Source of the DNA: Spirochaetota bacterium
GTDB taxonomy: Bacteria > Spirochaetota > UBA4802 > UBA5550
Assembly: GCA_963663865.1 (NCBI GenBank)
Contig: OY760686.1
Location: 512,001-576,000, forward strand
Direction of reading: 5' to 3'
Length of the DNA stretch: 64,000 bases
The notes under the pieces are model-generated. The model made no database searches. It worked only from the letters and a program-made list of their open reading frames with translations, and was not told the DNA's origin. Shown here piece by piece: positions 1 through 64,000 of the stretch; position 1 is the stretch's first letter, and each line of letters starts with the position of its first letter. The position numbers and the translations under genes were made by a program.

Positions 1-162
1 TCTGCCGGTTCTTGTGCTTCCTGATTCAGAATAGATTATAGAAGAACTGAAAGCTCAAGCACAGTTGTTTGTGCCGGTATTTATGATTACTGAAGGCCCA
101 TACATGAGAATGAATGGTCCTTCTTTATGAAATAATCTGAGGATGTGCTTTGAGACTGAAGC

Positions 163-1077
163 TCAGTAGGTTCTCTCATATTCAGTGACTCTGTTAACTT
201 TAACCTCTTCGCCTCTCGGGTCGGTCTCTGTTCCCTCCTTATATCCAATAACGAACCTCTTGCCCTTCTGGGAGGTGTTCATCGCTGGCAAACCAGATTC
301 GCTGTCCAGTTCAAAGAAGTCCTTATCAGGCATCGAGTCAAACCTGAAAAGCGCGGTCTTTCCGTCGTCTCCCTTCAGCGTTATATAAAAACCGTCACCC
401 TCGAATCCTGTTCTTGCTGAGATAAAAATCCCTTCAAACAGCATGCTATCGGTATTTCGACTTGCGGCCTCAGCAATCTCTCGGACAGCCTTCATTGTCT
501 GTTCTTTGTTCAACGGACCAATTCCGGGTTTAGTATATTTACACCCTTTTGAGAGGAGATATTCCGTAATGGCAGCATGCCCGAAATCAACAGCATATCG
601 TATTGGCGGGTCTCCGCCAAGATCATTCCTGTCGAGTGGAAGGGCATTCAATGATATTTCTTTTAGAATTCTTATGTCAGGATTCTTTTCTCTCTGGAGC
701 AGGGAATGAAGAGCCTCAGATCCAGAGGGCATTTTTGCTCCCTTTGAGAAGAGCAGCTTCACTGTCTCGTAAGAATTGGCTGTTACTGCCGCTTCAACCG
801 CAGTCTTTGCGTTGTAATCAGGATTATCCTGGTCATGGTTTGGATCGCTTGAGTTGACGTTTGCTCCTCTGTCAAGCAGCGATTTCACAAGAGCGGTGTT
901 TCCTTCAGCAGCAGCTTGAAAAAGCTGTGAATCAAGAGACGAGTCGGACTTTTGTGCTGATACAGTTTCTCCTGTCTGAGTACTGGTCTTTTCAGGAGCG
1001 TTTTTTTTGCATTTGCATCCCATACCTGCAAGAAGGACGAGCATGATGATCAGGAGTTGTTTAAACCTGTTTTTCAT
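163..1077 (-). CDS. Ankyrin-repeat lipoprotein
   Basis: Probable start MKNRFKQLLIIMLVLLAGMGC (signal peptide and lipobox). Ankyrin repeats LFQAAAEGNTALVKSLLDRGANVN, AVEAAVTANSYETVKLLFSKGA, PIRYAVDFGHAAITEYLLSKG. The ORF track starts at 1143. Confidence 0.8.
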   Translation of the reverse strand: MKNRFKQLLIIMLVLLAGMGCKCKKNAPEKTSTQTGETVSAQKSDSSLDSQLFQAAAEGNTALVKSLLDRGANVNSSDPNHDQDNPDYNAKTAVEAAVTANSYETVKLLFSKGAKMPSGSEALHSLLQREKNPDIRILKEISLNALPLDRNDLGGDPPIRYAVDFGHAAITEYLLSKGCKYTKPGIGPLNKEQTMKAVREIAEAASRNTDSMLFEGIFISARTGFEGDGFYITLKGDDGKTALFRFDSMPDKDFFELDSESGLPAMNTSQKGKRFVIGYKEGTETDPRGEEVKVNRVTEYERTY

Positions 1078-1234
1078 ATTTACCTCTGATGAGTTGTAAT
1101 GATATATTTGAAAGCAATAGTGGACATCAGCATGAGAACGCACAGATAATAATTATATTTCGTGCGCTGCATAGGCCCAGCTTGCTATAGAATGTTAACC
1201 AGAAACAGCTATATTATGGTGCAGTCAATTGATT

Positions 1235-1409
1235 TTATTCAATTGCGGCCGCGTTAAGCATCATTATATGACTGATGACCGCTTCAGCAGTAATGTGATG
1301 CGCCTCAGCTGTCATGTGAATGCCGTCGTCGAGTAAAAGCTCCTTGAGGGATGACTGCTCAGCCATCGCAGACAGGATTATCAGGCTGTTTGACTGTGCA
1401 TTTTGACTC
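1235..1409 (-). pseudogene. C-terminal fragment of an SGNH/GDSL hydrolase
   Basis: Manual minus-strand translation gives ...MAEQSSLKELLLDDGIHMTAEAHHITAEAVISHIMMLNAAAIE*. DGIHxTxxAH matches the SGNH block V DxxH motif. An in-frame stop lies just upstream and no GDS block I is present. Confidence 0.5.
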
Positions 1410-1570
1410 TATATTTACTTCTTGACTGAGCGCCGCGAATATATATCAATTATCCGTTAGGAACAAATCAATATTATTTTATCGCGATGATGGGCATTTT
1501 GATACCGACTGCTGCCGGCTAGACGGACGACCAGCAGGCTCAGTTGAATCCGTAATTACAGGAGTGTAAA

Positions 1571-4189
1571 ATGATCAGAAAAATTCTCTCTGCTGTTTCT
1601 GAAGCGGTTGCCGGGGGCAAATATTCAGGTTTGATAGTGGGATGTATCTCTTTTCTGCTGGTATTTGCTGCCGGTCACAGTGAAATCTACAAGAGGTTTA
1701 ATCTGAACCTCTATGACATAGCGTTTACATTCAAGCCTTCTGTGCAGGAATGGGACAGATTGTCTTTTATCGATATTGATGATAACAGCACGGACACACT
1801 CGGCCAGTTTCCCTGGCCAAGGCATGTGTATGGATACGGCCTTGATGTCATGAAACAGGCCGGTGTTGATCTCGCTGTTCTTGATATTATGTTTCCCAAC
1901 AGGTCGCCACTTCATGTTGTGCCGGAAAAGGCAGATGTACTGAAGAAAAAAGCCGTCAAAAGGCAGCCTATATCTCCTGAGGAGCTGCAGGAGGCAGTGA
2001 TCGACAATGACCTTGAATTTGCGTCTTCTGTTAGCGCGATGGGGAGGGTTGTAATTTCATACAATCTGAGTCCGGAACCTGCTGTTCACGACGTGGTTGA
2101 ATTCCAGAAAACGGCGGCTTTTCAAAAAGCCCGGAGAAGATTCGAAGAAAGGGCCTCTATTGCAGTAAGTCCGGAGATGAAGAGCCGCTTCGCGGGACTT
2201 GAAGATGACAAGACAAAAAGCCTGTCGTATCCTATTCCGGAGTTAATGGAGTCAGCAAAGCTTTTTGGTTTCGTAAACCGCGATACGGACATCGACGGCG
2301 CAGTGAGAAAAGTGCGGCTTGTTCAGATGTTCAACGACAGGTTATATTTTAATCTTGCACTTGTTATGTTGATGAATATCTGCGGAATCGACGCCGCGTC
2401 GGTCAATATTCATCCGGGGGACGGAATTATTCTCGAAGGCGGATTCAATCCTGTTACGGGAAAGGCAGGCAACATTAAGATTCCCGTTGATGAAAAGGGA
2501 ATGATGTATGTCAACTGGGCCGGTGAGGGGAAGAGGGAAGAGACCTTCAATATATTGTCGTATTATTCCCTGATGGAGTATGATCAGTTTTCAGATTCAG
2601 TCCATGACTATCTTGACGGACAGGCAGGCCCCGCAGCGGCGGTGAAGCTTTCAGCTATCAACAAGTCAATAGAGCAGGGACTAAAGGGTTTCAGGAAAGC
2701 CGTTTCAGGACCTGAAAAGGAAAAGCTATGGAAGCAGGTAGAGGCTCTCAGAATGGAAAAGGCAGAGATTAAGAACCAGCTTGTAAAGCCTCTGCAGGAA
2801 GAAATCGCGAGCATAGAGGGCATGCTTCGCGGTAAGGAGGACGCTGAAACGAGGAAGTACCTTGAAGAGCTGAAAAACGATGAGAAGGCTGTAAAGATGG
2901 TCATGTCCGTTGATAATCTATCGGGCCACACGGCCATTACCGGTCTCACCGCGACCGGTACTATCGATATCGGACAGACGCCGCTTTCAAACGAGTATGC
3001 CATGGTAGGGGCCTATCACAACACAGTAAACACAGTGCTTCAGGGAGCTTACATCGGGATTGCCGACAGAATGTTCAATCTTGTATTGATGTTTGCGTTA
3101 GCACTCGCGATCGGAATAGCTGTGCATAAGATGAACGCGCGGTATGGTATTTTGACAGTTGCAGTGTCATTTATTGCGGCAAATATCTGTGCCATAGGAA
3201 CCTTTTCTCTATTCAATTTCTGGATAGATCAGCTTGGCGTCTCTTTGTCGCTTCTTCTTCCGTCTGTATCTATAGTCTCTCTAAAGTTCATGAAAGAAGA
3301 GAATCAGAAGAAGTTTATAAAGGGGGCTTTTTCGCGATATCTGGCGCCGAGCATAATTGACCAGATTATTGCAAACCCTAAATCGCTTGAGCTGGGTGGA
3401 GAGGAGAGGGAGATAACAATCTTTTTTTCCGATGTAGCGAAGTTTTCGACCATATCGGAGAAGCTCACACCGCCTGAACTTGTCAAACTCCTGAACGAGT
3501 ACCTGTCAGCTATGACAGAGATAATACTTGCCCACGGCGGAACGGTTGACAAATATGAAGGGGATGCCGTTATGGCTTTTTTTGGAGCGCCGCTTTATCA
3601 GGAAGATCATGCTGTCAGGGCCTGTCTCGCGGCAATCGACCAGAACAGGAGGCTTAAAGAGCTTCAGGAACACTGGCGTGATACGGGCCAGGACCAGCTT
3701 TCTGTGAGGATGGGAATGAATACAGGTAAAGCCGTCGTCGGGAACATGGGATCGGCAAGCAAGATGGATTACACAGCAATGGGGGATTCCGTTAATCTCG
3801 CTTCAAGGCTTGAAGGGGCAAACAAGTACTACGGCAGCCACAGCATGATAAGCGAAGCGACGTACGAGGCCGCGTCAGATTTTATTGATGTGCGCAAGCT
3901 CGATATAATCAGGGTTGTGGGCAAGGAGCAGCCTATAACAATCTATGAGCTTCTCGGAAGAAAGGGCACCCTGCCAGGGTATATGTACGAGATGATGGAG
4001 CGCTATAACAGGGGGATTGAGCAGTTCAGCAACCGGCAGTGGAAAAGAGCGAAACAGTACTTTAATGAGGCGCTTGAGGTTGTTCCCGATGACGGGCCAA
4101 GTCAGACCTATGTACAGAGATGTGAAGAATTCGCCAAAAAGCCTCCATCAAAGAACTGGGACGGAGTCTACAGAATGAAATCAAAATAG
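1571..4189 (+). CDS. CHASE2-domain class III adenylate/guanylate cyclase
   Basis: CHASE2 motifs (FIDIDDNS..LGQFPWPR, DTDIDGAVRK), three TM helices, cyclase motifs FFSDVAKFST, DKYEGDAVMAFFGAP, GDSVNLASRLEG, and a C-terminal TPR-like tail. Confidence 0.93.
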   Translation: MIRKILSAVSEAVAGGKYSGLIVGCISFLLVFAAGHSEIYKRFNLNLYDIAFTFKPSVQEWDRLSFIDIDDNSTDTLGQFPWPRHVYGYGLDVMKQAGVDLAVLDIMFPNRSPLHVVPEKADVLKKKAVKRQPISPEELQEAVIDNDLEFASSVSAMGRVVISYNLSPEPAVHDVVEFQKTAAFQKARRRFEERASIAVSPEMKSRFAGLEDDKTKSLSYPIPELMESAKLFGFVNRDTDIDGAVRKVRLVQMFNDRLYFNLALVMLMNICGIDAASVNIHPGDGIILEGGFNPVTGKAGNIKIPVDEKGMMYVNWAGEGKREETFNILSYYSLMEYDQFSDSVHDYLDGQAGPAAAVKLSAINKSIEQGLKGFRKAVSGPEKEKLWKQVEALRMEKAEIKNQLVKPLQEEIASIEGMLRGKEDAETRKYLEELKNDEKAVKMVMSVDNLSGHTAITGLTATGTIDIGQTPLSNEYAMVGAYHNTVNTVLQGAYIGIADRMFNLVLMFALALAIGIAVHKMNARYGILTVAVSFIAANICAIGTFSLFNFWIDQLGVSLSLLLPSVSIVSLKFMKEENQKKFIKGAFSRYLAPSIIDQIIANPKSLELGGEEREITIFFSDVAKFSTISEKLTPPELVKLLNEYLSAMTEIILAHGGTVDKYEGDAVMAFFGAPLYQEDHAVRACLAAIDQNRRLKELQEHWRDTGQDQLSVRMGMNTGKAVVGNMGSASKMDYTAMGDSVNLASRLEGANKYYGSHSMISEATYEAASDFIDVRKLDIIRVVGKEQPITIYELLGRKGTLPGYMYEMMERYNRGIEQFSNRQWKRAKQYFNEALEVVPDDGPSQTYVQRCEEFAKKPPSKNWDGVYRMKSK

Positions 4190-4277
4190 GGGCAGAGCTT
4201 CCTGCTCTTACGGGATTAATTATTGACAATTTACCGCTTCAGCAGGTTTGATAGGGTATACAATCAAGGAGAATCAA

Positions 4278-5642
4278 ATGTTTAAAAAGATGAAAGAAAG
4301 GAGTACTCATTTCCTGGCCATAGCCTTCGTTCTTGGACTGTTTATGGGAGTTAATGTTTCATTCCTTGCCTCAGCCGAAGAACCGGCGCATAAATATCTG
4401 GATTATTTTCACAGGATTTATCAGATCCTCCGCAATGAATATGTAGACCAGACTGATAATAAGGAGCTTTTCTACGGAGCGATGAGAGGTATGATAAAGT
4501 CTCTCGACGATCCTTTTTCAAGATTTCTCGATGAGGAGTCCTATGAAGAGCTTAGAGAAATGACAAGCGGCAAGTTCGTCGGCGTAGGAATCGAGATCAC
4601 TACCAAAGATGATGAAGTCGTTGTCATTTCTCCTATCGAAGACTCGCCCGCGATGAAAGCTGGTATTCACGCGGGGGATATTATCACAAAGGTGAATGAT
4701 ACACGCGTTAAGGGGATGAAGCTCAGCGAAATAGTAAAGCTTATCAAGGGGCTTCCGAAGACACGTGTTAATCTTCAGATATCGAGAGAAGGCTATGACG
4801 AGCCAATAGATGTTTCAATGGAGAGGGCATCAATAAAAATAAGAAGCGTAGACTACGGAGTTATTGAAGGCCATGACGCCGGCTATATCAGAATAATGAA
4901 TTTCGGTAACGATACACCTTCAGATGTTTCAAAGGCGCTCAAGTTCTTTAACCAGAAGAAGATAGACAGGCTTATTCTTGACTTGAGGTATAACCCGGGA
5001 GGGCTGCTCTCCGCTGCTGTTGAAATCTCAGATATGTTTCTGGAACCAGCAAAAGTGATTGTGTCGACAAGGGGGCGGGACGGAGTTAATCCGGAAAGAG
5101 TGTTTAAATCTGAGAACGATCCGATAGCTCGCGAAAAGCTTGTCGTACTTGTCAATAAAGGAAGCGCTTCTGCATCTGAGATACTGGCCGGAGCCATAAG
5201 AGACAACAAGAGAGGCACGCTTGTCGGCGAGAAAACCTTCGGAAAGGGGTCAGTTCAAAAGTCCTATGACCTCGGCGATGACGTTGGTGTTGCCATTACA
5301 ATAGCTAAATACTTCACGCCATCCGGAGAGTGCATTCATAAAGTGGGTATTGAGCCGGATGAAAAGGTTGAACCGTACAAATTCCTCAAGGACGAAATGA
5401 AATACATCAATCAGATGACAAAGGACAATATTGCTGAAGAATACATTAAAAAAGATATGGAATACAGCGAAAGCTCGCGAATTGCTTTCAGGTCATATCT
5501 TAAGTCAAAAGATATACAAATTTCTGACAGGTCTTCTGATATGATTCTCTATAACAGCATTAACAGATATAGAAAAAAGCCGCTTTATAGTATTGAATTT
5601 GACGACCAACTTGCACGAGGACTGGAGATTTTGAAAAAGTGA
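4278..5642 (+). CDS. ctpA: S41 carboxyl-terminal processing protease (PDZ)
   Basis: GVGIEI PDZ motif, DLRYNPGGLL, catalytic SASASEI and KTFGKGSVQ. AAGGAG precedes the ATG at 4278. Confidence 0.93.
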   Translation: MFKKMKERSTHFLAIAFVLGLFMGVNVSFLASAEEPAHKYLDYFHRIYQILRNEYVDQTDNKELFYGAMRGMIKSLDDPFSRFLDEESYEELREMTSGKFVGVGIEITTKDDEVVVISPIEDSPAMKAGIHAGDIITKVNDTRVKGMKLSEIVKLIKGLPKTRVNLQISREGYDEPIDVSMERASIKIRSVDYGVIEGHDAGYIRIMNFGNDTPSDVSKALKFFNQKKIDRLILDLRYNPGGLLSAAVEISDMFLEPAKVIVSTRGRDGVNPERVFKSENDPIAREKLVVLVNKGSASASEILAGAIRDNKRGTLVGEKTFGKGSVQKSYDLGDDVGVAITIAKYFTPSGECIHKVGIEPDEKVEPYKFLKDEMKYINQMTKDNIAEEYIKKDMEYSESSRIAFRSYLKSKDIQISDRSSDMILYNSINRYRKKPLYSIEFDDQLARGLEILKK

Positions 5643-6646
5643 GTTCCAGTTTATATTTAAATAGTATAACAGGACTTGGGCTTGAGAGTTCCTGTGATGA
5701 GACGGCTGCTTCAGTAGTGAAGGATGGCACCAGTATCCTTTCGAATGAGATCAACAGCCAGATTGATCTGCACAGGGAGTACTTTGGTGTAGTACCGGAA
5801 ATAGCTTCGAGGTCTCATCTCGAAACCATTAACGGCCTGGTTGAGAGGGCTCTTGACAGAGCTGGAATTGGCTTTGCTGATCTTCATTATGTCGCTGCCA
5901 CCTCCCGCCCCGGTCTTGTGGGGTCGCTTCTTATTGCACTTCAATGCGCGAAGACGATATCGTTTGTAAGAAAGATTCCGCTGATAGCGGTCAATCACCT
6001 TGAGGCTCATCTCTATGCGCCGTTTCTTGAAGGACATCAATTGCGATACCCTTTTATAGGGCTCCTTGTGTCCGGCGGCAATACGGTGATTTATGAAGTT
6101 CAAGGGATCGGGCAAATGGAGAAGCTCTCAAGAACGGTAGATGATGCAGCGGGAGAGGCTTTTGACAAAGTTGCAAAGTATCTTGATCTTGGATATCCTG
6201 GCGGGCCTGTAATAGAGAAGCTTGCCAGAGAGGCTGTAAAAAAGGAGAAGATTTTCCCGAAAATTCTAACCGATCCGGGTGACAGCCGCTTTTCTTACAG
6301 CGGAATTAAGACCGCAGTCGTTAACTATATAAAGGCGAACCCTGATGCCGAAAAAGCCGAGGTTGTATACAGCTTCCAGGAAAGAGCGCTGGAAATACTG
6401 GCTCGCCGGGTTTTCGCGGCTGCGAGGGTGCGGGGGATCAGAGATATCGTTGTTGCCGGAGGGGTAGCGTCGAACGGAAGGCTGAGGGATATCCTTTATT
6501 CTGAGAAGAAAAAGGATGAAAATGTAATTGTAGCTTCTCCTGGCCTCTGCACCGACAATGCCGCGATGGTTGCCGGACTCGCATACAGATATTATGAGGC
6601 GGGCCGCTTTGATGATCTTCGCGTTGATGTGTGTGCAAGGGTATAA
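5639..6646 (+). CDS. tsaD: tRNA N6-adenosine threonylcarbamoyltransferase
   Basis: ESSCDET, VVPEIASRSH, HLEAH metal motif, DDAAGEAFDK, CTDNAAMVA. Confidence 0.96.
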   Translation: MSSSLYLNSITGLGLESSCDETAASVVKDGTSILSNEINSQIDLHREYFGVVPEIASRSHLETINGLVERALDRAGIGFADLHYVAATSRPGLVGSLLIALQCAKTISFVRKIPLIAVNHLEAHLYAPFLEGHQLRYPFIGLLVSGGNTVIYEVQGIGQMEKLSRTVDDAAGEAFDKVAKYLDLGYPGGPVIEKLAREAVKKEKIFPKILTDPGDSRFSYSGIKTAVVNYIKANPDAEKAEVVYSFQERALEILARRVFAAARVRGIRDIVVAGGVASNGRLRDILYSEKKKDENVIVASPGLCTDNAAMVAGLAYRYYEAGRFDDLRVDVCARV

Positions 6647-6667
6647 ATTTCTTTACAGGACTTTCTT

Positions 6668-7423
6668 ATGAGAGCTGTTAAAAACCGCAGTTATAATAAT
6701 CTCATCGACTTCTGCATAAATTGTGAAGAAAATCCCGAAATGGCGGGCAAACCGCGTGAGATATTCCGCGTGCTGCTCTCAGAGTGCTTTTTTAGCGAAG
6801 AGGCGTCTCAAAGCAAATCCTTTCAGAGGATACTTGAGGGAGTCGAACTGCCTTCTTTTCTCGATGAAAAGCCGAGTATTCTGAAGGTTGACGTCGATGA
6901 GCTTGAGCAGTGGATTAATGGGGACATCCTCGCTGATTCACTTTGCGGTAAGCTGATGTTTTCCAGGGAATATCTGAATGCTTTCTACCATGACCATCCG
7001 CCATCATTTTCGAAGCTGCCAGACGGAGTTAGGGAAGCATTGGCTGCTGAGGCAAAAGTAAGAAATGCCGCAATTGTCGAGGCGTTCAGAAAAATTGAAC
7101 ACGATATTGAGGCGGACAGGAAACGAAAAGTAATCAATCTTGTCGCGCTTATCATAAAAAATGTTCAACTTCGCTCGGGACATCCTACAATTAACCCTGC
7201 TGAACCTGCTTCAAAGATTATTTCTACGATATTCAAGACCAATGATGAGGTCTTCACCGCTAAACAATCACAGATGAGCGAACTGGCAGACGACACAAGG
7301 ATAAAGAGCCTTATAAAAAGCTTTTTCAGGATAAGGATGTTTTCCGAAATAACGGATTTAACACGATTATATCATAAGGAACTTGATCGATATAAGAAAA
7401 GAGCAGTCCGGGCTTCAACGTAA
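6668..7423 (+). CDS. Hypothetical protein
   Basis: 251 aa ORF continuing the tsaD operon; no motif recognised. Confidence 0.7.
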   Translation: MRAVKNRSYNNLIDFCINCEENPEMAGKPREIFRVLLSECFFSEEASQSKSFQRILEGVELPSFLDEKPSILKVDVDELEQWINGDILADSLCGKLMFSREYLNAFYHDHPPSFSKLPDGVREALAAEAKVRNAAIVEAFRKIEHDIEADRKRKVINLVALIIKNVQLRSGHPTINPAEPASKIISTIFKTNDEVFTAKQSQMSELADDTRIKSLIKSFFRIRMFSEITDLTRLYHKELDRYKKRAVRAST

Positions 7424-7439
7424 TATCGGGGTATAGATA

Positions 7440-8609
7440 ATGGACTTTGTTGAGGAAAAAACACCAGCGGGAAATACAGTCAAGATAATGCTGAAAAAAT
7501 GGCAATACCTTGTATTTACACGTAAGGGCGAATCTATTTATGGCGGTGAGGGTGGAAAAAGCCTTCTTCACAATGTCCCGAGAATCCTTTTCGCGGGGAC
7601 ATCGTTTGCGCCCAAAAGAAATTATCTAAAAAAATATTATCTTCTAAGAGCCAGCAAAGGAAGAATAATTGTCCCCTATGAGGATATTATTGCAAAGAGA
7701 ACTAAATACTTCTTCATTGATTACGAGACTGATGTTGATGCTGTTCCAGCAAGGATATTTCATGTATCCAATATTGCATCCATGATCAGGGAGATTGATA
7801 TAAAACAAAAACCTGATTATGTTATTATTGATCATACAATTACGGACAACGATACTGTAATTATAAAGGGCAGGTATAAGGTTGAACATGTTCTCAGGGT
7901 TGAGAAGGAAACTCTCAGAATGGAAGATGACAGGGAAAAACTTCTAAATTTAAATATGATGTCCAACAATGCAGTATTCCTTTCCCGTATTCATATGCGT
8001 AATATGGAACTTTCCAAAATTAATCAGCTTCTGTTGGACTTCGAGCTTACAGCCCTTGATACTGAGTACATTTTGAATCTCATAGAAAAACAACTGAGAA
8101 GTGAGGATGCCTCTTCTCGAGACAAAAGCAGGCCTATGCTCGAGGAGCTCAGCAACTCTTTCAGGTTTTACAGGTATCTTCTTATGAGGGATGATGAGGG
8201 AGTCAGGTCGATGATTGAATCGCAGACGGACGCCAGGAAGATGACTCCGTTCAGCACCCTTATTTCGAAAGTTAAATCAATCTATCCCAACAGGGAAGAA
8301 CAGATTCTGTACACTGAATATGAACAGATTGTTGCAGAGAAAATCAGAGAGCTTACTGGAGGACAGGAAACTCAATCCCTGACCGAACCGGAATCAGATG
8401 AATATCCGGAAAATACTTTTGAAGAGCATGCTCGTGAAAATAATAGTCAGAGCGATGAAAACAATAAAGCTGAAGATGAAACAGATAAACCTGTTTCAGA
8501 AAAATACGAAGAATTAACATCGCAGACCGATGAAGGATTCAATGACGATGATGTTTACAGCGGTTACTTTGAAAAAGAGAACTTTGAGGGAGAACAACTT
8601 GAGGATTAA
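7440..8609 (+). CDS. Hypothetical protein with acidic low-complexity C-terminus
   Basis: 389 aa ORF with operon-like spacing and an E/D-rich tail. Confidence 0.7.
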   Translation: MDFVEEKTPAGNTVKIMLKKWQYLVFTRKGESIYGGEGGKSLLHNVPRILFAGTSFAPKRNYLKKYYLLRASKGRIIVPYEDIIAKRTKYFFIDYETDVDAVPARIFHVSNIASMIREIDIKQKPDYVIIDHTITDNDTVIIKGRYKVEHVLRVEKETLRMEDDREKLLNLNMMSNNAVFLSRIHMRNMELSKINQLLLDFELTALDTEYILNLIEKQLRSEDASSRDKSRPMLEELSNSFRFYRYLLMRDDEGVRSMIESQTDARKMTPFSTLISKVKSIYPNREEQILYTEYEQIVAEKIRELTGGQETQSLTEPESDEYPENTFEEHARENNSQSDENNKAEDETDKPVSEKYEELTSQTDEGFNDDDVYSGYFEKENFEGEQLED

Positions 8610-9612
8610 AGTTTGCCTTTTTTTCAGCATAATAATTGCTTTTTCAGCTAATCATCTTCCGGCTAATGAGGGCTGGTGGTCTGTTTACTTTACGAGCCCG
8701 GGTAAAGCCCAGGAATCGACAAAACAGCCTGAAGATGCACTTATAAGCGAAATTGACAGAACAAAAACGGAGATAAACGGGGCATTTTTTGATATCAGTT
8801 CAAAGAAGATAGCTGACGCTTTTCTGAGGGCAAAAGCCAGGGGGGTACTTGTCAGACTTGTCACTGACAATATGCACTATTCGAACCCTCAGGTATCAAG
8901 GTTAATCAGCGGCGGTATTCAAGTTATAACGGACAATCGAAGAGCTTTTATGCACAACAAATTTGCTGTTTTTGATGGAAACACGGTATGGACCGGTTCG
9001 ATGAATATAACCGACAACGGTGTCAGGCTTAATAACAACAATTCTCTTCTGATAAAGTCTTCCGCTCTTGCATCAATCTACAACTCAGAATTTAGAGAAA
9101 TGTTCAGCGAGCGCGTATTCGGTAACAGGAGGGAGCCCGGCATACTGCCCTCTCTCGGGAACAGATATCACGTAAAAATTGGGGATACTGATATTAATGC
9201 CTATTTTTCACCGGAAAATAACATTGAAGATATCATAGTCAAGAGAATTCGCGGTGCAAAAAAGTCTATACACTTCATGGCATTCTCCTTTACCAGCGGT
9301 AGAATCGGCGAGGAAATGACAAGGGCGGCGAGGCGAGGGGTTAAGGTATTCGGACTTTTTGAAAAGAGGGGAGCCGGTTCAAAATACTCTCAGTTCACAA
9401 AGATGAAAGTTGAAGGGATTGGTGTTAAAAAAGACACAAATCCCAGAGCAATGCACCATAAGGTCATTATTATTGACGGACAAAGGCTGATAACCGGATC
9501 GTATAACTTTTCAAAAAACGCCGCGAAGAAGAATGATGAAAATGTTTTGATGATAGATAATAAAAGTATTTGCGATGAGTACATAAAAGAATTCTACAGG
9601 CTCTACAGATAA
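8599..9612 (+). CDS. Secreted phospholipase D-family protein (two HKD motifs; nuclease or phospholipase)
   Basis: MHNKFAVFD...TGSMN and MHHKVIIID...TGSYN. N-terminal signal peptide. TTG at 8599 follows GAGGGAG. Confidence 0.88.
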   Translation: MRIKVCLFFSIIIAFSANHLPANEGWWSVYFTSPGKAQESTKQPEDALISEIDRTKTEINGAFFDISSKKIADAFLRAKARGVLVRLVTDNMHYSNPQVSRLISGGIQVITDNRRAFMHNKFAVFDGNTVWTGSMNITDNGVRLNNNNSLLIKSSALASIYNSEFREMFSERVFGNRREPGILPSLGNRYHVKIGDTDINAYFSPENNIEDIIVKRIRGAKKSIHFMAFSFTSGRIGEEMTRAARRGVKVFGLFEKRGAGSKYSQFTKMKVEGIGVKKDTNPRAMHHKVIIIDGQRLITGSYNFSKNAAKKNDENVLMIDNKSICDEYIKEFYRLYR

Positions 9613-9865
9613 GATTTCCTCCAGTCAAATAAAATTTAAGATCAATAAACTTCCCCTCAGGCTCAAGAAATTCATTAGTAGGAATCCTGTTAAATCAGAT
9701 TTTATTAATATATTTCGACAATAATAATATGAAAAAGCAGAAAGCATTACTAAATCGAACTGTATAGTTTGAATATAAGACAAAATAGAAAATATATTAT
9801 TTACTTCTTAAAAAAAGATTTTAGTGAAGTGTGTCTCCAGGCGTTTCATTTTTGGAGAATAACAG

Positions 9866-10531
9866 ATGATTAAGAAGAATTTAACAATGCCGATCCAGAG
9901 ATGCATAGCCGGAGAAGAGATTAAAAACCTTTCAGATTCAGAGCTCCTTGCCGTGATTATAGGGACTGGGGCGAAAGGAAATGGAGTAATTGAGGTATCA
10001 AACTCTGCGGTAAAGGCATTTGGGGGATTACCGGGCATGTATGCGGCGGGAATCAGAGAGCTTGCCGCCCGGTGCGGAATCGGACTGACAAAGGCTGTGA
10101 AAATCCACAGCGCCTTTGAAATGGGCAGGAGAATACTTTCTGACAGAAGAGAGCTGGAGCAGATATCATCACCTGAGGCTGTATGGAAGTTCTTCATATC
10201 AGAGACGGCGGGGCTGGTGCGCGAGGAATTCAGGGTGCTTATTTTGAACAATAAGAACAGGCTGATTAAGAGGTCAGTAATATCGGTTGGCACTGTTTCA
10301 GAAGCGCTTGTACATCCGCGCGAAGTATATAGGGAGGCGATAAGGGAAGGAGGGTCGGCAATAATTGTTGTACACAACCATCCTTCAGGTTTTTTGGCCC
10401 CATCATCGGAGGATATTAAGGTAACAGAGAGGCTCAGGGACGCTGGCAAGCTAATTGGAATCACGCTGCTTGATCATGTTATTGTATCTGATCAGGGATA
10501 TCTCAGCCTGAAGGAGGAAGGGGTCTTATAG
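9866..10531 (+). CDS. radC: RadC/JAB-domain (UPF0758) protein
   Basis: LSDSELLAVII N-terminus, VHPREV, HNHPSG...PSSED, LLDHVIV. Confidence 0.93.
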   Translation: MIKKNLTMPIQRCIAGEEIKNLSDSELLAVIIGTGAKGNGVIEVSNSAVKAFGGLPGMYAAGIRELAARCGIGLTKAVKIHSAFEMGRRILSDRRELEQISSPEAVWKFFISETAGLVREEFRVLILNNKNRLIKRSVISVGTVSEALVHPREVYREAIREGGSAIIVVHNHPSGFLAPSSEDIKVTERLRDAGKLIGITLLDHVIVSDQGYLSLKEEGVL

Positions 10532-10590
10532 AAAGCTGGGGCAAGATTAATCGATTTCCATAGAGTGATGAATGAATCGAGATATAAAGA

Positions 10591-10616
10591 AGAGGACGCC
10601 TTTCGGCGCCCTCTTT
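10591..10616. terminator. Intrinsic terminator between convergent radC and GH3 #1
   Basis: Hairpin AGAGGACGCC-TTTC-GGCGCCCTCT with A/T-rich flanks. Confidence 0.6.
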
Positions 10617-10645
10617 GAAGTCAAATAAGTACTAATTCGTATGAA

Positions 10646-12874
10646 TTAGTAAGAGAGGCTTGTACCGTACTCGAAGAGCTGGTTAGCTTCGTCGTTGTAC
10701 AGGTCCTCATATGCGGCTTCAACATCAGCGTCGCTTGCAGGAATACAGAACGGAAGTTTTCCTGAAGGTTTGAATCCGTCTGTTCCGTAGATGAACTCAA
10801 GAAGCTGCTCATCGTAGATACCGAACTCAACGATAAGGGCATCGATTTTTGATACATCGATGTCAGCATCGAAGAGGAAAGGCCTTGGAGCAAAGACTGA
10901 GAGGATTAGTTTGGCGCCGGCTTTTTTAGCAGCAATAGCGTCTTTAATTTTCTGAGCCTGAGCGATAGAGGCCTCTTGAGTATTGTCATTAACTCTTTCA
11001 TAACCTGCTTCGGATGGTGTGTAATGTCTCCATTCATCATAGTTGTAGTTAGCAACATCAGCCTGGAATGACAGTGGAATACCGCCGGCAATACCGGAGT
11101 AATTTCCATGACGGCCCGTTACTCTTACTATAATGTAGTCAGCAGCTGCCATGTCTGTTGTGCTCGTACCGGCGAAGCTGTCAATGACTCCGTCATCAAC
11201 ACCGTCGAAGTATACGGTACCAGATGTTGAAGAAAGAGGAAGAACGCTCTCATTCTTGACAAGAACAGTAGCTTTCTTCATAATCTCTTTAGCTTTTGCC
11301 AGGTTTGTAGTTCTTACTGCATTGGCTTTTGAAGCGTCTCTGTAAGGATTTTCGAAGACTCCAAGCTTGAACATCATCTCGAGTACTTTCCCAGCGGGGT
11401 AGTCGAGATCAGACTCAGCAAGGAAATTATTTTCTACAGCATTTAACCACATAGTGTAGCTACCGTTTCCAACCTGGTGTCCGCCTGCCTGAAGATACTT
11501 GTAAATGAGGTAACTCTCATGCTCAACAGCAACATACGTAGTTCCACCCCAACCTTGTCTTGCTTCAATAGTCCAATCTGCAAATGCCGGCACACCAACA
11601 GGAAGGTCTGCTGGGGGTGTGTATGAAGGATCTGAAAGGTCTGTATCAAGTGAAAGGTTTGTTACGCCAAAATCAGACATTAGAAGTCCATACGCTGAAC
11701 CTGCAAGAACGCCCCAGTCTGATGTGACCATTCCGTCCCATCCACACTCATCTCTGAGTACGTCCCACATGAGCGTCATCTCATAACTTGAACCAACCTC
11801 TTCGAACTCAGTGTTGAATGTTCTTGTAGTCGGATCCCAGTTTGTCATGTAGATGCTGTAGCACGGCATCACACAGAGAGGACCAGATTTAAAAGCTTCT
11901 TTGAACGCGTTAAGTGAAGCATCCATGTTTCCGCCTTTAAACAGAGCATACCTGCCCTGCTCTCTATGGCTGTCCATACCGGCCATATTTGTTCCAGCTC
12001 CGGGGAAGTGTTTGAGAGTTGCTGCAATTCCAGGAACAAGCTGGCCTTTAGAGCCATCATCTGTTTGCTGAAGTCCCTGGATGTATGCTTTGGCAAATTT
12101 ACCGGCTTTTTTAGGATCAGTGCCGAATGTGTCATAGGCGCGTGCCCATCGGGGATCACCAAGAGGGTCACACATTGGACCGAGAAGCATTCTGAAACCG
12201 CATGCCTTGTACTCCTCAGCATGCATTGATCCGATTTCCTTGATGGTGTCCTCGTCTGTAAGTGCAGAAAGACCAAGGCTGAACGGCCAGTCTCCCATCG
12301 GTTCCATGGTGTTTTTCTTGGCATATCCACCTGAAGCATCTAAGCCGGTCCCTGTTGAAGGGTCACAGCAGAATACGAAAGGAATACCAAGAGGCTGTGA
12401 TTCAACATAGGCCTGAACTTCATTGGTGTAATTGATCATTTGTTCAGCAGAAACTCCATCGCCCGGGTCACGGAACAAAGCCACTCTCACCTGAGAGGTC
12501 ACCATGCCGGCCTTAACGTTGTCAGTAAGAGAACCGTCGCTTATTCTTCCTGAGAATCCACCCTCATAAAGAAGTCCAGCTTTCTGTTCCTTGCTCATTT
12601 TAGTAAGCAGATCTGCTACTCTTTCTTCAACAGGAAGAGTCCAGTTTTCATATGCATCAACTGTTCCATTCCCATTGAGGTCTCTGTACTGCTTTCCTTC
12701 TACATCAGTGATGATTGACTTTCCTGAAGCACTGTCAACTTTTACTTCAGGCTGAACGTCTTTCCCGTCTACACAGTAAACTCCCTTATCTTTACAGGGA
12801 TCACCGTCGTCATCGCTACAAGCCGCAAAGCCTATCAATGACAGGAGAAGCGCTAAACCAAGAATTTTTTTCAT
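10646..12874 (-). CDS. Glycoside hydrolase family 3 lipoprotein (beta-glucosidase-like), paralog #1
   Basis: Lipobox FAAC followed by a D-run, DLNGNGTVDAYENW, PRWAR, LKHFPG, MPCYS, nucleophile VTSDWG, and C-terminal PSGKLPF. Confidence 0.9.
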   Translation of the reverse strand: MKKILGLALLLSLIGFAACSDDDGDPCKDKGVYCVDGKDVQPEVKVDSASGKSIITDVEGKQYRDLNGNGTVDAYENWTLPVEERVADLLTKMSKEQKAGLLYEGGFSGRISDGSLTDNVKAGMVTSQVRVALFRDPGDGVSAEQMINYTNEVQAYVESQPLGIPFVFCCDPSTGTGLDASGGYAKKNTMEPMGDWPFSLGLSALTDEDTIKEIGSMHAEEYKACGFRMLLGPMCDPLGDPRWARAYDTFGTDPKKAGKFAKAYIQGLQQTDDGSKGQLVPGIAATLKHFPGAGTNMAGMDSHREQGRYALFKGGNMDASLNAFKEAFKSGPLCVMPCYSIYMTNWDPTTRTFNTEFEEVGSSYEMTLMWDVLRDECGWDGMVTSDWGVLAGSAYGLLMSDFGVTNLSLDTDLSDPSYTPPADLPVGVPAFADWTIEARQGWGGTTYVAVEHESYLIYKYLQAGGHQVGNGSYTMWLNAVENNFLAESDLDYPAGKVLEMMFKLGVFENPYRDASKANAVRTTNLAKAKEIMKKATVLVKNESVLPLSSTSGTVYFDGVDDGVIDSFAGTSTTDMAAADYIIVRVTGRHGNYSGIAGGIPLSFQADVANYNYDEWRHYTPSEAGYERVNDNTQEASIAQAQKIKDAIAAKKAGAKLILSVFAPRPFLFDADIDVSKIDALIVEFGIYDEQLLEFIYGTDGFKPSGKLPFCIPASDADVEAAYEDLYNDEANQLFEYGTSLSY

Positions 12875-13487
12875 AAAAAATTCTCCTCCTTAAAATAATA
12901 ATGTGTGGGTTGAATTATGTAAAACTGCCCTGCTATTTGAGCAAGGAAGCAGTTTTATGCTAATTATCCCCGCTGAAGAAGGGGTCTGAATAGTAATGCT
13001 GAACTCCTTGTATGACTACCTCCGAAAACGAAGAGAAGGATCTATTAAAACGTCTTAAAAAAGTATAATATCAATATTTAGCAGGTATCTGTATGTAAGT
13101 CAACACAAAAGCTGGGATATGACAAAAAAAAGCATATTCCTACTATCTTAACCGGGATTATAACCACGATTTCAAATCCTGAAAAAGTGAAATGATTTGA
13201 ATGATATTATTAATTATTCAGTTAAAAAGTTAGAGAAAAGTTGATTTAAGTTCTGGGAAAATGAAAAAAAATTTAAGAATTTATCTAAACAATATGGTTA
13301 AAGAAGGCCAATTTCAGCAGGATGAAAATTTTTGATGAAAATGTGTGAATATCAACTTCATAATGCAGTTCAAAGCTTGACGCAGGAGTTGATATCCCCG
13401 GGTTATAAAGATTGATCATTTATTCCTTGCAAAATATGACTGTTTAAAAATAATCTTCTGAAAACGTATTTTAAACAGGCGGTTGAG

Positions 13488-14387
13488 ATGAAAAAGCTCT
13501 GTTTCACAATAGTTCTGCTTCTTTTAACCTTTTCCGGATGTACGAGCACGCATGGGGCGTACACGTTTAAGGGGACAGTAAAACTTGGCACCTGGCTGCG
13601 AAATCACAGTGTATCATACACGCATGAGGGGAAAACGCACTCCGAATCAATTCAGATATACTTCCCTAAAAGGTATGTCAAGGGAGCCAACATGAGAACC
13701 CTTGTGGTGCTTCACGGATACGACGGAACAATGCGTGACTGGGAGATAAACAGCCGGATTGAAGACTACGCTGATGAATACAACTGTGTTCTTGTTTGCC
13801 CTGCCATGAAGAAGAGCATTTACGAGACAGCGTACTATTCTGAGACGGTTACAAAGTGGTCTGCGATGCCGGGCGGCAGATATGTAATAGAGGTACTTAT
13901 CCCGCATCTCAGAACAACCTTTGCCCTGGCTCATGACAGAGACCGAACAGGCATTATGGGGCTTTCGACCGGTGGAAGGGGGGCGCTGCTTCTCTCAGCC
14001 AGCCATCCTTCTTTTTTTGCCGCGGCGGCGGGCCTTTCGGGCGACTATGATCCGCTCTCAATGACAAGAGACAGGCTTCTCAGCGCTGTTTACGGTAAAT
14101 ACGACCAGAACAGGCAGCGTTGGGAGAATGATGACAATATTATGAAGCTGGCAGTGAACCTTAAGGGTGTACCAGTTTTTCTGACACATGGTGGAAAGGA
14201 CTTCATCGTAGATCCCAAACAGAGTGAGATTCTTGCGATTAAGCTGAAATCGCTTGAAAAGGAAGATTCATCTTATTCGGTAACCTATAAAAGCTACAGC
14301 AGGAGCCTTCATGACTGGTCATACTGGAGAAAGGCGCTTCCCGAGGTCATGGCGTTCTTTGATGCCCGCCTGGAGAAGAACAATTAG
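13488..14387 (+). CDS. Alpha/beta-hydrolase esterase lipoprotein (CE1/FrmB-like)
   Basis: Lipobox FSGC, VLHG, nucleophile elbow GLSTGG, HDWSYW. Confidence 0.82.
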   Translation: MKKLCFTIVLLLLTFSGCTSTHGAYTFKGTVKLGTWLRNHSVSYTHEGKTHSESIQIYFPKRYVKGANMRTLVVLHGYDGTMRDWEINSRIEDYADEYNCVLVCPAMKKSIYETAYYSETVTKWSAMPGGRYVIEVLIPHLRTTFALAHDRDRTGIMGLSTGGRGALLLSASHPSFFAAAAGLSGDYDPLSMTRDRLLSAVYGKYDQNRQRWENDDNIMKLAVNLKGVPVFLTHGGKDFIVDPKQSEILAIKLKSLEKEDSSYSVTYKSYSRSLHDWSYWRKALPEVMAFFDARLEKNN

Positions 14388-14893
14388 GATTTCTTCCTGA
14401 AAAGCTTCTCCCAGAAGGATACCTCTTCCGGAGACAGCCTGGGGTCTGTCTCCTTTTCAACGCATTTTTTCTCCGACAAAACAGCCTCGTCTTCTTCAAT
14501 GGCAGCGGAGACGGTTTTGGCGAAGTCCTCGCTTTTAATTATTCCCGGTTTAAAGCGGTTGATATAGAATATTATCCCTTTGTCTGATGTGACAACAGTA
14601 GCCATTCTGGGATTAGGGTCCTTTTTAATGAATTCTTTAATCAAGTGGTCGGCAGAGAACTCCTGCGAATAGTAGACGTCAATGCCTGAGCGTGTTTTTT
14701 CTCTGCGGGCTGAATCTCCCATGGCCCTCTTGCCGTCGAAGACGACCCTGATTTTGGCTTTTTTTATTTTACTGAATCTGGACAGCAGTTCGAGAAGTCC
14801 GCGACGCGCTTCGTCAAGATTGCCTGCGTACATGTGCTCTTCGAGCTCTGGAAACTTGTATATCAGGTTGAAGCCGTCAATCAGATACGCCAC
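14384..14893 (-). CDS. NYN-domain (YacP-like) RNase
   Basis: YLIDGFNLI, VVFDG, SADHLI, VVTSD. Confidence 0.85.
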   Translation of the reverse strand: MAYLIDGFNLIYKFPELEEHMYAGNLDEARRGLLELLSRFSKIKKAKIRVVFDGKRAMGDSARREKTRSGIDVYYSQEFSADHLIKEFIKKDPNPRMATVVTSDKGIIFYINRFKPGIIKSEDFAKTVSAAIEEDEAVLSEKKCVEKETDPRLSPEEVSFWEKLFRKKS

Positions 14894-16068
14894 TACAGCT
14901 CCCTGACATATTCCGCGATGCGGTCAAGTGCGTTGGTGATGTTTTCCATTGATGTGGCGTATGAGCATCTGATGTATCCTTCTCCGACTGCACCGAAGGC
15001 GGTTCCCGGAACTACGGCTACCTTCTTGCTCTTCAGAAGCCCGAGAGCAAAGTCGCGCGAAGTCATTCCGCATGAGGATATCTCAGGAAAAACGTAGAAA
15101 GCTCCGTCGGGATAGTGGCACTTCAGACCGGCATCGTTGAACCGGGTGACAATATAGTTTCGGCGTTTGAAATATTCGTTCTTCATCGACCTTACGTCCT
15201 TCTCTCCTTTCTCAATGGCCTCAATCGCCGCGTACTGGGCCATTGTCGGAGCGCAGAGCGCGGTGTATTGATGTATCTTGAGCATCGGAGCAATAAGATA
15301 GTCAGGAGCCATAACATAGCCTAACCGCCAACCAGTCATAGCATGAGATTTTGAAAAGCCGTTCAGGTACACTGTCCGCTCCTTCATGCCGGGCAGGGCC
15401 GCGATTGACAGGTGTTCGTTCTCATAGGTAATAGCGGAATAGATCTCGTCTGAGAGAACAAGCAGATTGTTCTCGACGGCAACAGCGGAGATTTTTTCGA
15501 GCGCATGCCTGTCAAGCGATGCCCCAGTGGGATTTGAAGGGTAGTTTAATAGTATGGCCTTTGTCTTTTTGGTTACAGCAGCCCGTATCTTTTCCGGGTC
15601 GATTCGAAAGCCGTCAGACGGATCGGCCTGAACAGCGACCGGTACTCCGTGAAGTATAGAGATGTTTGCCTTATATGAGACGTAGCAGGGCTCGACTATG
15701 ATTATCTCGTCACCGGGGTTTATGATGCTTCTGAGCGCGAGGTCAAGTGCCTGGCTTACACCGAGTGTTATAATTATCTCATCTTCGGGGCTGTAACCGA
15801 TGCCAAAGCGCGATTCAAAGCCGGAAGTGATGAGCTTTCTAAGCTCAAGGAGCCCCTTGTTTGAGGTGTAGTGAGTGTTTCCGTCCTTGATGGAGTATAT
15901 CCCGCTGTCTGAAATGCGCCAGGGAGTGTTGAAGTCAGGTTCCCCGACGCCGAGTGAAATGCAGTCAGGCATGCTGTAGACAATATCGAAGAACTCCCTT
16001 ATCGCGGAAGGAGGGACTTCCCTTGCTGTCGTGGAGATTAGTGATTCCGGTGATTTTGTGTTTTTCAA
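14893..16068 (-). CDS. PLP-dependent aminotransferase class I/II
   Basis: GEPDF, NYPSNPTG, SDEIY, GFSKSHAMTGWRLGY. Confidence 0.93.
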   Translation of the reverse strand: MKNTKSPESLISTTAREVPPSAIREFFDIVYSMPDCISLGVGEPDFNTPWRISDSGIYSIKDGNTHYTSNKGLLELRKLITSGFESRFGIGYSPEDEIIITLGVSQALDLALRSIINPGDEIIIVEPCYVSYKANISILHGVPVAVQADPSDGFRIDPEKIRAAVTKKTKAILLNYPSNPTGASLDRHALEKISAVAVENNLLVLSDEIYSAITYENEHLSIAALPGMKERTVYLNGFSKSHAMTGWRLGYVMAPDYLIAPMLKIHQYTALCAPTMAQYAAIEAIEKGEKDVRSMKNEYFKRRNYIVTRFNDAGLKCHYPDGAFYVFPEISSCGMTSRDFALGLLKSKKVAVVPGTAFGAVGEGYIRCSYATSMENITNALDRIAEYVREL

Positions 16069-16105
16069 GGCGCCCTCCAGTATCCATCTGCCGGAAGCTT
16101 CCGGC

Positions 16106-16540
16106 TCAGATTTTGAGACACATTTCAGCCCTGGTCTTCCGGATTGTAAAGCCTATTTTTTCGAGAGTTGCCGGCTCACGAAGGTCTTCGTTGTCTGCAA
16201 GAAAAAACAGCGTATGGGCTCCTGCCTTGCCAGCTTCTTTTATGATTCTTGAGGCAAGAAGCTCTGTGAGACCGCTGCCCTTAAGCGGCGTAATAACGCC
16301 CATAGTTACAATCTCGGCCGTCCGGCCTTCAATCCTCGCCCCGGCTAAGCCCAGCAGCTTTTTTTTTCGGAATGCTCCGATGACAATGCCGTCATTTTCG
16401 ATCCACAGGTCCGCGAGTATCCCGGGGGTCCATCTCCAGGGGGGGATAATGACTTCCCAGTCGTCGGAGTTTCCGGCTTCGTATATGAGCTTGAGCTCGG
16501 CAATCTCCGGTACACGGAGCTGTATGCCTCTGTTAAGCAC
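16106..16540 (-). CDS. GNAT-like N-acetyltransferase
   Basis: Motif A-like MGVITPLKGSGLTELL and LEKIGF. Overlaps the nadB stop. Confidence 0.6.
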   Translation of the reverse strand: MLNRGIQLRVPEIAELKLIYEAGNSDDWEVIIPPWRWTPGILADLWIENDGIVIGAFRKKKLLGLAGARIEGRTAEIVTMGVITPLKGSGLTELLASRIIKEAGKAGAHTLFFLADNEDLREPATLEKIGFTIRKTRAEMCLKI

Positions 16541-18191
16541 GGTGGTCGAGCCTCCGAAGCTCCGGGAGGAGGCCGTTTCGCAGAATAACGTTTACCGGTT
16601 CAGCCGATGACTCCGGATGGTCGGTGTTGTAGTGAAGGCCGATGCTGTCGGATCTGGCCATGGCCCCGGTAATAATAAGCTCCGCTATAGTCGCGAGGTT
16701 TCTTAGCTCAATCATTCGTGAAGAAAGGGTGCTCTTCCTGTAAACCTCGTGAATCTCATCTGTCAGGATGCGCATCCGTCTCGCTGCCATTTCAAGGCGC
16801 GTGTCGCAGCGGACTATGCCGACAAAGTCCCACATCAGCCGCTTGATGTGTTCCATATTGTGCTGAACAAGAATCCACTCATCGAGGTCGAATGTACCCT
16901 CCTTGTCCCACGATGGGAATTCCGGCGCTCTGGAGCCTGATATGCTCTTTACGATTTCGGCGGCATCGACAAAGGCCCTGTTTGAAAAGACAACCGCCTC
17001 AAGCAGGGAGTTGCTCGCGAGCCTGTTGGCTCCGTGTACGCCGGTGCAGGCCGATTCGCCTGCCGCGTAAAGTCGCTTTATCGCTGTCCGGCCGTTGAGG
17101 TCTGTGACAACACCGCCGCAGAGGTAGTGTGCAGCCGGCACTACCGGGATCGGGTCACGCGACATGTCGATTCCCTCGTCGAGGCAGTGGACAAATATCT
17201 GAGGGAAGCGGTTCTGAAGGTACTCCCTGTCACGGTGAGTAATGTCGAGGAAAACGCTCTCTTCGCCGCTTGCCTTAAGCTCCCGGTCAATGGCACGTGC
17301 AACAACATCGCGCGGAGCGAGGTCGGCGAGGGGGTGAATGCCCTCCATGAAGCGCTTGCCTCGCGAGTTGAGAAGCACAGCTCCTTCGCCCCGCACTGCC
17401 TCGCTTATGAGAAAGGCCGGTCCGTCGACATCCTTCTTGGAATAGAACGATGTCGGGTGAAACTGTATAAACTCCATATCGGCGATGGCAGCTCCCGATA
17501 GATAGGCCATCGCGATGCCGTCGCCAGTCGCGATTTCGGGATTTGTCGTGTGAAGATAGACCTGGCCTACGCCGCCGCTCGCGAGGAGTGTTACCTTCGC
17601 CCTGAATGTGATGACTTCGCCGCTGCTGTTGTTAAGGATGTAGGCGCCGTAGCAGGTGGGGCAGCCGTCTTCGGGCTCTGTGCCGAGCTGATGTTCGGTC
17701 AGCAGGTCTATTGCCGTGTGATCCTCGTGGATTTTTACGTTCGGCATTGATGCTATGCGCGCGAGCAGGGCCTTTTCGACTGTTTGGCCTGTAAGGTCTG
17801 CAGAGTGTACTATGCGGTTGTGTGAGTGGCCGCCTTCCTTGCCGAGGGAGAGGACCTTCTCGCCGCGGGCATTGTATTCCATGCTGAAACGGGCGCCCCA
17901 GTCAAGAAGTTCCGCTATCGCGGAAGGGCCCTCATGGACGAGGAGCTCAACCGACTTAATATCATTGAGATAGGCTCCCGCCTTAAGGGTATCCTGAATG
18001 TGATTGTCAAATGAATCGGACGGGTCCAGGACTGAAGCTATTCCGCCCTGGGCCCGGTTTGTGCTTGATTCCGACTCCTTCTTTTTAGTTACGATGTTTA
18101 CCGTGCCTGTTTCCGCCGCCCTTATAGCGAACGAAAGGCCGGCGATTCCGCTGCCGATAATAAGATAGTCGGAGTCAAGTACTGTGCTCAT
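16533..18191 (-). CDS. nadB: L-aspartate oxidase
   Basis: GSGIAG FAD motif, AQGGIA, EGGHS, QFHPT, HYLCGG, GVHGANRLASNSLLE. Confidence 0.95.
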   Translation of the reverse strand: MSTVLDSDYLIIGSGIAGLSFAIRAAETGTVNIVTKKKESESSTNRAQGGIASVLDPSDSFDNHIQDTLKAGAYLNDIKSVELLVHEGPSAIAELLDWGARFSMEYNARGEKVLSLGKEGGHSHNRIVHSADLTGQTVEKALLARIASMPNVKIHEDHTAIDLLTEHQLGTEPEDGCPTCYGAYILNNSSGEVITFRAKVTLLASGGVGQVYLHTTNPEIATGDGIAMAYLSGAAIADMEFIQFHPTSFYSKKDVDGPAFLISEAVRGEGAVLLNSRGKRFMEGIHPLADLAPRDVVARAIDRELKASGEESVFLDITHRDREYLQNRFPQIFVHCLDEGIDMSRDPIPVVPAAHYLCGGVVTDLNGRTAIKRLYAAGESACTGVHGANRLASNSLLEAVVFSNRAFVDAAEIVKSISGSRAPEFPSWDKEGTFDLDEWILVQHNMEHIKRLMWDFVGIVRCDTRLEMAARRMRILTDEIHEVYRKSTLSSRMIELRNLATIAELIITGAMARSDSIGLHYNTDHPESSAEPVNVILRNGLLPELRRLDHRA

Positions 18192-18982
18192 TTTGAGGGT
18201 CTCCTTAAAGCGCTGAAGTTATTCTGAATCTGTTCGGCCAGCTCCTCAAGGGGCTGCTTTCTCAGTTTCGCCAGGTATTCATAGGTATGAATCACGTGTG
18301 AAGGCCTGTTTGGCTTTCCTCTGAGCGGCACCGGTGACAGGTATGGAGCGTCCGTTTCTGCGAGGATGCGGTCTGTCGGGACGTACTGTGCTGCCTCGTG
18401 TATCTCAAGCGCCTTTTTAAAGGTAGCATTTCCCGCGAATGAGATGTAAAATCCCATATCGAGGGCCTCCCGGGCGGCTTTTTTGCCTCCCGGAAAACAG
18501 TGCATTATGCCTCTGCCTGAGGATAGAGACCTCAGCACGGCCGCAGTGTCATCCCAGGCATCCCGTGAGTGTACAATGAGCGGCAGATTGCGGCGGTTTG
18601 CCAGGTCGATCTGAAACTCAAAGTATTTCAGCTGAATATTGCGGTCCGGCCCGTCGTCGTAGTGATAATCAAGACCGCACTCGCCTATTCCGAAGATAAG
18701 CTCTGCGGCATGTCCGGACAATGTTTCCGAGACAAAGCGGTCAAGTTCCGGAAGGTCATTATCCCCCCCCGAATGAGAAGGATGTATTCCCGCGCTGAAC
18801 AGTATTCCTTCGGAGCGATGAGCAAGGGCGATCGAACGCGAGTATTCAAGATTGGAAGTCCCAGTGGATATCTGAACCGCGGCCGTGACGCCGGCATGCT
18901 TCATCTCTGAAATTATATCAGTCAGAGAGTCAGAGCTGTTTTCTGACATTAAATCGAAGTGTGTGTGTGAATCAATGTACAT
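18188..18982 (-). CDS. tatD: TatD family DNase
   Basis: IDSHTH, GIHP, IGECGLDY, VHSRDA, MHCF, ETDAPYL. Confidence 0.93.
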   Translation of the reverse strand: MYIDSHTHFDLMSENSSDSLTDIISEMKHAGVTAAVQISTGTSNLEYSRSIALAHRSEGILFSAGIHPSHSGGDNDLPELDRFVSETLSGHAAELIFGIGECGLDYHYDDGPDRNIQLKYFEFQIDLANRRNLPLIVHSRDAWDDTAAVLRSLSSGRGIMHCFPGGKKAAREALDMGFYISFAGNATFKKALEIHEAAQYVPTDRILAETDAPYLSPVPLRGKPNRPSHVIHTYEYLAKLRKQPLEELAEQIQNNFSALRRPSK

Positions 18983-19097
18983 TTTTTCCCCCGCATCAGT
19001 CTTTTAAAACATGGGGTATTCTGCAAGAAATTAATTTCAGGATAATCAGCATTTTAGTTTGACAGAATTCCCGCTACAGGTGATAATCAGTTTTAAT

Positions 19098-20048
19098 ATG
19101 AACTCACTAAAGCGTAAAGACCTGCTTGACATACAGTCGCTCACGACTGAAGAAATCATGCTGATATGCAATTCCGCAAAGTACTTTAAGGAAATATTTA
19201 CCCGTTCAGTTAAGAGCGTGCCCGTTCTCAGGGGAAAGACCGTTTGCACGCTTTTCTACGAGAACTCCACGAGAACGAGGCTGAGCTTTGATCTGGCGGC
19301 CAAGAGGCTTTCAGCCGATGTTATCAATGTCGCCGTATCTACGTCGAGTGTCGCCAAGGGCGAATCGCTCATTGATACCGTGCACACACTTGAGGCAATG
19401 AAAGCCGACTATATCGTTATGAGGCACGGGGCATCGCTCGCGCCTCATTTTTTATCGAAGAATATCAAAGCCTCGGTTATTAACGCGGGGGACGGCAACC
19501 ACGCTCATCCGACGCAGGCGCTGCTTGACACATATTCGATTATGGAGAGGCGCGGTTCTCTCGAGGGCCTCAGAATCGGTATCGTGGGGGATATCCTGCA
19601 CAGCAGGGTGGCCCGTTCGGACATTGAGGCTTTCAAGCGCCTGGGGGCCAGCGTTGTTCTCTGCGGCCCTCCGACTCTCGTGCCCGATGAGTTCAAGAGC
19701 TACGGCGTCGATATCTGTTACAACCTTGATGAGATTCTTCCTGAGCTTGATGTCATAAACATGCTTAGAATACAGCGGGAGAGACAGTCGGGAGCGTTTT
19801 TTCCTTCAATACGTGAATACAACCGGCAGTTTGCCCTGACAGGCGCGAGGCTGGGCCGGTGCAAGACGGATATTATTGTTATGCACCCGGGGCCGGCGAA
19901 CCGCGGTGTTGAGATGAGTAATGAGGTCTTTGACAGCCCGAACCTGATAATGAATGAACAGGTAACCAACGGAGTTGCCGTTAGAATGGCCATTTTCTAC
20001 CTGCTGGCCGGAGCGGCCCCGCTTGAAGACATGAAAGAGGCGCAATGA
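19098..20048 (+). CDS. pyrB: Aspartate carbamoyltransferase catalytic subunit
   Basis: FYENSTRTR, HPTQALLD, RIQRER, MHPGPANRG. Confidence 0.96.
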   Translation: MNSLKRKDLLDIQSLTTEEIMLICNSAKYFKEIFTRSVKSVPVLRGKTVCTLFYENSTRTRLSFDLAAKRLSADVINVAVSTSSVAKGESLIDTVHTLEAMKADYIVMRHGASLAPHFLSKNIKASVINAGDGNHAHPTQALLDTYSIMERRGSLEGLRIGIVGDILHSRVARSDIEAFKRLGASVVLCGPPTLVPDEFKSYGVDICYNLDEILPELDVINMLRIQRERQSGAFFPSIREYNRQFALTGARLGRCKTDIIVMHPGPANRGVEMSNEVFDSPNLIMNEQVTNGVAVRMAIFYLLAGAAPLEDMKEAQ

Positions 20049-21319
20049 AAATAGTAATAAAAAACGGAAGGCTTATCGACCCTGAGTCGGGAACCGATTC
20101 GCCCCAGAACCTTCTGCTTGAAGACGGTGTCATAGCCAGGAGAACGGCGGATCCGATTGAAGAGGGAGGCGCCGAGGTGATTGACGCCTCGGGCTGCATC
20201 GTTACTCCCGGGCTTATCGATATGCACGTTCACTTTCGAGAGCCGGGACGCGAAGACGTTGAAACGATAATCGGCGGTTCGAAGGTGGCAGCCAAGAGCG
20301 GATATACATCAGTATGCACAATGCCCAATACTGACCCTCCGATTGACAACCAGGCCCTTGTGAGGTTTATAAAGCTTGAGGCGGAAAAGGGCCCGATTAA
20401 CGTTTACCCCGCGGCGAAGATCACCAGAAACGACGGCGTGCTTCTTTCGGAGATGGGCGAGCTCATAAATGCCGGAGCTGTTGCCTTTACTGATGACGGA
20501 CTTCCAGTAAAAAGCTCTGTGGTTATGAGGCGCGCGCTTGAGTATTCGAGGATGTTCGATGTGCCGCTGCTGACTCATTCAGAGGATCTTGAACTGACCG
20601 GCGGCGGGCTCATGAATGAAGGCGTGAATTCAATCCTTCTCGGACTGTGCGGAATACCCCGTGAGTCGGAAGAGGTCATGATAGCAAGAGACGTTCTTCT
20701 GACGAGGCTTACACAGGGAAGGCTTCATGTGTGTCATGTTTCATCCGCGGGATCGGCCGAGATAATAAGGCTGGCCAGAAATCATGGAATACGCGTTACA
20801 GCTGAAACGGCGCCTCATTACTTTTCCCTTACGGATGATGCAGTTGCGGAGCATATGTCAATGGCCAAGATGAAGCCCCCGCTTCGTACGGACGAGGACA
20901 GGCGCGCGATGATTGAGGCGCTCAGGGAGGGCCTTATCGAGGTCATAGCGACAGACCACGCGCCTCACTCCGGAAATGAGAAGATGCAGGAGATGGAGTA
21001 TGCTCCGTTCGGCATTATCGGGCTTGAGACGGCGGTACCCCTGATTATAACCGTTCTTGTCAAACAGAACAGGTTTTCCTATTTGCAGGCTTTCGAGAAG
21101 GTGACGATAAACCCGGCACGCATACTCAGGCTCAATGCCGGCACTCTTTCAGAAGGCAGCCCGGCTGATGTGACCGTAATTGATCCAGAGAAGGAAGTCC
21201 TTATTGATGAGGATTTTATACTCTCTCATTGCAAGAATACGCCCTTTATGGGAATGAGGCTTAATGGCTCGGTGGAGTACACTATCTGCGGTGGCAGAGT
21301 TGTGTATTCCAGGCAATGA
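20045..21319 (+). CDS. pyrC: Dihydroorotase (type I)
   Basis: PGLIDMHVHFREPG, MPNT, KPPLR, ATDHAPH; coupled to pyrB. Confidence 0.95.
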   Translation: MKIVIKNGRLIDPESGTDSPQNLLLEDGVIARRTADPIEEGGAEVIDASGCIVTPGLIDMHVHFREPGREDVETIIGGSKVAAKSGYTSVCTMPNTDPPIDNQALVRFIKLEAEKGPINVYPAAKITRNDGVLLSEMGELINAGAVAFTDDGLPVKSSVVMRRALEYSRMFDVPLLTHSEDLELTGGGLMNEGVNSILLGLCGIPRESEEVMIARDVLLTRLTQGRLHVCHVSSAGSAEIIRLARNHGIRVTAETAPHYFSLTDDAVAEHMSMAKMKPPLRTDEDRRAMIEALREGLIEVIATDHAPHSGNEKMQEMEYAPFGIIGLETAVPLIITVLVKQNRFSYLQAFEKVTINPARILRLNAGTLSEGSPADVTVIDPEKEVLIDEDFILSHCKNTPFMGMRLNGSVEYTICGGRVVYSRQ

Positions 21320-21616
21320 TAAGGATGGTCTTATTTCCATAAAAAATTATTTAAAACTTGACTTTCATATAGAATCGCTTTAAAGAATGCCATTCCCGGT
21401 TAGGCGTGATCAGCCAGGGTTCTGTTTATGATTCACCGGGGCGTTGTATCCGGATGCTAAAAACAAGGACTTTTCAATAAAGATTTTGCTAATAAAAAAA
21501 TAAATGAGGAGGAATGCCGATTTAAAAATCAAACATAATGAATAATATAAGAAGGTAATTTGATAATTACCTCTTATTATTATAAAAAACATAAAATTAT
21601 AGGAGGAGGATTTTTT

Positions 21617-24040
21617 ATGAAAAAAATTCTTTCGTATCTTATTCTCATGCTTGCCGTGTGCGCCCTGACGTTCACAGCCTGCGGGGATGATGACAAAGAT
21701 GACCCAACACCAACGCCGGGGCCGTTCGATGATGGGACTGCATGTGAAACGGGCGAGAGCATTTACTGTGTTGACGGTGTCTACTCTCAGCCGAAGATAG
21801 TCATTGGTGATGGTGTTGAAAAGACAACCCTTTCAGTAGAAGTTACTGATGCGCAGGGGAACCCTGTTACTTACACTTTCAAGGACTCTGACGGCGACGG
21901 TGCCCTTGACAAGTATGAAGACTGGAGACTCAGCGTAAGCGACAGGGCTGATGATCTTATCTCCCAGCTTTCAAATGATCAAAAAGGCGCTTTCCTCTAT
22001 GAGACTTTCTGGATGAACAAAAATGTCGGGGCCCCTACGGCCAATGCGGAAGTCAGCGAGACTGTTAAAGGCTATATCGACAACTGGCAGCTGAGATTTT
22101 CTCTTGCTGGTGAAAATACCGATTATACCCACAATCTGCAGACGCAATATCATAATAATATTCAGAAACTCTGTGAAGCCGCTGATTTCGGGGTTCCTAT
22201 GATGCTCTGTGTTGACCCGGCTACAGGATGGGGAATCAATCAGGATGTCTCCGGTTATGAAGCTAAAAACAACCACAAGGTGGTAGGCCGCTGGTGTTAC
22301 AATCTCGGATTGGGAGCAATAAACGATCCGGATTACGTAAAAGAAGTAGCTGGTTACCATGCTCAGGCTTACAAGGCTCATGGAATCAACATGCTTCTTG
22401 GGCCAATGTGCGACGTTATTGGCGAACCGAGATGGGCTCGTGTCTATGACACAATGGGCTCTGACCCGGAAATAGTAGGTAACAACGTTAAGGCTTACAT
22501 CCAGGGACTGCAGGGCAGCGATGATGGAACTGGAGTTATTACTGTCGCAGCCACAATTAAGCACTTTCCCGGAGGCGGAGCAAACGAGGACGGTATGGAC
22601 AGCCATACATGGCCGGGAAGGTATGCGGCTAATGCCGGAAACAACTTCGAAGCGCATGTAGGGGCATTTGCCACAGCTCTCGAAGCCAATCCTGCCTGCC
22701 TTATGCCTTGCTACAGCATTTTCCATAACGCAGTGTACAAGGGAACAGCGGTTGAAGAGCTGAAAACCTCTCACCATGTTGAAGAGATCATGATTGATAT
22801 TCTCAGAGAAGACCTTGGATGGGATGGAATGGTTACCTCTGACTGGGGAGCTGTTACTGGAAACTATGCAGGTGCTGCTTATTTCGCTGTTGGTGGTTCT
22901 TGCTACGGTTTCCCGACAGATGTCACAACTAACGATGTTGTCAAGTCATACGCTGACTGCGGCGGTCACCAGATTGGTATGGGCGGCTACGACGAGTGGC
23001 TTAAAGCCCTTGCTGACGGTTTTATTACTCAGGAACAATATGACAACGCGGCCAAGAAATGTGTAGAAGTAACATTTAAAGTCGGCGCGTTTGAGAATCC
23101 ATATGTGGATGAGGATAATGTTGATGCATTCTTCCAGGGCCTTGAAGACAAAATCGCTGAGGTTACGAAGAAGGCTATGGTACTCGTGAAAAACGAAGAC
23201 AGCACCCTTCCTGTTGCAAGCGGGAAAAAGGTTTACTTTGATGGTGTTGATGACTCAGTTCTCAGTTACTTTACGGATGTCACCGTAACAAGTTCTCTTG
23301 AAGACGCAGATATAGCGATTATCAGGATCGCAGCTCGTAAGGGAGAATATTTCGGAATGCAGTCACAATATACGATACAGGAAGGAGATCCTGAAAGATA
23401 TGGAGCTGTAGGTTCCGGCTTTCTTGGAGGCGGAGTTCCTATCGGGTTTCTTGATGTAATTAAAACATATTACCCTGATGCCGATCCGGGCAGTGAAGAC
23501 AATACCCGCGGTGAGCCATATCTGGATAATAACAGCAATATGGCTGCCAGCAATGGAAATCACAATCCATATCAGGTACGCCATCAGGCATGGGATGGCA
23601 TCAAAAAGCTTCAGAGGGCAATTGCGGCACGCGATACAGGTGGAGCTGCTGAGTCGGCCCCTCAAGAAGGAACCAATGGAACTTACTGGGACACAGATGC
23701 GATGAATCCGATTGACTGCGATACAAATGGAGATGGTGATTACGACGATGCCGGATTTGTCGCAAACAGCAATCTGAAGATCGTAGCCTGTGTATTCGGC
23801 GTAAGACCTTTTGAGTACAGAACAGAATTTGACAGCATTGACGCCATGGTTGTTGACTTTGGTATTAATGATGAGAACCTTCTCGGTGCTCTTCTCGGCG
23901 AAGATGACTTCTCATTTTCATCAAAGCTTCCATATGGACTTCCGGCAAACAACACTGTTGTTGAAGAAGCCAAAGAGGATCTCTTTGAGGATGAGGCAAG
24001 CATCCCTGTAGTTAGAGGCACTGGAATTCAGGGCTGGTAA
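21617..24040 (+). CDS. Glycoside hydrolase family 3 lipoprotein, paralog #2
   Basis: AGGAGGAGG RBS, lipobox FTAC, EPRWAR, IKHFPG, MPCYS, VTSDWG. Confidence 0.9.
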   Translation: MKKILSYLILMLAVCALTFTACGDDDKDDPTPTPGPFDDGTACETGESIYCVDGVYSQPKIVIGDGVEKTTLSVEVTDAQGNPVTYTFKDSDGDGALDKYEDWRLSVSDRADDLISQLSNDQKGAFLYETFWMNKNVGAPTANAEVSETVKGYIDNWQLRFSLAGENTDYTHNLQTQYHNNIQKLCEAADFGVPMMLCVDPATGWGINQDVSGYEAKNNHKVVGRWCYNLGLGAINDPDYVKEVAGYHAQAYKAHGINMLLGPMCDVIGEPRWARVYDTMGSDPEIVGNNVKAYIQGLQGSDDGTGVITVAATIKHFPGGGANEDGMDSHTWPGRYAANAGNNFEAHVGAFATALEANPACLMPCYSIFHNAVYKGTAVEELKTSHHVEEIMIDILREDLGWDGMVTSDWGAVTGNYAGAAYFAVGGSCYGFPTDVTTNDVVKSYADCGGHQIGMGGYDEWLKALADGFITQEQYDNAAKKCVEVTFKVGAFENPYVDEDNVDAFFQGLEDKIAEVTKKAMVLVKNEDSTLPVASGKKVYFDGVDDSVLSYFTDVTVTSSLEDADIAIIRIAARKGEYFGMQSQYTIQEGDPERYGAVGSGFLGGGVPIGFLDVIKTYYPDADPGSEDNTRGEPYLDNNSNMAASNGNHNPYQVRHQAWDGIKKLQRAIAARDTGGAAESAPQEGTNGTYWDTDAMNPIDCDTNGDGDYDDAGFVANSNLKIVACVFGVRPFEYRTEFDSIDAMVVDFGINDENLLGALLGEDDFSFSSKLPYGLPANNTVVEEAKEDLFEDEASIPVVRGTGIQGW

Positions 24041-24075
24041 TTACATCAATAACAGAATATGATGTTAATAAAAGT

Positions 24076-24105
24076 GGGCGTCCTTACGGCGCCCTCTTTT
24101 TTTTT
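24076..24105 (+). terminator. Rho-independent terminator
   Basis: GGGCGTC-CTTAC-GGCGCCC followed by a T-run. Confidence 0.8.
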
Positions 24106-24256
24106 GCGGCCGTCATGCTTGTTTGCCTTTAGGCGGGTAACAGGGATATCGCCATGTTAATAAATCTATCTCTTCAAAATAAAAAATCATTTGACCAAAA
24201 TATTATCCGGTATTGTACTCTGATTTCTGGATTTAAACTGGCTTGCGGGGGAATGC

Positions 24257-25330
24257 GTGAAAGATAGACAGATTCTCATAATGTCAGCAATATGCGCTCT
24301 GTTTTTTGTTATGGCTGGAAGTTATCAGCCAAAGTTTTTATTTTATCATGCCTTGAATTTCCACGCCGCTCTTTTTTTCTTCGTTATAGGTTGTGGGAGA
24401 GGGCTTTCTGAAAGAAGTATATCTATAGTCGGTGAATTGGCTTCATTGCTGAAAAAAAGGCTGGGTGGTTTCTATCTTAACAATCTGATATTTGCCGTCC
24501 TGACAATAATTGTTGTAAGCGCTGGTATCGGTTCAGGAAATCCGGCTCCCGCATTCGGTTCAATGTCAGAAACCCTGGATTCAATAGGAAACTTTTTTAC
24601 TGATCCTTTTCTGGCCGGTGACCAGTATCCCCTTTTCGCTACAGCTTGGCTTTTTATTCAATTGTTTATTGTGCAGTTTCTTTTTCTCTTGCTGCGTTTT
24701 TCTGACAAGCTTCCATATCTTGGAGGTCTTCTGCTTTTTTCGGTTATCTTCGCTCTGGTACAGGCCGATGGAGCTCCCAAAAAACCTGCGGGAGCTGATC
24801 TTGTTTTGATACGTACTTCCTTCGCTTTTATGTTCTATCTCGCCGGATACATTATTGCGAGTCTTCCTGACGATATCAGGCAAAGACTTATTTCTCCTGT
24901 TGCGATTGTCTGCAGCTTTATTCTCATAAATGTTATTCAGGCATTTTTTGGAGAGACGCATTATTTTATAAAACAGGGCGTTATTCCGAACAGCAGCTAC
25001 GGGGCCGTCTTTCTGTCCACCTTTTTGATAGTGGTGATGGTCTACCAGCTATCTCATTACATCGCTGCTGTTGTCAGGGAAAACAGCCTGATTCTTAAGC
25101 TGGGAGAGCACTTCGAACAGGTGCTCATCTGGCATCCCACGGTGTTCTTTGTAATCAATTTGATTTTGGTTGCGTTCGGTTTGATGCAGGCAGAGGAGCT
25201 CCTGAAGGGAGGGGTTTCCCATGCTATACACAAGACATGGCTTATCTATGTAGTTTCTGCGGTTGCTGTCCCTGCCGTAGCAGCGGCGGCATTCGTAAAA
25301 TTAAAAAAACGCGTATGCGGCGTGAGCTGA
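24257..25330 (+). CDS. Acyltransferase-3-like membrane protein (divergent paralog)
   Basis: About 10 TM helices. Colinear with the next gene (FHAALFFFVIG, PAFGS, WLFIQLFIV, LIWH). Confidence 0.7.
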   Translation: MKDRQILIMSAICALFFVMAGSYQPKFLFYHALNFHAALFFFVIGCGRGLSERSISIVGELASLLKKRLGGFYLNNLIFAVLTIIVVSAGIGSGNPAPAFGSMSETLDSIGNFFTDPFLAGDQYPLFATAWLFIQLFIVQFLFLLLRFSDKLPYLGGLLLFSVIFALVQADGAPKKPAGADLVLIRTSFAFMFYLAGYIIASLPDDIRQRLISPVAIVCSFILINVIQAFFGETHYFIKQGVIPNSSYGAVFLSTFLIVVMVYQLSHYIAAVVRENSLILKLGEHFEQVLIWHPTVFFVINLILVAFGLMQAEELLKGGVSHAIHKTWLIYVVSAVAVPAVAAAAFVKLKKRVCGVS

Positions 25331-25373
25331 ACGCAGTGTTTTCCGATTATGTGACTGTTTCCGGGGGGTTAAG

Positions 25374-26462
25374 GTGCGCAATAAACATATTGATATAATG
25401 CTCGGGTTTGGAATTATTATGGTTGTAATGGGACACCGCTATCAGCCTGAGAATTTGTTCTATCCGGCCTATACATTTCACATGGCGCTTTTCTTTTTTA
25501 TCTCAGGATATCTTGCTACCATTAAGAATGGAGTTAAGGATAAGCTGAGTTTTATTTATAGAAAAACTAAATCTCAGCTTTTTAAGTATTACGCTTATAA
25601 CCTCCTTTTCGGAGTTATCACCTTTTTGCTTGCCCTTGCCGGTCTTAAAATGGGCTATCAGGTCCCCGCATTCGGGTCTGGCGCCGAAACCCTTGATACT
25701 ATAAGAAACTTCTTTGTTATTCCTCTGCAGGATGGGCACCACTACCACCTTTACCTCGCTGCTTGGTTTATTCTGCAGCTGTATATTGTGCATCTGGTGT
25801 TTCAGCTTATATTCTTCAGCGACGACAAACGCTTGGTCTACGCCGTTTTTATTGTCCTTATTCCGGTGACACTGTTTCTGATGAAGAAAGGCCTCGTGAA
25901 CTATACAGACTTCAGACTGACCGGTGTAAGGACCTCATTCGCGCTTCTCTTCTATCTGGCGGGTTATATCGTCAAACGCGAGGAGGAGAGGATCGGCTGG
26001 CTGCTGAGGTCTCCATGGACACTGCTTGTATGCTTTGCTTCTGTCGATGTGCTCAGCATCAATTTTGGAAACGTGAATTACAACATAGTACTCGGAAATA
26101 TTGCTAATGAAAACGTCGCTGTTCCTGTTATCACAACATTAATAATTGTCATCATTGTGTATCAGCTTTCGTACTATGCTGCCAGGTTTATCAGTGATTC
26201 TTCCATACTCCTCACAATAGGGAAATCTACGCTGACGATTTTAATCTGGCACTTTACCGTATTTTTCCTGATAAACGCTGTTCTATACGCCCTTGGCCTG
26301 ATAACAAAGGAGAACCTTGCCAACAACTGGTTTGTGTTTGAAGATAAGAAGACCTGGCTTCTGTATATTCCGGCGGGAATCATGGTACCGCTTTATCTGA
26401 AGTATTTATATCAGAGATATGTGAAGAAAAGCCCGGTTACCGGCAAACTCTATGCGGGATGA
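25374..26462 (+). CDS. Acyltransferase family 3 (O-acetyltransferase-like)
   Basis: DIMLGFGIIMVVMGH, FHMALFFFISGY, WFILQLY, IGKSTLTILIWH. Confidence 0.85.
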   Translation: MRNKHIDIMLGFGIIMVVMGHRYQPENLFYPAYTFHMALFFFISGYLATIKNGVKDKLSFIYRKTKSQLFKYYAYNLLFGVITFLLALAGLKMGYQVPAFGSGAETLDTIRNFFVIPLQDGHHYHLYLAAWFILQLYIVHLVFQLIFFSDDKRLVYAVFIVLIPVTLFLMKKGLVNYTDFRLTGVRTSFALLFYLAGYIVKREEERIGWLLRSPWTLLVCFASVDVLSINFGNVNYNIVLGNIANENVAVPVITTLIIVIIVYQLSYYAARFISDSSILLTIGKSTLTILIWHFTVFFLINAVLYALGLITKENLANNWFVFEDKKTWLLYIPAGIMVPLYLKYLYQRYVKKSPVTGKLYAG

Positions 26463-27645
26463 AAGCCTGGAGTCCTCGGCCCGTGTCAGTAGGGCGCTTG
26501 AACGCCGCGTAAAGCGGCACGTCATTTCACCGGAGCACGAATTTTTCGCCGTTGTGCAGCCCGGCTTTGAAAAAACGCTTTCAGAAGAGCTTGTTTCTCT
26601 TGGCCTCAAGGTCACAGGAATTGATGAAGGCGGTGTTCTTTTCAAATCGCAACTTGCAGGCTGCTATACTGCAAATCTCTGTTCGAGGGGCGCTTCAAGG
26701 ATTTTGATGAGGATAAAGGCCTTCAGGGCGCCGAATGCCCAGTCCCTGTACGAGAAGTCGTCTTCCATTCCGTGGGAACTCTACCTGTCGGGAAGGCCGT
26801 CATTTTCGGTTAAATGCAGAAAGTCAGCTCTCATTCATACCGGCCTGGTTGAAGAGACAGTGCTTTCCGCGATGAGGGACAGAGAGGAGTTTGCCGCATT
26901 TTACGAAAATCACACACCCGATCAAACCGTATATATTCGCATGAACAGTGATGAGTGCACCATCAGCATTGACTCAAGCGGTGAGCCTCTCTACAGGAGG
27001 GGGATAAAGCTCAATACCGGGAGGGCCCCGCTGCGGGAGACGCTCGCCTCCCTGATTCTTCTTGAAGCGCGATGTGGGGAATACAGCGCTGTTCTTGACC
27101 CTATGTGCGGAACAGGAACATTCGGCATTGAAGCCGCGGGGTTACTCTCCGCGCAGCCGGCCGGGTTGCGCAGGCCGTTCGCGTTTGAGTCATGGCCGGC
27201 CTTCCGGCCTGCCGCGTTTAATCACCTTAAAAAGGGGCTGGCCTCTGTACCTGAAGAAAGAAAAAGCTATAAAATTCATATGTCGGACATTGACCCTGAT
27301 GCGGTTAAAACGGCCTCTGAAAATACGAAAAGGCTCGGCCTGCCTGTTGAAATTACTGTGTCTGATTTTTTTGAAACCAGGCCCGGACTGAACAGTCCTG
27401 ACACGCTGCTTGTCATAAATCCGCCATACGGTGGAAGGATTAAGACCGGCGATATTGCAGGGTTTTACCGGAGTATCAGCGCGAAGATAAAAAGCTGCTT
27501 CGATCTCTGCGGTTTCGCACTGATAGTTCCGGAAGAGGTGCAATCGGGGAAGCTTGATCTGCCGTTTGACAGGATTATAGCCTTCAGAAATGGCGGGCTA
27601 AATGTTTCAGTGCTGATTAAGTTCTCATCAAAAATCTGCCGTTAA
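26452..27645 (+). CDS. THUMP-domain RNA methyltransferase (RlmL/UPF0020-like)
   Basis: DSSGEPLYRRG, APLRETLA, DPMCGTGT, NPPYG. Confidence 0.88.
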   Translation: MRDESLESSARVSRALERRVKRHVISPEHEFFAVVQPGFEKTLSEELVSLGLKVTGIDEGGVLFKSQLAGCYTANLCSRGASRILMRIKAFRAPNAQSLYEKSSSIPWELYLSGRPSFSVKCRKSALIHTGLVEETVLSAMRDREEFAAFYENHTPDQTVYIRMNSDECTISIDSSGEPLYRRGIKLNTGRAPLRETLASLILLEARCGEYSAVLDPMCGTGTFGIEAAGLLSAQPAGLRRPFAFESWPAFRPAAFNHLKKGLASVPEERKSYKIHMSDIDPDAVKTASENTKRLGLPVEITVSDFFETRPGLNSPDTLLVINPPYGGRIKTGDIAGFYRSISAKIKSCFDLCGFALIVPEEVQSGKLDLPFDRIIAFRNGGLNVSVLIKFSSKICR

Positions 27646-27888
27646 GAGCTCAGATTAACAAAAAAGCAGCGTTCTTTTTTCGGATCAAACGTGACGACGC
27701 TGCTTTATTTTGTATTTACCCTCTCAATTTTAAGTATAATTATTGACTTAATAAAAATAAGCTGTAAGAAGTAGCTGTAACAGTATTTAGTGTTAAAGCC
27801 GAGGACTTCCCGTTCCCGGTGTGGTTTCGGCTGTTTCGCCGCTATTTGATCGGACGTATTTCCCTATTATCTTCAGGGAGTAGGATAT

Positions 27889-30800
27889 ATGAAGGTTCTG
27901 GTCAGACTTGCAGTAAAATATCCCGTAAAAACGCTGTCTCTCATAGCGCTTCTCACTGTGCTTTTCGGCGCAGGTGCATACCTGAACTTTAGCATTGAGA
28001 CTAATCCAGCCAAAAGTTTTTCAAGAAATCTTGATGTGGTGAAGTTTCACAACATAACATCAAGAAAGTTCAAAACGAGAGATTACATCCTCATCGGAGT
28101 TGAAGAGAGGAAGAGTGGTGTTTTCAGCGTTCCGGTCCTCCGTTACGTTGAAGGGCTTGTTGGGCGTTTGCAGAATCTAAAGCTTGATAAAAAAGTGTTC
28201 AATTCAGCTGACGGCAAGTACATTGACATCAGCATACCGGCGGCAATTGACCCGGGCGGGATTCTCAGCTATGTCAATGCCGATGACGTAACAGTTGACA
28301 GGGGGACAGGTACCGTAGTAACCGGGACGCTTACGGAAAGAGCCGAGAGGGCTGCCGGCATAGTCAGAAAAAGCGAGGCTTTGCTGCCACCTGAAGATGA
28401 ATCTCTCAAAAAGATTATTCCTGAACTGAAATCATTGATACTTGAAAGCGCTATATATTCAGGAACGCTTGTTTCACCTGACAGCAGCGCCTGTGCGGTA
28501 ATGGTACCGGTCGAGAGCAAAACCGACGGAAAGCTAAGAGTTATAAGGCGTGAAATATTCACACTAATTGACCCGCTGTTCCTGAAAGACAGTTTTGAAA
28601 GCAGGGGGATGCCGCATTTAACAGGAAAAAAAGGTATTGATTTCAACGCAAAAGCCTCTTCAAACTATGAAGCGCTGTCGGTTTTTTTCAGAGAGCTTTT
28701 TGCTGACCTCGGAGCCGGCAGGGGCTTCGAAGAGGCGGCAGGCGGGGCTGAAGGCAGCCTGTTTATTGAGAGGATGCTTTCGCTTCTTGAGAATGATGAG
28801 GCTTACAGAAACGACAATGTCAATATATCCTATGATGACGCGGTTGACAGGTTGTACGAGTTTGTTGTTTCAAGGATGGATCGAGCCGGTCTTGAGCGCC
28901 TTGAAGCGTCTGTTTACAGCATAAAGGACATCACCGATACCGGCGTTTTATATGACAGCCTTATTGCTCTTGCTGATGAGGGCAGGCCGGATGGCGTCAA
29001 GGTCTATGTCGCCGGGCGTCTTGCTGCTGAGGCCCTGATTGAAAGGTTTGTACTTAATGATATGTCGCTGTTTCTGGGGCTGACATCAATCATAATTATT
29101 CTGGTGCTATATTTGAGCTTCAGGTCAAAACGCGGTGTCCTGCTGCCGCTGTCGACGGTGCTTATTTCAGCTGTCTGGATATTCGGGGCCATGCTGAGTC
29201 TGGGCATCAAGATATCCTCCGGGACGATAGCGCTGCCTACGATTCTCATCGCCGTGGGAAGCGCCTATGTAATACACTTCCTTTCGAGGTACTACGATGA
29301 AGCCCGTGCCGGAAAGCCCCGTAAGGACGATGCTGTTTTTGCGGCATATCAAAAGGTCAATATCCCCCTTAACCTTTCGGCTGTTACAACTATTAGCGCT
29401 TTTTTGTCCATAATCGCTTCTGCCGGTGTTATAGATGTGCGTAACCTCGGAATTCTAACCGCGGCCGGAGTTGCAGTAAACCTTTTTCTTACTTACACGT
29501 TTGTTCCAGCCCTTCTCTCCATCATGCCTCTACCGCCAGTTCAGCTAAAGGACAATGAAGACCTTGTAACCAGGTGGATGGAGCGCGCGGCGGGTTTTAC
29601 GATAAAACACCCCGGAGGGGTATTTTTCGCGGGCATTGTGCTGAGTCTGGCTGCTGTCCCAGGCATCTTCGCTCTTCGCACCGAAAGCAGTGTGACGTAT
29701 TTCTTTAAGGAAGATAATCCAATCCGTGTTTCGAGCAGCTTTATCGACAAACATCTTACGGGAACAGGGGAAATAAGCGCTGTTTTCAGCCTCAGGGATA
29801 GGGTCTGCCTCAAGTCGTCTGATTCGAGGAGGAGGCTCGCCTCCCTGATAGACGGATATCACGGAGCTTTTGAAAAGCTCGCCAACGGAAGGATAAGTTC
29901 AAATCAGCGTGAGCTCTATAACTATTTCGCGTCCGGAATCAGCGGGATGAAGGTCGACCTTCTGGAGTTTCAGGATGAGCTGGAGAGGCGAATTGGTATT
30001 ATGAGAGATATTCTGAACGAGGGGTATTCCCCGGCTTCGATGGACAGTGCTGAAAAGAGGGTTACGGCGATAAAGGGAATAGCTGACATCTCTGATCTTG
30101 CGGAAAACGCCTCTTATGACAATAGTACGGGGGTCGCTGTTGATTCGGGTTTACTTGATATTGAGAAGAGAATAGGCAAAGAGGCGGTAGGGGCTGATAC
30201 GGCCGGATTTGTCAGGGAGATAAGAAAGACCTCAGAAAGCCCGGTGGGTAAGGCCTTCAGGCGGGAGTTTTTCAGGCTGTCGGATTATATGACCGCCGGA
30301 ATAACACAGCCTGAGGTGCTCAGAAAGCTGGATCGGCTGACTTCCGAGCTGAAGGCGCTTGAGACTCCGGCAGCGGATATCGACGGGACGAAGGTTAAGC
30401 CCGTCGGAAAAATCCTCAGCATAAGCGATCTTGTGAAGATGATTTACCGTGTTTTTTACCACGATGATAATCCGGACTACGATAAAATTCCCGATGTCAG
30501 GAATGACAATCTGGCGGATGAGACTCTGACAGACAGGCAGGCCGCTGCGGTTTGTCTCAGCCAGCTGAGAGGTTCTCAGCCGGACACTTACGGAAGCCTA
30601 GTTTCCGGGGACGGGAGCATGATTCAATACATGGTCTATGTCAGGAGCGACAGGGCCGGGTTTTTAAGTTCTTTCAGCCGGGAGTTCTACAGGCTTGCAG
30701 GCAATCTTTTCCCTTTTGATGATCCCTATGTAGAGAAGGCTGTTCTTTCCGGACTGCCGGCAATAAACATGACAATGAACAGGCTGCTCTTTGATCAGCA

Positions 30801-31335
30801 GTTTCAGTCAGTACTGATTACCATGGCAATTGTATTCCTCTGTTGCGTGTTTATTTTCATGTCTTTTGCGGGCGGGCTTTTCTCGATAATCCCTATCGGA
30901 ATAACACTCGCTGTGAACATGGGATTGATGGGCTGGCTTGAATTTCCTATAAATTACAGCACCGTCATTATCGCTTCAATAGCGGTCGGCACCGGCATCG
31001 ACTATACCATTCACTTTATTGACAGGTTCAAATATGAGCACATCTCGAATTCAAGGCCTGCGGGCGATGCGTATTTGACCACTGTCAGGACTATCGGGCG
31101 CTCGATAATGACAAACGCCCTCTCAATGGCAGGAGGCTTCTCAGTGATGGCTTTTTCCGAGTTCAAAATGCTTTCCGTTTCCGGTTTGATGATATCACTC
31201 GCTATGCTCATCAGTTCGACCGCGGCGATTACTGTGCTGCCGGCCATGATAATCTGGATGAAGCCTTCTTTCGTGACCAGGGCGCGGAGCGGTGAAATCA
31301 TGAGCGAGGGAGTCAACAGCAAAGAGATGAGGTAA
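27889..31335 (+). CDS. MMPL/RND family transporter with large periplasmic inserts
   Basis: Two repeats of 1+5 TM helices, AVGSAYVIHF and GTGIDYTIHF motifs. Confidence 0.88.
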   Translation: MKVLVRLAVKYPVKTLSLIALLTVLFGAGAYLNFSIETNPAKSFSRNLDVVKFHNITSRKFKTRDYILIGVEERKSGVFSVPVLRYVEGLVGRLQNLKLDKKVFNSADGKYIDISIPAAIDPGGILSYVNADDVTVDRGTGTVVTGTLTERAERAAGIVRKSEALLPPEDESLKKIIPELKSLILESAIYSGTLVSPDSSACAVMVPVESKTDGKLRVIRREIFTLIDPLFLKDSFESRGMPHLTGKKGIDFNAKASSNYEALSVFFRELFADLGAGRGFEEAAGGAEGSLFIERMLSLLENDEAYRNDNVNISYDDAVDRLYEFVVSRMDRAGLERLEASVYSIKDITDTGVLYDSLIALADEGRPDGVKVYVAGRLAAEALIERFVLNDMSLFLGLTSIIIILVLYLSFRSKRGVLLPLSTVLISAVWIFGAMLSLGIKISSGTIALPTILIAVGSAYVIHFLSRYYDEARAGKPRKDDAVFAAYQKVNIPLNLSAVTTISAFLSIIASAGVIDVRNLGILTAAGVAVNLFLTYTFVPALLSIMPLPPVQLKDNEDLVTRWMERAAGFTIKHPGGVFFAGIVLSLAAVPGIFALRTESSVTYFFKEDNPIRVSSSFIDKHLTGTGEISAVFSLRDRVCLKSSDSRRRLASLIDGYHGAFEKLANGRISSNQRELYNYFASGISGMKVDLLEFQDELERRIGIMRDILNEGYSPASMDSAEKRVTAIKGIADISDLAENASYDNSTGVAVDSGLLDIEKRIGKEAVGADTAGFVREIRKTSESPVGKAFRREFFRLSDYMTAGITQPEVLRKLDRLTSELKALETPAADIDGTKVKPVGKILSISDLVKMIYRVFYHDDNPDYDKIPDVRNDNLADETLTDRQAAAVCLSQLRGSQPDTYGSLVSGDGSMIQYMVYVRSDRAGFLSSFSREFYRLAGNLFPFDDPYVEKAVLSGLPAINMTMNRLLFDQQFQSVLITMAIVFLCCVFIFMSFAGGLFSIIPIGITLAVNMGLMGWLEFPINYSTVIIASIAVGTGIDYTIHFIDRFKYEHISNSRPAGDAYLTTVRTIGRSIMTNALSMAGGFSVMAFSEFKMLSVSGLMISLAMLISSTAAITVLPAMIIWMKPSFVTRARSGEIMSEGVNSKEMR

Positions 31336-31355
31336 TTATAATCCAGGGAGGAACT

Positions 31356-32207
31356 ATGAATCCAAGGTTTTCAGTACTGCTTCTGATCGCGTTTTTGCCG
31401 GCACATACACTTTTAGCTGAGACTCCTGAAGCGAAGGGACTCAGGCTCGCTTCTCAGGTGGATTCCCAGCCCAAGTTCGAAAAGGCCAAGGCTGAACTGG
31501 TTTTGAATATTTACAGCAGCAGCGGAGTTCTCAGCTTCAGCAAAAAGATGATTATCGGACAGTACACGGCAAACATGGGAACGTCCCGGGAAAAGGAATG
31601 CTCAATTTCCTATGTCATGGAGCCGGCGGCCGACAGAGGTAACAGCTATCTTGCCTTTAACTATAAAAACCGCGCTGATGACAAGTATATATATCTTCGC
31701 GGACTCAGGAAGGCCAAGAAGGTTGCCGGGGACACAAAGAAGATGAGCTTTTTCGGAAGCGACTTCTCAAACGATGATATGGGATTTCCGGATATCAACA
31801 TATCTGATTACAGGTATATCGGAAACAGCAGGGTGATGTTCAAGGGCAGGGAGTTTGATTGCACGGCCGTCGAAGCTGTTCCGAAAACCGAAGCCTTAAA
31901 AAACGAATCGGGGTACGGGAAAAAGGTCTTTTATTACTACCCGGCAGACGACAGGTCGCTTCTCACGCTTAAGGTTGATTACTATGACGTGAATATGCGA
32001 CGTTACAAGGAACTCCTGCTTGACTCGTTTCTGAAGGAGAAGAACCAGCGGGGTGAAACCGTTTTCTACACAACGGGGCTTACAATGAAGAATGTCCAGA
32101 CAGGTTCGTTTACGGAAATGAGAATGCGTAATGTGAAACACGGGAACAAGTCCGGCCTGAGAAGCGATATCTTCACTGAAGAGTATATGACGAGGCGGTG
32201 GTGGTGA
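31356..32207 (+). CDS. Outer-membrane lipoprotein-sorting (LolA-like) protein
   Basis: Signal peptide, EPAADRG, DDKYIYL, SFFGSDFSNDD, KVDYYD; directly follows the MMPL gene. Confidence 0.82.
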   Translation: MNPRFSVLLLIAFLPAHTLLAETPEAKGLRLASQVDSQPKFEKAKAELVLNIYSSSGVLSFSKKMIIGQYTANMGTSREKECSISYVMEPAADRGNSYLAFNYKNRADDKYIYLRGLRKAKKVAGDTKKMSFFGSDFSNDDMGFPDINISDYRYIGNSRVMFKGREFDCTAVEAVPKTEALKNESGYGKKVFYYYPADDRSLLTLKVDYYDVNMRRYKELLLDSFLKEKNQRGETVFYTTGLTMKNVQTGSFTEMRMRNVKHGNKSGLRSDIFTEEYMTRRWW

Positions 32208-32211
32208 TATC

Positions 32212-33561
32212 ATGAAGATACGGATCGCGCTTATTTTTGCAACAGCCATGTTTCTCACTATCCGCTTGGCAGCAGAGCCGGCTGATATAGCCGAGCTTGC
32301 TGACAAAGGCTCCGCGTCTGCAGGCGGCAGCAGTTTGTCCACGTCTGGTTTCAATCTGCATGGATGGGCAAGGGCAAATTTCGCGGCCCTGAAAAGCGAC
32401 AGGGAGTTCAACAGTGATTTCAGCGACCCTCTCATGGGTGCGGCTCTCCAGCTTCAGCTTGAAGGCAACTCCGGGAACAGGGCACATTTCTACTCTGCGG
32501 TAAACATGGAATATAATTCTTATAACAAAGAAAGCCCCGACGATGCGGAGGTCAGGCCATATCTCAAAATGATTGAGACCTACCTTGATTTCTATCCAGT
32601 CGACTGGTTAAGTTTAAGGGCCGGTCATCAGCTTGTAACATGGGGAGAGGTAGAAGGTATTGAGGCCCCGACAGATATAGTCTGTCCCTGGGACTATGAC
32701 ATAAAGACAACCGTTTTTGAGGAATACAAAATTGGAGTTACTGCGCTTAAGGCTGCATTCAGAATGCCGGCTGGGTTGAAGGCCGACCTGGTCTGGATAC
32801 CCGTTTTTCAGCCTTCGATTCTTCCTCCGGAAGAGGTTTCAAACAAGGGTGCGGTCTATAACGCGGAGCCTGACATTGTGCGTCCTGATAACAGCCTTGG
32901 AAACGGCGAATATGCCGCGAGGATTTCCGGAGAAGCGGGAGGGGCCAGGTTCGCAGGAGGTTTCATGTACGGCTATGATGATTTGCCCGACACAGACGTC
33001 TATCCGAATTTTGATGAGGGCGGCTTCAATGTTGATCTTGTATATGACCGGGTGAAGTCGGTGACGGGTGATCTGGCTTATGACTGCGGCAATTTTTCCG
33101 TCAAGGCATCAGGAATATTAAAGGTTACGGGCGATCATGGAGGAGAGAATATCTACAAAAGAAACTCAAGCATGCAGTATCTTGCCGGTATTGAGTCGGT
33201 TAACATAGGCTTTGACACCTACTTCGCCCTCTACGCCGGGCAGATGAGGGTAATAAACTACAGCAGGCCTGAGGGAATGTATGAGGAGGCAATCGCTGAG
33301 GGATTTGACCAGAGCTTTAAGTACAGATGGCTTCTTTCCGGGGTGATTCAGAGGAGCTTTCTCAGCGGGGACTTGCTTGAAGCCTCGCTGCGTTATTTCC
33401 TGAGCTCAAGCCCGGAGACGGATGAGATTGACTACACTGTAAACATGAACTTCGGCTATAAGTACACGGATGAAGTCAGCTCAACTCTCGGATTTGTTAT
33501 AGCGGACAGAATAGGTGTAATCAGAAATATGGTAATTCTCGAGATGAAGTACGCGTTTTAG
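32212..33561 (+). CDS. Probable outer-membrane beta-barrel (DUF1302-like)
   Basis: Signal peptide, LRAGHQLVTWG, LVWIPVF, C-terminal LEMKYAF (terminal Phe). Confidence 0.72.
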   Translation: MKIRIALIFATAMFLTIRLAAEPADIAELADKGSASAGGSSLSTSGFNLHGWARANFAALKSDREFNSDFSDPLMGAALQLQLEGNSGNRAHFYSAVNMEYNSYNKESPDDAEVRPYLKMIETYLDFYPVDWLSLRAGHQLVTWGEVEGIEAPTDIVCPWDYDIKTTVFEEYKIGVTALKAAFRMPAGLKADLVWIPVFQPSILPPEEVSNKGAVYNAEPDIVRPDNSLGNGEYAARISGEAGGARFAGGFMYGYDDLPDTDVYPNFDEGGFNVDLVYDRVKSVTGDLAYDCGNFSVKASGILKVTGDHGGENIYKRNSSMQYLAGIESVNIGFDTYFALYAGQMRVINYSRPEGMYEEAIAEGFDQSFKYRWLLSGVIQRSFLSGDLLEASLRYFLSSSPETDEIDYTVNMNFGYKYTDEVSSTLGFVIADRIGVIRNMVILEMKYAF

Positions 33562-33598
33562 CCCGAAAGGGACGATTAATAAATTCTGGAGGATCTAA

Positions 33599-34015
33599 AT
33601 GAAAGGTTTTTGTGTTCTTGCGAATGTAGTCTTGTGTTTATTCATCGCGATTGGGTGTTCTGATGACAGTGACGGTGATAATGGCAATGAAACATTTTCC
33701 ATTACACTGTATAACGGGACGTCTGATACGTTAACCATCGTCAGCGCTGTTAATACTCCTATTTCAGGCGTTCCGTTTGTCCTTGTCGGTGAAGGGGGGT
33801 TGTTGTCCTCTATTCCCATTTTACAGGGCGCTCAGTTTGGTCCTAACACGAACACAACCGGCACCTTCAGCGTTGAATGGTATGAATTCAATACAGCGAC
33901 CGCGGGAGATTACAGTGAAATTGAACCCTGTTCAAAAAGCGCGAACCTTGAAGGCGGAAAGAACTACGTTGCCACATTTACCGATGGGTGCAATGCTGAT
34001 TTCGTAGAGGAATAG
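33599..34015 (+). CDS. Small lipoprotein
   Basis: GGAGG RBS; lipobox AIGC followed by SDDSDGD. Confidence 0.7.
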   Translation: MKGFCVLANVVLCLFIAIGCSDDSDGDNGNETFSITLYNGTSDTLTIVSAVNTPISGVPFVLVGEGGLLSSIPILQGAQFGPNTNTTGTFSVEWYEFNTATAGDYSEIEPCSKSANLEGGKNYVATFTDGCNADFVEE

Positions 34016-34025
34016 CGCATTCTGA

Positions 34026-34057
34026 TGTCCGCCGGAATAATGCCGGCGGACAAAAAA
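34026..34057. terminator. Terminator hairpin between convergent genes
   Basis: TGTCCGCCGG-N7-CCGGCGGACA followed by an A-run. Confidence 0.7.
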
Positions 34058-34058
34058 G

Positions 34059-34631
34059 TTAAAAATAGCGTCTCGTTTTTTTCTTGTATCTGGTATAATC
34101 ATCTCCAAACCTGTTTTCGAGAAAGGCCTCTTCCGCAAGGATGATACGGTGATGTCCGACAAAGGACAGAAGAGCGGCCCCCGCGATTACGGGATTAGCT
34201 GTAAAAATAACTGACGATACAGAGATCAGATGGAAACCGAGGTAGAGTGGATTTCTGCTGACGGAAAAGATGCCGCTGCTTTTAAGCACCGTGGCCGCCA
34301 GCGGAAGCCCCATCGTGTTGGCCTCTCCGAGCTTGATGTACGCGAAAAAGATGAAAAGCACCCCGGTTATCTCGAAGGTCAGAGCGATGAGCTGTGTGTA
34401 CAGATTCAGCTCAACGAATCTGAGGTTGTTGCCCGCTGATTGAAATAAAAGCCCCATCCAGGTCACGAGCATTCCAATCTTTGCCGCTGCAAAAAGCAGC
34501 CTGTTAACCGGGAGGCTCCCCCTGGTGTCAATTCCCGCTCTGTGGAATTTTCTCTCCTGAATAAAGTTTAAGAAGACAAGGAAGACGATTCCTGAGAAAA
34601 CCAGAATATTGATTATTACAAATATGTTCAT
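34059..34631 (-). CDS. Isoprenylcysteine carboxyl methyltransferase/PEMT family membrane protein
   Basis: GIFSVSRNPLYLG, EEAFLENRFGDDYTRYKKKTRRY. Confidence 0.85.
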   Translation of the reverse strand: MNIFVIINILVFSGIVFLVFLNFIQERKFHRAGIDTRGSLPVNRLLFAAAKIGMLVTWMGLLFQSAGNNLRFVELNLYTQLIALTFEITGVLFIFFAYIKLGEANTMGLPLAATVLKSSGIFSVSRNPLYLGFHLISVSSVIFTANPVIAGAALLSFVGHHRIILAEEAFLENRFGDDYTRYKKKTRRYF

Positions 34632-34717
34632 AATCAGCTCCGAATATTTCGTTTAATGTGTCATTGTGACCCGCGAAATAAATATTACAAGTCAAATAAC
34701 TGGTATTGGGATGGGTT

Positions 34718-35698
34718 TCAGCGGGTGATTTGCGGTCCCTGTAACGGGCCTATGCTCAGTAGCTCTCTGAGAGCGCGGGATATTCCGCAGATGTTGTCAG
34801 CCAGGAAGCTGTAGTTCAGAGTGTCCGCTGTGTCTTTATCTGTGTGATAGTTACTGTTTCGGTAGTGTCCTGAGTCTGAGAGCATTACTGCCGGATAGCC
34901 CCTTTCAATGAAGGAGCGGTGATCCGAGAGGTCCATGCCCGGAATAGAGGCAGGCCCTGTAACATTAAAGGTCTTCCTTGCCGAGTGCCGGTTGTAAATC
35001 GTTTTCCAGAGTTCAGTGTACCACTCGCATGAGGGAAGTGAAAAAACGCCAAGATAGTTTCCAAATTGCGGGGTATGCTTTCTGATGTCCTCAAAGGGAA
35101 TGGTCTGGCGGTATTTTCTGCCGGCATATCCTATCATTTCAAGACATATCATAAGCTCAATGTTTTCGTTCCTTGCCCGGCACCCTTTTGCGTGTAAGGC
35201 GCTCCCCATGAGCTCAGTTCCAAAGAAGGGAGGCTCTTCGAGTGTAAAAGCAACAAGTCTCAGCGTTTTTCTGAATCTGAATCGGGCAAGAATCCTTGCT
35301 ATCTCGAGAAGTCCGGCTATTGAGCTGGCATTATCATCGGCGCCCGGCGAGCCTTCAACTGTATCGTAGTGGGCGCCTATAAGTACAATCTCTTGAGGCA
35401 TATCAAAGCCCGGAATCTCGGCAATAATGTTGGACACCTCAACACCGCCGGCCTCATAGGGCTCAAGCCGCGGCTCCAGGCCGACGTGAGAGAGCCAGTC
35501 GAAAATATACGACCCGGCACGCTGAAGATTGTCCGGATTTCCCGGATTACGTTCACCGATTTCCGAGGCCAGTACCTGGATGTGTTCTCTTGCGTTTGTA
35601 TATACACGGTTTCTCTCCCTTTTCCGTTCCCAGTAAGCGGAAGAAAAAAGCCGTACTCTATCAGGCTCATGTATCAACATGAGTTTATTTTCTTTCAT
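34718..35698 (-). CDS. M28 family metallopeptidase
   Basis: GAHYD, GADDNAS, FTLEE, LEMIG, SDH, YHTDKD. Confidence 0.88.
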   Translation of the reverse strand: MKENKLMLIHEPDRVRLFSSAYWERKRERNRVYTNAREHIQVLASEIGERNPGNPDNLQRAGSYIFDWLSHVGLEPRLEPYEAGGVEVSNIIAEIPGFDMPQEIVLIGAHYDTVEGSPGADDNASSIAGLLEIARILARFRFRKTLRLVAFTLEEPPFFGTELMGSALHAKGCRARNENIELMICLEMIGYAGRKYRQTIPFEDIRKHTPQFGNYLGVFSLPSCEWYTELWKTIYNRHSARKTFNVTGPASIPGMDLSDHRSFIERGYPAVMLSDSGHYRNSNYHTDKDTADTLNYSFLADNICGISRALRELLSIGPLQGPQITR

Positions 35699-35841
35699 CG
35701 CTGTTCTGTTTGCAATAAGTTTTTGAGGACTGGAGCAATAATTCAGCCCGGAGAGTTACGCATTAAAGGAATTATAATTCTTGACTGAAAAGAGTCTCAG
35801 GTGGTATCATACGGGTGAATTGATTTTATGAGAGGTTCTCT

Positions 35842-36246
35842 ATGGAGATTTTTGACGGATTCATTTCCGCGGTGGCGCATGAATTCAAAATACGTTTTCA
35901 CAAAGATGAAAAGGGCGGATATACCACTAATATCGAATTCGAAGGCGACAGGTCTCAGGAAATACTCATAACCCTGACAAGGGACGAGTCGGGGGACCGC
36001 ATAATAAATTACTACTCGGTAATCGGCAGGCTGAAGAAGGATCTTTGCGAGCTTTACAAGTTTTGTCTACAGCACAACACTTCGCTTGATTACGGCTCAA
36101 TTGCGCTTCTTGATGATACGCTTATTCTGAGAAATTCGACTCTTCTACTGGACTGTGATCCGCACAGGTTTATGAAGACACTTACCTATGTTGCGGCAAA
36201 GGCTGATGAGCTTGAGGAGATGTTTGTTAAAGACAACCTGTATTAA
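35842..36246 (+). CDS. YbjN/CesT-type chaperone-fold protein
   Basis: 134 aa acidic protein with RSQ, YYSVIG, N..LDYGSIAL and ADELEE motifs. Confidence 0.55.
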   Translation: MEIFDGFISAVAHEFKIRFHKDEKGGYTTNIEFEGDRSQEILITLTRDESGDRIINYYSVIGRLKKDLCELYKFCLQHNTSLDYGSIALLDDTLILRNSTLLLDCDPHRFMKTLTYVAAKADELEEMFVKDNLY

Positions 36247-36257
36247 ATATTAAAAAA

Positions 36258-36275
36258 CCGGCCCTTACGGGCCGG
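36258..36275. terminator. Terminator hairpin between convergent genes
   Basis: AAAAAA-CCGGCCC-TTAC-GGGCCGG. Confidence 0.65.
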
Positions 36276-36298
36276 CTTGATGTTTGCTTATTCTATTT

Positions 36299-37123
36299 CT
36301 ATTCCTTTATCATGAAGCTTGAGGCATATTCAGGATGTCTGTGGACGTTTTTGAGCAGTCCAACTGCCTCATCCCTTGTCGGAACAGGCCCGACTTTGAC
36401 TCTGTAGTAACTCTTTCCTTTGACATTTGCTTTGTCGATAAATGTCTCAAAGTGCATTGCTTTGAGTTCTTTAAGCTGCTTCTCGGCTTTAGTTCTTGTG
36501 TCAAATGCCCCGACCTGTACGGAAAAACCGCTCCTAATGACTTTTGACGATGTTTTTTCGGGTTTGCTGACTCGGGAGCTGACCTCAACAACCTTTGTGT
36601 CCTCTTTCTTCCGCGATTTTTTTGCTGATGCCCGTGAAGTATCTTTTTTCATTTGGACCTTCTTCTCAGCCTGAGCGGTTTTTTTCTCTGAAGGCTGTGT
36701 GTTTTTCGAAAGTGACGGCGGGATGATTGTTTCGATGTTGTCAGCCGTCAGGATATCTGCGCCTTTCGATGAGCCTTTCTCCGCTGTGTTATCTCCAATG
36801 AGCGCTTGAGCAGAAGCTCCGTCAAGGGGCGATGCCGGCGGTGTTTCTGAAAAGAGAGCTGAAGCTTCTCCGGTATGCGGAGGAGCCGGAATTGCGGATG
36901 TATCTATTCCCGGAATTTTTTCCGGGCTGAAAAGCATGCTATTCTGTGAGGCGTCTGCAACGGCTTTCGGGCCGTCGGAGCTGCGGTTCATTCCGATCAG
37001 AAAGGCTATAATAACAAGCCCGACTATTACGGAAGAAAGTATAATTATGCGGGGCGCGTCCAGGTGGAGAAGATATACGCTTTTCTCTTTTACCGGGGCC
37101 CTGTTTGGTTCAAAATGTTCCAT
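36299..37123 (-). CDS. SPOR-domain (peptidoglycan-binding) membrane protein
   Basis: N-terminal TM helix, low-complexity linker, SVQVGAF...YYRVKVGP. Confidence 0.85.
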   Translation of the reverse strand: MEHFEPNRAPVKEKSVYLLHLDAPRIIILSSVIVGLVIIAFLIGMNRSSDGPKAVADASQNSMLFSPEKIPGIDTSAIPAPPHTGEASALFSETPPASPLDGASAQALIGDNTAEKGSSKGADILTADNIETIIPPSLSKNTQPSEKKTAQAEKKVQMKKDTSRASAKKSRKKEDTKVVEVSSRVSKPEKTSSKVIRSGFSVQVGAFDTRTKAEKQLKELKAMHFETFIDKANVKGKSYYRVKVGPVPTRDEAVGLLKNVHRHPEYASSFMIKE

Positions 37124-37680
37124 AGTTCTGAGACCTGCCTTTCTGTGTTTTCGATGGAAAACGAATTATCAATTACATAATCGGCGAGTCCTATTTTTTC
37201 ATTGAGCGGAATTTGATGTTTTATCCGCGCGAGGGCCTCTTTTTCTGTCATACCGTCGCGTGCCATTCCTCTTGTAACCGCCTGTCCGGTTTCAGATATG
37301 ACTACTACGTTAAAGTCCATATACAGGTCAAAGCCTGTTTCGTAAAGAAGGGGTACATTCACCGCGTAAATTACGCCTTCAGCCGAAGTCCGTTTCAGGA
37401 CCTCCTCAAGTATGATGGGGTGGGTTATCGCGTTAAGCTTTTCGAGCAATGCGCTTTCCTTGAAGACTTTCGAAGCTAAAAGGCTTCTGTCTAAAGAACC
37501 GTCAGCTTTAATAAAGCCGCTTCCGAAGGTATCCTCTATGAGATCGAGCCCCTTTGTTCCCGGTTCCACTATTTCTCTGGCGATTATGTCTGTGTCGATG
37601 ACGCGGGCGCCTCTTTTTTCAAGCATGGAGCAAACAGTCCCCTTTCCGGAAGCGTAGATGCCTGTTACACCGACTTTCAC
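37090..37680 (-). CDS. coaE: Dephospho-CoA kinase
   Basis: GVTGIYASGKGTV, DTDIIAR, ITHP, VPLLYE, ADYVIDN. Confidence 0.93.
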   Translation of the reverse strand: MKVGVTGIYASGKGTVCSMLEKRGARVIDTDIIAREIVEPGTKGLDLIEDTFGSGFIKADGSLDRSLLASKVFKESALLEKLNAITHPIILEEVLKRTSAEGVIYAVNVPLLYETGFDLYMDFNVVVISETGQAVTRGMARDGMTEKEALARIKHQIPLNEKIGLADYVIDNSFSIENTERQVSELWNILNQTGPR

Positions 37681-39227
37681 CGCTCAGCCTCCTCCAGAAA
37701 GCGCTTTATGAGTTCTTCCGCCTTTTTTCTGCGGGGGGATAATGGCGTGGATGCTTCCGCGACGCTTTCGGCGGCACCTCGGCCTGAAAGCGCCGACCTT
37801 ACTGCATCTGCGGCTATCGTGAAACCGGGGTCTTCCGGTTTTTTAAAAAAACCGCGTGTTACCGCGTCGGCGCCGCAGTCAGGATTTAATTCCGCTATGA
37901 ACTCATCGGGAAGCACGCGCGGAGCGTTCCTGAGCGGAAGCCCCTTATCAGAAAGGTGAACGGCCTTCAGTCCGTCAAGCTGTGAAAGCAGGCTGTCAGT
38001 GCGGTCACGGTACGACTCGAAGGACTTGCGCGTAAACGCCCCGTCTATTCGATACCTGCCCGACGATTTGAATATGTACCGGGCGTTCGAAGTCTCTGCC
38101 GGATTAAGCCTGTTCTGAAAAATCGAGGTGTAGCGTCTCTGGTATGATCCGCCCCGGCTGTAGGTTTCATAGCGCGGGAAGGAGAAATCGAGCCCGGCGA
38201 GGGCAAGCCTCCTTATACCGGCATAGTACGCGAGGGATATCGCGTCTCCCGCAACCGAGCCGCTTCTTGAATCGATTGTGCCTATTATTCCAGGATACAT
38301 ATCGTCGAGCAGCTGAGACAGTGGATGCGTGTTGAGCGATACGAAGGGGACTGTGTCTGCAAGGGTCAATATTCCCCCGAAGGATGTTAATGAGCAAACC
38401 AGCAGCGATTGGCGTGTTGAGACCCCCGAGAAGTGTTCTGTGACGCATGACTGAGGGTCAATCGTGACGATTATGTCCGGAGTCAGGCCGCGGCTCTGAA
38501 GCACTGAAGCCGCGGAGTCGACGGCGATGAGGCAGACGCTTTTTCTTCGTGACGCGATGGCGTCAAGCGCCGCATAGAGTCCGGGCCCTGAGCCGGCCAC
38601 GACTCCCGGAAGGCCACGGTAGGCGTCTTTGAGCTGTGAGACGTGACGAAGCCCGTGAAGCGCATTTATAAATGTGAGCGCGTTTCTGACGTAGGCTGTG
38701 CTGAAGCGGCTGATGGTTGCCGCGTCTGAAGCCTTCCGGTTGATCGCTGAAACTGCCGAGGCCTTATACGCGTTATAGTATTCCGGCATTGCCCTGAATG
38801 ACGCCGGGTGCTCAATGACGGTAATGAACTTTAATGCCTCAATATCTATAAGCGATGAAAGCTCAGCCTCAACTGCTTCTGGAGCGAGTCCGGTCAGAAA
38901 AAGAACAGACGGTGAATTAAGAAGAAACGAGGCGTGCGGGTTTTCCGAGAGACGGTTTTCAATTCCGGGCAGAGCGTCAACGCAGATGACCATGCTCAGC
39001 CTGTCCATATGCTTTTCGATATTCAGCAGGTGGTATCCGAGTCCAGTGCCGAGGACGATGAGGCAGGTTCCGTATTTGGGAGGGCTTTGAAGCGCCTCTA
39101 TTGACAACTGTTCCCGCATTGGATTGACCGCGCTGTGAATGCGGAGCTTTCTGCCGCCTGACGTAACTGTCAGCGAGGGGAGTCCGTTCGGGAGGATGTC
39201 GATTTCGTAGGTGGGTTTATCAGGCAT
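37677..39227 (-). CDS. Maf/DUF115 (MptE-like) motility-associated glycosyltransferase
   Basis: IHSAVNPMRE, GTGLGYHL, GSGPGL, PDIIVTIDP, LAGLDFSF. Confidence 0.78.
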   Translation of the reverse strand: MPDKPTYEIDILPNGLPSLTVTSGGRKLRIHSAVNPMREQLSIEALQSPPKYGTCLIVLGTGLGYHLLNIEKHMDRLSMVICVDALPGIENRLSENPHASFLLNSPSVLFLTGLAPEAVEAELSSLIDIEALKFITVIEHPASFRAMPEYYNAYKASAVSAINRKASDAATISRFSTAYVRNALTFINALHGLRHVSQLKDAYRGLPGVVAGSGPGLYAALDAIASRRKSVCLIAVDSAASVLQSRGLTPDIIVTIDPQSCVTEHFSGVSTRQSLLVCSLTSFGGILTLADTVPFVSLNTHPLSQLLDDMYPGIIGTIDSRSGSVAGDAISLAYYAGIRRLALAGLDFSFPRYETYSRGGSYQRRYTSIFQNRLNPAETSNARYIFKSSGRYRIDGAFTRKSFESYRDRTDSLLSQLDGLKAVHLSDKGLPLRNAPRVLPDEFIAELNPDCGADAVTRGFFKKPEDPGFTIAADAVRSALSGRGAAESVAEASTPLSPRRKKAEELIKRFLEEAER

Positions 39228-39328
39228 TGTCGGATCACATCCTCCAGCTAATTTTCAATGCTGTCTGTAAATTCTGTGTTGAAGGTTCTTTGAGGTCTTT
39301 GCCAATACTCTCATTGGGCCCTTTCAGA

Positions 39329-40804
39329 TCAGAAGTTTATCCCGGCTCTCAGAGAGTAGTATGTTTCCTTCTGTAAGCTGCCCGGTATGTTAAGGGATGA
39401 TATCTCCGGAATTACTACGGGCTTCTCGTATTCGTAGGTATGTATTTTGTAGTCTGCATCGCCCGAATAGGCATGAACAAGTTCGGCAATCTTGACTGCC
39501 GCGAGGGCGCCTATTGAAAAGAGCGGGATATTGCCGCTGCCGCGGTTGTATACCGCGGTTCCGGCAAGGGCCATTTCGGTGAGATAATACGCCCATCCCG
39601 CAGTCCTTTTTCCCTTGTACATGAGGCCGGTACCCGGAAAAATCAGAGAGAGTGCGAGCGCTGTCTCGTCGCGGTAGAGGTAGAAGGGCGGTAATGTGTC
39701 GTTGTTCCGGTAGAGGACTGCCAGCTGGTCGAAGTAGGCTGCCGTAATTGTCAGAGGCAGCGTTGACCACAGAAATACGTGCAGGTCTTTCTGTCTGTCA
39801 GACTTGTCGCTGTCCTGAATCCACGGGAAGAAGTTCATAGAAAAGCCGGACGCGGCCGGGAGTGCCGCAAGCTGGCCGGTGATCAGGGCGGTGGAAAAGA
39901 GCACTCCTGGTACGTCGGCCTTTTTGTTCTTAAAGCCGAGATAACCAGAAGCTAAAAACGATCCGTATCCCGGCAGGCAGATATTTGCTCCCGGGTTGAT
40001 GATGCAGATACTTTCCACGAAGCGTTTTTCCGAGTCGCTGTTTTTGAGTAGTGTCGATTCAGGGCCGAACTGGCTGTTTATATTGCGCTGTATCCGCCTG
40101 CCGATTTCCTCAATGGCGTTTTTAGTATCGGGATATATGTCTATGCTTATTCTGCCGGCCGCCACCGCGCCCGGAAGGCCGGTTATCACGGAATGATATC
40201 TTCCGGCGCTGATTACATTAAAAGGCCTGGCCGCGGCACTGTAGCTCCCTTCGGTGATTCCGTGCCACTGTCCGGCTTTGACGGTCAGTGTGCCTTCGGA
40301 AGCTGATATAATATCGGCTATAACCGGGAGGCCTTCGTGCAGATGTACCGTTTCGAGGGCAAACCTGAGGGGTACATTCGACAATATTCTTGTTTTGAAG
40401 CTGACTGTTCTGCCGAGCTGTTGAAGTGTCTTTTCCACCGGGACGAACTTCATGTCGCCTATTACGGCCGCTCCGTATGGACGGACGGTTATAAGGATAT
40501 ACGCCTTCAGCCCGAGGGCCGAAGCGGCTTTTGCGGCCGATTCTGTCCCGGTGACAGCTCCATTCGCGGCCGTGTAGTCCCTCAGCCTGCCGGGTTCAAC
40601 CGGCAGCATGCGGCCCAGCTCTGAAAGCGTTGTGTAGATTGAGCGTTCTGATTCAAGCATGACAGCATTCAGCTGCGGAGATGCGCCGGGAATACTGAAA
40701 ACGGCAATGTCCCCGCGTATCAAAGGCAGCTCCGCCGAAAAAAGCGGGCCGCTCATGGCGCAGATGAATGCTGTCAGTACTATTGCTTTGAGTGTATTAC
40801 ACAT
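39329..40804 (-). CDS. Hypothetical exported membrane protein
   Basis: Signal peptide, SLIFPGTGLMYKG motif, C-terminal Phe; similar to 52607..54091. Confidence 0.65.
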   Translation of the reverse strand: MCNTLKAIVLTAFICAMSGPLFSAELPLIRGDIAVFSIPGASPQLNAVMLESERSIYTTLSELGRMLPVEPGRLRDYTAANGAVTGTESAAKAASALGLKAYILITVRPYGAAVIGDMKFVPVEKTLQQLGRTVSFKTRILSNVPLRFALETVHLHEGLPVIADIISASEGTLTVKAGQWHGITEGSYSAAARPFNVISAGRYHSVITGLPGAVAAGRISIDIYPDTKNAIEEIGRRIQRNINSQFGPESTLLKNSDSEKRFVESICIINPGANICLPGYGSFLASGYLGFKNKKADVPGVLFSTALITGQLAALPAASGFSMNFFPWIQDSDKSDRQKDLHVFLWSTLPLTITAAYFDQLAVLYRNNDTLPPFYLYRDETALALSLIFPGTGLMYKGKRTAGWAYYLTEMALAGTAVYNRGSGNIPLFSIGALAAVKIAELVHAYSGDADYKIHTYEYEKPVVIPEISSLNIPGSLQKETYYSLRAGINF

Positions 40805-41066
40805 GGCTGGAGGTAAGGTTATTGTTCAGCGCCTGCAAGTCAACGAAATAATTAAGGAGGCAGCGGGATGGGTGAGAGTCTCACGTTTAATTTATTTTCC
40901 GCTGAGCCTGATATAAAAATCGCCAACAGGCCATGCTCTGGGCTCAGAAAATAGCTTGACCATGACCCGGTATCCCGGAACTTTTACCTTTAGCAGTGGC
41001 CCGGCAGGAATAAGCGAATTGCTGGCGCTGAATTTATCAAAAGAAGCACATTAATGAGGAGTACAC

Positions 41067-42170
41067 ATGGCTTTACAGATAGGCATAGTCGGCCTTCCGA
41101 ACGTAGGCAAGTCGACGCTTTTTAATTCACTTAGCAAGGCTGCTAAGGCGGAGGCGGCTAATTATCCCTTTTGCACCATAGAGCCGAACAGCGCGATAGT
41201 TCCAGTTCCTGACGAGAGGCTTGATAAGTTGGCTGAGATAGTAAAACCTCAGAAGGTTTTAAACGCAACCGTTGAGTTTACCGACATTGCCGGACTGGTA
41301 AGGGGCGCCTCAAAGGGAGAGGGCCTTGGAAACCAGTTCTTATCGCATATCCGCGAAACCTCGGCTATCGTTCATGTAGTCAGGTGTTTTGACGATGAGA
41401 ATGTTATTCATGTTGACGGTTCTGTCGATCCGCTGAGGGATATTGATGTTATCAATACGGAGCTTTTGCTTGCCGACATTCAGACTCTGGAAAACAGGGT
41501 CGTAAAGCTGGAAAAACAGGCCCGTGGAGACAAGAAGGTGCAGCCGCTTGTTGACATGACGCGCTCAATGATTGAACACCTGAACAGCGGTGAACCGGCC
41601 AGGACATTCAGGGATCACGGCAGCGATGTCTACGAGGCCTTTGCTTCGGAGGTTCGTCTGTTAACCGATAAGCCTGTAATCTTCGCGGCCAACGTGGATG
41701 AGAATTCACTTGCCGGGGGCAACAGCTATGTTGAGGCGGTTAGAACAAGGGCCGCTGACAGCGGCAGTGAGGTGGTTGTAGTCTGCGCGAACGTCGAGGA
41801 AGAGCTTGTTGATATGGAAGAAAGCGACCGGATGGAGTATCTCGAAAGCCTTGGGGCAGACGGTGAGAGCGGGCTTCATAAAATAATAAGCAAGGGATAT
41901 GCCGCTCTGGGCCTCATCAGCTACTTTACGGCCGGTGTAAAGGAAGTCAGGGCATGGACAATAGAGAATGGCTGGAAGGCGCCGAAAGCGGCATCTGTCA
42001 TTCATAACGACTTTGAGCGCGGTTTCATCCGTGCTGAGGTTATTTCTTACGCTGATTTTGTTGAGTATAAGGGCGAGGCCGGAGCCAAAGCCGCAGGAAA
42101 AATGCGGACTGAGGGCAAGGGATATACCGTCCAGGACGGCGACGTTATGCATTTTCTTTTTAATGTGTAA
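41067..42170 (+). CDS. ychF: Redox-regulated ATPase YchF
   Basis: GIVGLPNVGKSTLFN, NYPFCTIEPN, DIAGLV, EVRAWT, C-terminal VQDGDVMHFLFNV. Confidence 0.97.
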   Translation: MALQIGIVGLPNVGKSTLFNSLSKAAKAEAANYPFCTIEPNSAIVPVPDERLDKLAEIVKPQKVLNATVEFTDIAGLVRGASKGEGLGNQFLSHIRETSAIVHVVRCFDDENVIHVDGSVDPLRDIDVINTELLLADIQTLENRVVKLEKQARGDKKVQPLVDMTRSMIEHLNSGEPARTFRDHGSDVYEAFASEVRLLTDKPVIFAANVDENSLAGGNSYVEAVRTRAADSGSEVVVVCANVEEELVDMEESDRMEYLESLGADGESGLHKIISKGYAALGLISYFTAGVKEVRAWTIENGWKAPKAASVIHNDFERGFIRAEVISYADFVEYKGEAGAKAAGKMRTEGKGYTVQDGDVMHFLFNV

Positions 42171-42174
42171 GACG

Positions 42175-42870
42175 GCACTGCGTTTAATCGGGACGGTTTA
42201 GACTGTCCCCTGCCATTGCGCTGTGCGGAGCGCTTTTTTGGCAGGGAGCCTGCCGTCTATTTTCACACTGGGAGTGTGAGATTCTTTTTTTCGTCACTTT
42301 CGTCCGGGCGAAAGTGGTCGACGGCTATTTCGACCTCCTGTCGGCCGTCGACACTTAAGCATCCTGCTTTTCGACCAATGTCTTTTGGCGCCGGAAAGGC
42401 TTGGCTTTTGTTGTTACTCGACTGTTGCAGCGCCGTTATCATCATCCTGATGAAACGGCGCCCGGGCGATTTACTTCCGTGAAAATCGCACTTATTGAAT
42501 TGTTGAGGCAGTAAGCCTATAGTTTCATAATTCTGCCACTGTGTTCCATCCCGCCGATGGGACATCCATGTCCTAAGAATTAGTCACTGTGAATTATTCC
42601 AAAGTGAGATAGCTTTATTATGTCAGGCTCCTTCGGAGCCGGAAAGCGCAGCGTCCTGCTGCGCTTGAGTGATTATGCATTTTGTCATATTACGTTATCA
42701 TATTGATATAACCGTCATTAGGTTCTGGTACCCGGTAGAGCCGGCCAATTTGGACGGCTCTACCTCACCGTGAAACGCAGCATCCCGCGGATGACAAGAT
42801 GAATCGGGAAGCCCAAGGCCGGAACATTGGCGGCAGGTTTTTTTAACCACTTTTTTTATGAAAGAAAAGT
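42175..42870. repeat. Mosaic palindromic (REP/BIME-like) repeat cluster A
   Basis: Modules shared with 44687-44860 and 50639-51345. For example, 42555-42675 vs 50864-50984 show 7 mismatches in 121 nt by manual alignment. Confidence 0.85.
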
Positions 42871-43080
42871 AGCGAATAATTTCTTTGACAGTAATAGTGA
42901 AATATAGATAGGCAATCGGGATTGCATATCATTTTCTTGTACTGTCGATTATTTTATTATGACCATTATCGAAAAAATGATAAAAAGGCTATCGAAGTAT
43001 TATTCGTGTGAGTCTCAAAGTTGTAAGTGAATAAGCATGTCCTGTGCGTAAAAATAATAGAAAAGGAAAATTTGATAGTA

Positions 43081-43506
43081 ATGACTAAAACGACACCTAT
43101 TATTATCATCATAGCTATTTTCTTAAATGCATGTTCTTTACAAATACATGGAAGTAAATGCGAAAAGCCGAAGATCACAAGAATTGGGAATTATACGAAG
43201 AACAGTAAAAGTAACATCATTCGCCATATTGATGATAGTGAGTACAATAAATACGATATTATAGCTCAATATGAATACAGCAAGATAATCCCTATTAAAT
43301 TATACTTTAACAGGACCTTGATTGATTTTATAAACAGAGAAGTCGAACAGTCAAAAATGGCAGCCCGTAGTCTTGGGGGTGACGCTCTTTACATGCATGG
43401 GTACAAGAAGGAATCTGGTTCAGTATATATCGAGCCAAAGATAGAAAAAGGGAAAATATTCTTTAAATTTGATGTCTTAAAACACAGGTTTATGACTCAT
43501 AAGTAA
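43081..43506 (+). CDS. Hypothetical lipoprotein
   Basis: MTKTTPIIIIIAIFLNAC lipobox; AARSLGGDAL motif. Confidence 0.6.
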   Translation: MTKTTPIIIIIAIFLNACSLQIHGSKCEKPKITRIGNYTKNSKSNIIRHIDDSEYNKYDIIAQYEYSKIIPIKLYFNRTLIDFINREVEQSKMAARSLGGDALYMHGYKKESGSVYIEPKIEKGKIFFKFDVLKHRFMTHK

Positions 43507-43540
43507 GTAGAAATTGAGAATTAATATCTAAGAGGACTCA

Positions 43541-44635
43541 ATGAAAAAAGCTGTGTTTTTAATAATAATCTTTCACATATTTTTGGGTTGCGACGGCGGA
43601 CTTTTTGATAATAAGGATGACCGACCTGAAGATATTTCACTGATTGATGGCATGGTAATTGCCGGCAAATTTGTTCCTAAACCTCAATACCCCCAGTTAA
43701 ATGGGGTTACTGCTTATAGTTATAACAACATGTGGACTTTTTCTTATGACGATGAATTCCGTACAAATCCGCGCGTTCTTTGTGCTTCAGCAAATGGTGA
43801 AGATATATATCTTGGCGGGGGCTATGCCAGTGGGCAGAATGGATACTGGAAAAACGGGAACTTTATTGAAATAGATAATGTCCAGTTTGGATTTGTTCGT
43901 GATATTCTTTTCAGCAATACTGTAATGTTCGCTGTGGCAGATGTAGAAAACTGGTATACTCAAATTATACGCAATGCAGGGGTATACCTTTTTTCCTTTC
44001 AGTCCGGGAATGACGAGCTATTAGAAATTAAGAGATGTGGAGAATTGACCGATGCAGGGTGTATTGTATTAAATGGGAAAGACATTCTGGTTGGGGGAAG
44101 GATTGCGGGAGCCCCGGCATACTGGGACAAAGATGAAATCCATAATATGAGCATTACTGACAGAGAGTCAATTTCAGGAATGATTTTGACAATGGCGGTT
44201 TATGAGGATGATGTATATGCCGGGGGCATAGTACTGGATCATGACGACAATCCTCTTTGCGGTTATTGGAAGAATTCTGAATGGGTGCCGCTTGAAACTC
44301 CCGTGGGAGGATATGTACAATCTATTTCTGTTAATGATGATGGCCTGTTCGTTGGGATAAAATACGATTCAAATAAAAAGTCTGGCTATTGGTTTAACGA
44401 TATCTGGTATGATTTGGATGATCCTTATGGAAATTATTTCAGTATGACTTCTATGGCAGTTGATGGCACCGATGTATATGTTTCAGGTTATTCAGCTATA
44501 TGGGACGAAAGCGTTTCAGAAGCCAATGAATGCAGAGGAGGATATTTCAAAAATAGTGAATGGAATGAATTGAGCAGTGAAGTTGCAGGTGAGGAGTATG
44601 AATACTTTTATCCTGCGGAAATAATTGTGAAGTAA
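43541..44635 (+). CDS. Lipoprotein with repeated GYWKNG-type (beta-propeller-like) units
   Basis: Lipobox FLGC. Repeats DIYLGG..GYWKNG, DILVGG..AYWDKD, DVYAGG..GYWKNS, GYWFND, DVYVSG..GYFKNS. Confidence 0.75.
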   Translation: MKKAVFLIIIFHIFLGCDGGLFDNKDDRPEDISLIDGMVIAGKFVPKPQYPQLNGVTAYSYNNMWTFSYDDEFRTNPRVLCASANGEDIYLGGGYASGQNGYWKNGNFIEIDNVQFGFVRDILFSNTVMFAVADVENWYTQIIRNAGVYLFSFQSGNDELLEIKRCGELTDAGCIVLNGKDILVGGRIAGAPAYWDKDEIHNMSITDRESISGMILTMAVYEDDVYAGGIVLDHDDNPLCGYWKNSEWVPLETPVGGYVQSISVNDDGLFVGIKYDSNKKSGYWFNDIWYDLDDPYGNYFSMTSMAVDGTDVYVSGYSAIWDESVSEANECRGGYFKNSEWNELSSEVAGEEYEYFYPAEIIVK

Positions 44636-44686
44636 ATTCATTTTGCCACTTTTTTGTAGCGCCCAAAAACACGATTGGTTTTTTAC

Positions 44687-44860
44687 GGCAGGGAGCCTGC
44701 ATCCATTTTCACACTGAGAGCGTGGCGCTGCGTTTAATCGGGACGGTCTCGACCGTTCCCCTGTCACTGTTTTCTGTGCAGAGCGCACGGGCATTTCTTT
44801 TGCCACTGCGCTGCGTGACTCGCTTTTCTTTTAGCAGTGAGCCTGTTGTCTATTTTTACG
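44687..44860. repeat. Mosaic palindromic repeat cluster B
   Basis: GGCAGGGAGCCTGC..TTTTCACACTG (44687-44724) and CTGCGTTTAATCGGGACGGT (from 44728) are also present in cluster A. Confidence 0.8.
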
Positions 44861-45056
44861 CCTCGCTTGAAAAACCTCAGCCATTGCGAGAAAACATAGT
44901 CTTGAATAGTATCGTGTTCTCGTCATTTAGTATTATTGGCTGCTTTGACGCTTACAGTGTAACTGTTTAATTTTAATCTGAGAATACCCTCCCTGTCTTT
45001 CTTCTTATCCCTCGAAAATTATTCAAACGACAAATAATTTATGTAATTTCTTCTAC

Positions 45057-45099
45057 CCTTGTCGGGAAGGACGACAGCCCGGGAAGGGTGTGATATTTT
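45057..45099 (+). promoter_or_regulatory. Putative regulator site overlapping -35, with -10 TATTTT
   Basis: CCTTGTCGGGAAGGACGACA contains TGTCG-N7-CGACA and is 18/20 identical to 61859-61878(-). ACGACA-N17-TATTTT spacing. Confidence 0.55.
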
Positions 45100-45201
45100 T
45101 CCTTAAAGTTTAGGTTTTGTGTGAACAGGTGTAAACCCTTTCTGTGGCGCGGTTCGTCGTGATTGATTTTGGCTTATAATTAAGTCGTTGAGGGAGGTTA
45201 T

Positions 45202-46377
45202 ATGCAATCAGCTAATCATCAGATTGATGTCTTTCCGGATGTAGTAGTAAACCCGGCGGGTGCGGTTGTTATTAATAAAGACAACATTGAAACTTCAATA
45301 AGATTTATAGCTAATGATGGAAAAATAAAAGTAATCTCAAAAGTCTTCCCGCGTCTAACAGCTATTACAAAAGAGATCAAAAAATGGCTTAATAATAACA
45401 TGGTAAAAGATGTTGCTGTTCAAGGAGGCGGATGTAGCTGGAAGATGATCTGGAATAGTTTTGAAGATTCATTTAACCTTCATCTTACTCACTTCAATGA
45501 TCAAGTGTCCATGCCAGAAACTCCTCACCAAAAAAAAAGCGAATCTGAAAAAATATCCGAGCTACTTCAGTATGGCTTATTAAAAATAAAATTTATCCCT
45601 GACAGACTTACAAGAGAGTTGCGGGATCTTACAAGAATGCGGGAGGGCTTGATTGAAAGAAAATCAGTGCTGGGATGCAGAATTCAGTCAATTCTGGAAG
45701 AAGTCGGTATAACACCTGCGTCTTTAAGGAGCTATAATAATAGACCAATTTATAGAAAGGCTGGTTGGCATAGTGTAGTTGAAAATCTGATAGAAATTTG
45801 TGATTCCAGTCCTGTTTCAGAGCACAGTAAATACATTTTGGATATTCTTGCATCTGATTATAAGAAGGCTGATAAGAGTATTATGCGGCTTTCAGCCAGG
45901 ATAGCTCTTATGAGTGGAAGATATGAAAAACAGATTTCAGGACTTATGCAAATACCAGGCCTCTCAAGAAGGTACGCAGAGAGGATATTGGCCGAGACAG
46001 GAACTGATTACGATCGTTTTGATTCGCATAAAGCTCTGTTGGCGTGGGGTGGTATGTTTCCCCCACCTGCTCATGGTGATGGGGAAAGAACTATGGGGAA
46101 AAACGGAAAGGAATGGTTTAAACGTGCAATTGCCGATTCCGCCATTGCTGCCGCAAATGCTGCAAACTCAACACTTGCAAGAAAGTATACCATGCTTGAA
46201 TCTGAATATGGTATCAGAAAAGCTATGTCAGTTATTAAGCAGGACGTGGTCTATCTGATTTACAATATTATCAGGGAAGGAAAGAGCTATAGTGAATTAA
46301 GAGACTTTATCGAATTTAGTGAAGATACACATACATTATCAAAACCATATAAAATATGGGATGCCTCAATACCATGA
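45202..46377 (+). CDS. IS110-family transposase/recombinase homolog, apparently catalytically inactive
   Basis: IS110 signatures FIPDRLTRELRDLTRMR and LMQIPGLSRRYAERILAETGTDYDRFDSHKALLAWGGMFP. DEDD positions and the Tnp-domain Ser appear substituted. GGGAGG RBS. Confidence 0.82.
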   Translation: MQSANHQIDVFPDVVVNPAGAVVINKDNIETSIRFIANDGKIKVISKVFPRLTAITKEIKKWLNNNMVKDVAVQGGGCSWKMIWNSFEDSFNLHLTHFNDQVSMPETPHQKKSESEKISELLQYGLLKIKFIPDRLTRELRDLTRMREGLIERKSVLGCRIQSILEEVGITPASLRSYNNRPIYRKAGWHSVVENLIEICDSSPVSEHSKYILDILASDYKKADKSIMRLSARIALMSGRYEKQISGLMQIPGLSRRYAERILAETGTDYDRFDSHKALLAWGGMFPPPAHGDGERTMGKNGKEWFKRAIADSAIAAANAANSTLARKYTMLESEYGIRKAMSVIKQDVVYLIYNIIREGKSYSELRDFIEFSEDTHTLSKPYKIWDASIP

Positions 46378-46518
46378 TATCATGAATATAAATTCAGTTT
46401 CAGACAGCGCATTGAGATACAAATTCCCTATGTTCGAGGGTATTTTTCTTAATTTAAACAACAGCGGAGTCTGTGCTGATTATATATATTTTTATTAAAC
46501 TATTTTAGGAGGATTTTT

Positions 46519-48693
46519 TTGATGAAAAAAATTCTGGTACTTTTAAGTCTCTCCTGCGCCTTTTTCTTTGGCTGCGGGGATGACGGGGACGATTCGAAGA
46601 AAGTGGATGATGACACGTGTGTAAGTGTCTACTGTGATGAATCGGGATTACTCGAACAGCCAGCGATTGGAGTCAGAGACGGAAGCGGGAAAACGGTTAT
46701 TACGGTCGATGGTTACCAGTTTAAGGATTCTAATGGTAACGGAACTCTGGATGCCTACGAGGATTGGAGGCTTTCCGTCTCGGAGAGGGCAGAAGACTTG
46801 GTTGCAAGAATGACGGCTAATGAAAAGGCAGGATTTATAAATGCTCCCAGCGCGAGTGGAATGACAACAACAACAGGATCTCTTAAGAACGATGATGGTA
46901 CCTGGATCGAAACAAATTCAGGATATACATCTATTACGACTCTTTTTAGAAGATTCGGAATGATCACTTTGTCATCCTCGGATCAACCGGCACGGATTGC
47001 AACTTATAATAATAGTTTAAATGAAATCTGTGAAGGAGTATTGCGGGAGGATGGTTCAACTGGACTTGGAATTCCATTTGTCACCTGCACCAATCCGACT
47101 CATGGAACCAACTCTAACTCAACAAGTTTAATTTCTGCCTGGCCGTATGCAATTGGTCTTGGCGCTATTACAGATTCTTCTGTTATTGAAAAATATGCTT
47201 CAACAGTGAGGGCTGAGTTGACGGCGCTGGGAATCCGTTCTTATTACGGACCGCTCGCAGATGTTGCAACCGAGCCAAGGTGGGGCCGACAGAATGAAAC
47301 TTTTGGATCAAGCCCTGAAAGGGTGGCATCTTTTTCAACGATTGTGGTAAGAGCCCTTCAGGGAGGGAATTCTCTCAAGCCGGGAGGCATTGTATGCGCG
47401 ATCAAGCATTTCCCTGGGCATGGAGCTCAGTGGCGGGGTTATGACTCACATTACAAAATGGGTCAATATGTTGTCAACCCAGGAGACAACTTCGATATGC
47501 ATATTGCTCCGTTTGAGAAGGTATTCAGAGAAGTTGCTCCGGCTGCATGTATGCCGTGTTACGCAATTTACCAGGATCAGCCTTTTGAGAAGGTATCTCC
47601 AGGTTACAACGCAGAAATTATGAATGATCTGGGACGCGATCAACTTGGTTTTACTGGTTATTACACTTCAGACTGGGGGATTTTCGGAATGGGTGGAAGC
47701 CTTACTGCACCTCCTAGTACCGCAACTTTTGCAGCATGGGGTGTTGAGGGGTTGAGTTTAGAAGAAAAATTAGGCAAAGCCATGGATGCCGGAATGGATC
47801 AGCTTGGTGGCCATGGAAGTATAATGGATATAATAAGTGCGTTAAGTTACGGTAATCTTTCCGAAGAGACTCTGGACAGGGCGTGTGTCAATATCCTGAA
47901 AGGATATTTCACAATGGGTCTTTTTGAGAATCCCTATGTTGATGTGGATGCCGCTACGGATATTTGTAATACTGCAGAAAGTCAGGCTGCAGGACTGGAT
48001 GCAATGCACAAATCTATTGTTATGGTAAAAAACAGCGCTACGTTGCCGGCAGCATCGGGGATCAGTATTTATTATGACGGTACTGTAGATGGATCGGATG
48101 CAACCCAGGCTACATTTATCAATGAAACGTATGGTGCAACAGTTGAAACTGATATCACACAGGCTGACATTGCTGTAATAAGGATAAACGGACCCACACA
48201 TAGCAGGTACTATCCGAATGAGCCTACATTTTTGGGTTATCTGGGACCAAGCAGTCGTTCTCTGCAGTTTTTAGATGAAGAGCCAGACGTGCAGTATGGT
48301 GGTTCATACACTGTAGATTATACTGATGCTCTTGGTAACGTCCATTATGGAGTTATGTTGTCAACAAACATTGACCAGTATGAGAAAGTTATGAACGCAA
48401 AAAAAGAGATTATTGACGCTGGAGCTTCCACCAAACTTGTCGTGCTTGTTAATGCAGACAGGCCTCTGGTCATGAAAGAGTTTATAGATTACGTGGATGC
48501 CGCTTTTCTGACATTTGGTGCCAGCGATCAGGCTGTTCTGGATATTCTATTCTCAAAAGAGGGCCTTAAGCCTACTGGGGTTCTCCCTTTTGAAATACCC
48601 TCTTCTGATGATCAGGTTGAAGCACAGCTCGAAGACCTTCGAGATGATACATCTAATCCTCTATATAAGGCAGGTTATTCTCTGACTTATTAA
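46519..48693 (+). CDS. Glycoside hydrolase family 3 lipoprotein, paralog #3
   Basis: Lipobox FFGC, DSNGNGTLDAYEDW, EPRWGR, IKHFPG, MPCY, YTSDWG, PTGVLPF. Confidence 0.9.
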   Translation: MMKKILVLLSLSCAFFFGCGDDGDDSKKVDDDTCVSVYCDESGLLEQPAIGVRDGSGKTVITVDGYQFKDSNGNGTLDAYEDWRLSVSERAEDLVARMTANEKAGFINAPSASGMTTTTGSLKNDDGTWIETNSGYTSITTLFRRFGMITLSSSDQPARIATYNNSLNEICEGVLREDGSTGLGIPFVTCTNPTHGTNSNSTSLISAWPYAIGLGAITDSSVIEKYASTVRAELTALGIRSYYGPLADVATEPRWGRQNETFGSSPERVASFSTIVVRALQGGNSLKPGGIVCAIKHFPGHGAQWRGYDSHYKMGQYVVNPGDNFDMHIAPFEKVFREVAPAACMPCYAIYQDQPFEKVSPGYNAEIMNDLGRDQLGFTGYYTSDWGIFGMGGSLTAPPSTATFAAWGVEGLSLEEKLGKAMDAGMDQLGGHGSIMDIISALSYGNLSEETLDRACVNILKGYFTMGLFENPYVDVDAATDICNTAESQAAGLDAMHKSIVMVKNSATLPAASGISIYYDGTVDGSDATQATFINETYGATVETDITQADIAVIRINGPTHSRYYPNEPTFLGYLGPSSRSLQFLDEEPDVQYGGSYTVDYTDALGNVHYGVMLSTNIDQYEKVMNAKKEIIDAGASTKLVVLVNADRPLVMKEFIDYVDAAFLTFGASDQAVLDILFSKEGLKPTGVLPFEIPSSDDQVEAQLEDLRDDTSNPLYKAGYSLTY

Positions 48694-48717
48694 GAAAGAC
48701 TATTCTGAAGTATTCCT

Positions 48718-48750
48718 GCTCCCCGGCATTTCCTGTCGGGGAGTGTTTTA
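48718..48750 (+). terminator. Hairpin between GH3 #3 and AraC
   Basis: GCTCCCCGGCA-TTTCC-TGTCGGGGAGT followed by GTTTT. Confidence 0.6.
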
Positions 48751-48913
48751 GAAAATATCTGAAACTGCCAGCCAGCAGTTGGCAGTTGTGGATGAGGTAA
48801 GTCTGAGTTTCTGTGTCGATATATTTGCTTTGGGGTTGAATCTGTCATACTTTCTTGATGCCATCGGGTTTCTGAAAAAACTAAAATTCAGCGTTGTGGA
48901 TAAAGTCGAAATA

Positions 48914-50098
48914 ATGATTAAGTATAATATAATTACGATAATAGCAATACTCGGATTTGGTCAGGGAGTATTTCTTGCAATTGTTCTGGCAACATCAAAG
49001 CAGAACCGTCAGTCCAACAGGATACTATCAATTTTTATGTTGATACAAGCCGTTGTTTTAGCTTCAAACTGTGTTTTTTCGCCGGATGTACAGTTGAACC
49101 TGCCGCATCTTTTACGAATCGACTGGCCGCTCTCAATGGCTTTTGGGCCTATTTTTTATTTTTATTATTCCTCCATTCTTGAAAAAAATTTCAAGTTTAA
49201 AGCTTACCATATTCTTCTTTTTATTCCATTTTTTTTATCAGTGCTGTTTCTAATGCCTCTATTTGTGCTGGATGGAGCCGCTAAATCTGATATCCTGCAT
49301 GCATCCTTTAATGGGTTGCCTTTGCATGCCTCGTATTCCAGGAATTTCAAGTATGTAGTTCCGGCGCTTCAGATGCAGATGATTATTTATTGTTGGATAT
49401 GTATTTGCAGGATAATAAAATACAGAAAAGAACTTTATGATTATAAATCAAATATAAGTAAAGAGAGTCTTTCATGGCTTTTATACCTTTCCATAATAAT
49501 GATTGTAACATACATACTCAATTTTATTGGTTTTATAGTAACGATTTATTTTCTTGATAAGTCTCTGAGTTACGTTTATGTCCATGATAGCATTGGTGCC
49601 ATGATAGCCCGTAATATAGCCCCTCTTGAGTTTGCTTTGCTCACATACATGATTGGTTATAAAGCCTTAAAACAGAGTGAACTATCAATAATCAGAGAAT
49701 TCCCGAAGACGCAGAGGAAATATGAGAAGTCATCCTTAACCGATGAAGAGAGCAAATCTATTATGAGTGAACTTTCCACCATCATGACAGAGGAAAAGCC
49801 CTATATGGATTCAAATCTTACAATTATTTCACTCGCGGAAAGACTATCAATTAGCCGTCATCATCTGTCTCAGGTTATAAACAGGGAAATGGGTCAGAAT
49901 TTTTATGAATTTATTAATACCTATCGTATTTATGAAATACAATCACGACTTCTGATTGATATGGGTGGGAGTGAAAATATTCTTGACGTTGCCTTTAAAG
50001 TAGGGTTTGACTCCAAGTCGGCATTCTATAAATACTTCAGGAATATTATGGGTATAACACCCAAACAATATATTGCAGGTAACAAGTTGAACAACTAA
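48914..50098 (+). CDS. Membrane-anchored (about 7 TM) AraC-family transcriptional regulator
   Basis: Hydrophobic N-terminal helices. C-terminal HTH HHLSQVIN...NFYEFINTYR...VAFKVGFDSKSAFYKYFRNIMGITP. Confidence 0.9.
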   Translation: MIKYNIITIIAILGFGQGVFLAIVLATSKQNRQSNRILSIFMLIQAVVLASNCVFSPDVQLNLPHLLRIDWPLSMAFGPIFYFYYSSILEKNFKFKAYHILLFIPFFLSVLFLMPLFVLDGAAKSDILHASFNGLPLHASYSRNFKYVVPALQMQMIIYCWICICRIIKYRKELYDYKSNISKESLSWLLYLSIIMIVTYILNFIGFIVTIYFLDKSLSYVYVHDSIGAMIARNIAPLEFALLTYMIGYKALKQSELSIIREFPKTQRKYEKSSLTDEESKSIMSELSTIMTEEKPYMDSNLTIISLAERLSISRHHLSQVINREMGQNFYEFINTYRIYEIQSRLLIDMGGSENILDVAFKVGFDSKSAFYKYFRNIMGITPKQYIAGNKLNN

Positions 50099-50120
50099 AC
50101 ATCATAAGCATAATTGCTGA

Positions 50121-50259
50121 TCAAAAGTTATAAAAAAAACCCACAGCAGGGGATTTTAAAAGTGTTATCGTTTCTTTCAGCTTTCCTATATCCTTGGACC
50201 TGATCGGGTCAGTTTTTTACGTCTTTTTTGAATTGATTCGACCGGATAATTGTCAGCAT
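50121..50259 (-). pseudogene. yafQ: Truncated, frameshifted YafQ/RelE-family toxin
   Basis: The ATG overlaps the antitoxin stop (TAATG). It reads MLTIIRSNQFKKDVKN*, and the sequence continues in a shifted frame as KDIGKLKETITLLK, which resembles the YafQ N-terminus. The C-terminal half is absent. Confidence 0.7.
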
Positions 50260-50522
50260 TAGATTCCAAGATCGTCGAAAAGATCTTCAACTTTTTCGAA
50301 TTTATTCGAGTTCCTCTTTTTCCTGGAATCATCGATAGCCCTTAAAGTAATCTGATTTGGAAGCTTTACGCTAAAGGGTATTCCCTGGTTTGCAACAATT
50401 TGATGATAATACATATTTATTGCTGTAGAGTGATTGAGACCCAGCTTATCAAGGATCTTTCCAACCTCATCCTTGAGTTCTTTCTCTGTTCTGACGGATA
50501 ACGTTGTATTTGCCTGTGACAT
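50259..50522 (-). CDS. dinJ: RelB/DinJ family antitoxin
   Basis: SVRTEKELKDEV..ILDKLGLNHSTAINMYYHQIV...GIPF...EDLFDDLGI. Confidence 0.88.
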   Translation of the reverse strand: MSQANTTLSVRTEKELKDEVGKILDKLGLNHSTAINMYYHQIVANQGIPFSVKLPNQITLRAIDDSRKKRNSNKFEKVEDLFDDLGI

Positions 50523-50638
50523 GGTATTGCCTTTTTATGTAAAAGTATTTCTTATAATGTAACACATAATAATTACATTGTCAATGCATTATATGTTATT
50601 TGTATTTATGTTGTGACATGTTGTCAATGACAAGGCGT

Positions 50639-51345
50639 CTGCCGTCTTTTTTCACGCTGAGAGCGTGGCACCTCTTTTGCCGCTTTTTGACCGGTTTTTT
50701 TGCCGTAGGCTTTAACTCGCTCAGCTGTGCGACTCGTTTTTCTCCTGGCAGGGAGCCTGCCGGCCATTTTCACACTGGGAGTGTGAGACCCTTTTCCGTT
50801 ACTTTCTTTTTTCGTGCCAAAAAAGAAAGTAACCAAAGAAAAAGGGCATGCCTGCGCGGCATGCGATGGGACATCCATGTCCTAAGAATTAGCCACTATG
50901 AATTATTTCAAAGAGTGATAGCTTTATTATGTCAGACTCCTTCGGAGCCGGAATGCGCAGCGTCCTGCTGCGCTTGAGTGATTAAATTATTTATTTCATG
51001 AAGTAACTGATTGTTTTATTCCGCCATTGTGTTTTGCCGACTCATCGCAGTCATACGCGGAAGAAGGGCGAGAATGTCTGAGCCTGCGTAGCAGGCGAGT
51101 TTCGCAGCCCCCGCGGATGACAAGAGGAGGAGGGAAGCCGAAGGCCGGAACATTGGCGGCAGATTTCTTTTGACCACTTTTCTTATAAAAGAAAAGTGGT
51201 GAGAAAACCCTGATGAAACGGCACCCGGACGATTTGCTTCCATGCAAATCGCACTGGTTGAGTCGTTGTTGTAGGGTGCATCCAATGTCTTATCCCGACA
51301 TTTTTTTGCCGACGGCTATTTCGATTTCCTTGCCGCTGTCGGCAC
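50639..51345. repeat. Mosaic palindromic repeat cluster C
   Basis: Same modules as cluster A in a different order, plus hairpins ACTTTCTTTTT..AAAAAGAAAGT and GCCTGCGTAGCAGGC. Confidence 0.85.
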
Positions 51346-51442
51346 TGTGACATCGTGTCAGGCGCCCCTCTTCAAATCTCCTTGACACTTAACTGTGTTC
51401 TGATAGTATCTCTTTTAGCATTAAGGATACAGGGAGAAAACA

Positions 51443-51706
51443 TTGGGCGTTAACGAACTGAGAGCACTCATCTTTAAAGCCGTTGAGCAGCTGAATATGT
51501 ATGAGCTTTCGCCGACCGGGCAGAAGCTTGTAGCGCATTACTTCAACAGTTCCAGTGCGGAGACTACCTACCAGAGGGCGCTTGACGCAATTGAACGTTA
51601 CATCCCGGAGAGGCTCCCTTCTCCCGAAAGGCCCGCCTCCGCGCGGATTGAAGCTTTGCTTGCCGAACTCAAACGGGAAGCTGACAATATTGATTCTGAA
51701 GGATAG
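51443..51706 (+). CDS. Small hypothetical protein
   Basis: 87 aa, TTG start after AGGGAG, stop abuts the next start. Confidence 0.6.
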   Translation: MGVNELRALIFKAVEQLNMYELSPTGQKLVAHYFNSSSAETTYQRALDAIERYIPERLPSPERPASARIEALLAELKREADNIDSEG

Positions 51707-51707
51707 T

Positions 51708-52610
51708 ATGAAACCGACATTACTTATACTCGCTGCGGGAATGGGCAGCCGCTACGGAGGGCTCAAGCAGCTTGACAGCTTCGGTCCCTCGGGCGAGGCA
51801 ATTATTGATTACTCAATCTACGACGCGGTCAGGGCCGGGTTCGGGAAGGTGGTCTTTGTCATAAGGGAAGGTTTTTCTGAAAGCTTTAAGGCGGCTTTTG
51901 AACCCAAGCTCGCAGGCCGCATCGAAACCGCTTATGTCTATCAGGAACTCGACAGGATTCCCGAGGGGTTTAAGGCCCATCCTGAGAGGGTGAAGCCCTG
52001 GGGAACAGGGCATGCCGTTCTTATGGCCGCCGATGTCATTGACAGCCCCTTCGCTATTATTAACGCGGACGATTTCTACGGGAGACAGGCCTTTGAGGCG
52101 CTTGCGTCACACATGACTTCAGGCTCTCCCTCCAATGAGTACTGCATGGTCGGATACAGGCTTGCCGGTACGCTCTCAGAGAACGGTTCGGTTTCACGCG
52201 GGGTCTGCGTTACAGATGAAAGCGGCTATCTCACGGATATTACTGAGAGGACTGATATCAGACGGGAGAACGGGGGGATATTCTTTCACGAGGACGGAAA
52301 GTCATTTCCTCTCACAGGAAATGAAAATGTTTCAATGAACTGCTGGGCGTTTCAGCCCGACTTTTTTGGATACCTGAGCGAAGGCTTTCAGGATTTTCTG
52401 AAGAGAAGGGGGACTGAGCTTAAATCGGAGTACTTTTTCCCGTTCGAGGTTTCCGACAGGCTCCAAAGGGGACAGATTAAAGTCAGGGTGCTCCCGACTG
52501 AGTCCGAGTGGTTCGGCGTCACTTACCCGGAAGACAGGCCCGGTGTGGAGAAGAGCCTGGCCGGCCTTATCCGGAGAGGAGAGTATCCCGTATCGCTCTG
52601 GGCTTCTTAA
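51708..52610 (+). CDS. Sugar-phosphate nucleotidyltransferase family protein
   Basis: MKPTLLILAAGMGSRYGGLKQ, PWGTGHAVL, INADDFYG, WFGVTY. Confidence 0.88.
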   Translation: MKPTLLILAAGMGSRYGGLKQLDSFGPSGEAIIDYSIYDAVRAGFGKVVFVIREGFSESFKAAFEPKLAGRIETAYVYQELDRIPEGFKAHPERVKPWGTGHAVLMAADVIDSPFAIINADDFYGRQAFEALASHMTSGSPSNEYCMVGYRLAGTLSENGSVSRGVCVTDESGYLTDITERTDIRRENGGIFFHEDGKSFPLTGNENVSMNCWAFQPDFFGYLSEGFQDFLKRRGTELKSEYFFPFEVSDRLQRGQIKVRVLPTESEWFGVTYPEDRPGVEKSLAGLIRRGEYPVSLWAS

Positions 52611-54091
52611 AACCTCTTTGTCAGGCTTAGCCCGTAGAAGGGAGAGCTGTCTTCAGAAAATGAAAGGTATGGAAGCACTGTGAAGTCTTCCTGAATATTT
52701 TCGGCGGAGGCGATTCTGTCTTTGCTCAGTACCGCGTGTACAATCTCAACGATCTTTACCGCCCCGTAGACCGCCGCGATTTTGTAGCCGCGGTCTTTGT
52801 TTGTGCTGCCCCTGACGTATCGGCCGTCAATCAGCGTTTCGGGAGCCGAAAAATCACGGAGAGCGGCATAGACAAGTATGTTGTTCAGGTGGAAGTAGAA
52901 ATATCCCCAACCCCTGGAGCCGCGGTAGAAATGCCCGCCGCCTCCTGATACAAGTGAAAGATAGCCTGCCATGAAAGAACTGCCCGTGTAAGACTGCGGA
53001 GGCCCGAATACAGAGGCGTTCTGGAGCGACTGGTGCGCGAATGCGTCAACAAACAGTGATGTGCCTCCGGCCAGTAGCATGTACCATGCGAAGCGGTAGG
53101 CGGCCGCCCTGTGCAGGCTGATATCCTCCCCTCTGTCTTTGAGCTTTGAAGGCCTGTTGATGAAGCCGTCCGCTTCAATGTAGAGGTACGGTGACGCGTT
53201 TGCTGCCCACAGGGCGAGCCCTGTCCAGTCCTTATACTCATAGTGCCCGAAGAGCGGAGCGGCAACGGGCATCAGGGCGCTGCCGACGGGAGCGAGAAGC
53301 ATGGCTGCGGCGCTTCTTTCTATGGTCGGTCTGGAGAACACCATCTCATGCTTACGGCCGTAATAGAAGCTTTCAATTCTGTCAGCCCTGCTGTCGTGAG
53401 AAATGAAGATGAATCCACCAGGCTTAAGGATCGACGAATAATCTGAATGAACCCTGCCGCCGGCAATTTCAATATTGCCCGCCGGCGAAAAACCGGTAAG
53501 CCCTGAGATCGCATCGGGGGCTTTGATGAAGTACCTGTATGTTCCGTCCGGGACAGGCGGGCCGGATGAAGAAAGTGCTCCATCCACAGATATTTCCGCC
53601 TGCGTCCTGAGTTTCCTGAACAGTCCAGCGATAAACAGGGCCGCGTTCTCCTCGCATATACCGGCTGACTGATAAGTGGTGAGCCCCGGGGGCGTCTTAA
53701 GCTCGGCGCTGCGGGTGTAGACAGCCCGGCCGTTGTAGGGGAAGTCTGTCGAGTAGGCAGTCAGTCTCAGAAGCATGGTTTCGTCCATGTCTTCAAGGCT
53801 TCCTGAAATAACAAGGCTGATTCCGGCGTTTTCTGAAAAACGGAGAACACACTTCTCATCGGTGCAGGCGAATTTATTCAGCTGCTCCTTGAGGGATTCG
53901 GCATTAACAAGCTCATATATTCCGGCTGAGTCAAGGATGCTTCCTATATGAGTTCCAGTGTTAAGCGCGAAAGGCACCGCTCTGGGTGTTGCCGCCGATA
54001 TTCCGGTGAAGGCGGCCAGGGGCCTTGCGCTTGCTTCATATGATATGTTAAGCGCGGCTGCAAGCGCCGCGGCAAGAATTATCTTTTTCAT
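52607..54091 (-). CDS. Hypothetical exported membrane protein
   Basis: Signal peptide, SLVSGGGGHFYRG motif, AVKIVEIVHA, C-terminal Phe; similar to 39329..40804. Confidence 0.65.
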   Translation of the reverse strand: MKKIILAAALAAALNISYEASARPLAAFTGISAATPRAVPFALNTGTHIGSILDSAGIYELVNAESLKEQLNKFACTDEKCVLRFSENAGISLVISGSLEDMDETMLLRLTAYSTDFPYNGRAVYTRSAELKTPPGLTTYQSAGICEENAALFIAGLFRKLRTQAEISVDGALSSSGPPVPDGTYRYFIKAPDAISGLTGFSPAGNIEIAGGRVHSDYSSILKPGGFIFISHDSRADRIESFYYGRKHEMVFSRPTIERSAAAMLLAPVGSALMPVAAPLFGHYEYKDWTGLALWAANASPYLYIEADGFINRPSKLKDRGEDISLHRAAAYRFAWYMLLAGGTSLFVDAFAHQSLQNASVFGPPQSYTGSSFMAGYLSLVSGGGGHFYRGSRGWGYFYFHLNNILVYAALRDFSAPETLIDGRYVRGSTNKDRGYKIAAVYGAVKIVEIVHAVLSKDRIASAENIQEDFTVLPYLSFSEDSSPFYGLSLTKRF

Positions 54092-54179
54092 ACTGAGGAT
54101 TAATAAAATTCACGGCGGTTTCGTCAAGGAATAATCGGGAGGTCAGCCGAAGGCTGCCGTAAAGCAAAAAGGAATTAAA

Positions 54180-55061
54180 TCAGCTTTCACCGCTTTTCCC
54201 GGTTTCCCTATTTCTCGGCTTTCTGCCGTAAAGCTTCTCCGCGCATTCAGGGCAGATGCCGTGCGTGAAGTCCGCGCCTGTGTGAGTTTTAACGTAGTCT
54301 TCAAGACGGTTCCAGTACCCTTTGTCATCGCGTATTTTTTTACAGCTCGCGCATATTGGCAGCAGACCGCTCAGGGTTCTGACCTCCTCAAGGGCTTTTT
54401 TCAATTCAGCAATTGATGAATGAAGTTTTTTAAGAATAGGGTTGGTCAGCAGTATAAAAAGAAATGACGCGGCAAAAACAAGCACTATCGTTATCGAAGT
54501 CGTGATATACGATGCGCGCTTGAAAGGGATGGAAATGCTTTCCATTGACCTGTGTTTTACAATCGCTGTTTCGAGGGTAGGGATGTAGCTGTATGCGGAA
54601 ATGTACTCCATTCCTTTTCTGTCGGTCTCGTAGATTACTCCGCTTTTTCCCTCAAAGGCCAGCCTCAGGGGTTCCGGCATGTTTTCGTCGATGGGGATGG
54701 GGTCGGATTTGTCGAGTTCAGGGCCCTGCTTGAAGGCTATGAAGCGGATCATCCCGTCTGCTTTTTCCGCGATGATGAGCTGCTCATCCTCTTCGGAATA
54801 TTCAATCTGCGAGAGTGCGTTTTGTATCTGCCTGAAGGTGAGTTTCTTCCAGTCCTTTATGGAGTACATCGCCGCGTAATCGCGGTCGTGAGCGGCCACT
54901 GCCTCTATCAATCTCGCGTATGAATTTACGGTGTTGTACAAATGCTCTCTTTCATCTTCAATCTCGGAGGAATAGAGTATACCTATTGTTATAACCTTGG
55001 CAATAACGGTAACGCCAATCATGAGCATCACGAGAAGGAACAGCCTGAGCCTTGTGTGCAT
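54180..55061 (-). CDS. Membrane sensor (TM-Cache-like-TM) with C-terminal Cys/His motif domain
   Basis: Start MHTRLRLFLLVMLMIG after GAGGAG. The longer ORF-track call (to 55835) overlaps the next gene. C-terminal LSGLLPICASCKKIRDDKGYW...FTHGICPEC. Confidence 0.75.
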   Translation of the reverse strand: MHTRLRLFLLVMLMIGVTVIAKVITIGILYSSEIEDEREHLYNTVNSYARLIEAVAAHDRDYAAMYSIKDWKKLTFRQIQNALSQIEYSEEDEQLIIAEKADGMIRFIAFKQGPELDKSDPIPIDENMPEPLRLAFEGKSGVIYETDRKGMEYISAYSYIPTLETAIVKHRSMESISIPFKRASYITTSITIVLVFAASFLFILLTNPILKKLHSSIAELKKALEEVRTLSGLLPICASCKKIRDDKGYWNRLEDYVKTHTGADFTHGICPECAEKLYGRKPRNRETGKSGES

Positions 55062-55194
55062 TTGACTCTCCTCTTGGAAGCGGTTATGTACGCTCTGCCT
55101 CTGCGCTGTAAAGGTAATTATAACTGTTTGTTCCCGGATCGTCAAGCCCCCCGGACTACAAATCCAGGGGGGGACAGGCTGATGCAGAGCAGGT

Positions 55195-56337
55195 CTACTT
55201 AACTCTGTCGAGAACCGCGAGAGTCTCAACGTGAGGTGTCTGGGGAAACATGTCAAAGGCCTCGAAGGATTTAACTTCGTACTGATTGAGCCCCGCCAGG
55301 TCGTCTCGGAATGTTGCCGGGTTGCAGGACATGTAGACAATTCTGTCGGGGGCCTTTTCGTTAATGAGCGGGAGCATTTTCGGGTGCATCCCGGCGCGGG
55401 GAGGATCAAGGATAAGAGTGTCGTATCCGGCAATGCCGTCCCTGACGAACTCAGCAGCATCCTTTTCAATGAAATCAGCGTTTGCGGTACCGTTAAGTTC
55501 CCGGTTTTCGAGAGCCGACTCAACTGCCTCTGGAACAATCTCGACTCCGGTAACAGACTCTGCTCCGCCGGCGGTAAAAAGCGAAATGCTTCCGACGCCT
55601 GAATAGAGATCAAGCACCCGGCCTCTGACCTCTTCCCTGATGCGCCTGTACATCTGAAGGGCCACAGGCGAGTTGGACTGGAAGAAAGAATTAGGCGTAA
55701 TGCGGTACCTGATTCCGTCAAAGGACTCTTCAATGTAGTTTCGCCCGAACGAGTCGATGACCTCCCCGAAGCTCTGGTCCGCGAGTCCGTCGTTGAAGAT
55801 AATGTTGATCGAATCGGCATCATCGGATATTTCACTGATAATATCTCTCAGCCTGTTGTCCCGCGAAGCGGTAACGAAGCTTACCATTGTCTGTCCGGTA
55901 AAATACGCCTGTCGGAAAACCGCGTAACGCAGATAGCCTTTGTGCGACAGGTAATTGTAACCTTCGATTTCAGCGAGCATGGGTCTGAGCTTTTTATAAA
56001 GAGAGTTTGTTTTTGTCTGCATTATGGCGCATGATTCTACGTCAGTGACAAACCTGTAGCTTCCTTCCTCGCGCAGGCCTATCTTCCCGAAGGCGCATAC
56101 CATATCCATGCGGTTACGGTATACAAGGGGCTCAGACGGGTTGACGCTGTCAACAGAGAGGGCCCCGTCAAAAAGCCCGTTGATGTATTCTTTTTTCAGC
56201 AGCAGCTGGTTTTCGTAGGCGATGTCCTGAAACATGCAGCCGCCGCATTTCTCGAAGTGAGGGCATACAGGCGTGACGCCTTCGCCCCTGAAACGTTCAG
56301 CGAGGCTGTGAAACAGCTTCTTCTTTTTTTTCTTCAT
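55195..56337 (-). CDS. rlmD: 23S rRNA (uracil-C5)-methyltransferase, RlmD/RumA family
   Basis: CPHFEKCGGC Fe-S motif, SFFQSN, LDLYSGVG, LDPPRAG, YMSCNP, DMFPQTPHVE. Confidence 0.85.
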   Translation of the reverse strand: MKKKKKKLFHSLAERFRGEGVTPVCPHFEKCGGCMFQDIAYENQLLLKKEYINGLFDGALSVDSVNPSEPLVYRNRMDMVCAFGKIGLREEGSYRFVTDVESCAIMQTKTNSLYKKLRPMLAEIEGYNYLSHKGYLRYAVFRQAYFTGQTMVSFVTASRDNRLRDIISEISDDADSINIIFNDGLADQSFGEVIDSFGRNYIEESFDGIRYRITPNSFFQSNSPVALQMYRRIREEVRGRVLDLYSGVGSISLFTAGGAESVTGVEIVPEAVESALENRELNGTANADFIEKDAAEFVRDGIAGYDTLILDPPRAGMHPKMLPLINEKAPDRIVYMSCNPATFRDDLAGLNQYEVKSFEAFDMFPQTPHVETLAVLDRVK

Positions 56338-56408
56338 TGTGTCTCCGCGGTAAAAAAGTCAGAATGCAGGTTTTAACGGGAGCTGTAATGAGTAAAGAAT
56401 AATTTTTT

Positions 56409-58106
56409 CTATGCGTCATCATTATCAGGGTCAAACAGGACAAAGCTGTTTCTGCCCGTGAAGATAGCTGCCCTGTGGCCATCCATAAATGTATCCGAAA
56501 AGGTGCTTCCCGGTTCCGGCGTGAAAAGAAGAGAGCGCTTCAGCGAGGCCCTGTCGATTCCTTGCGGCAGCGGGCTTTCTTTTTTTTGGGGGGTGGATAA
56601 TGACCTGTAGCAGTCACGTTTCAATTTCCTTAGATGAGCGCCCTGAAGATAATCAGGATACCGGTTCCGTCCCGAAGAGAGGCCCCAGTCCCAGCGGAGG
56701 CAGTCGCGCAAGAAGGCCGCGTCGGGATTAATTGATTGCGCGTAAATAAGCAGGGCGCGGCCCAGCGATTCAGCTTCCCTGATGTTCATGCCGCTGTCAT
56801 TGTGTTTGTTAAGCCATTCGGCGATTGACATGTACATTTCGAAGGGCGAAGCGAAAAAAGGCAAAATGCCGCCGGTAAATGTTTTAAACCTTCCGGAGTT
56901 ATAGAGCAGATCAAGCGTGGATGAGAACCTCACGAGAGAGGCCATATCGTCTTCAGTCAGGACGGTGGTCGATGTAACAGGATACGGAGGTTCCTGCGAG
57001 TAACGAATTCCGAAGGAGGTAGCGCTTTCCCTCATCAAAGTGCCCGGCAGACACTTGAGTATCCCTGACTGAATGTGTTCGGCTCCGGTTGCGTAAACCC
57101 GGTTAAATCCGCTGCCGTATGATGCTATATCCTCAAGAGGAAGGCCGGCGATGAGGTCGACGTGAAGGTGAATATTGCCGGCTCGGACGAGGCGGCTTAC
57201 CGAGTTAAGCGTCTTTTCAGTGTCACCAGCGCGATGTACGGCTTTAAGGACGGCAGTGTTAAGCGACTGTATGCCCGCCTCAAACTGGAACAGACCGGGC
57301 GGCGCCTTCTCAAGAAGACTGAAGTCCTCATCGCGCAGAAGAGATGCCCTTATCTCAAAATGGAATGAAGTGCCTGATGTGCAATATCTGCTTATAATGT
57401 AATCCCAGATAAGCGCCGCTCTTTCAGGGTCGGCGTTGAAAGTCCTGTCGACAAACTTGATGAGGCGGGGGCCCTTTGACACGAGGAAGTCTATCTCACG
57501 GAAAACATCCGTTGTGTCACGGAATTCAAGCTGCTGGTCTGAGCGTGACGATAGGCAGTAAGCGCAGCGGCAGGGGCAGCCGCGCGAGGATTCATAGTAG
57601 ATGTACTTGCCGCTGAGCTTTGGGAAGTCAGAGTCCCTGTACGGGAAAGGTATCTGCCGGAAGTGCGCGTTCGGGCGCCTGATGAGCTTGTCTGTAAGGG
57701 TAAAACGGGAACGTCCAAGCTCTTCGAGGGCCGCTTCGCCCGCTCCCTGAATAATGTACGTTGCTTCAGGGAAAAGCGAGGCGGCTTCATCAGTGAAGCC
57801 TGCTTCGGGCCCTCCCACAACAATGGGCAGACCCGGTAAAGCGGAGCGGAGCATTCTTATCGCCTGCCCGGCAATATCCCTGTTCCAAATGTAGACCGAA
57901 AAGCAGACCGCTGAGGGGGACAGAGAAGCCGCCTCGGTAGCAATAAGGCCGGGCTCCTGCTTAATAGTGTATTCTTTTATAACGGGGCTGTATCCCTCTG
58001 CTTCTACCGGGCTTCGCAGGTACAGAAGAGAGGGGTTGGACTGGCTGTATCTTGAGTTTATGCCGATCAGCAGGACTGGTTTATTATCATTAATCTCGTC
58101 TTTCAT
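56409..58106 (-). CDS. B12-binding domain radical SAM protein (DUF4080-type C-terminus)
   Basis: FSVYIWN, GGPE, ESSRGCPCRCAYC, FVDRTFN, DLIAGLP. Confidence 0.88.
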   Translation of the reverse strand: MKDEINDNKPVLLIGINSRYSQSNPSLLYLRSPVEAEGYSPVIKEYTIKQEPGLIATEAASLSPSAVCFSVYIWNRDIAGQAIRMLRSALPGLPIVVGGPEAGFTDEAASLFPEATYIIQGAGEAALEELGRSRFTLTDKLIRRPNAHFRQIPFPYRDSDFPKLSGKYIYYESSRGCPCRCAYCLSSRSDQQLEFRDTTDVFREIDFLVSKGPRLIKFVDRTFNADPERAALIWDYIISRYCTSGTSFHFEIRASLLRDEDFSLLEKAPPGLFQFEAGIQSLNTAVLKAVHRAGDTEKTLNSVSRLVRAGNIHLHVDLIAGLPLEDIASYGSGFNRVYATGAEHIQSGILKCLPGTLMRESATSFGIRYSQEPPYPVTSTTVLTEDDMASLVRFSSTLDLLYNSGRFKTFTGGILPFFASPFEMYMSIAEWLNKHNDSGMNIREAESLGRALLIYAQSINPDAAFLRDCLRWDWGLSSGRNRYPDYLQGAHLRKLKRDCYRSLSTPQKKESPLPQGIDRASLKRSLLFTPEPGSTFSDTFMDGHRAAIFTGRNSFVLFDPDNDDA

Positions 58107-58177
58107 TATAAATGTATTTATCCGGGGGAAAGGGCAGTTTTTTCAAACAATTAAAATCAATAATTCAAAAAGAAGGC

Positions 58178-59335
58178 CTATTGCACAATCGTTTTAAGAT
58201 ATTCGCCCGGTGCGGTCCCCATTATTTTTTTGAAGGCCGAGTAGAAGGCCGACTTTGAATCAAAGCCGGATTTGAAGGCTATTGACAGGATGTTTGTCTG
58301 GTCTCCTGATGATGTTTTAAGCATCTCGATAGCGGCCCTGATTCTGTAGCTGTTGACAAAAAGGTAGAAGTTGCTTCCTGTCTTGATGTTTATTGCCTGT
58401 GATAAGTGATGCTTGCTCACGTTAAGCTTCTCTGCAAGGGCCTCAATCGTAAGGTCAGGGTCCATGAAGAGCTTTTCCTCTTCCATTTTGCTGCAGGTCT
58501 GGTTGAAAAGAGAGTCAACTTTGTCATCGTTAAGCCCGGCCTTTCTGTATTTAACACTTTTTGAACTCAGCCGGCTGTCTGCTTCTGTAAGGGCTGACTC
58601 GTTCTGTTTAAGGCTTTTATATCCTATAATGTAGAGAATTACGGTAAAACCGACAACAGGGATGAAAGCGGTATCTTTCCAAGGAATCTTAATAAAACCG
58701 GCAACTGTAAGAACAACTCCGAAGAAGTTTACAAGATAGTTAGGAATCATGAGCACTGACATCAGCAGGAGCCAGTTAAGCGACTTGTTCTCCAGAGATG
58801 AATGCGATTGAAGCAGGGCCTTTCTGTACTTCAGTATGCGCCGTATTGAGATTGTGATGTATATCATCATCTGAATCTGTATCCCGGGGACGCTCAGCAT
58901 TGAGCTTGCGGGAAGAGAATTACCGTCAGGCAGAACAGCTTCTCCGAATATTCTCGCTTTGATAATCAGTTCTTTCTCCTGTCCTGAAAGCATGTAGATG
59001 CCGAGATTGTCTAAAAAAGACAGCAGGGCGGTCGAAAAAAGCAGCAGGTGAACTGGTCTTATGCGAAATGTCCTGTCAATCATTGCTCTTATATAAAAGT
59101 AGAAGAGCGGCCCAAGGGCCATTGAAAGCGGCCAGTCAACGAGAAAGAGGTGAGGGAAAGGCAGCCTTATGCTGTATGTGACAACTGAGTTTGCCGCGAT
59201 TACTATGGCCTGTATGAACATGAATGCCGCGAGGATGCGGTTCGCGTATCTGTTCTTCCTGGAGTTGGCAAGAAGGAAGAAGAAAAAGAAACCCTGTGTT
59301 ATCCCGAGAAGCGCTATTGCTGAAGTTATGTTCAA
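58178..59335 (-). CDS. Membrane-anchored AraC-family regulator (paralog of 48914..50098)
   Basis: DWPLSMALGP, QIQMMIY and HTH IAFKSGFDSKSAFY all closely match the other AraC. Confidence 0.9.
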   Translation of the reverse strand: MNITSAIALLGITQGFFFFFLLANSRKNRYANRILAAFMFIQAIVIAANSVVTYSIRLPFPHLFLVDWPLSMALGPLFYFYIRAMIDRTFRIRPVHLLLFSTALLSFLDNLGIYMLSGQEKELIIKARIFGEAVLPDGNSLPASSMLSVPGIQIQMMIYITISIRRILKYRKALLQSHSSLENKSLNWLLLMSVLMIPNYLVNFFGVVLTVAGFIKIPWKDTAFIPVVGFTVILYIIGYKSLKQNESALTEADSRLSSKSVKYRKAGLNDDKVDSLFNQTCSKMEEEKLFMDPDLTIEALAEKLNVSKHHLSQAINIKTGSNFYLFVNSYRIRAAIEMLKTSSGDQTNILSIAFKSGFDSKSAFYSAFKKIMGTAPGEYLKTIVQ

Positions 59336-59466
59336 GCGTCATACTCCTTTTTTCGGGGTATTAGAACGTCTGCAGTTTACAAAACTGCCGAATGGCTCAC
59401 CGGTGTTTGAAGAGGGCTGTATCTCGGGCCGCATTTCCAATGCCGGCTGTTATCTTCGCATAAAGA

Positions 59467-59491
59467 GCCGGGGAGTTGAGGGCTCCCCGGC
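59467..59491 (-). terminator. Hairpin between GH3 #4 and AraC
   Basis: GCCGGGGAG-N7-CTCCCCGGC. Confidence 0.6.
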
Positions 59492-59517
59492 AATCACTAT
59501 TTTAGGATAGAAGAATT

Positions 59518-61724
59518 TTACTGATATGTCAAACCGAAACCTGCCTCAAAGGCCGGATTCAGCGTGTCATCTGCTACGTCCTCAAGCTGGGCTTCCACTT
59601 CAGTGTCAGAAGAGGGCAGCTCAAATGGCAGTTTGCCTGATGGTTTCAGCCCCTCGTAGGCGAAGATCATGTCAAGAACAGCCTCATCAGTTGCTCCGAA
59701 AGACAGGAGAAGCGCGTCAACCTTATCAACATATTCTTTGACAACAACAGGCCTGTCAGCGTTGACGATTACTACGAGTTTGGTCACTGCTGAGGCGTCA
59801 TCAATCGCCTTTCTCGCGCTGAGGACCTTTTCAAGCTGACCGATATTGCCGGCTATTTCAACGTCTTCGTACAGGACACCAAGAGGATCGGTATAATCCG
59901 CGGGAGTAATGCCGTACTCTGTATCCGGAGCTTCATCGATGTACTGAAGCGACCTGCTGCTCGGACCGACATAGCCCATAAAGGCAGGTTCAGTCGGATA
60001 GAATATTGAATAGGAAGGTCCGTTAATACGGATAACAGCGATGTCGGCCTGTGTAATGTCAGTAACGACTTCCGCTTCGTACCCGCCTTCGATGAAGTCG
60101 GCAAAGACGCTATCAGTACCGCTGGAATTCCCTTCGTAGTAAATCTTTGAAGAGGCAGAGGCAGGCAGGGCTGAGCTGTTTTTCAGCAGGACCATTGATT
60201 TGTGCATGGCGTCAAGACCCGCTGCTTTGTTTTCGTCACTGTTGCAAATCGAAGCTGCAGCTTCCACGTCGGTATAGGGGTTTTCAAACATACCGATCGT
60301 GAAATATGATCTGAGGATATTACTGCATGCCCTGTCGAGGTCGTCCTCGGTCATAAAGCCTTCAGTGATCGCGCCTTTGATGTCATCAAGTGTTCCGTGT
60401 CCGCCAAGCTGATCCATGCCCGCTTTGATTGCCTTCCCTATTTTCGCTTCGGGAGAGAGATCCTCTACTCCCCAGGAAGCGTACGAGCCGGGGATAATCA
60501 TCCCATAACCGCTGTTATATATTCCAAAGAGTCCCCAGTCGGAGGTGTAAAAGCCTTCGAATCCGAGCTCATCGCGCCCGAGGGTTGTGAGTATCTCTTC
60601 ATTGAATCCCGCGGCTACCTGCTCGAAGTCCTGGTCCTTGTAAATAGAATAGCAGGGCATTGAACCGGCAGCATTTGCTTCGGCAAATGCCTTCTGGAAT
60701 GGATAGACGTGCTCATCAAAGTTGTCTCCGGGATTTACGACATATTGGCCTAATGCGTAGTGCGAATCGTATCCTTTGACCTGAGCACCGTGGCCGGGGA
60801 AATGCTTTACCGTACAGATGATGCCGCCGGGCTGAAGAGAGTCGCCGCCCTGGAATCCCTTGATGAGTTCTACAATGTGTTCAGCTATGGTTTCAGAGTC
60901 TGATCCCATGGTTTCATTTATACGCTGCCATCTTGGTTCTGTAGCGAGGTCGGCAACGGGTCCGAAAAGGCACCTGATACCGAGGGCTTTGAACTCCGCT
61001 TTTGCTATAGACGCGAAGTCCTTTGTTACTTCGACGTCATTCACCGCACCCAGGCCGATCGCGAAAGGCCACTGGGATATGTTTGATGTGGCGTTGTTGT
61101 TAGTGCCGTGTACGGGGTTTGAGCTGACAACAAAGGGAATGGCGAGCGAGCTTGCCTCGCAGAGCTTATTCAGGTTGTTGATATAAGCAGCAGTTGCTTG
61201 AGGAAGAGCCGGCGAACTTAGCATTCCGAACCTTCTATGTAAGTCTGTAATATCAGTAATATCTGTGCTGTCTTCTGCTATTGAGCCGTCAGGAGTTTTT
61301 ACACCTGCGATTGAGGGCGCGTTGATAAAGCCTGCTCTTTCGTCAAGAGACATCTTGCTGACAAGGTGTCCGCTGCTCTCTCGCTGACGCTGAGTCTCCA
61401 GTCCTCGTAGTCGTCAAGTGCCCCGTTACCGTTTAGGTCCTTAAATGTGTAGGTAACGGCGGTTCCTTCCGAGTCTGTTACGTCAACAGTCAGTTTGTTT
61501 TTCGCTACCCCTTCTCCGATGACGATTTCGGGTTGAGCAAATACACCGTTAACACAGTACACGCTTTCACCCACGGTACATGCTGTTCCGTCTGGATAGG
61601 TAATCTTTTCCTCTTTGTCGTCGTCATCATCGCCGCAGGCGGTGAACAGCATCGACAGGGACAGGAAGCAGAAGAGCATCATTGATAGTGCCCTGAATGA
61701 GACTGAAACGTTTTTTTGCATCAT
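59518..61724 (-). pseudogene. GH3 lipoprotein paralog #4, split by a 2-nt frameshift
   Basis: The N-terminal ORF (ATG 61724, lipobox FTAC) and the C-terminal ORF 59518..61353 join if the extra AC at 61366-61367 (GAC-AC-CTT-GTC-AGC-AAG-ATG) is removed. That gives ERAADLVSKM, matching ERAEDLVARM of paralog #3. Confidence 0.85.
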
Positions 61725-61835
61725 AAGCCTCCAAAAAAATAGTGAGTTGTAGGGCTGGGAACGGTACGGACTCAAATCTCCTGAAAATTACGCTATCGGC
61801 AGGCAGACGGATCCCGGACTGACACAGCCTGTCGC

Positions 61836-61878
61836 ATAATAAAGCGGATTTTTGCGTTTGTCGTCCTGTCCGACAAGG
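61836..61878 (-). promoter_or_regulatory. Putative regulator site overlapping -35, with -10 TATTAT
   Basis: Minus strand CCTTGTCGGACAGGACGACA-N17-TATTAT; matches 45057-45076. Confidence 0.55.
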
Positions 61879-61905
61879 AAGGACTTCTTTTTCAGGAAAG
61901 GCGGA

Positions 61906-63999
61906 CTATTTTCCGGGTGCGGGAAAAAGCCTGTTTAAAAGGTCAGTGAGGTTTTGCAGAGTATAGGGCTTATTGATGCTGTCATCGAAGTTAAAGTTCT
62001 GTGGTGACGCCATTACTGGATTGTCTGAGTAGCCGCTGGAGGCAATCGTTATAGTTTCCGGGCATATATTCTTTACTGCCGTAACGGCCTCGACCCCTCC
62101 GGCTTCTCCGGGGATGGTCAGGTCCATAATGGCAATGCGGTAGGGTGCCCCGTTTTTCATGGCCATGCGGGCCATTTCAATTGCATCGTTACCATTCGGG
62201 GCCTCATCACAGTCATAGCCCATTCCCGTGAGCATTTCACAGGTAATTTCTCTGATGTGATCTTCATCGTCCATCACGAGAACTCGGCCTTTCCCCGAGT
62301 GACGGGAGGCCGTTGAGGTTTCCTCCCGGCTGGATATGGAATCTGCCGTGGGGAGTACGATGGAAATAGTTGTTCCCACGGAATCGGTCGGTTCAAGGAA
62401 AATGTCGCCGCCGTGTTTTTTGATTATAGAATAGGCGGTCGCGAGGCCGAGACCGTTTCCGCCCGGTCTGGTGCTGAAGAACGGGTCGAATATTTTCGGC
62501 TGGATATCCTCCGGGATGCCGGGGCCCGTGTCGGTGAAGGAAATCTTGATGCAGCTGTCGCCGGCTCCGTAGTAGCCCTCCCTGTTCTCAATATTACGAA
62601 CAACTATGTTAAGCCTGCCTCCATCGGGCATAGCCTGAACGGCATTTATAACAATGTTGTCCACCGCCTGGCCGAACTGGTTGTGGTCGATGCTGCACGG
62701 CTTGATGCCGTTTTCAAAGTCAAAGCAGGCTATAACCTTCGACCCGCTGAGGGCAAATTGAGCAGCTTCCCTGACTACCGGGAGTATGTCCATGTTCTTT
62801 CTTACCGGGTTGCCGCCCCTCGAGAAGGTCAGCAGCTGCCTGGTCAGGTCAGTGGCCCTGTTGAGGCCGCCCAGGGCCTTGTCCAGATACTTCAGCGCCT
62901 TGCTGTCCGCGGGAACGGCAGCGCGGCAGAGGTCTATGTAGCCGAAGATAATGCCGAGAAGATTGTTGAAGTCATGCGCGATACCGCCGGCCAGTACTCC
63001 CAGAGATTCGAGCTTCTGGCTTCTGCTCATGAAGGTCTCGTTCTGTTTTCTCTGTGAAATGTCGCTAACAAATACAAGCGCGCCATTTTCTCCTTCAAAC
63101 TCAAACGGCACTGCCGAGACCTCCGCTGCAAAGGGAGTCCCGTCTAATTTGTAGTGGATTTGTTCCATGAGGGGAACATCTTTTTTTTCTTCATTGAGCA
63201 GTTTAAGCCTATCTCTGATCTTATCATGGAAGTCAGGATGAAAGCGCTCAAGGACGGAATGTCCCAAAAGTTCGTTCGCGCTTTGCGCCCCGAAGTGATT
63301 GAGAGCTGCCTGGTTAAGATAGGCAAACTTGCCGCCGGTCTGGGCGAAGATTGCGGCAGGGGCATTTTCAATAAGTGTACGGAACCTTGTCTCGCTGTCC
63401 ATGAGCTTTTTCTCAAAGAGCCTGGACTCTGTGATGTCAAGCGCGGAGAAGGTCGCTCCCTCCTCTGCCGAATCACGGTTAAGGCGGGTGTAGTTCAGGA
63501 GAACATTGATGACATGTCCGCTCTTCGTTACCCACTTTGTCTCAAGCGGAAGCGAGGTATTTTCTTTTACAATGCGGTCTTTCTCAAGGCCGATTCTGTG
63601 GTATTCTTCATCGCTTTCATAGAGCATCCTTGTGTTTGCACCGATGAGCTCATCACGCGAGTAACCTGTCATGGAAACAAGTTTATCGTTTGCCTCTGTG
63701 ATGTTCCTGTCGTTGACTATTCCGATGCCGGCGGGCGCTGATCTGAAAACGCTTTCAATTTTTTTTGCGGCCTTGATGAAGTTTTCTTCCGCTTCCTTTC
63801 TGTCGGAGATATCGAATATAATTGAAAGAAGATAAATCCTTCCGAGGCCATGGAAGGGCCCTGAGTAAACCTCGACTGTTTTGCTGCTCCCATCTTTTTT
63901 CCAGTGAACAAACTCAAAACGGTTAAGGCCGGTCAGCCTGACCTGTTCCATGAGGGATTTCAGCTTTTCGTCGGGCATTCTGTTTATAGAGGATATATG
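61906..63999 (-). CDS. Multi-PAS hybrid histidine kinase/response regulator (5' end outside the window)
   Basis: PAS repeats, H-box [10 protein letters not shown] box NIVINA, DTGPG, PFFST, GLGL, receiver VMDDE..IMDL..KPY. The frame is open to the window edge. Confidence 0.92.
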
Positions 64000-64000
64000 C

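Follow-up and report, generated by a model that had tools for sequence, protein, structure and literature searches.

The window, a 64,000-nucleotide stretch of a contig from a Spirochaetota bacterium, contains on its forward strand an ATG-started open reading frame of 391 aa (45202..46377) that translates without internal stops. Its product, here called A557, is classified as one of nine paralogs of a dead IS110-family protein on the basis of its translation, Pfam, NCBIfam and hhalign comparisons and the state of its catalytic residues, of which it retains none of five. A Shine-Dalgarno sequence read off the DNA (GAGGGAGG; 45190..45197, forward strand) lies 4 nt 5' of the start codon. Next on the same strand is a gene for a GH3 glycoside hydrolase (46522..48693; Pfam PF00933 and PF01915), whose N-terminus carries a lipoprotein-type signal peptide (MKKILVLLSLSCAFFFGCG). 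It is followed, also on the forward strand, by the gene for an AraC-type regulator (48779..50098), recognised by a Pfam HTH_18 match to residues 352-432 and by alignment of seven module paralogs. In the regulator, roughly the first 300 aa are hydrophobic, with several membrane helices predicted by eye, and the HTH_18 domain lies at the C-terminus. Neither A557 nor the AraC protein, nor either of the two unknown neighbours upstream of A557, matched a defence family in PADLOC. The initial annotation had described an intact 391-aa frame with a strong ribosome-binding site, placed at the head of a GH3-AraC gene set, and this description holds in full.

Comparison with the IS110 domain models gave a divided picture. 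The Tnp domain model PF02371 matched residues 248-329 above its cut-off (E 2.6e-8, 34.6 bits; cut-off 21.3), whereas the DEDD domain model PF01548 remained below its own (20.2 bits; cut-off 29), with only the final third of the model matched. The NCBIfam IS110 model NF033542 matched residues 43-361 with a score of 70.1 bits, short of its cut-off of 140. A profile-profile alignment spans the complete N-terminal RuvC-like domain of A557, and with hhalign the profile of the dead family aligned to 25 canonical homologs over residues 8-375 (probability 100, E 2.2e-59), which upholds the full-length IS110 alignment originally made by eye. Searched against the PDB as a single sequence, A557 produced 0 matches; searches with profiles including A557 matched IS621 (8wt6) at E 2.3e-13.

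The retained Tnp/helix-hairpin-helix region, residues 248-329 (45943..46188, forward strand), was delimited by the PF02371 match and by invariant residues, with I251, P252, G253, A259, I262, E265, G267, F273, W282 and G284 unchanged across eight aligned paralogs. A segment of about 15-25 residues that canonical IS110 proteins have between the helices of the coiled coil is missing from A557. Three residues of the GKSG motif are also absent, and these are kept in its ortholog and in most paralogs, which counts against the explanation favoured below. All the motifs quoted in the initial annotation (AGAVVINK, VQGGGCSW, HQKKSESE, FPPPAHGDG, RELRDLTR and IPGL...RILAETG) are present in the protein.

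The catalytic columns

We anchored the canonical catalytic columns on the IS621 motifs GIDTAK, IEATG, KTDTVDA and YESGSS (PDB 8wt6) and examined them in 12 dead-family rows and in 125 canonical comparators, the latter being the first 125 of 127 search matches of 360-460 aa, with other lengths excluded. At these columns A557 has V23, Q74, K111, E114 and G292, and therefore 0/5 of the DEDD and Ser residues. The first Asp column (IS621 D11), occupied by codon V23 (45268..45270), holds D in 118/125 comparators and in 0/12 dead-family rows. The Glu column (IS621 E60), at codon Q74 (45421..45423), holds E in 123 of the comparators and in one dead-family row. Codons K111 to E114 (45532..45543) cover the two remaining Asp columns (IS621 D102 and D105), each of which has D in 123/125 comparators and which in the dead family have it in 2/12 and 0/12 rows, respectively. 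The nucleophile Ser column (IS621 S241), aligned with codon G292 (46075..46077), has S in 117 comparators, T in another 5, and S in 1 of the 12 dead-family rows. All four codon intervals are given on the forward strand.

Counted by sequence, eight dead-family rows retain none of the five catalytic residues and four retain a single one; among the canonical comparators, all five residues occur in 109, four in 12, three in 3 and two in 1. In IS621, mutation of any single one of the five abolishes recombination (PMC11208158, in extract). On these alignments A557 is a full-length IS110 relative that lacks the entire active site. The complete loss of catalytic residues that had been proposed from the motifs is thereby confirmed, with the columns now tied to IS621.

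Nine paralogs in GH3 modules

A557 had been regarded as a lone gene, a view that did not stand: it belongs to a lineage-specific family of nine in this genome, all with open frames, mutually 19-52% identical and each retaining at most one of the five catalytic residues. Identities to A557 are 100, 52, 37, 31, 31, 31, 27, 25 and 23%. The genome contains no near-identical copy of A557, the closest being the paralog at 52%, and no inverted repeats flank the gene. No canonical IS110 was found in the genome, where 0/10 NF033542 matches reach the family cut-off, so that none is there to act in trans. In a tree with 8 canonical rows, a single clade (SH-aLRT 95), on a stem of 1.28 changes per column, united eight of the paralogs with four relatives from other assemblies. 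The ninth paralog, I218, is marginal (E 1.5e-4), has an unalignable N-terminus and forms an unplaced long branch, and it too counts against the favoured explanation.

A search extended to 122 genomes of the order and to 1.8 billion protein representatives, as well as to plasmids and phages, recovered the dead family only from this genome and from a few near relatives; the plasmids and phages contained no dead-family member, only canonical IS110 at <=31% identity. Relatives of the H43 type in other assemblies have intact frames at 74-80% identity. A search of a collection of genome contigs for related loci with P0039, a protein of a sister assembly, found no relative, and one with YchF gave only matches at <=65% identity, spread over many phyla. 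Orthologous sequence, which the initial annotation had proposed to look for together with its GH3/AraC context, was recovered as an intact protein 96% identical to A557 and as contigs of three other organisms that cover the A557 locus (Logan contigs, fragmented and mixed with paralogs); the GH3/AraC context was seen at the paralog loci of this genome. Joints in the Logan contigs that skip 703-1669 nt were taken as paralog artefacts because of their short sides (25-39 nt) and low likeness.

The expected synteny was found for GH3 at all nine paralog loci and for the membrane-anchored AraC regulator at eight. Each paralog neighbours the gene of a GH3 lipoprotein and shares its strand; six lie directly upstream of it and two directly downstream, and the ninth is separated from it by just an inserted IS3 element. 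Eight AraC paralogs start no farther than 7 kb from a GH3 start, and seven of these belong to a module that includes a dead IS110. The remaining one is part of a decayed module, with an internal TGA in AraC and a frameshifted GH3, that has no dead IS110; every intact GH3+AraC module of the genome carries a dead-IS110 copy. Two observations count against the explanation given below: 22/32 GH3 genes have no dead-IS110 neighbour, and module D1075, where the AraC gene is absent, has a TetR gene.

The explanation that we favour, and that we hold to be about evenly balanced, is that A557 would be a domesticated, catalytically dead IS110 member fixed in glycan-utilisation modules, with a role as scaffold or nucleic-acid binder. 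In this lineage an IS110-type recombinase would, on a single occasion, have lost its DEDD and Ser site and ceased moving, and would have become a fixed gene of modules in which a secreted GH3 lipoprotein is accompanied by a membrane-anchored AraC-type regulator; these modules would later have multiplied and diverged to nine copies. Since the coiled coil and the Tnp/helix-hairpin-helix region, which in IS621 dimerise and hold nucleic acid, are both kept, the dead protein is most likely a subunit dedicated to its own module that dimerises and, without catalysis, binds nucleic acid or acts as a scaffold. Together with its AraC partner it would adjust how strongly the adjacent GH3 operon is expressed, and the fast divergence would prevent cross-talk among the nine paralogous modules. 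That A557 regulates its own module is quite conceivable, if somewhat short of probable.

A related but rather doubtful alternative is that the dead RuvC-like domain binds a protein, for example the cytoplasmic part of the AraC regulator, at about residues 318-439, with nucleic acid not the main ligand. The inactivated RuvC-like fold of Nop5 recruits fibrillarin in this manner (PMC11213020 and PMC12045711, both in extract), and in A557 the N-terminal domain is kept at full length though useless for catalysis. Co-occurrence with an AraC paralog is strict in the intact modules of the genome, but module D1075 does without the AraC gene and the order of the genes relative to AraC is variable.

Flanking elements and the guide-RNA search

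A 21-nt hairpin-forming element (CCCTTGTCGGGAAGGACGACA; 45056..45076, forward strand) lies 126-146 nt upstream of the A557 start codon and is the sole stretch conserved between the upstream regions of A557 and its nearest paralog, B719. A third copy, with 3 mismatches, was found upstream of the decayed GH3/AraC module that lacks a dead IS110. Farther upstream, the spacer at 44675..44861 (no strand assigned) holds dispersed REP-like repeat units that blastn showed not to be specific to the gene family, with >50 partial copies in the genome. These repeats were considered as a guide array and rejected, as they are dispersed at many unrelated sites and occur at none of the other paralog loci. The same spacer shows many loose contig ends and raised depth in the contigs aligned to the locus. 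It also contains a 15-nt direct repeat in three occurrences.

Searches for a non-coding RNA were carried out at the A557 locus and beside the other paralogs. Rfam at an E-value threshold gave one chance-level match only in window positions 40000-50000, and at gathering scores it returned only 5S rRNA and two tRNAs from 116 kb of paralog loci, though Rfam may hold no bridge-RNA model. Pairwise blastn of all paralog flanks recovered nothing common to all. For the flanks, folding gave z-scores of -1.8, -2.2, +0.7, +0.6 and -0.8, and the sole strong value, -4.2, belongs to a terminator-like hairpin. Predictions from a promoter and terminator scan were not usefully above the shuffled background, and window positions 40000-52000 contained no tandem repeat or interspaced repeat array. 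The flanks had been suggested as the source of a bound RNA, and this computational search found no conserved or clearly structured non-coding RNA beside the paralogs.

These results make it improbable that A557 is a dead bridge recombinase serving as an RNA-guided DNA binder, with each paralog directed by a bridge-RNA-like transcript of its own locus to a DNA site that it represses or activates. The Tnp domain, which recognises the bridge RNA loops in IS621 (PMC11208158, in extract), is the best conserved part of the protein, and exaptation of IS110-like proteins has precedents in Nop5 and Prp31 (PMC11213020, in extract) and in TIGR-Tas (PMC12045711, in extract). The hairpin element was moreover conserved 5' of A557 and B719 while the remainder of their upstream regions diverged; however, the same element also precedes a module without dead IS110, and only 130-200 nt are available upstream of three of the paralogs. 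Neither the Rfam searches of the window region and the 116 kb of other loci, nor the flank comparisons, nor the fold scores, weak except for the terminator-like hairpin, point to a guide, and a repeat array is absent.

A second conserved element, the leader of the GH3 gene (46499..46535, forward strand), was identified by flank comparison and comprises ACTATTTTAGGAGG, a T run, the ATG, an A run and TTCT. Its spacer is able to pair with codons 2-4. We rejected the leader hairpin as a feature specific to dead-IS110 modules, since it was found at GH3 genes without a dead IS110 too. Over about 40 nt, the leaders of different GH3 genes share 90-95% identity even where the encoded proteins share only about 30%.

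We also compared the histories of the genes within modules. The GH3 and dead-IS110 trees conflict, the GH3 genes of D1075 and H43 being 70% identical and their dead-IS110 genes 23%. Furthermore, dS values are unequal among the three genes of one module, and are lower in GH3 and AraC than in the dead IS110, as if GH3 had been exchanged among modules. The tree conflict and the unequal dS values together indicate that the module was not simply co-duplicated, which counts against the favoured explanation. It is nevertheless very unlikely that A557 is an active recombinase, or a cofactor of one, that shuffles or converts GH3 cassettes at the conserved leader by means of an unorthodox site. Homologous gene conversion accounts for the tree conflict without such an enzyme, and the leader is not confined to GH3 genes with a dead-IS110 neighbour. 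Within the family the catalytic columns hold no conserved acidic residue or Ser, and there is no new conserved nucleophile, as the invariant residues are W, L, R, I, P, G, A, E and F, all common to canonical IS110.

Selection and proposed exaptations

For A557 and B719 we estimated a dN of 0.39 and a dS of 1.71, which corresponds to a dN/dS of 0.23; for the neighbouring genes of the same module pair the ratio was 0.135 for GH3 and 0.25 for AraC. In a neutral simulation the frame remained open in 1/2000 runs at 90% nucleotide identity and in 0/2000 at the observed 61.6%. Purifying selection over the long term is clear from these comparisons, and the view of the initial annotation that the gene is under selection, as opposed to neutral decay, is borne out by the nine open paralogs, the dN/dS value and the simulation.

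Over shorter time scales the changes are few. In the contigs of other organisms the ORF differs at 18/1140 nt and 11/618 nt, and the pieces of GH3 at 2.0-2.4% and 4.1%. A hand count for close strains suggested that about 6 of the 11 nt differences listed (618 nt covered) alter a residue; the count assumes a P0187-type ortholog in run X11, an assumption that a common 9-nt insertion supports. The resulting ratio of about 0.4 is based on too few changes to be separated from 1, and the constraint between close strains looks weak, another point against the favoured explanation.

Least credible of all is the reading of the nine copies as selfish relics, that is, past site-specific IS110 insertions beside GH3 that are now neutral pseudogenes open by chance: IS110 elements do target specific sequences, seven of the nine copies have the same position relative to the GH3 leader, the GC content of the copies spans 30 to 53% and the few changes among close strains imply weak constraint, but 9/9 frames are open at 19-52% identity where the simulation lost the frame in 1999/2000 runs at 90% nucleotide identity, the dN/dS of 0.23 speaks for selection, a single clade on a long shared stem unites the dead copies, and the same scaffold residues are conserved throughout the copies.

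Judged from sequence comparison, A557 is very probably a selected, non-recombinase derivative, and its domestication is well supported. RAYTs are the standard case of domesticated bacterial transposases, and 66% of IS110 genes have a recent duplicate in the same survey (PMC5581495, in extract). The A557 family bears the domestication marks described there (PMC5581495, in extract): recent duplicates within the genome and plasmid carriage are absent, purifying selection is evident, and the position is stable in the contigs of related strains. The family appears not to be mobile. It differs from the RAYTs, which retain an intact set of catalytic residues and as a rule occur in a single copy, in being dead and in having expanded as old paralogs.

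The bridge recombinases of IS110 elements (IS621, 8wt6; ISCro4, 9t56) share with A557 the layout of RuvC-like domain, coiled coil and Tnp domain, and their motifs RELRDLTR and IPG..AE.I.AE.G are kept. A557 departs from them in all five catalytic residues, in an NCBIfam score below the cut-off, in the lack of multiple near-identical copies, and in that no bridge RNA was found at the loci. TldR proteins are nuclease-dead TnpB derivatives that act as RNA-guided repressors and for which guide RNA and target are known. They follow the same logic, a transposon enzyme minus its catalysis kept beside host genes, but belong to a different protein family, and neither the guide RNA nor the target that have been found for TldR was found for A557.

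Closer parallels are provided by Nop5/Nop56/Nop58 and Prp31, which are proposed to be ancient exaptations of an IS110-like recombinase (PMC11213020, in extract). Like A557, they join a dead RuvC-like domain to a coiled coil and a helical RNA-binding domain, have lost the serine site, and have a cellular, non-mobile role (PMC11213020, in extract). In contrast to the A557 family, which is bacterial, young and restricted to one lineage, they are archaeal or eukaryotic, ancient and universal, and use C/D-box RNAs and fibrillarin. The A557 family is also unlike them in its direct PF02371 match and its location in sugar-utilisation modules. The TIGR-Tas proteins are IS110 relatives with a Nop domain, some with a predicted inactive RuvC coupled to the RNA-binding domain, and the tas genes adjoin long interspaced-repeat arrays (PMC12045711, in extract). 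At the A557 locus, by comparison, no array was found, and by sequence A557 belongs with IS110 proper.

Among RNA-guided DNA enzymes, the IS110 recombinases form the newest class. To our knowledge, the only IS110 exaptations proposed so far are the very old ones that gave Nop5 and Prp31, and an evolutionary connection to TIGR-Tas has also been put forward. In the literature library searched, we found no description of a bacterium that maintains an IS110 derivative without catalytic activity. A bolder and decidedly unlikely extension is that the family constitutes a second, recent and purely bacterial IS110 exaptation, in which nine insulated, programmable GH3/AraC switches would be loaded with RNA of their own locus or would read, as DNA or RNA, a hairpin element for which the 21-nt motif and the GH3 leader are candidates. 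If true, the nine-switch system would be a living intermediate on the path from IS110 to Nop5.

As a dead IS110 protein domesticated in glycan-utilisation modules, which is the explanation we prefer, the A557 family would illustrate the taming of a transposase by an event recent enough for plain homology, with nine diverged copies as natural replicates. The genes that neighbour the dead IS110 suggest a testable sugar-use phenotype. If nucleic-acid binding persists, A557 would be a natural non-cutting bridge-recombinase scaffold; if the AraC partner is bound instead, the RuvC fold would have been turned into a protein adaptor a second time.

Homology to IS110 recombinases and the active-site columns

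The open reading frame of the studied gene, A557 (window 45202-46377, + strand), has 391 codons, begins with ATG and runs without interruption; the Shine-Dalgarno sequence GAGGGAGG, read from the sequence, lies 4 bases ahead of the start codon. The C-terminal Tnp domain of IS110 proteins (PF02371) was matched at 34.6 bits against a Pfam cut-off of 21.3. The DEDD domain (PF01548) scored 20.2 bits, below its cut-off of 29, with the last third of the model alone matched, and the NCBIfam IS110 model covered residues 43-361 at 70.1 bits, where 140 would be needed to pass. We then compared a profile of the dead family, that is, IS110-like proteins without the DEDD and Ser active-site residues, with a profile of 25 canonical homologs. 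Since the resulting alignment of 368 columns (probability 100, E 2.2e-59) spans residues 8-375, we regard A557 as homologous to IS110 recombinases over its full length, the N-terminal domain being part of the match. It is not filed as an IS110 recombinase because the defining catalytic features fail, though the scaffold is present.

The canonical columns were anchored on IS621 (PDB 8wt6) by aligning a profile of canonical homologs at GIDTAK, IEATG, KTDTVDA and YESGSS, motifs that contain D11, E60, D102, D105 and S241; recombination by IS621 is stated to depend on each of these residues (PMC11208158). The comparison alignment held 137 rows, 125 of them canonical comparators, taken as the first 125 of 127 search matches 360-460 aa long, with other lengths dropped. 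All five catalytic residues were present in 109 comparators, four in 12 (five of these with T for S), three in 3 and two in 1. A557 has V23, Q74, K111, E114 and G292 in these columns and thus none of the five, as the initial annotation had suspected, and the motif readings in that annotation all proved correct by translation and paralog alignment. Its further claim that the coiled-coil and HhH scaffold is kept was also borne out, the RELRDLTRxR and IPG residues being invariant in the eight aligned paralogs. Invariant positions are W80, R145 and R147 (RELRDLTRxR), I251-P252-G253, A259, E265, G267, F273, W282 and G284, most of which are also at least 90% conserved across the 137-row alignment, canonical proteins included. 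The Tnp domain of A557 is shortened within its GKSG..W(L/F)KRA motif: at window 46109-46110 it is without 9 nt (three residues, S-G-M) present in a sister strain and most paralogs.

Origin, selection and distribution of the dead family

The genome, one contig of 3.16 Mb with 45.9% G+C, contains nine matches to A557, all open frames of 340-413 aa (100, 52, 37, 31, 31, 31, 27, 25 and 23% identity). These are diverged family members, with no second near-identical copy in the genome. Because none of the 10 genome matches to the NCBIfam IS110 model reached its cut-off (best, 119 bits), there is by this measure no canonical IS110 to supply catalysis. Our alignment of the dead family has 12 rows, namely eight alignable paralogs and four relatives from other assemblies; eight rows have none of the five catalytic residues and four have one. 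The ninth paralog, I218, is a marginal match with an unalignable N-terminus. When eight canonical rows were used as outgroup, the 12 dead rows formed one clade (SH-aLRT 95) whose stem measured 1.28 changes per column. The long branch of I218 was not placed. The simplest reading is that activity was lost once and multiplication followed, and by these comparisons the dead IS110 genes are a family, not a relic.

The initial annotation had suggested selection rather than neutral decay. Between A557 and its nearest paralog, B719, dN was 0.39 and dS 1.71, and the ratio of 0.23 agrees with that suggestion, although it is rough since dS is near saturation; the adjacent genes of the two modules gave ratios of 0.135 (GH3) and 0.25 (AraC). 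We also simulated unconstrained substitution of the A557 frame. At 98% nucleotide identity, 27% of runs retained an open frame; at 90% a single run of 2000 did so, and at 80%, as at the observed 61.6%, none of 2000. That nine frames remain open in a family whose proteins share 19-52% identity therefore requires selection.

A search for orthologs returned an intact relative of A557 (P0187; 96% identity over 394 aligned positions, 379 of them matching, and three inserted residues) and other dead members from other assemblies: three intact proteins resembling the paralog H43 at 74-80% identity, one more that is near-identical and N-terminally shorter, and one further intact member, P0040. Ortholog DNA was fragmentary, in contigs. 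The locus is covered by contigs of three other coded organisms, one set being identical, one differing at 18 of 1140 nt and one at 11 of 618 nt, the last also bearing a 9-nt insertion that encodes the extra residues of the ortholog. For the GH3 pieces in these runs, the differences amount to 2.0-2.4% and 4.1%. Two observations point away from selection: a hand count in the 618 nt gave about 6 replacement and about 5 silent changes, a ratio near 0.4 from too few changes to tell from neutrality, and A557 has lost three residues of a GKSG motif that is otherwise present in the family.

A profile of the eight paralogs, scored against 1.84 billion protein representatives, yielded 18,363 matches at E up to 0.001, and only eight clusters (284-517 bits) scored above canonical proteins, the next being at 228 bits. 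Six of the eight are proteins of this genome, one is H43-like and one is P0040. Two further H43-like proteins emerged when 5.8 billion clusters were searched by words, and all other matches from those searches had both Pfam domains and at most 32% identity. P0187, P0039 and P0040, none of them from the window, are very probably on one assembly. Among 122 genomes of the same order, this genome alone has the family (423-530 bits); the next match, at 188 bits, is canonical since GLDVHK, MESTG, KTDVMD and ESAGK are retained. Any match was found in 5 of 41 nearer genomes, none of them close, and plasmid and phage collections held only canonical IS110 (up to 31% identity). This narrow distribution limits comparative power.

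GH3/AraC modules and their candidate cis-elements

The recurrent gene context is the strongest new result. A dead IS110 gene is located directly upstream of a GH3 gene at six loci (A557, B719, C600, D1075, E91 and I218) and at two (G57 and H43) it immediately follows a GH3 gene and precedes an AraC gene, while at the ninth, F62, nothing but an inserted IS3-type element (rve domains) intervenes before the GH3 gene of G57. The GH3-AraC setting noted for A557 in the initial annotation thus recurs, with a GH3 neighbour on the same strand at all nine loci. The IS3-type element (L055 6502-7772; genome 60502-61772) has ORFs of 116 and 285 aa with rve and HTH_21 domains and splits F62 from the GH3 gene formerly next downstream. 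On its other side, F62 is preceded at a distance of about 600 nt by a 5S rRNA gene.

The GH3 proteins bear lipoprotein-type signal peptides, as do most of the 32 encoded in the 3.16 Mb genome. In the AraC-type proteins, an HTH_18 domain at the C-terminus follows a hydrophobic region some 300 residues long, in which inspection of the alignment by eye suggests several helices. Among 21 genome matches, 14 are paralogs of this membrane-anchored type, three with internal stops. Eight are found no more than 7 kb from the start of a GH3 gene, and all but one of the eight belong to modules with a dead IS110 gene. The eighth module (window about 58.2-61.7 kb; 58178-61700, minus strand) is decayed: a TGA interrupts its AraC paralog (43% identity), the match of its GH3 gene (57% identical to that of A557) is split over two frames, and no trace of a dead IS110 gene was found there. 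Module D1075 has a TetR and a HEAT-repeat gene in place of AraC, and module I218 additionally has two GH78 rhamnosidase genes. Two ORFs of 159 and 364 aa upstream of A557 on the same strand (window 43027-44635) had no Pfam or PADLOC match and were not found beside the other eight paralogs.

Between the A557 and B719 modules, protein identity was 84% for GH3, 82% for AraC and 50-52% for the dead IS110, with dS values of 0.76, 0.43 and 1.71, respectively. In the GH3 tree, genes with a dead IS110 neighbour were interspersed among genes without one, and D1075 and H43, located on opposite sides of GH3 genes that are 70% identical, share 23% identity. Since dS values, identities and trees disagree among module genes, GH3 and AraC genes undergo exchange or conversion from module to module. 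The dead IS110 genes, by contrast, keep their separate identities and change most rapidly. This pattern fits the dead IS110 as the specificity component of paralogous modules and leaves room for other roles.

A 21-nt hairpin-forming element, CCCTTGTCGGGAAGGACGACA with variants, precedes three GH3/AraC modules that are related to one another (window 45056-45076; genome 718827; window about 61859-61879, minus strand). It lies 126-146 nt 5' of the A557 and B719 start codons, is the only conserved stretch in their upstream regions, and recurs with 3 mismatches ahead of the decayed module, where no dead IS110 is present. The element may serve the modules as an operator or as RNA. A common leader is found at many of the 32 GH3 lipoprotein genes (window 46499-46535; 5' ends elsewhere, for example, at genome 90518, 524874, 533593, 720284, 727148 and 1076773) composed of ACTATTTTAGGAGGAGGA, a T run, ATG, an A run and TTCT. 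Pairing is possible between codons 2-4 and the spacer that follows its Shine-Dalgarno sequence, which would place the start codon in the loop, and several paralogs have matching changes on both sides (for example, TTTGTTT with AAACAAA, and AAATTTTTT with AAAAAATTT). Even where the encoded proteins share only about 30% identity, the leaders share 90-95%. GH3 genes that lack a dead IS110 neighbour have the leader as well, and it may act as a hairpin that controls translation. Both elements are candidate cis-elements of the modules, neither being tied to the dead IS110 protein.

Dispersed REP-like units of about 40-60 nt form a cluster at window 44675-44861, where Logan contigs break. The rest of the genome contains over 50 partial copies, many of them in clusters (for example, at 1689533-1689818, 982441-982772 and 768210-768799).

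Possible roles and precedents

The results show A557 to be a non-mobile IS110 homolog without catalytic residues, under selection and fixed in GH3/AraC modules. A search for terminal inverted repeats flanking A557 found none. In IS621, the dimer is described as formed by the coiled coil and the bridge RNA loops as held by the Tnp domain (PMC11208158). Because these are the conserved parts, the most likely activity, which we propose tentatively and by analogy, would be non-catalytic nucleic-acid binding as a dimer, and this binding would serve control of the protein's own module jointly with the AraC partner.

About half as probable is a Nop5-like protein adaptor. The nearest precedents of the dead family are Nop5 and Prp31, for which an ancient exaptation from the IS110-like proteins, with a RuvC fold that is dead, has been proposed (PMC11213020), and TIGR-Tas proteins, which are related and are described with an inactive RuvC (PMC12045711). 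A true RNA-guided binder, which the retained Tnp domain would suit, is somewhat less likely again: no Rfam family matched near A557 or the other paralog loci, no repeat array was found near A557 and no flank sequence is common to all paralogs. Fold z-scores were unremarkable for five of six flanks tested; the sixth has a strong, terminator-like 15-bp GC-rich hairpin (z-score -4.2) between GH3 and H43 (L008 2296-2444, minus strand; genome 44032-44180), and H43 is probably transcribed from a promoter of its own. It is improbable that the protein acts on GH3 cassettes as an unorthodox recombination factor; the exchange of GH3 genes would suit such a role, and the empty catalytic columns speak against it. 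Neutral relics, with which the hand count would be compatible, are the least credible reading given the nine open frames.

TldR-type regulators are dead TnpB proteins, similar to the dead IS110 in logic only. The literature searched contained no report of a bacterially retained dead IS110 derivative or of a link to GH3 or AraC genes. The A557 family joins two known themes, the domestication of transposases and the exaptation of IS110.
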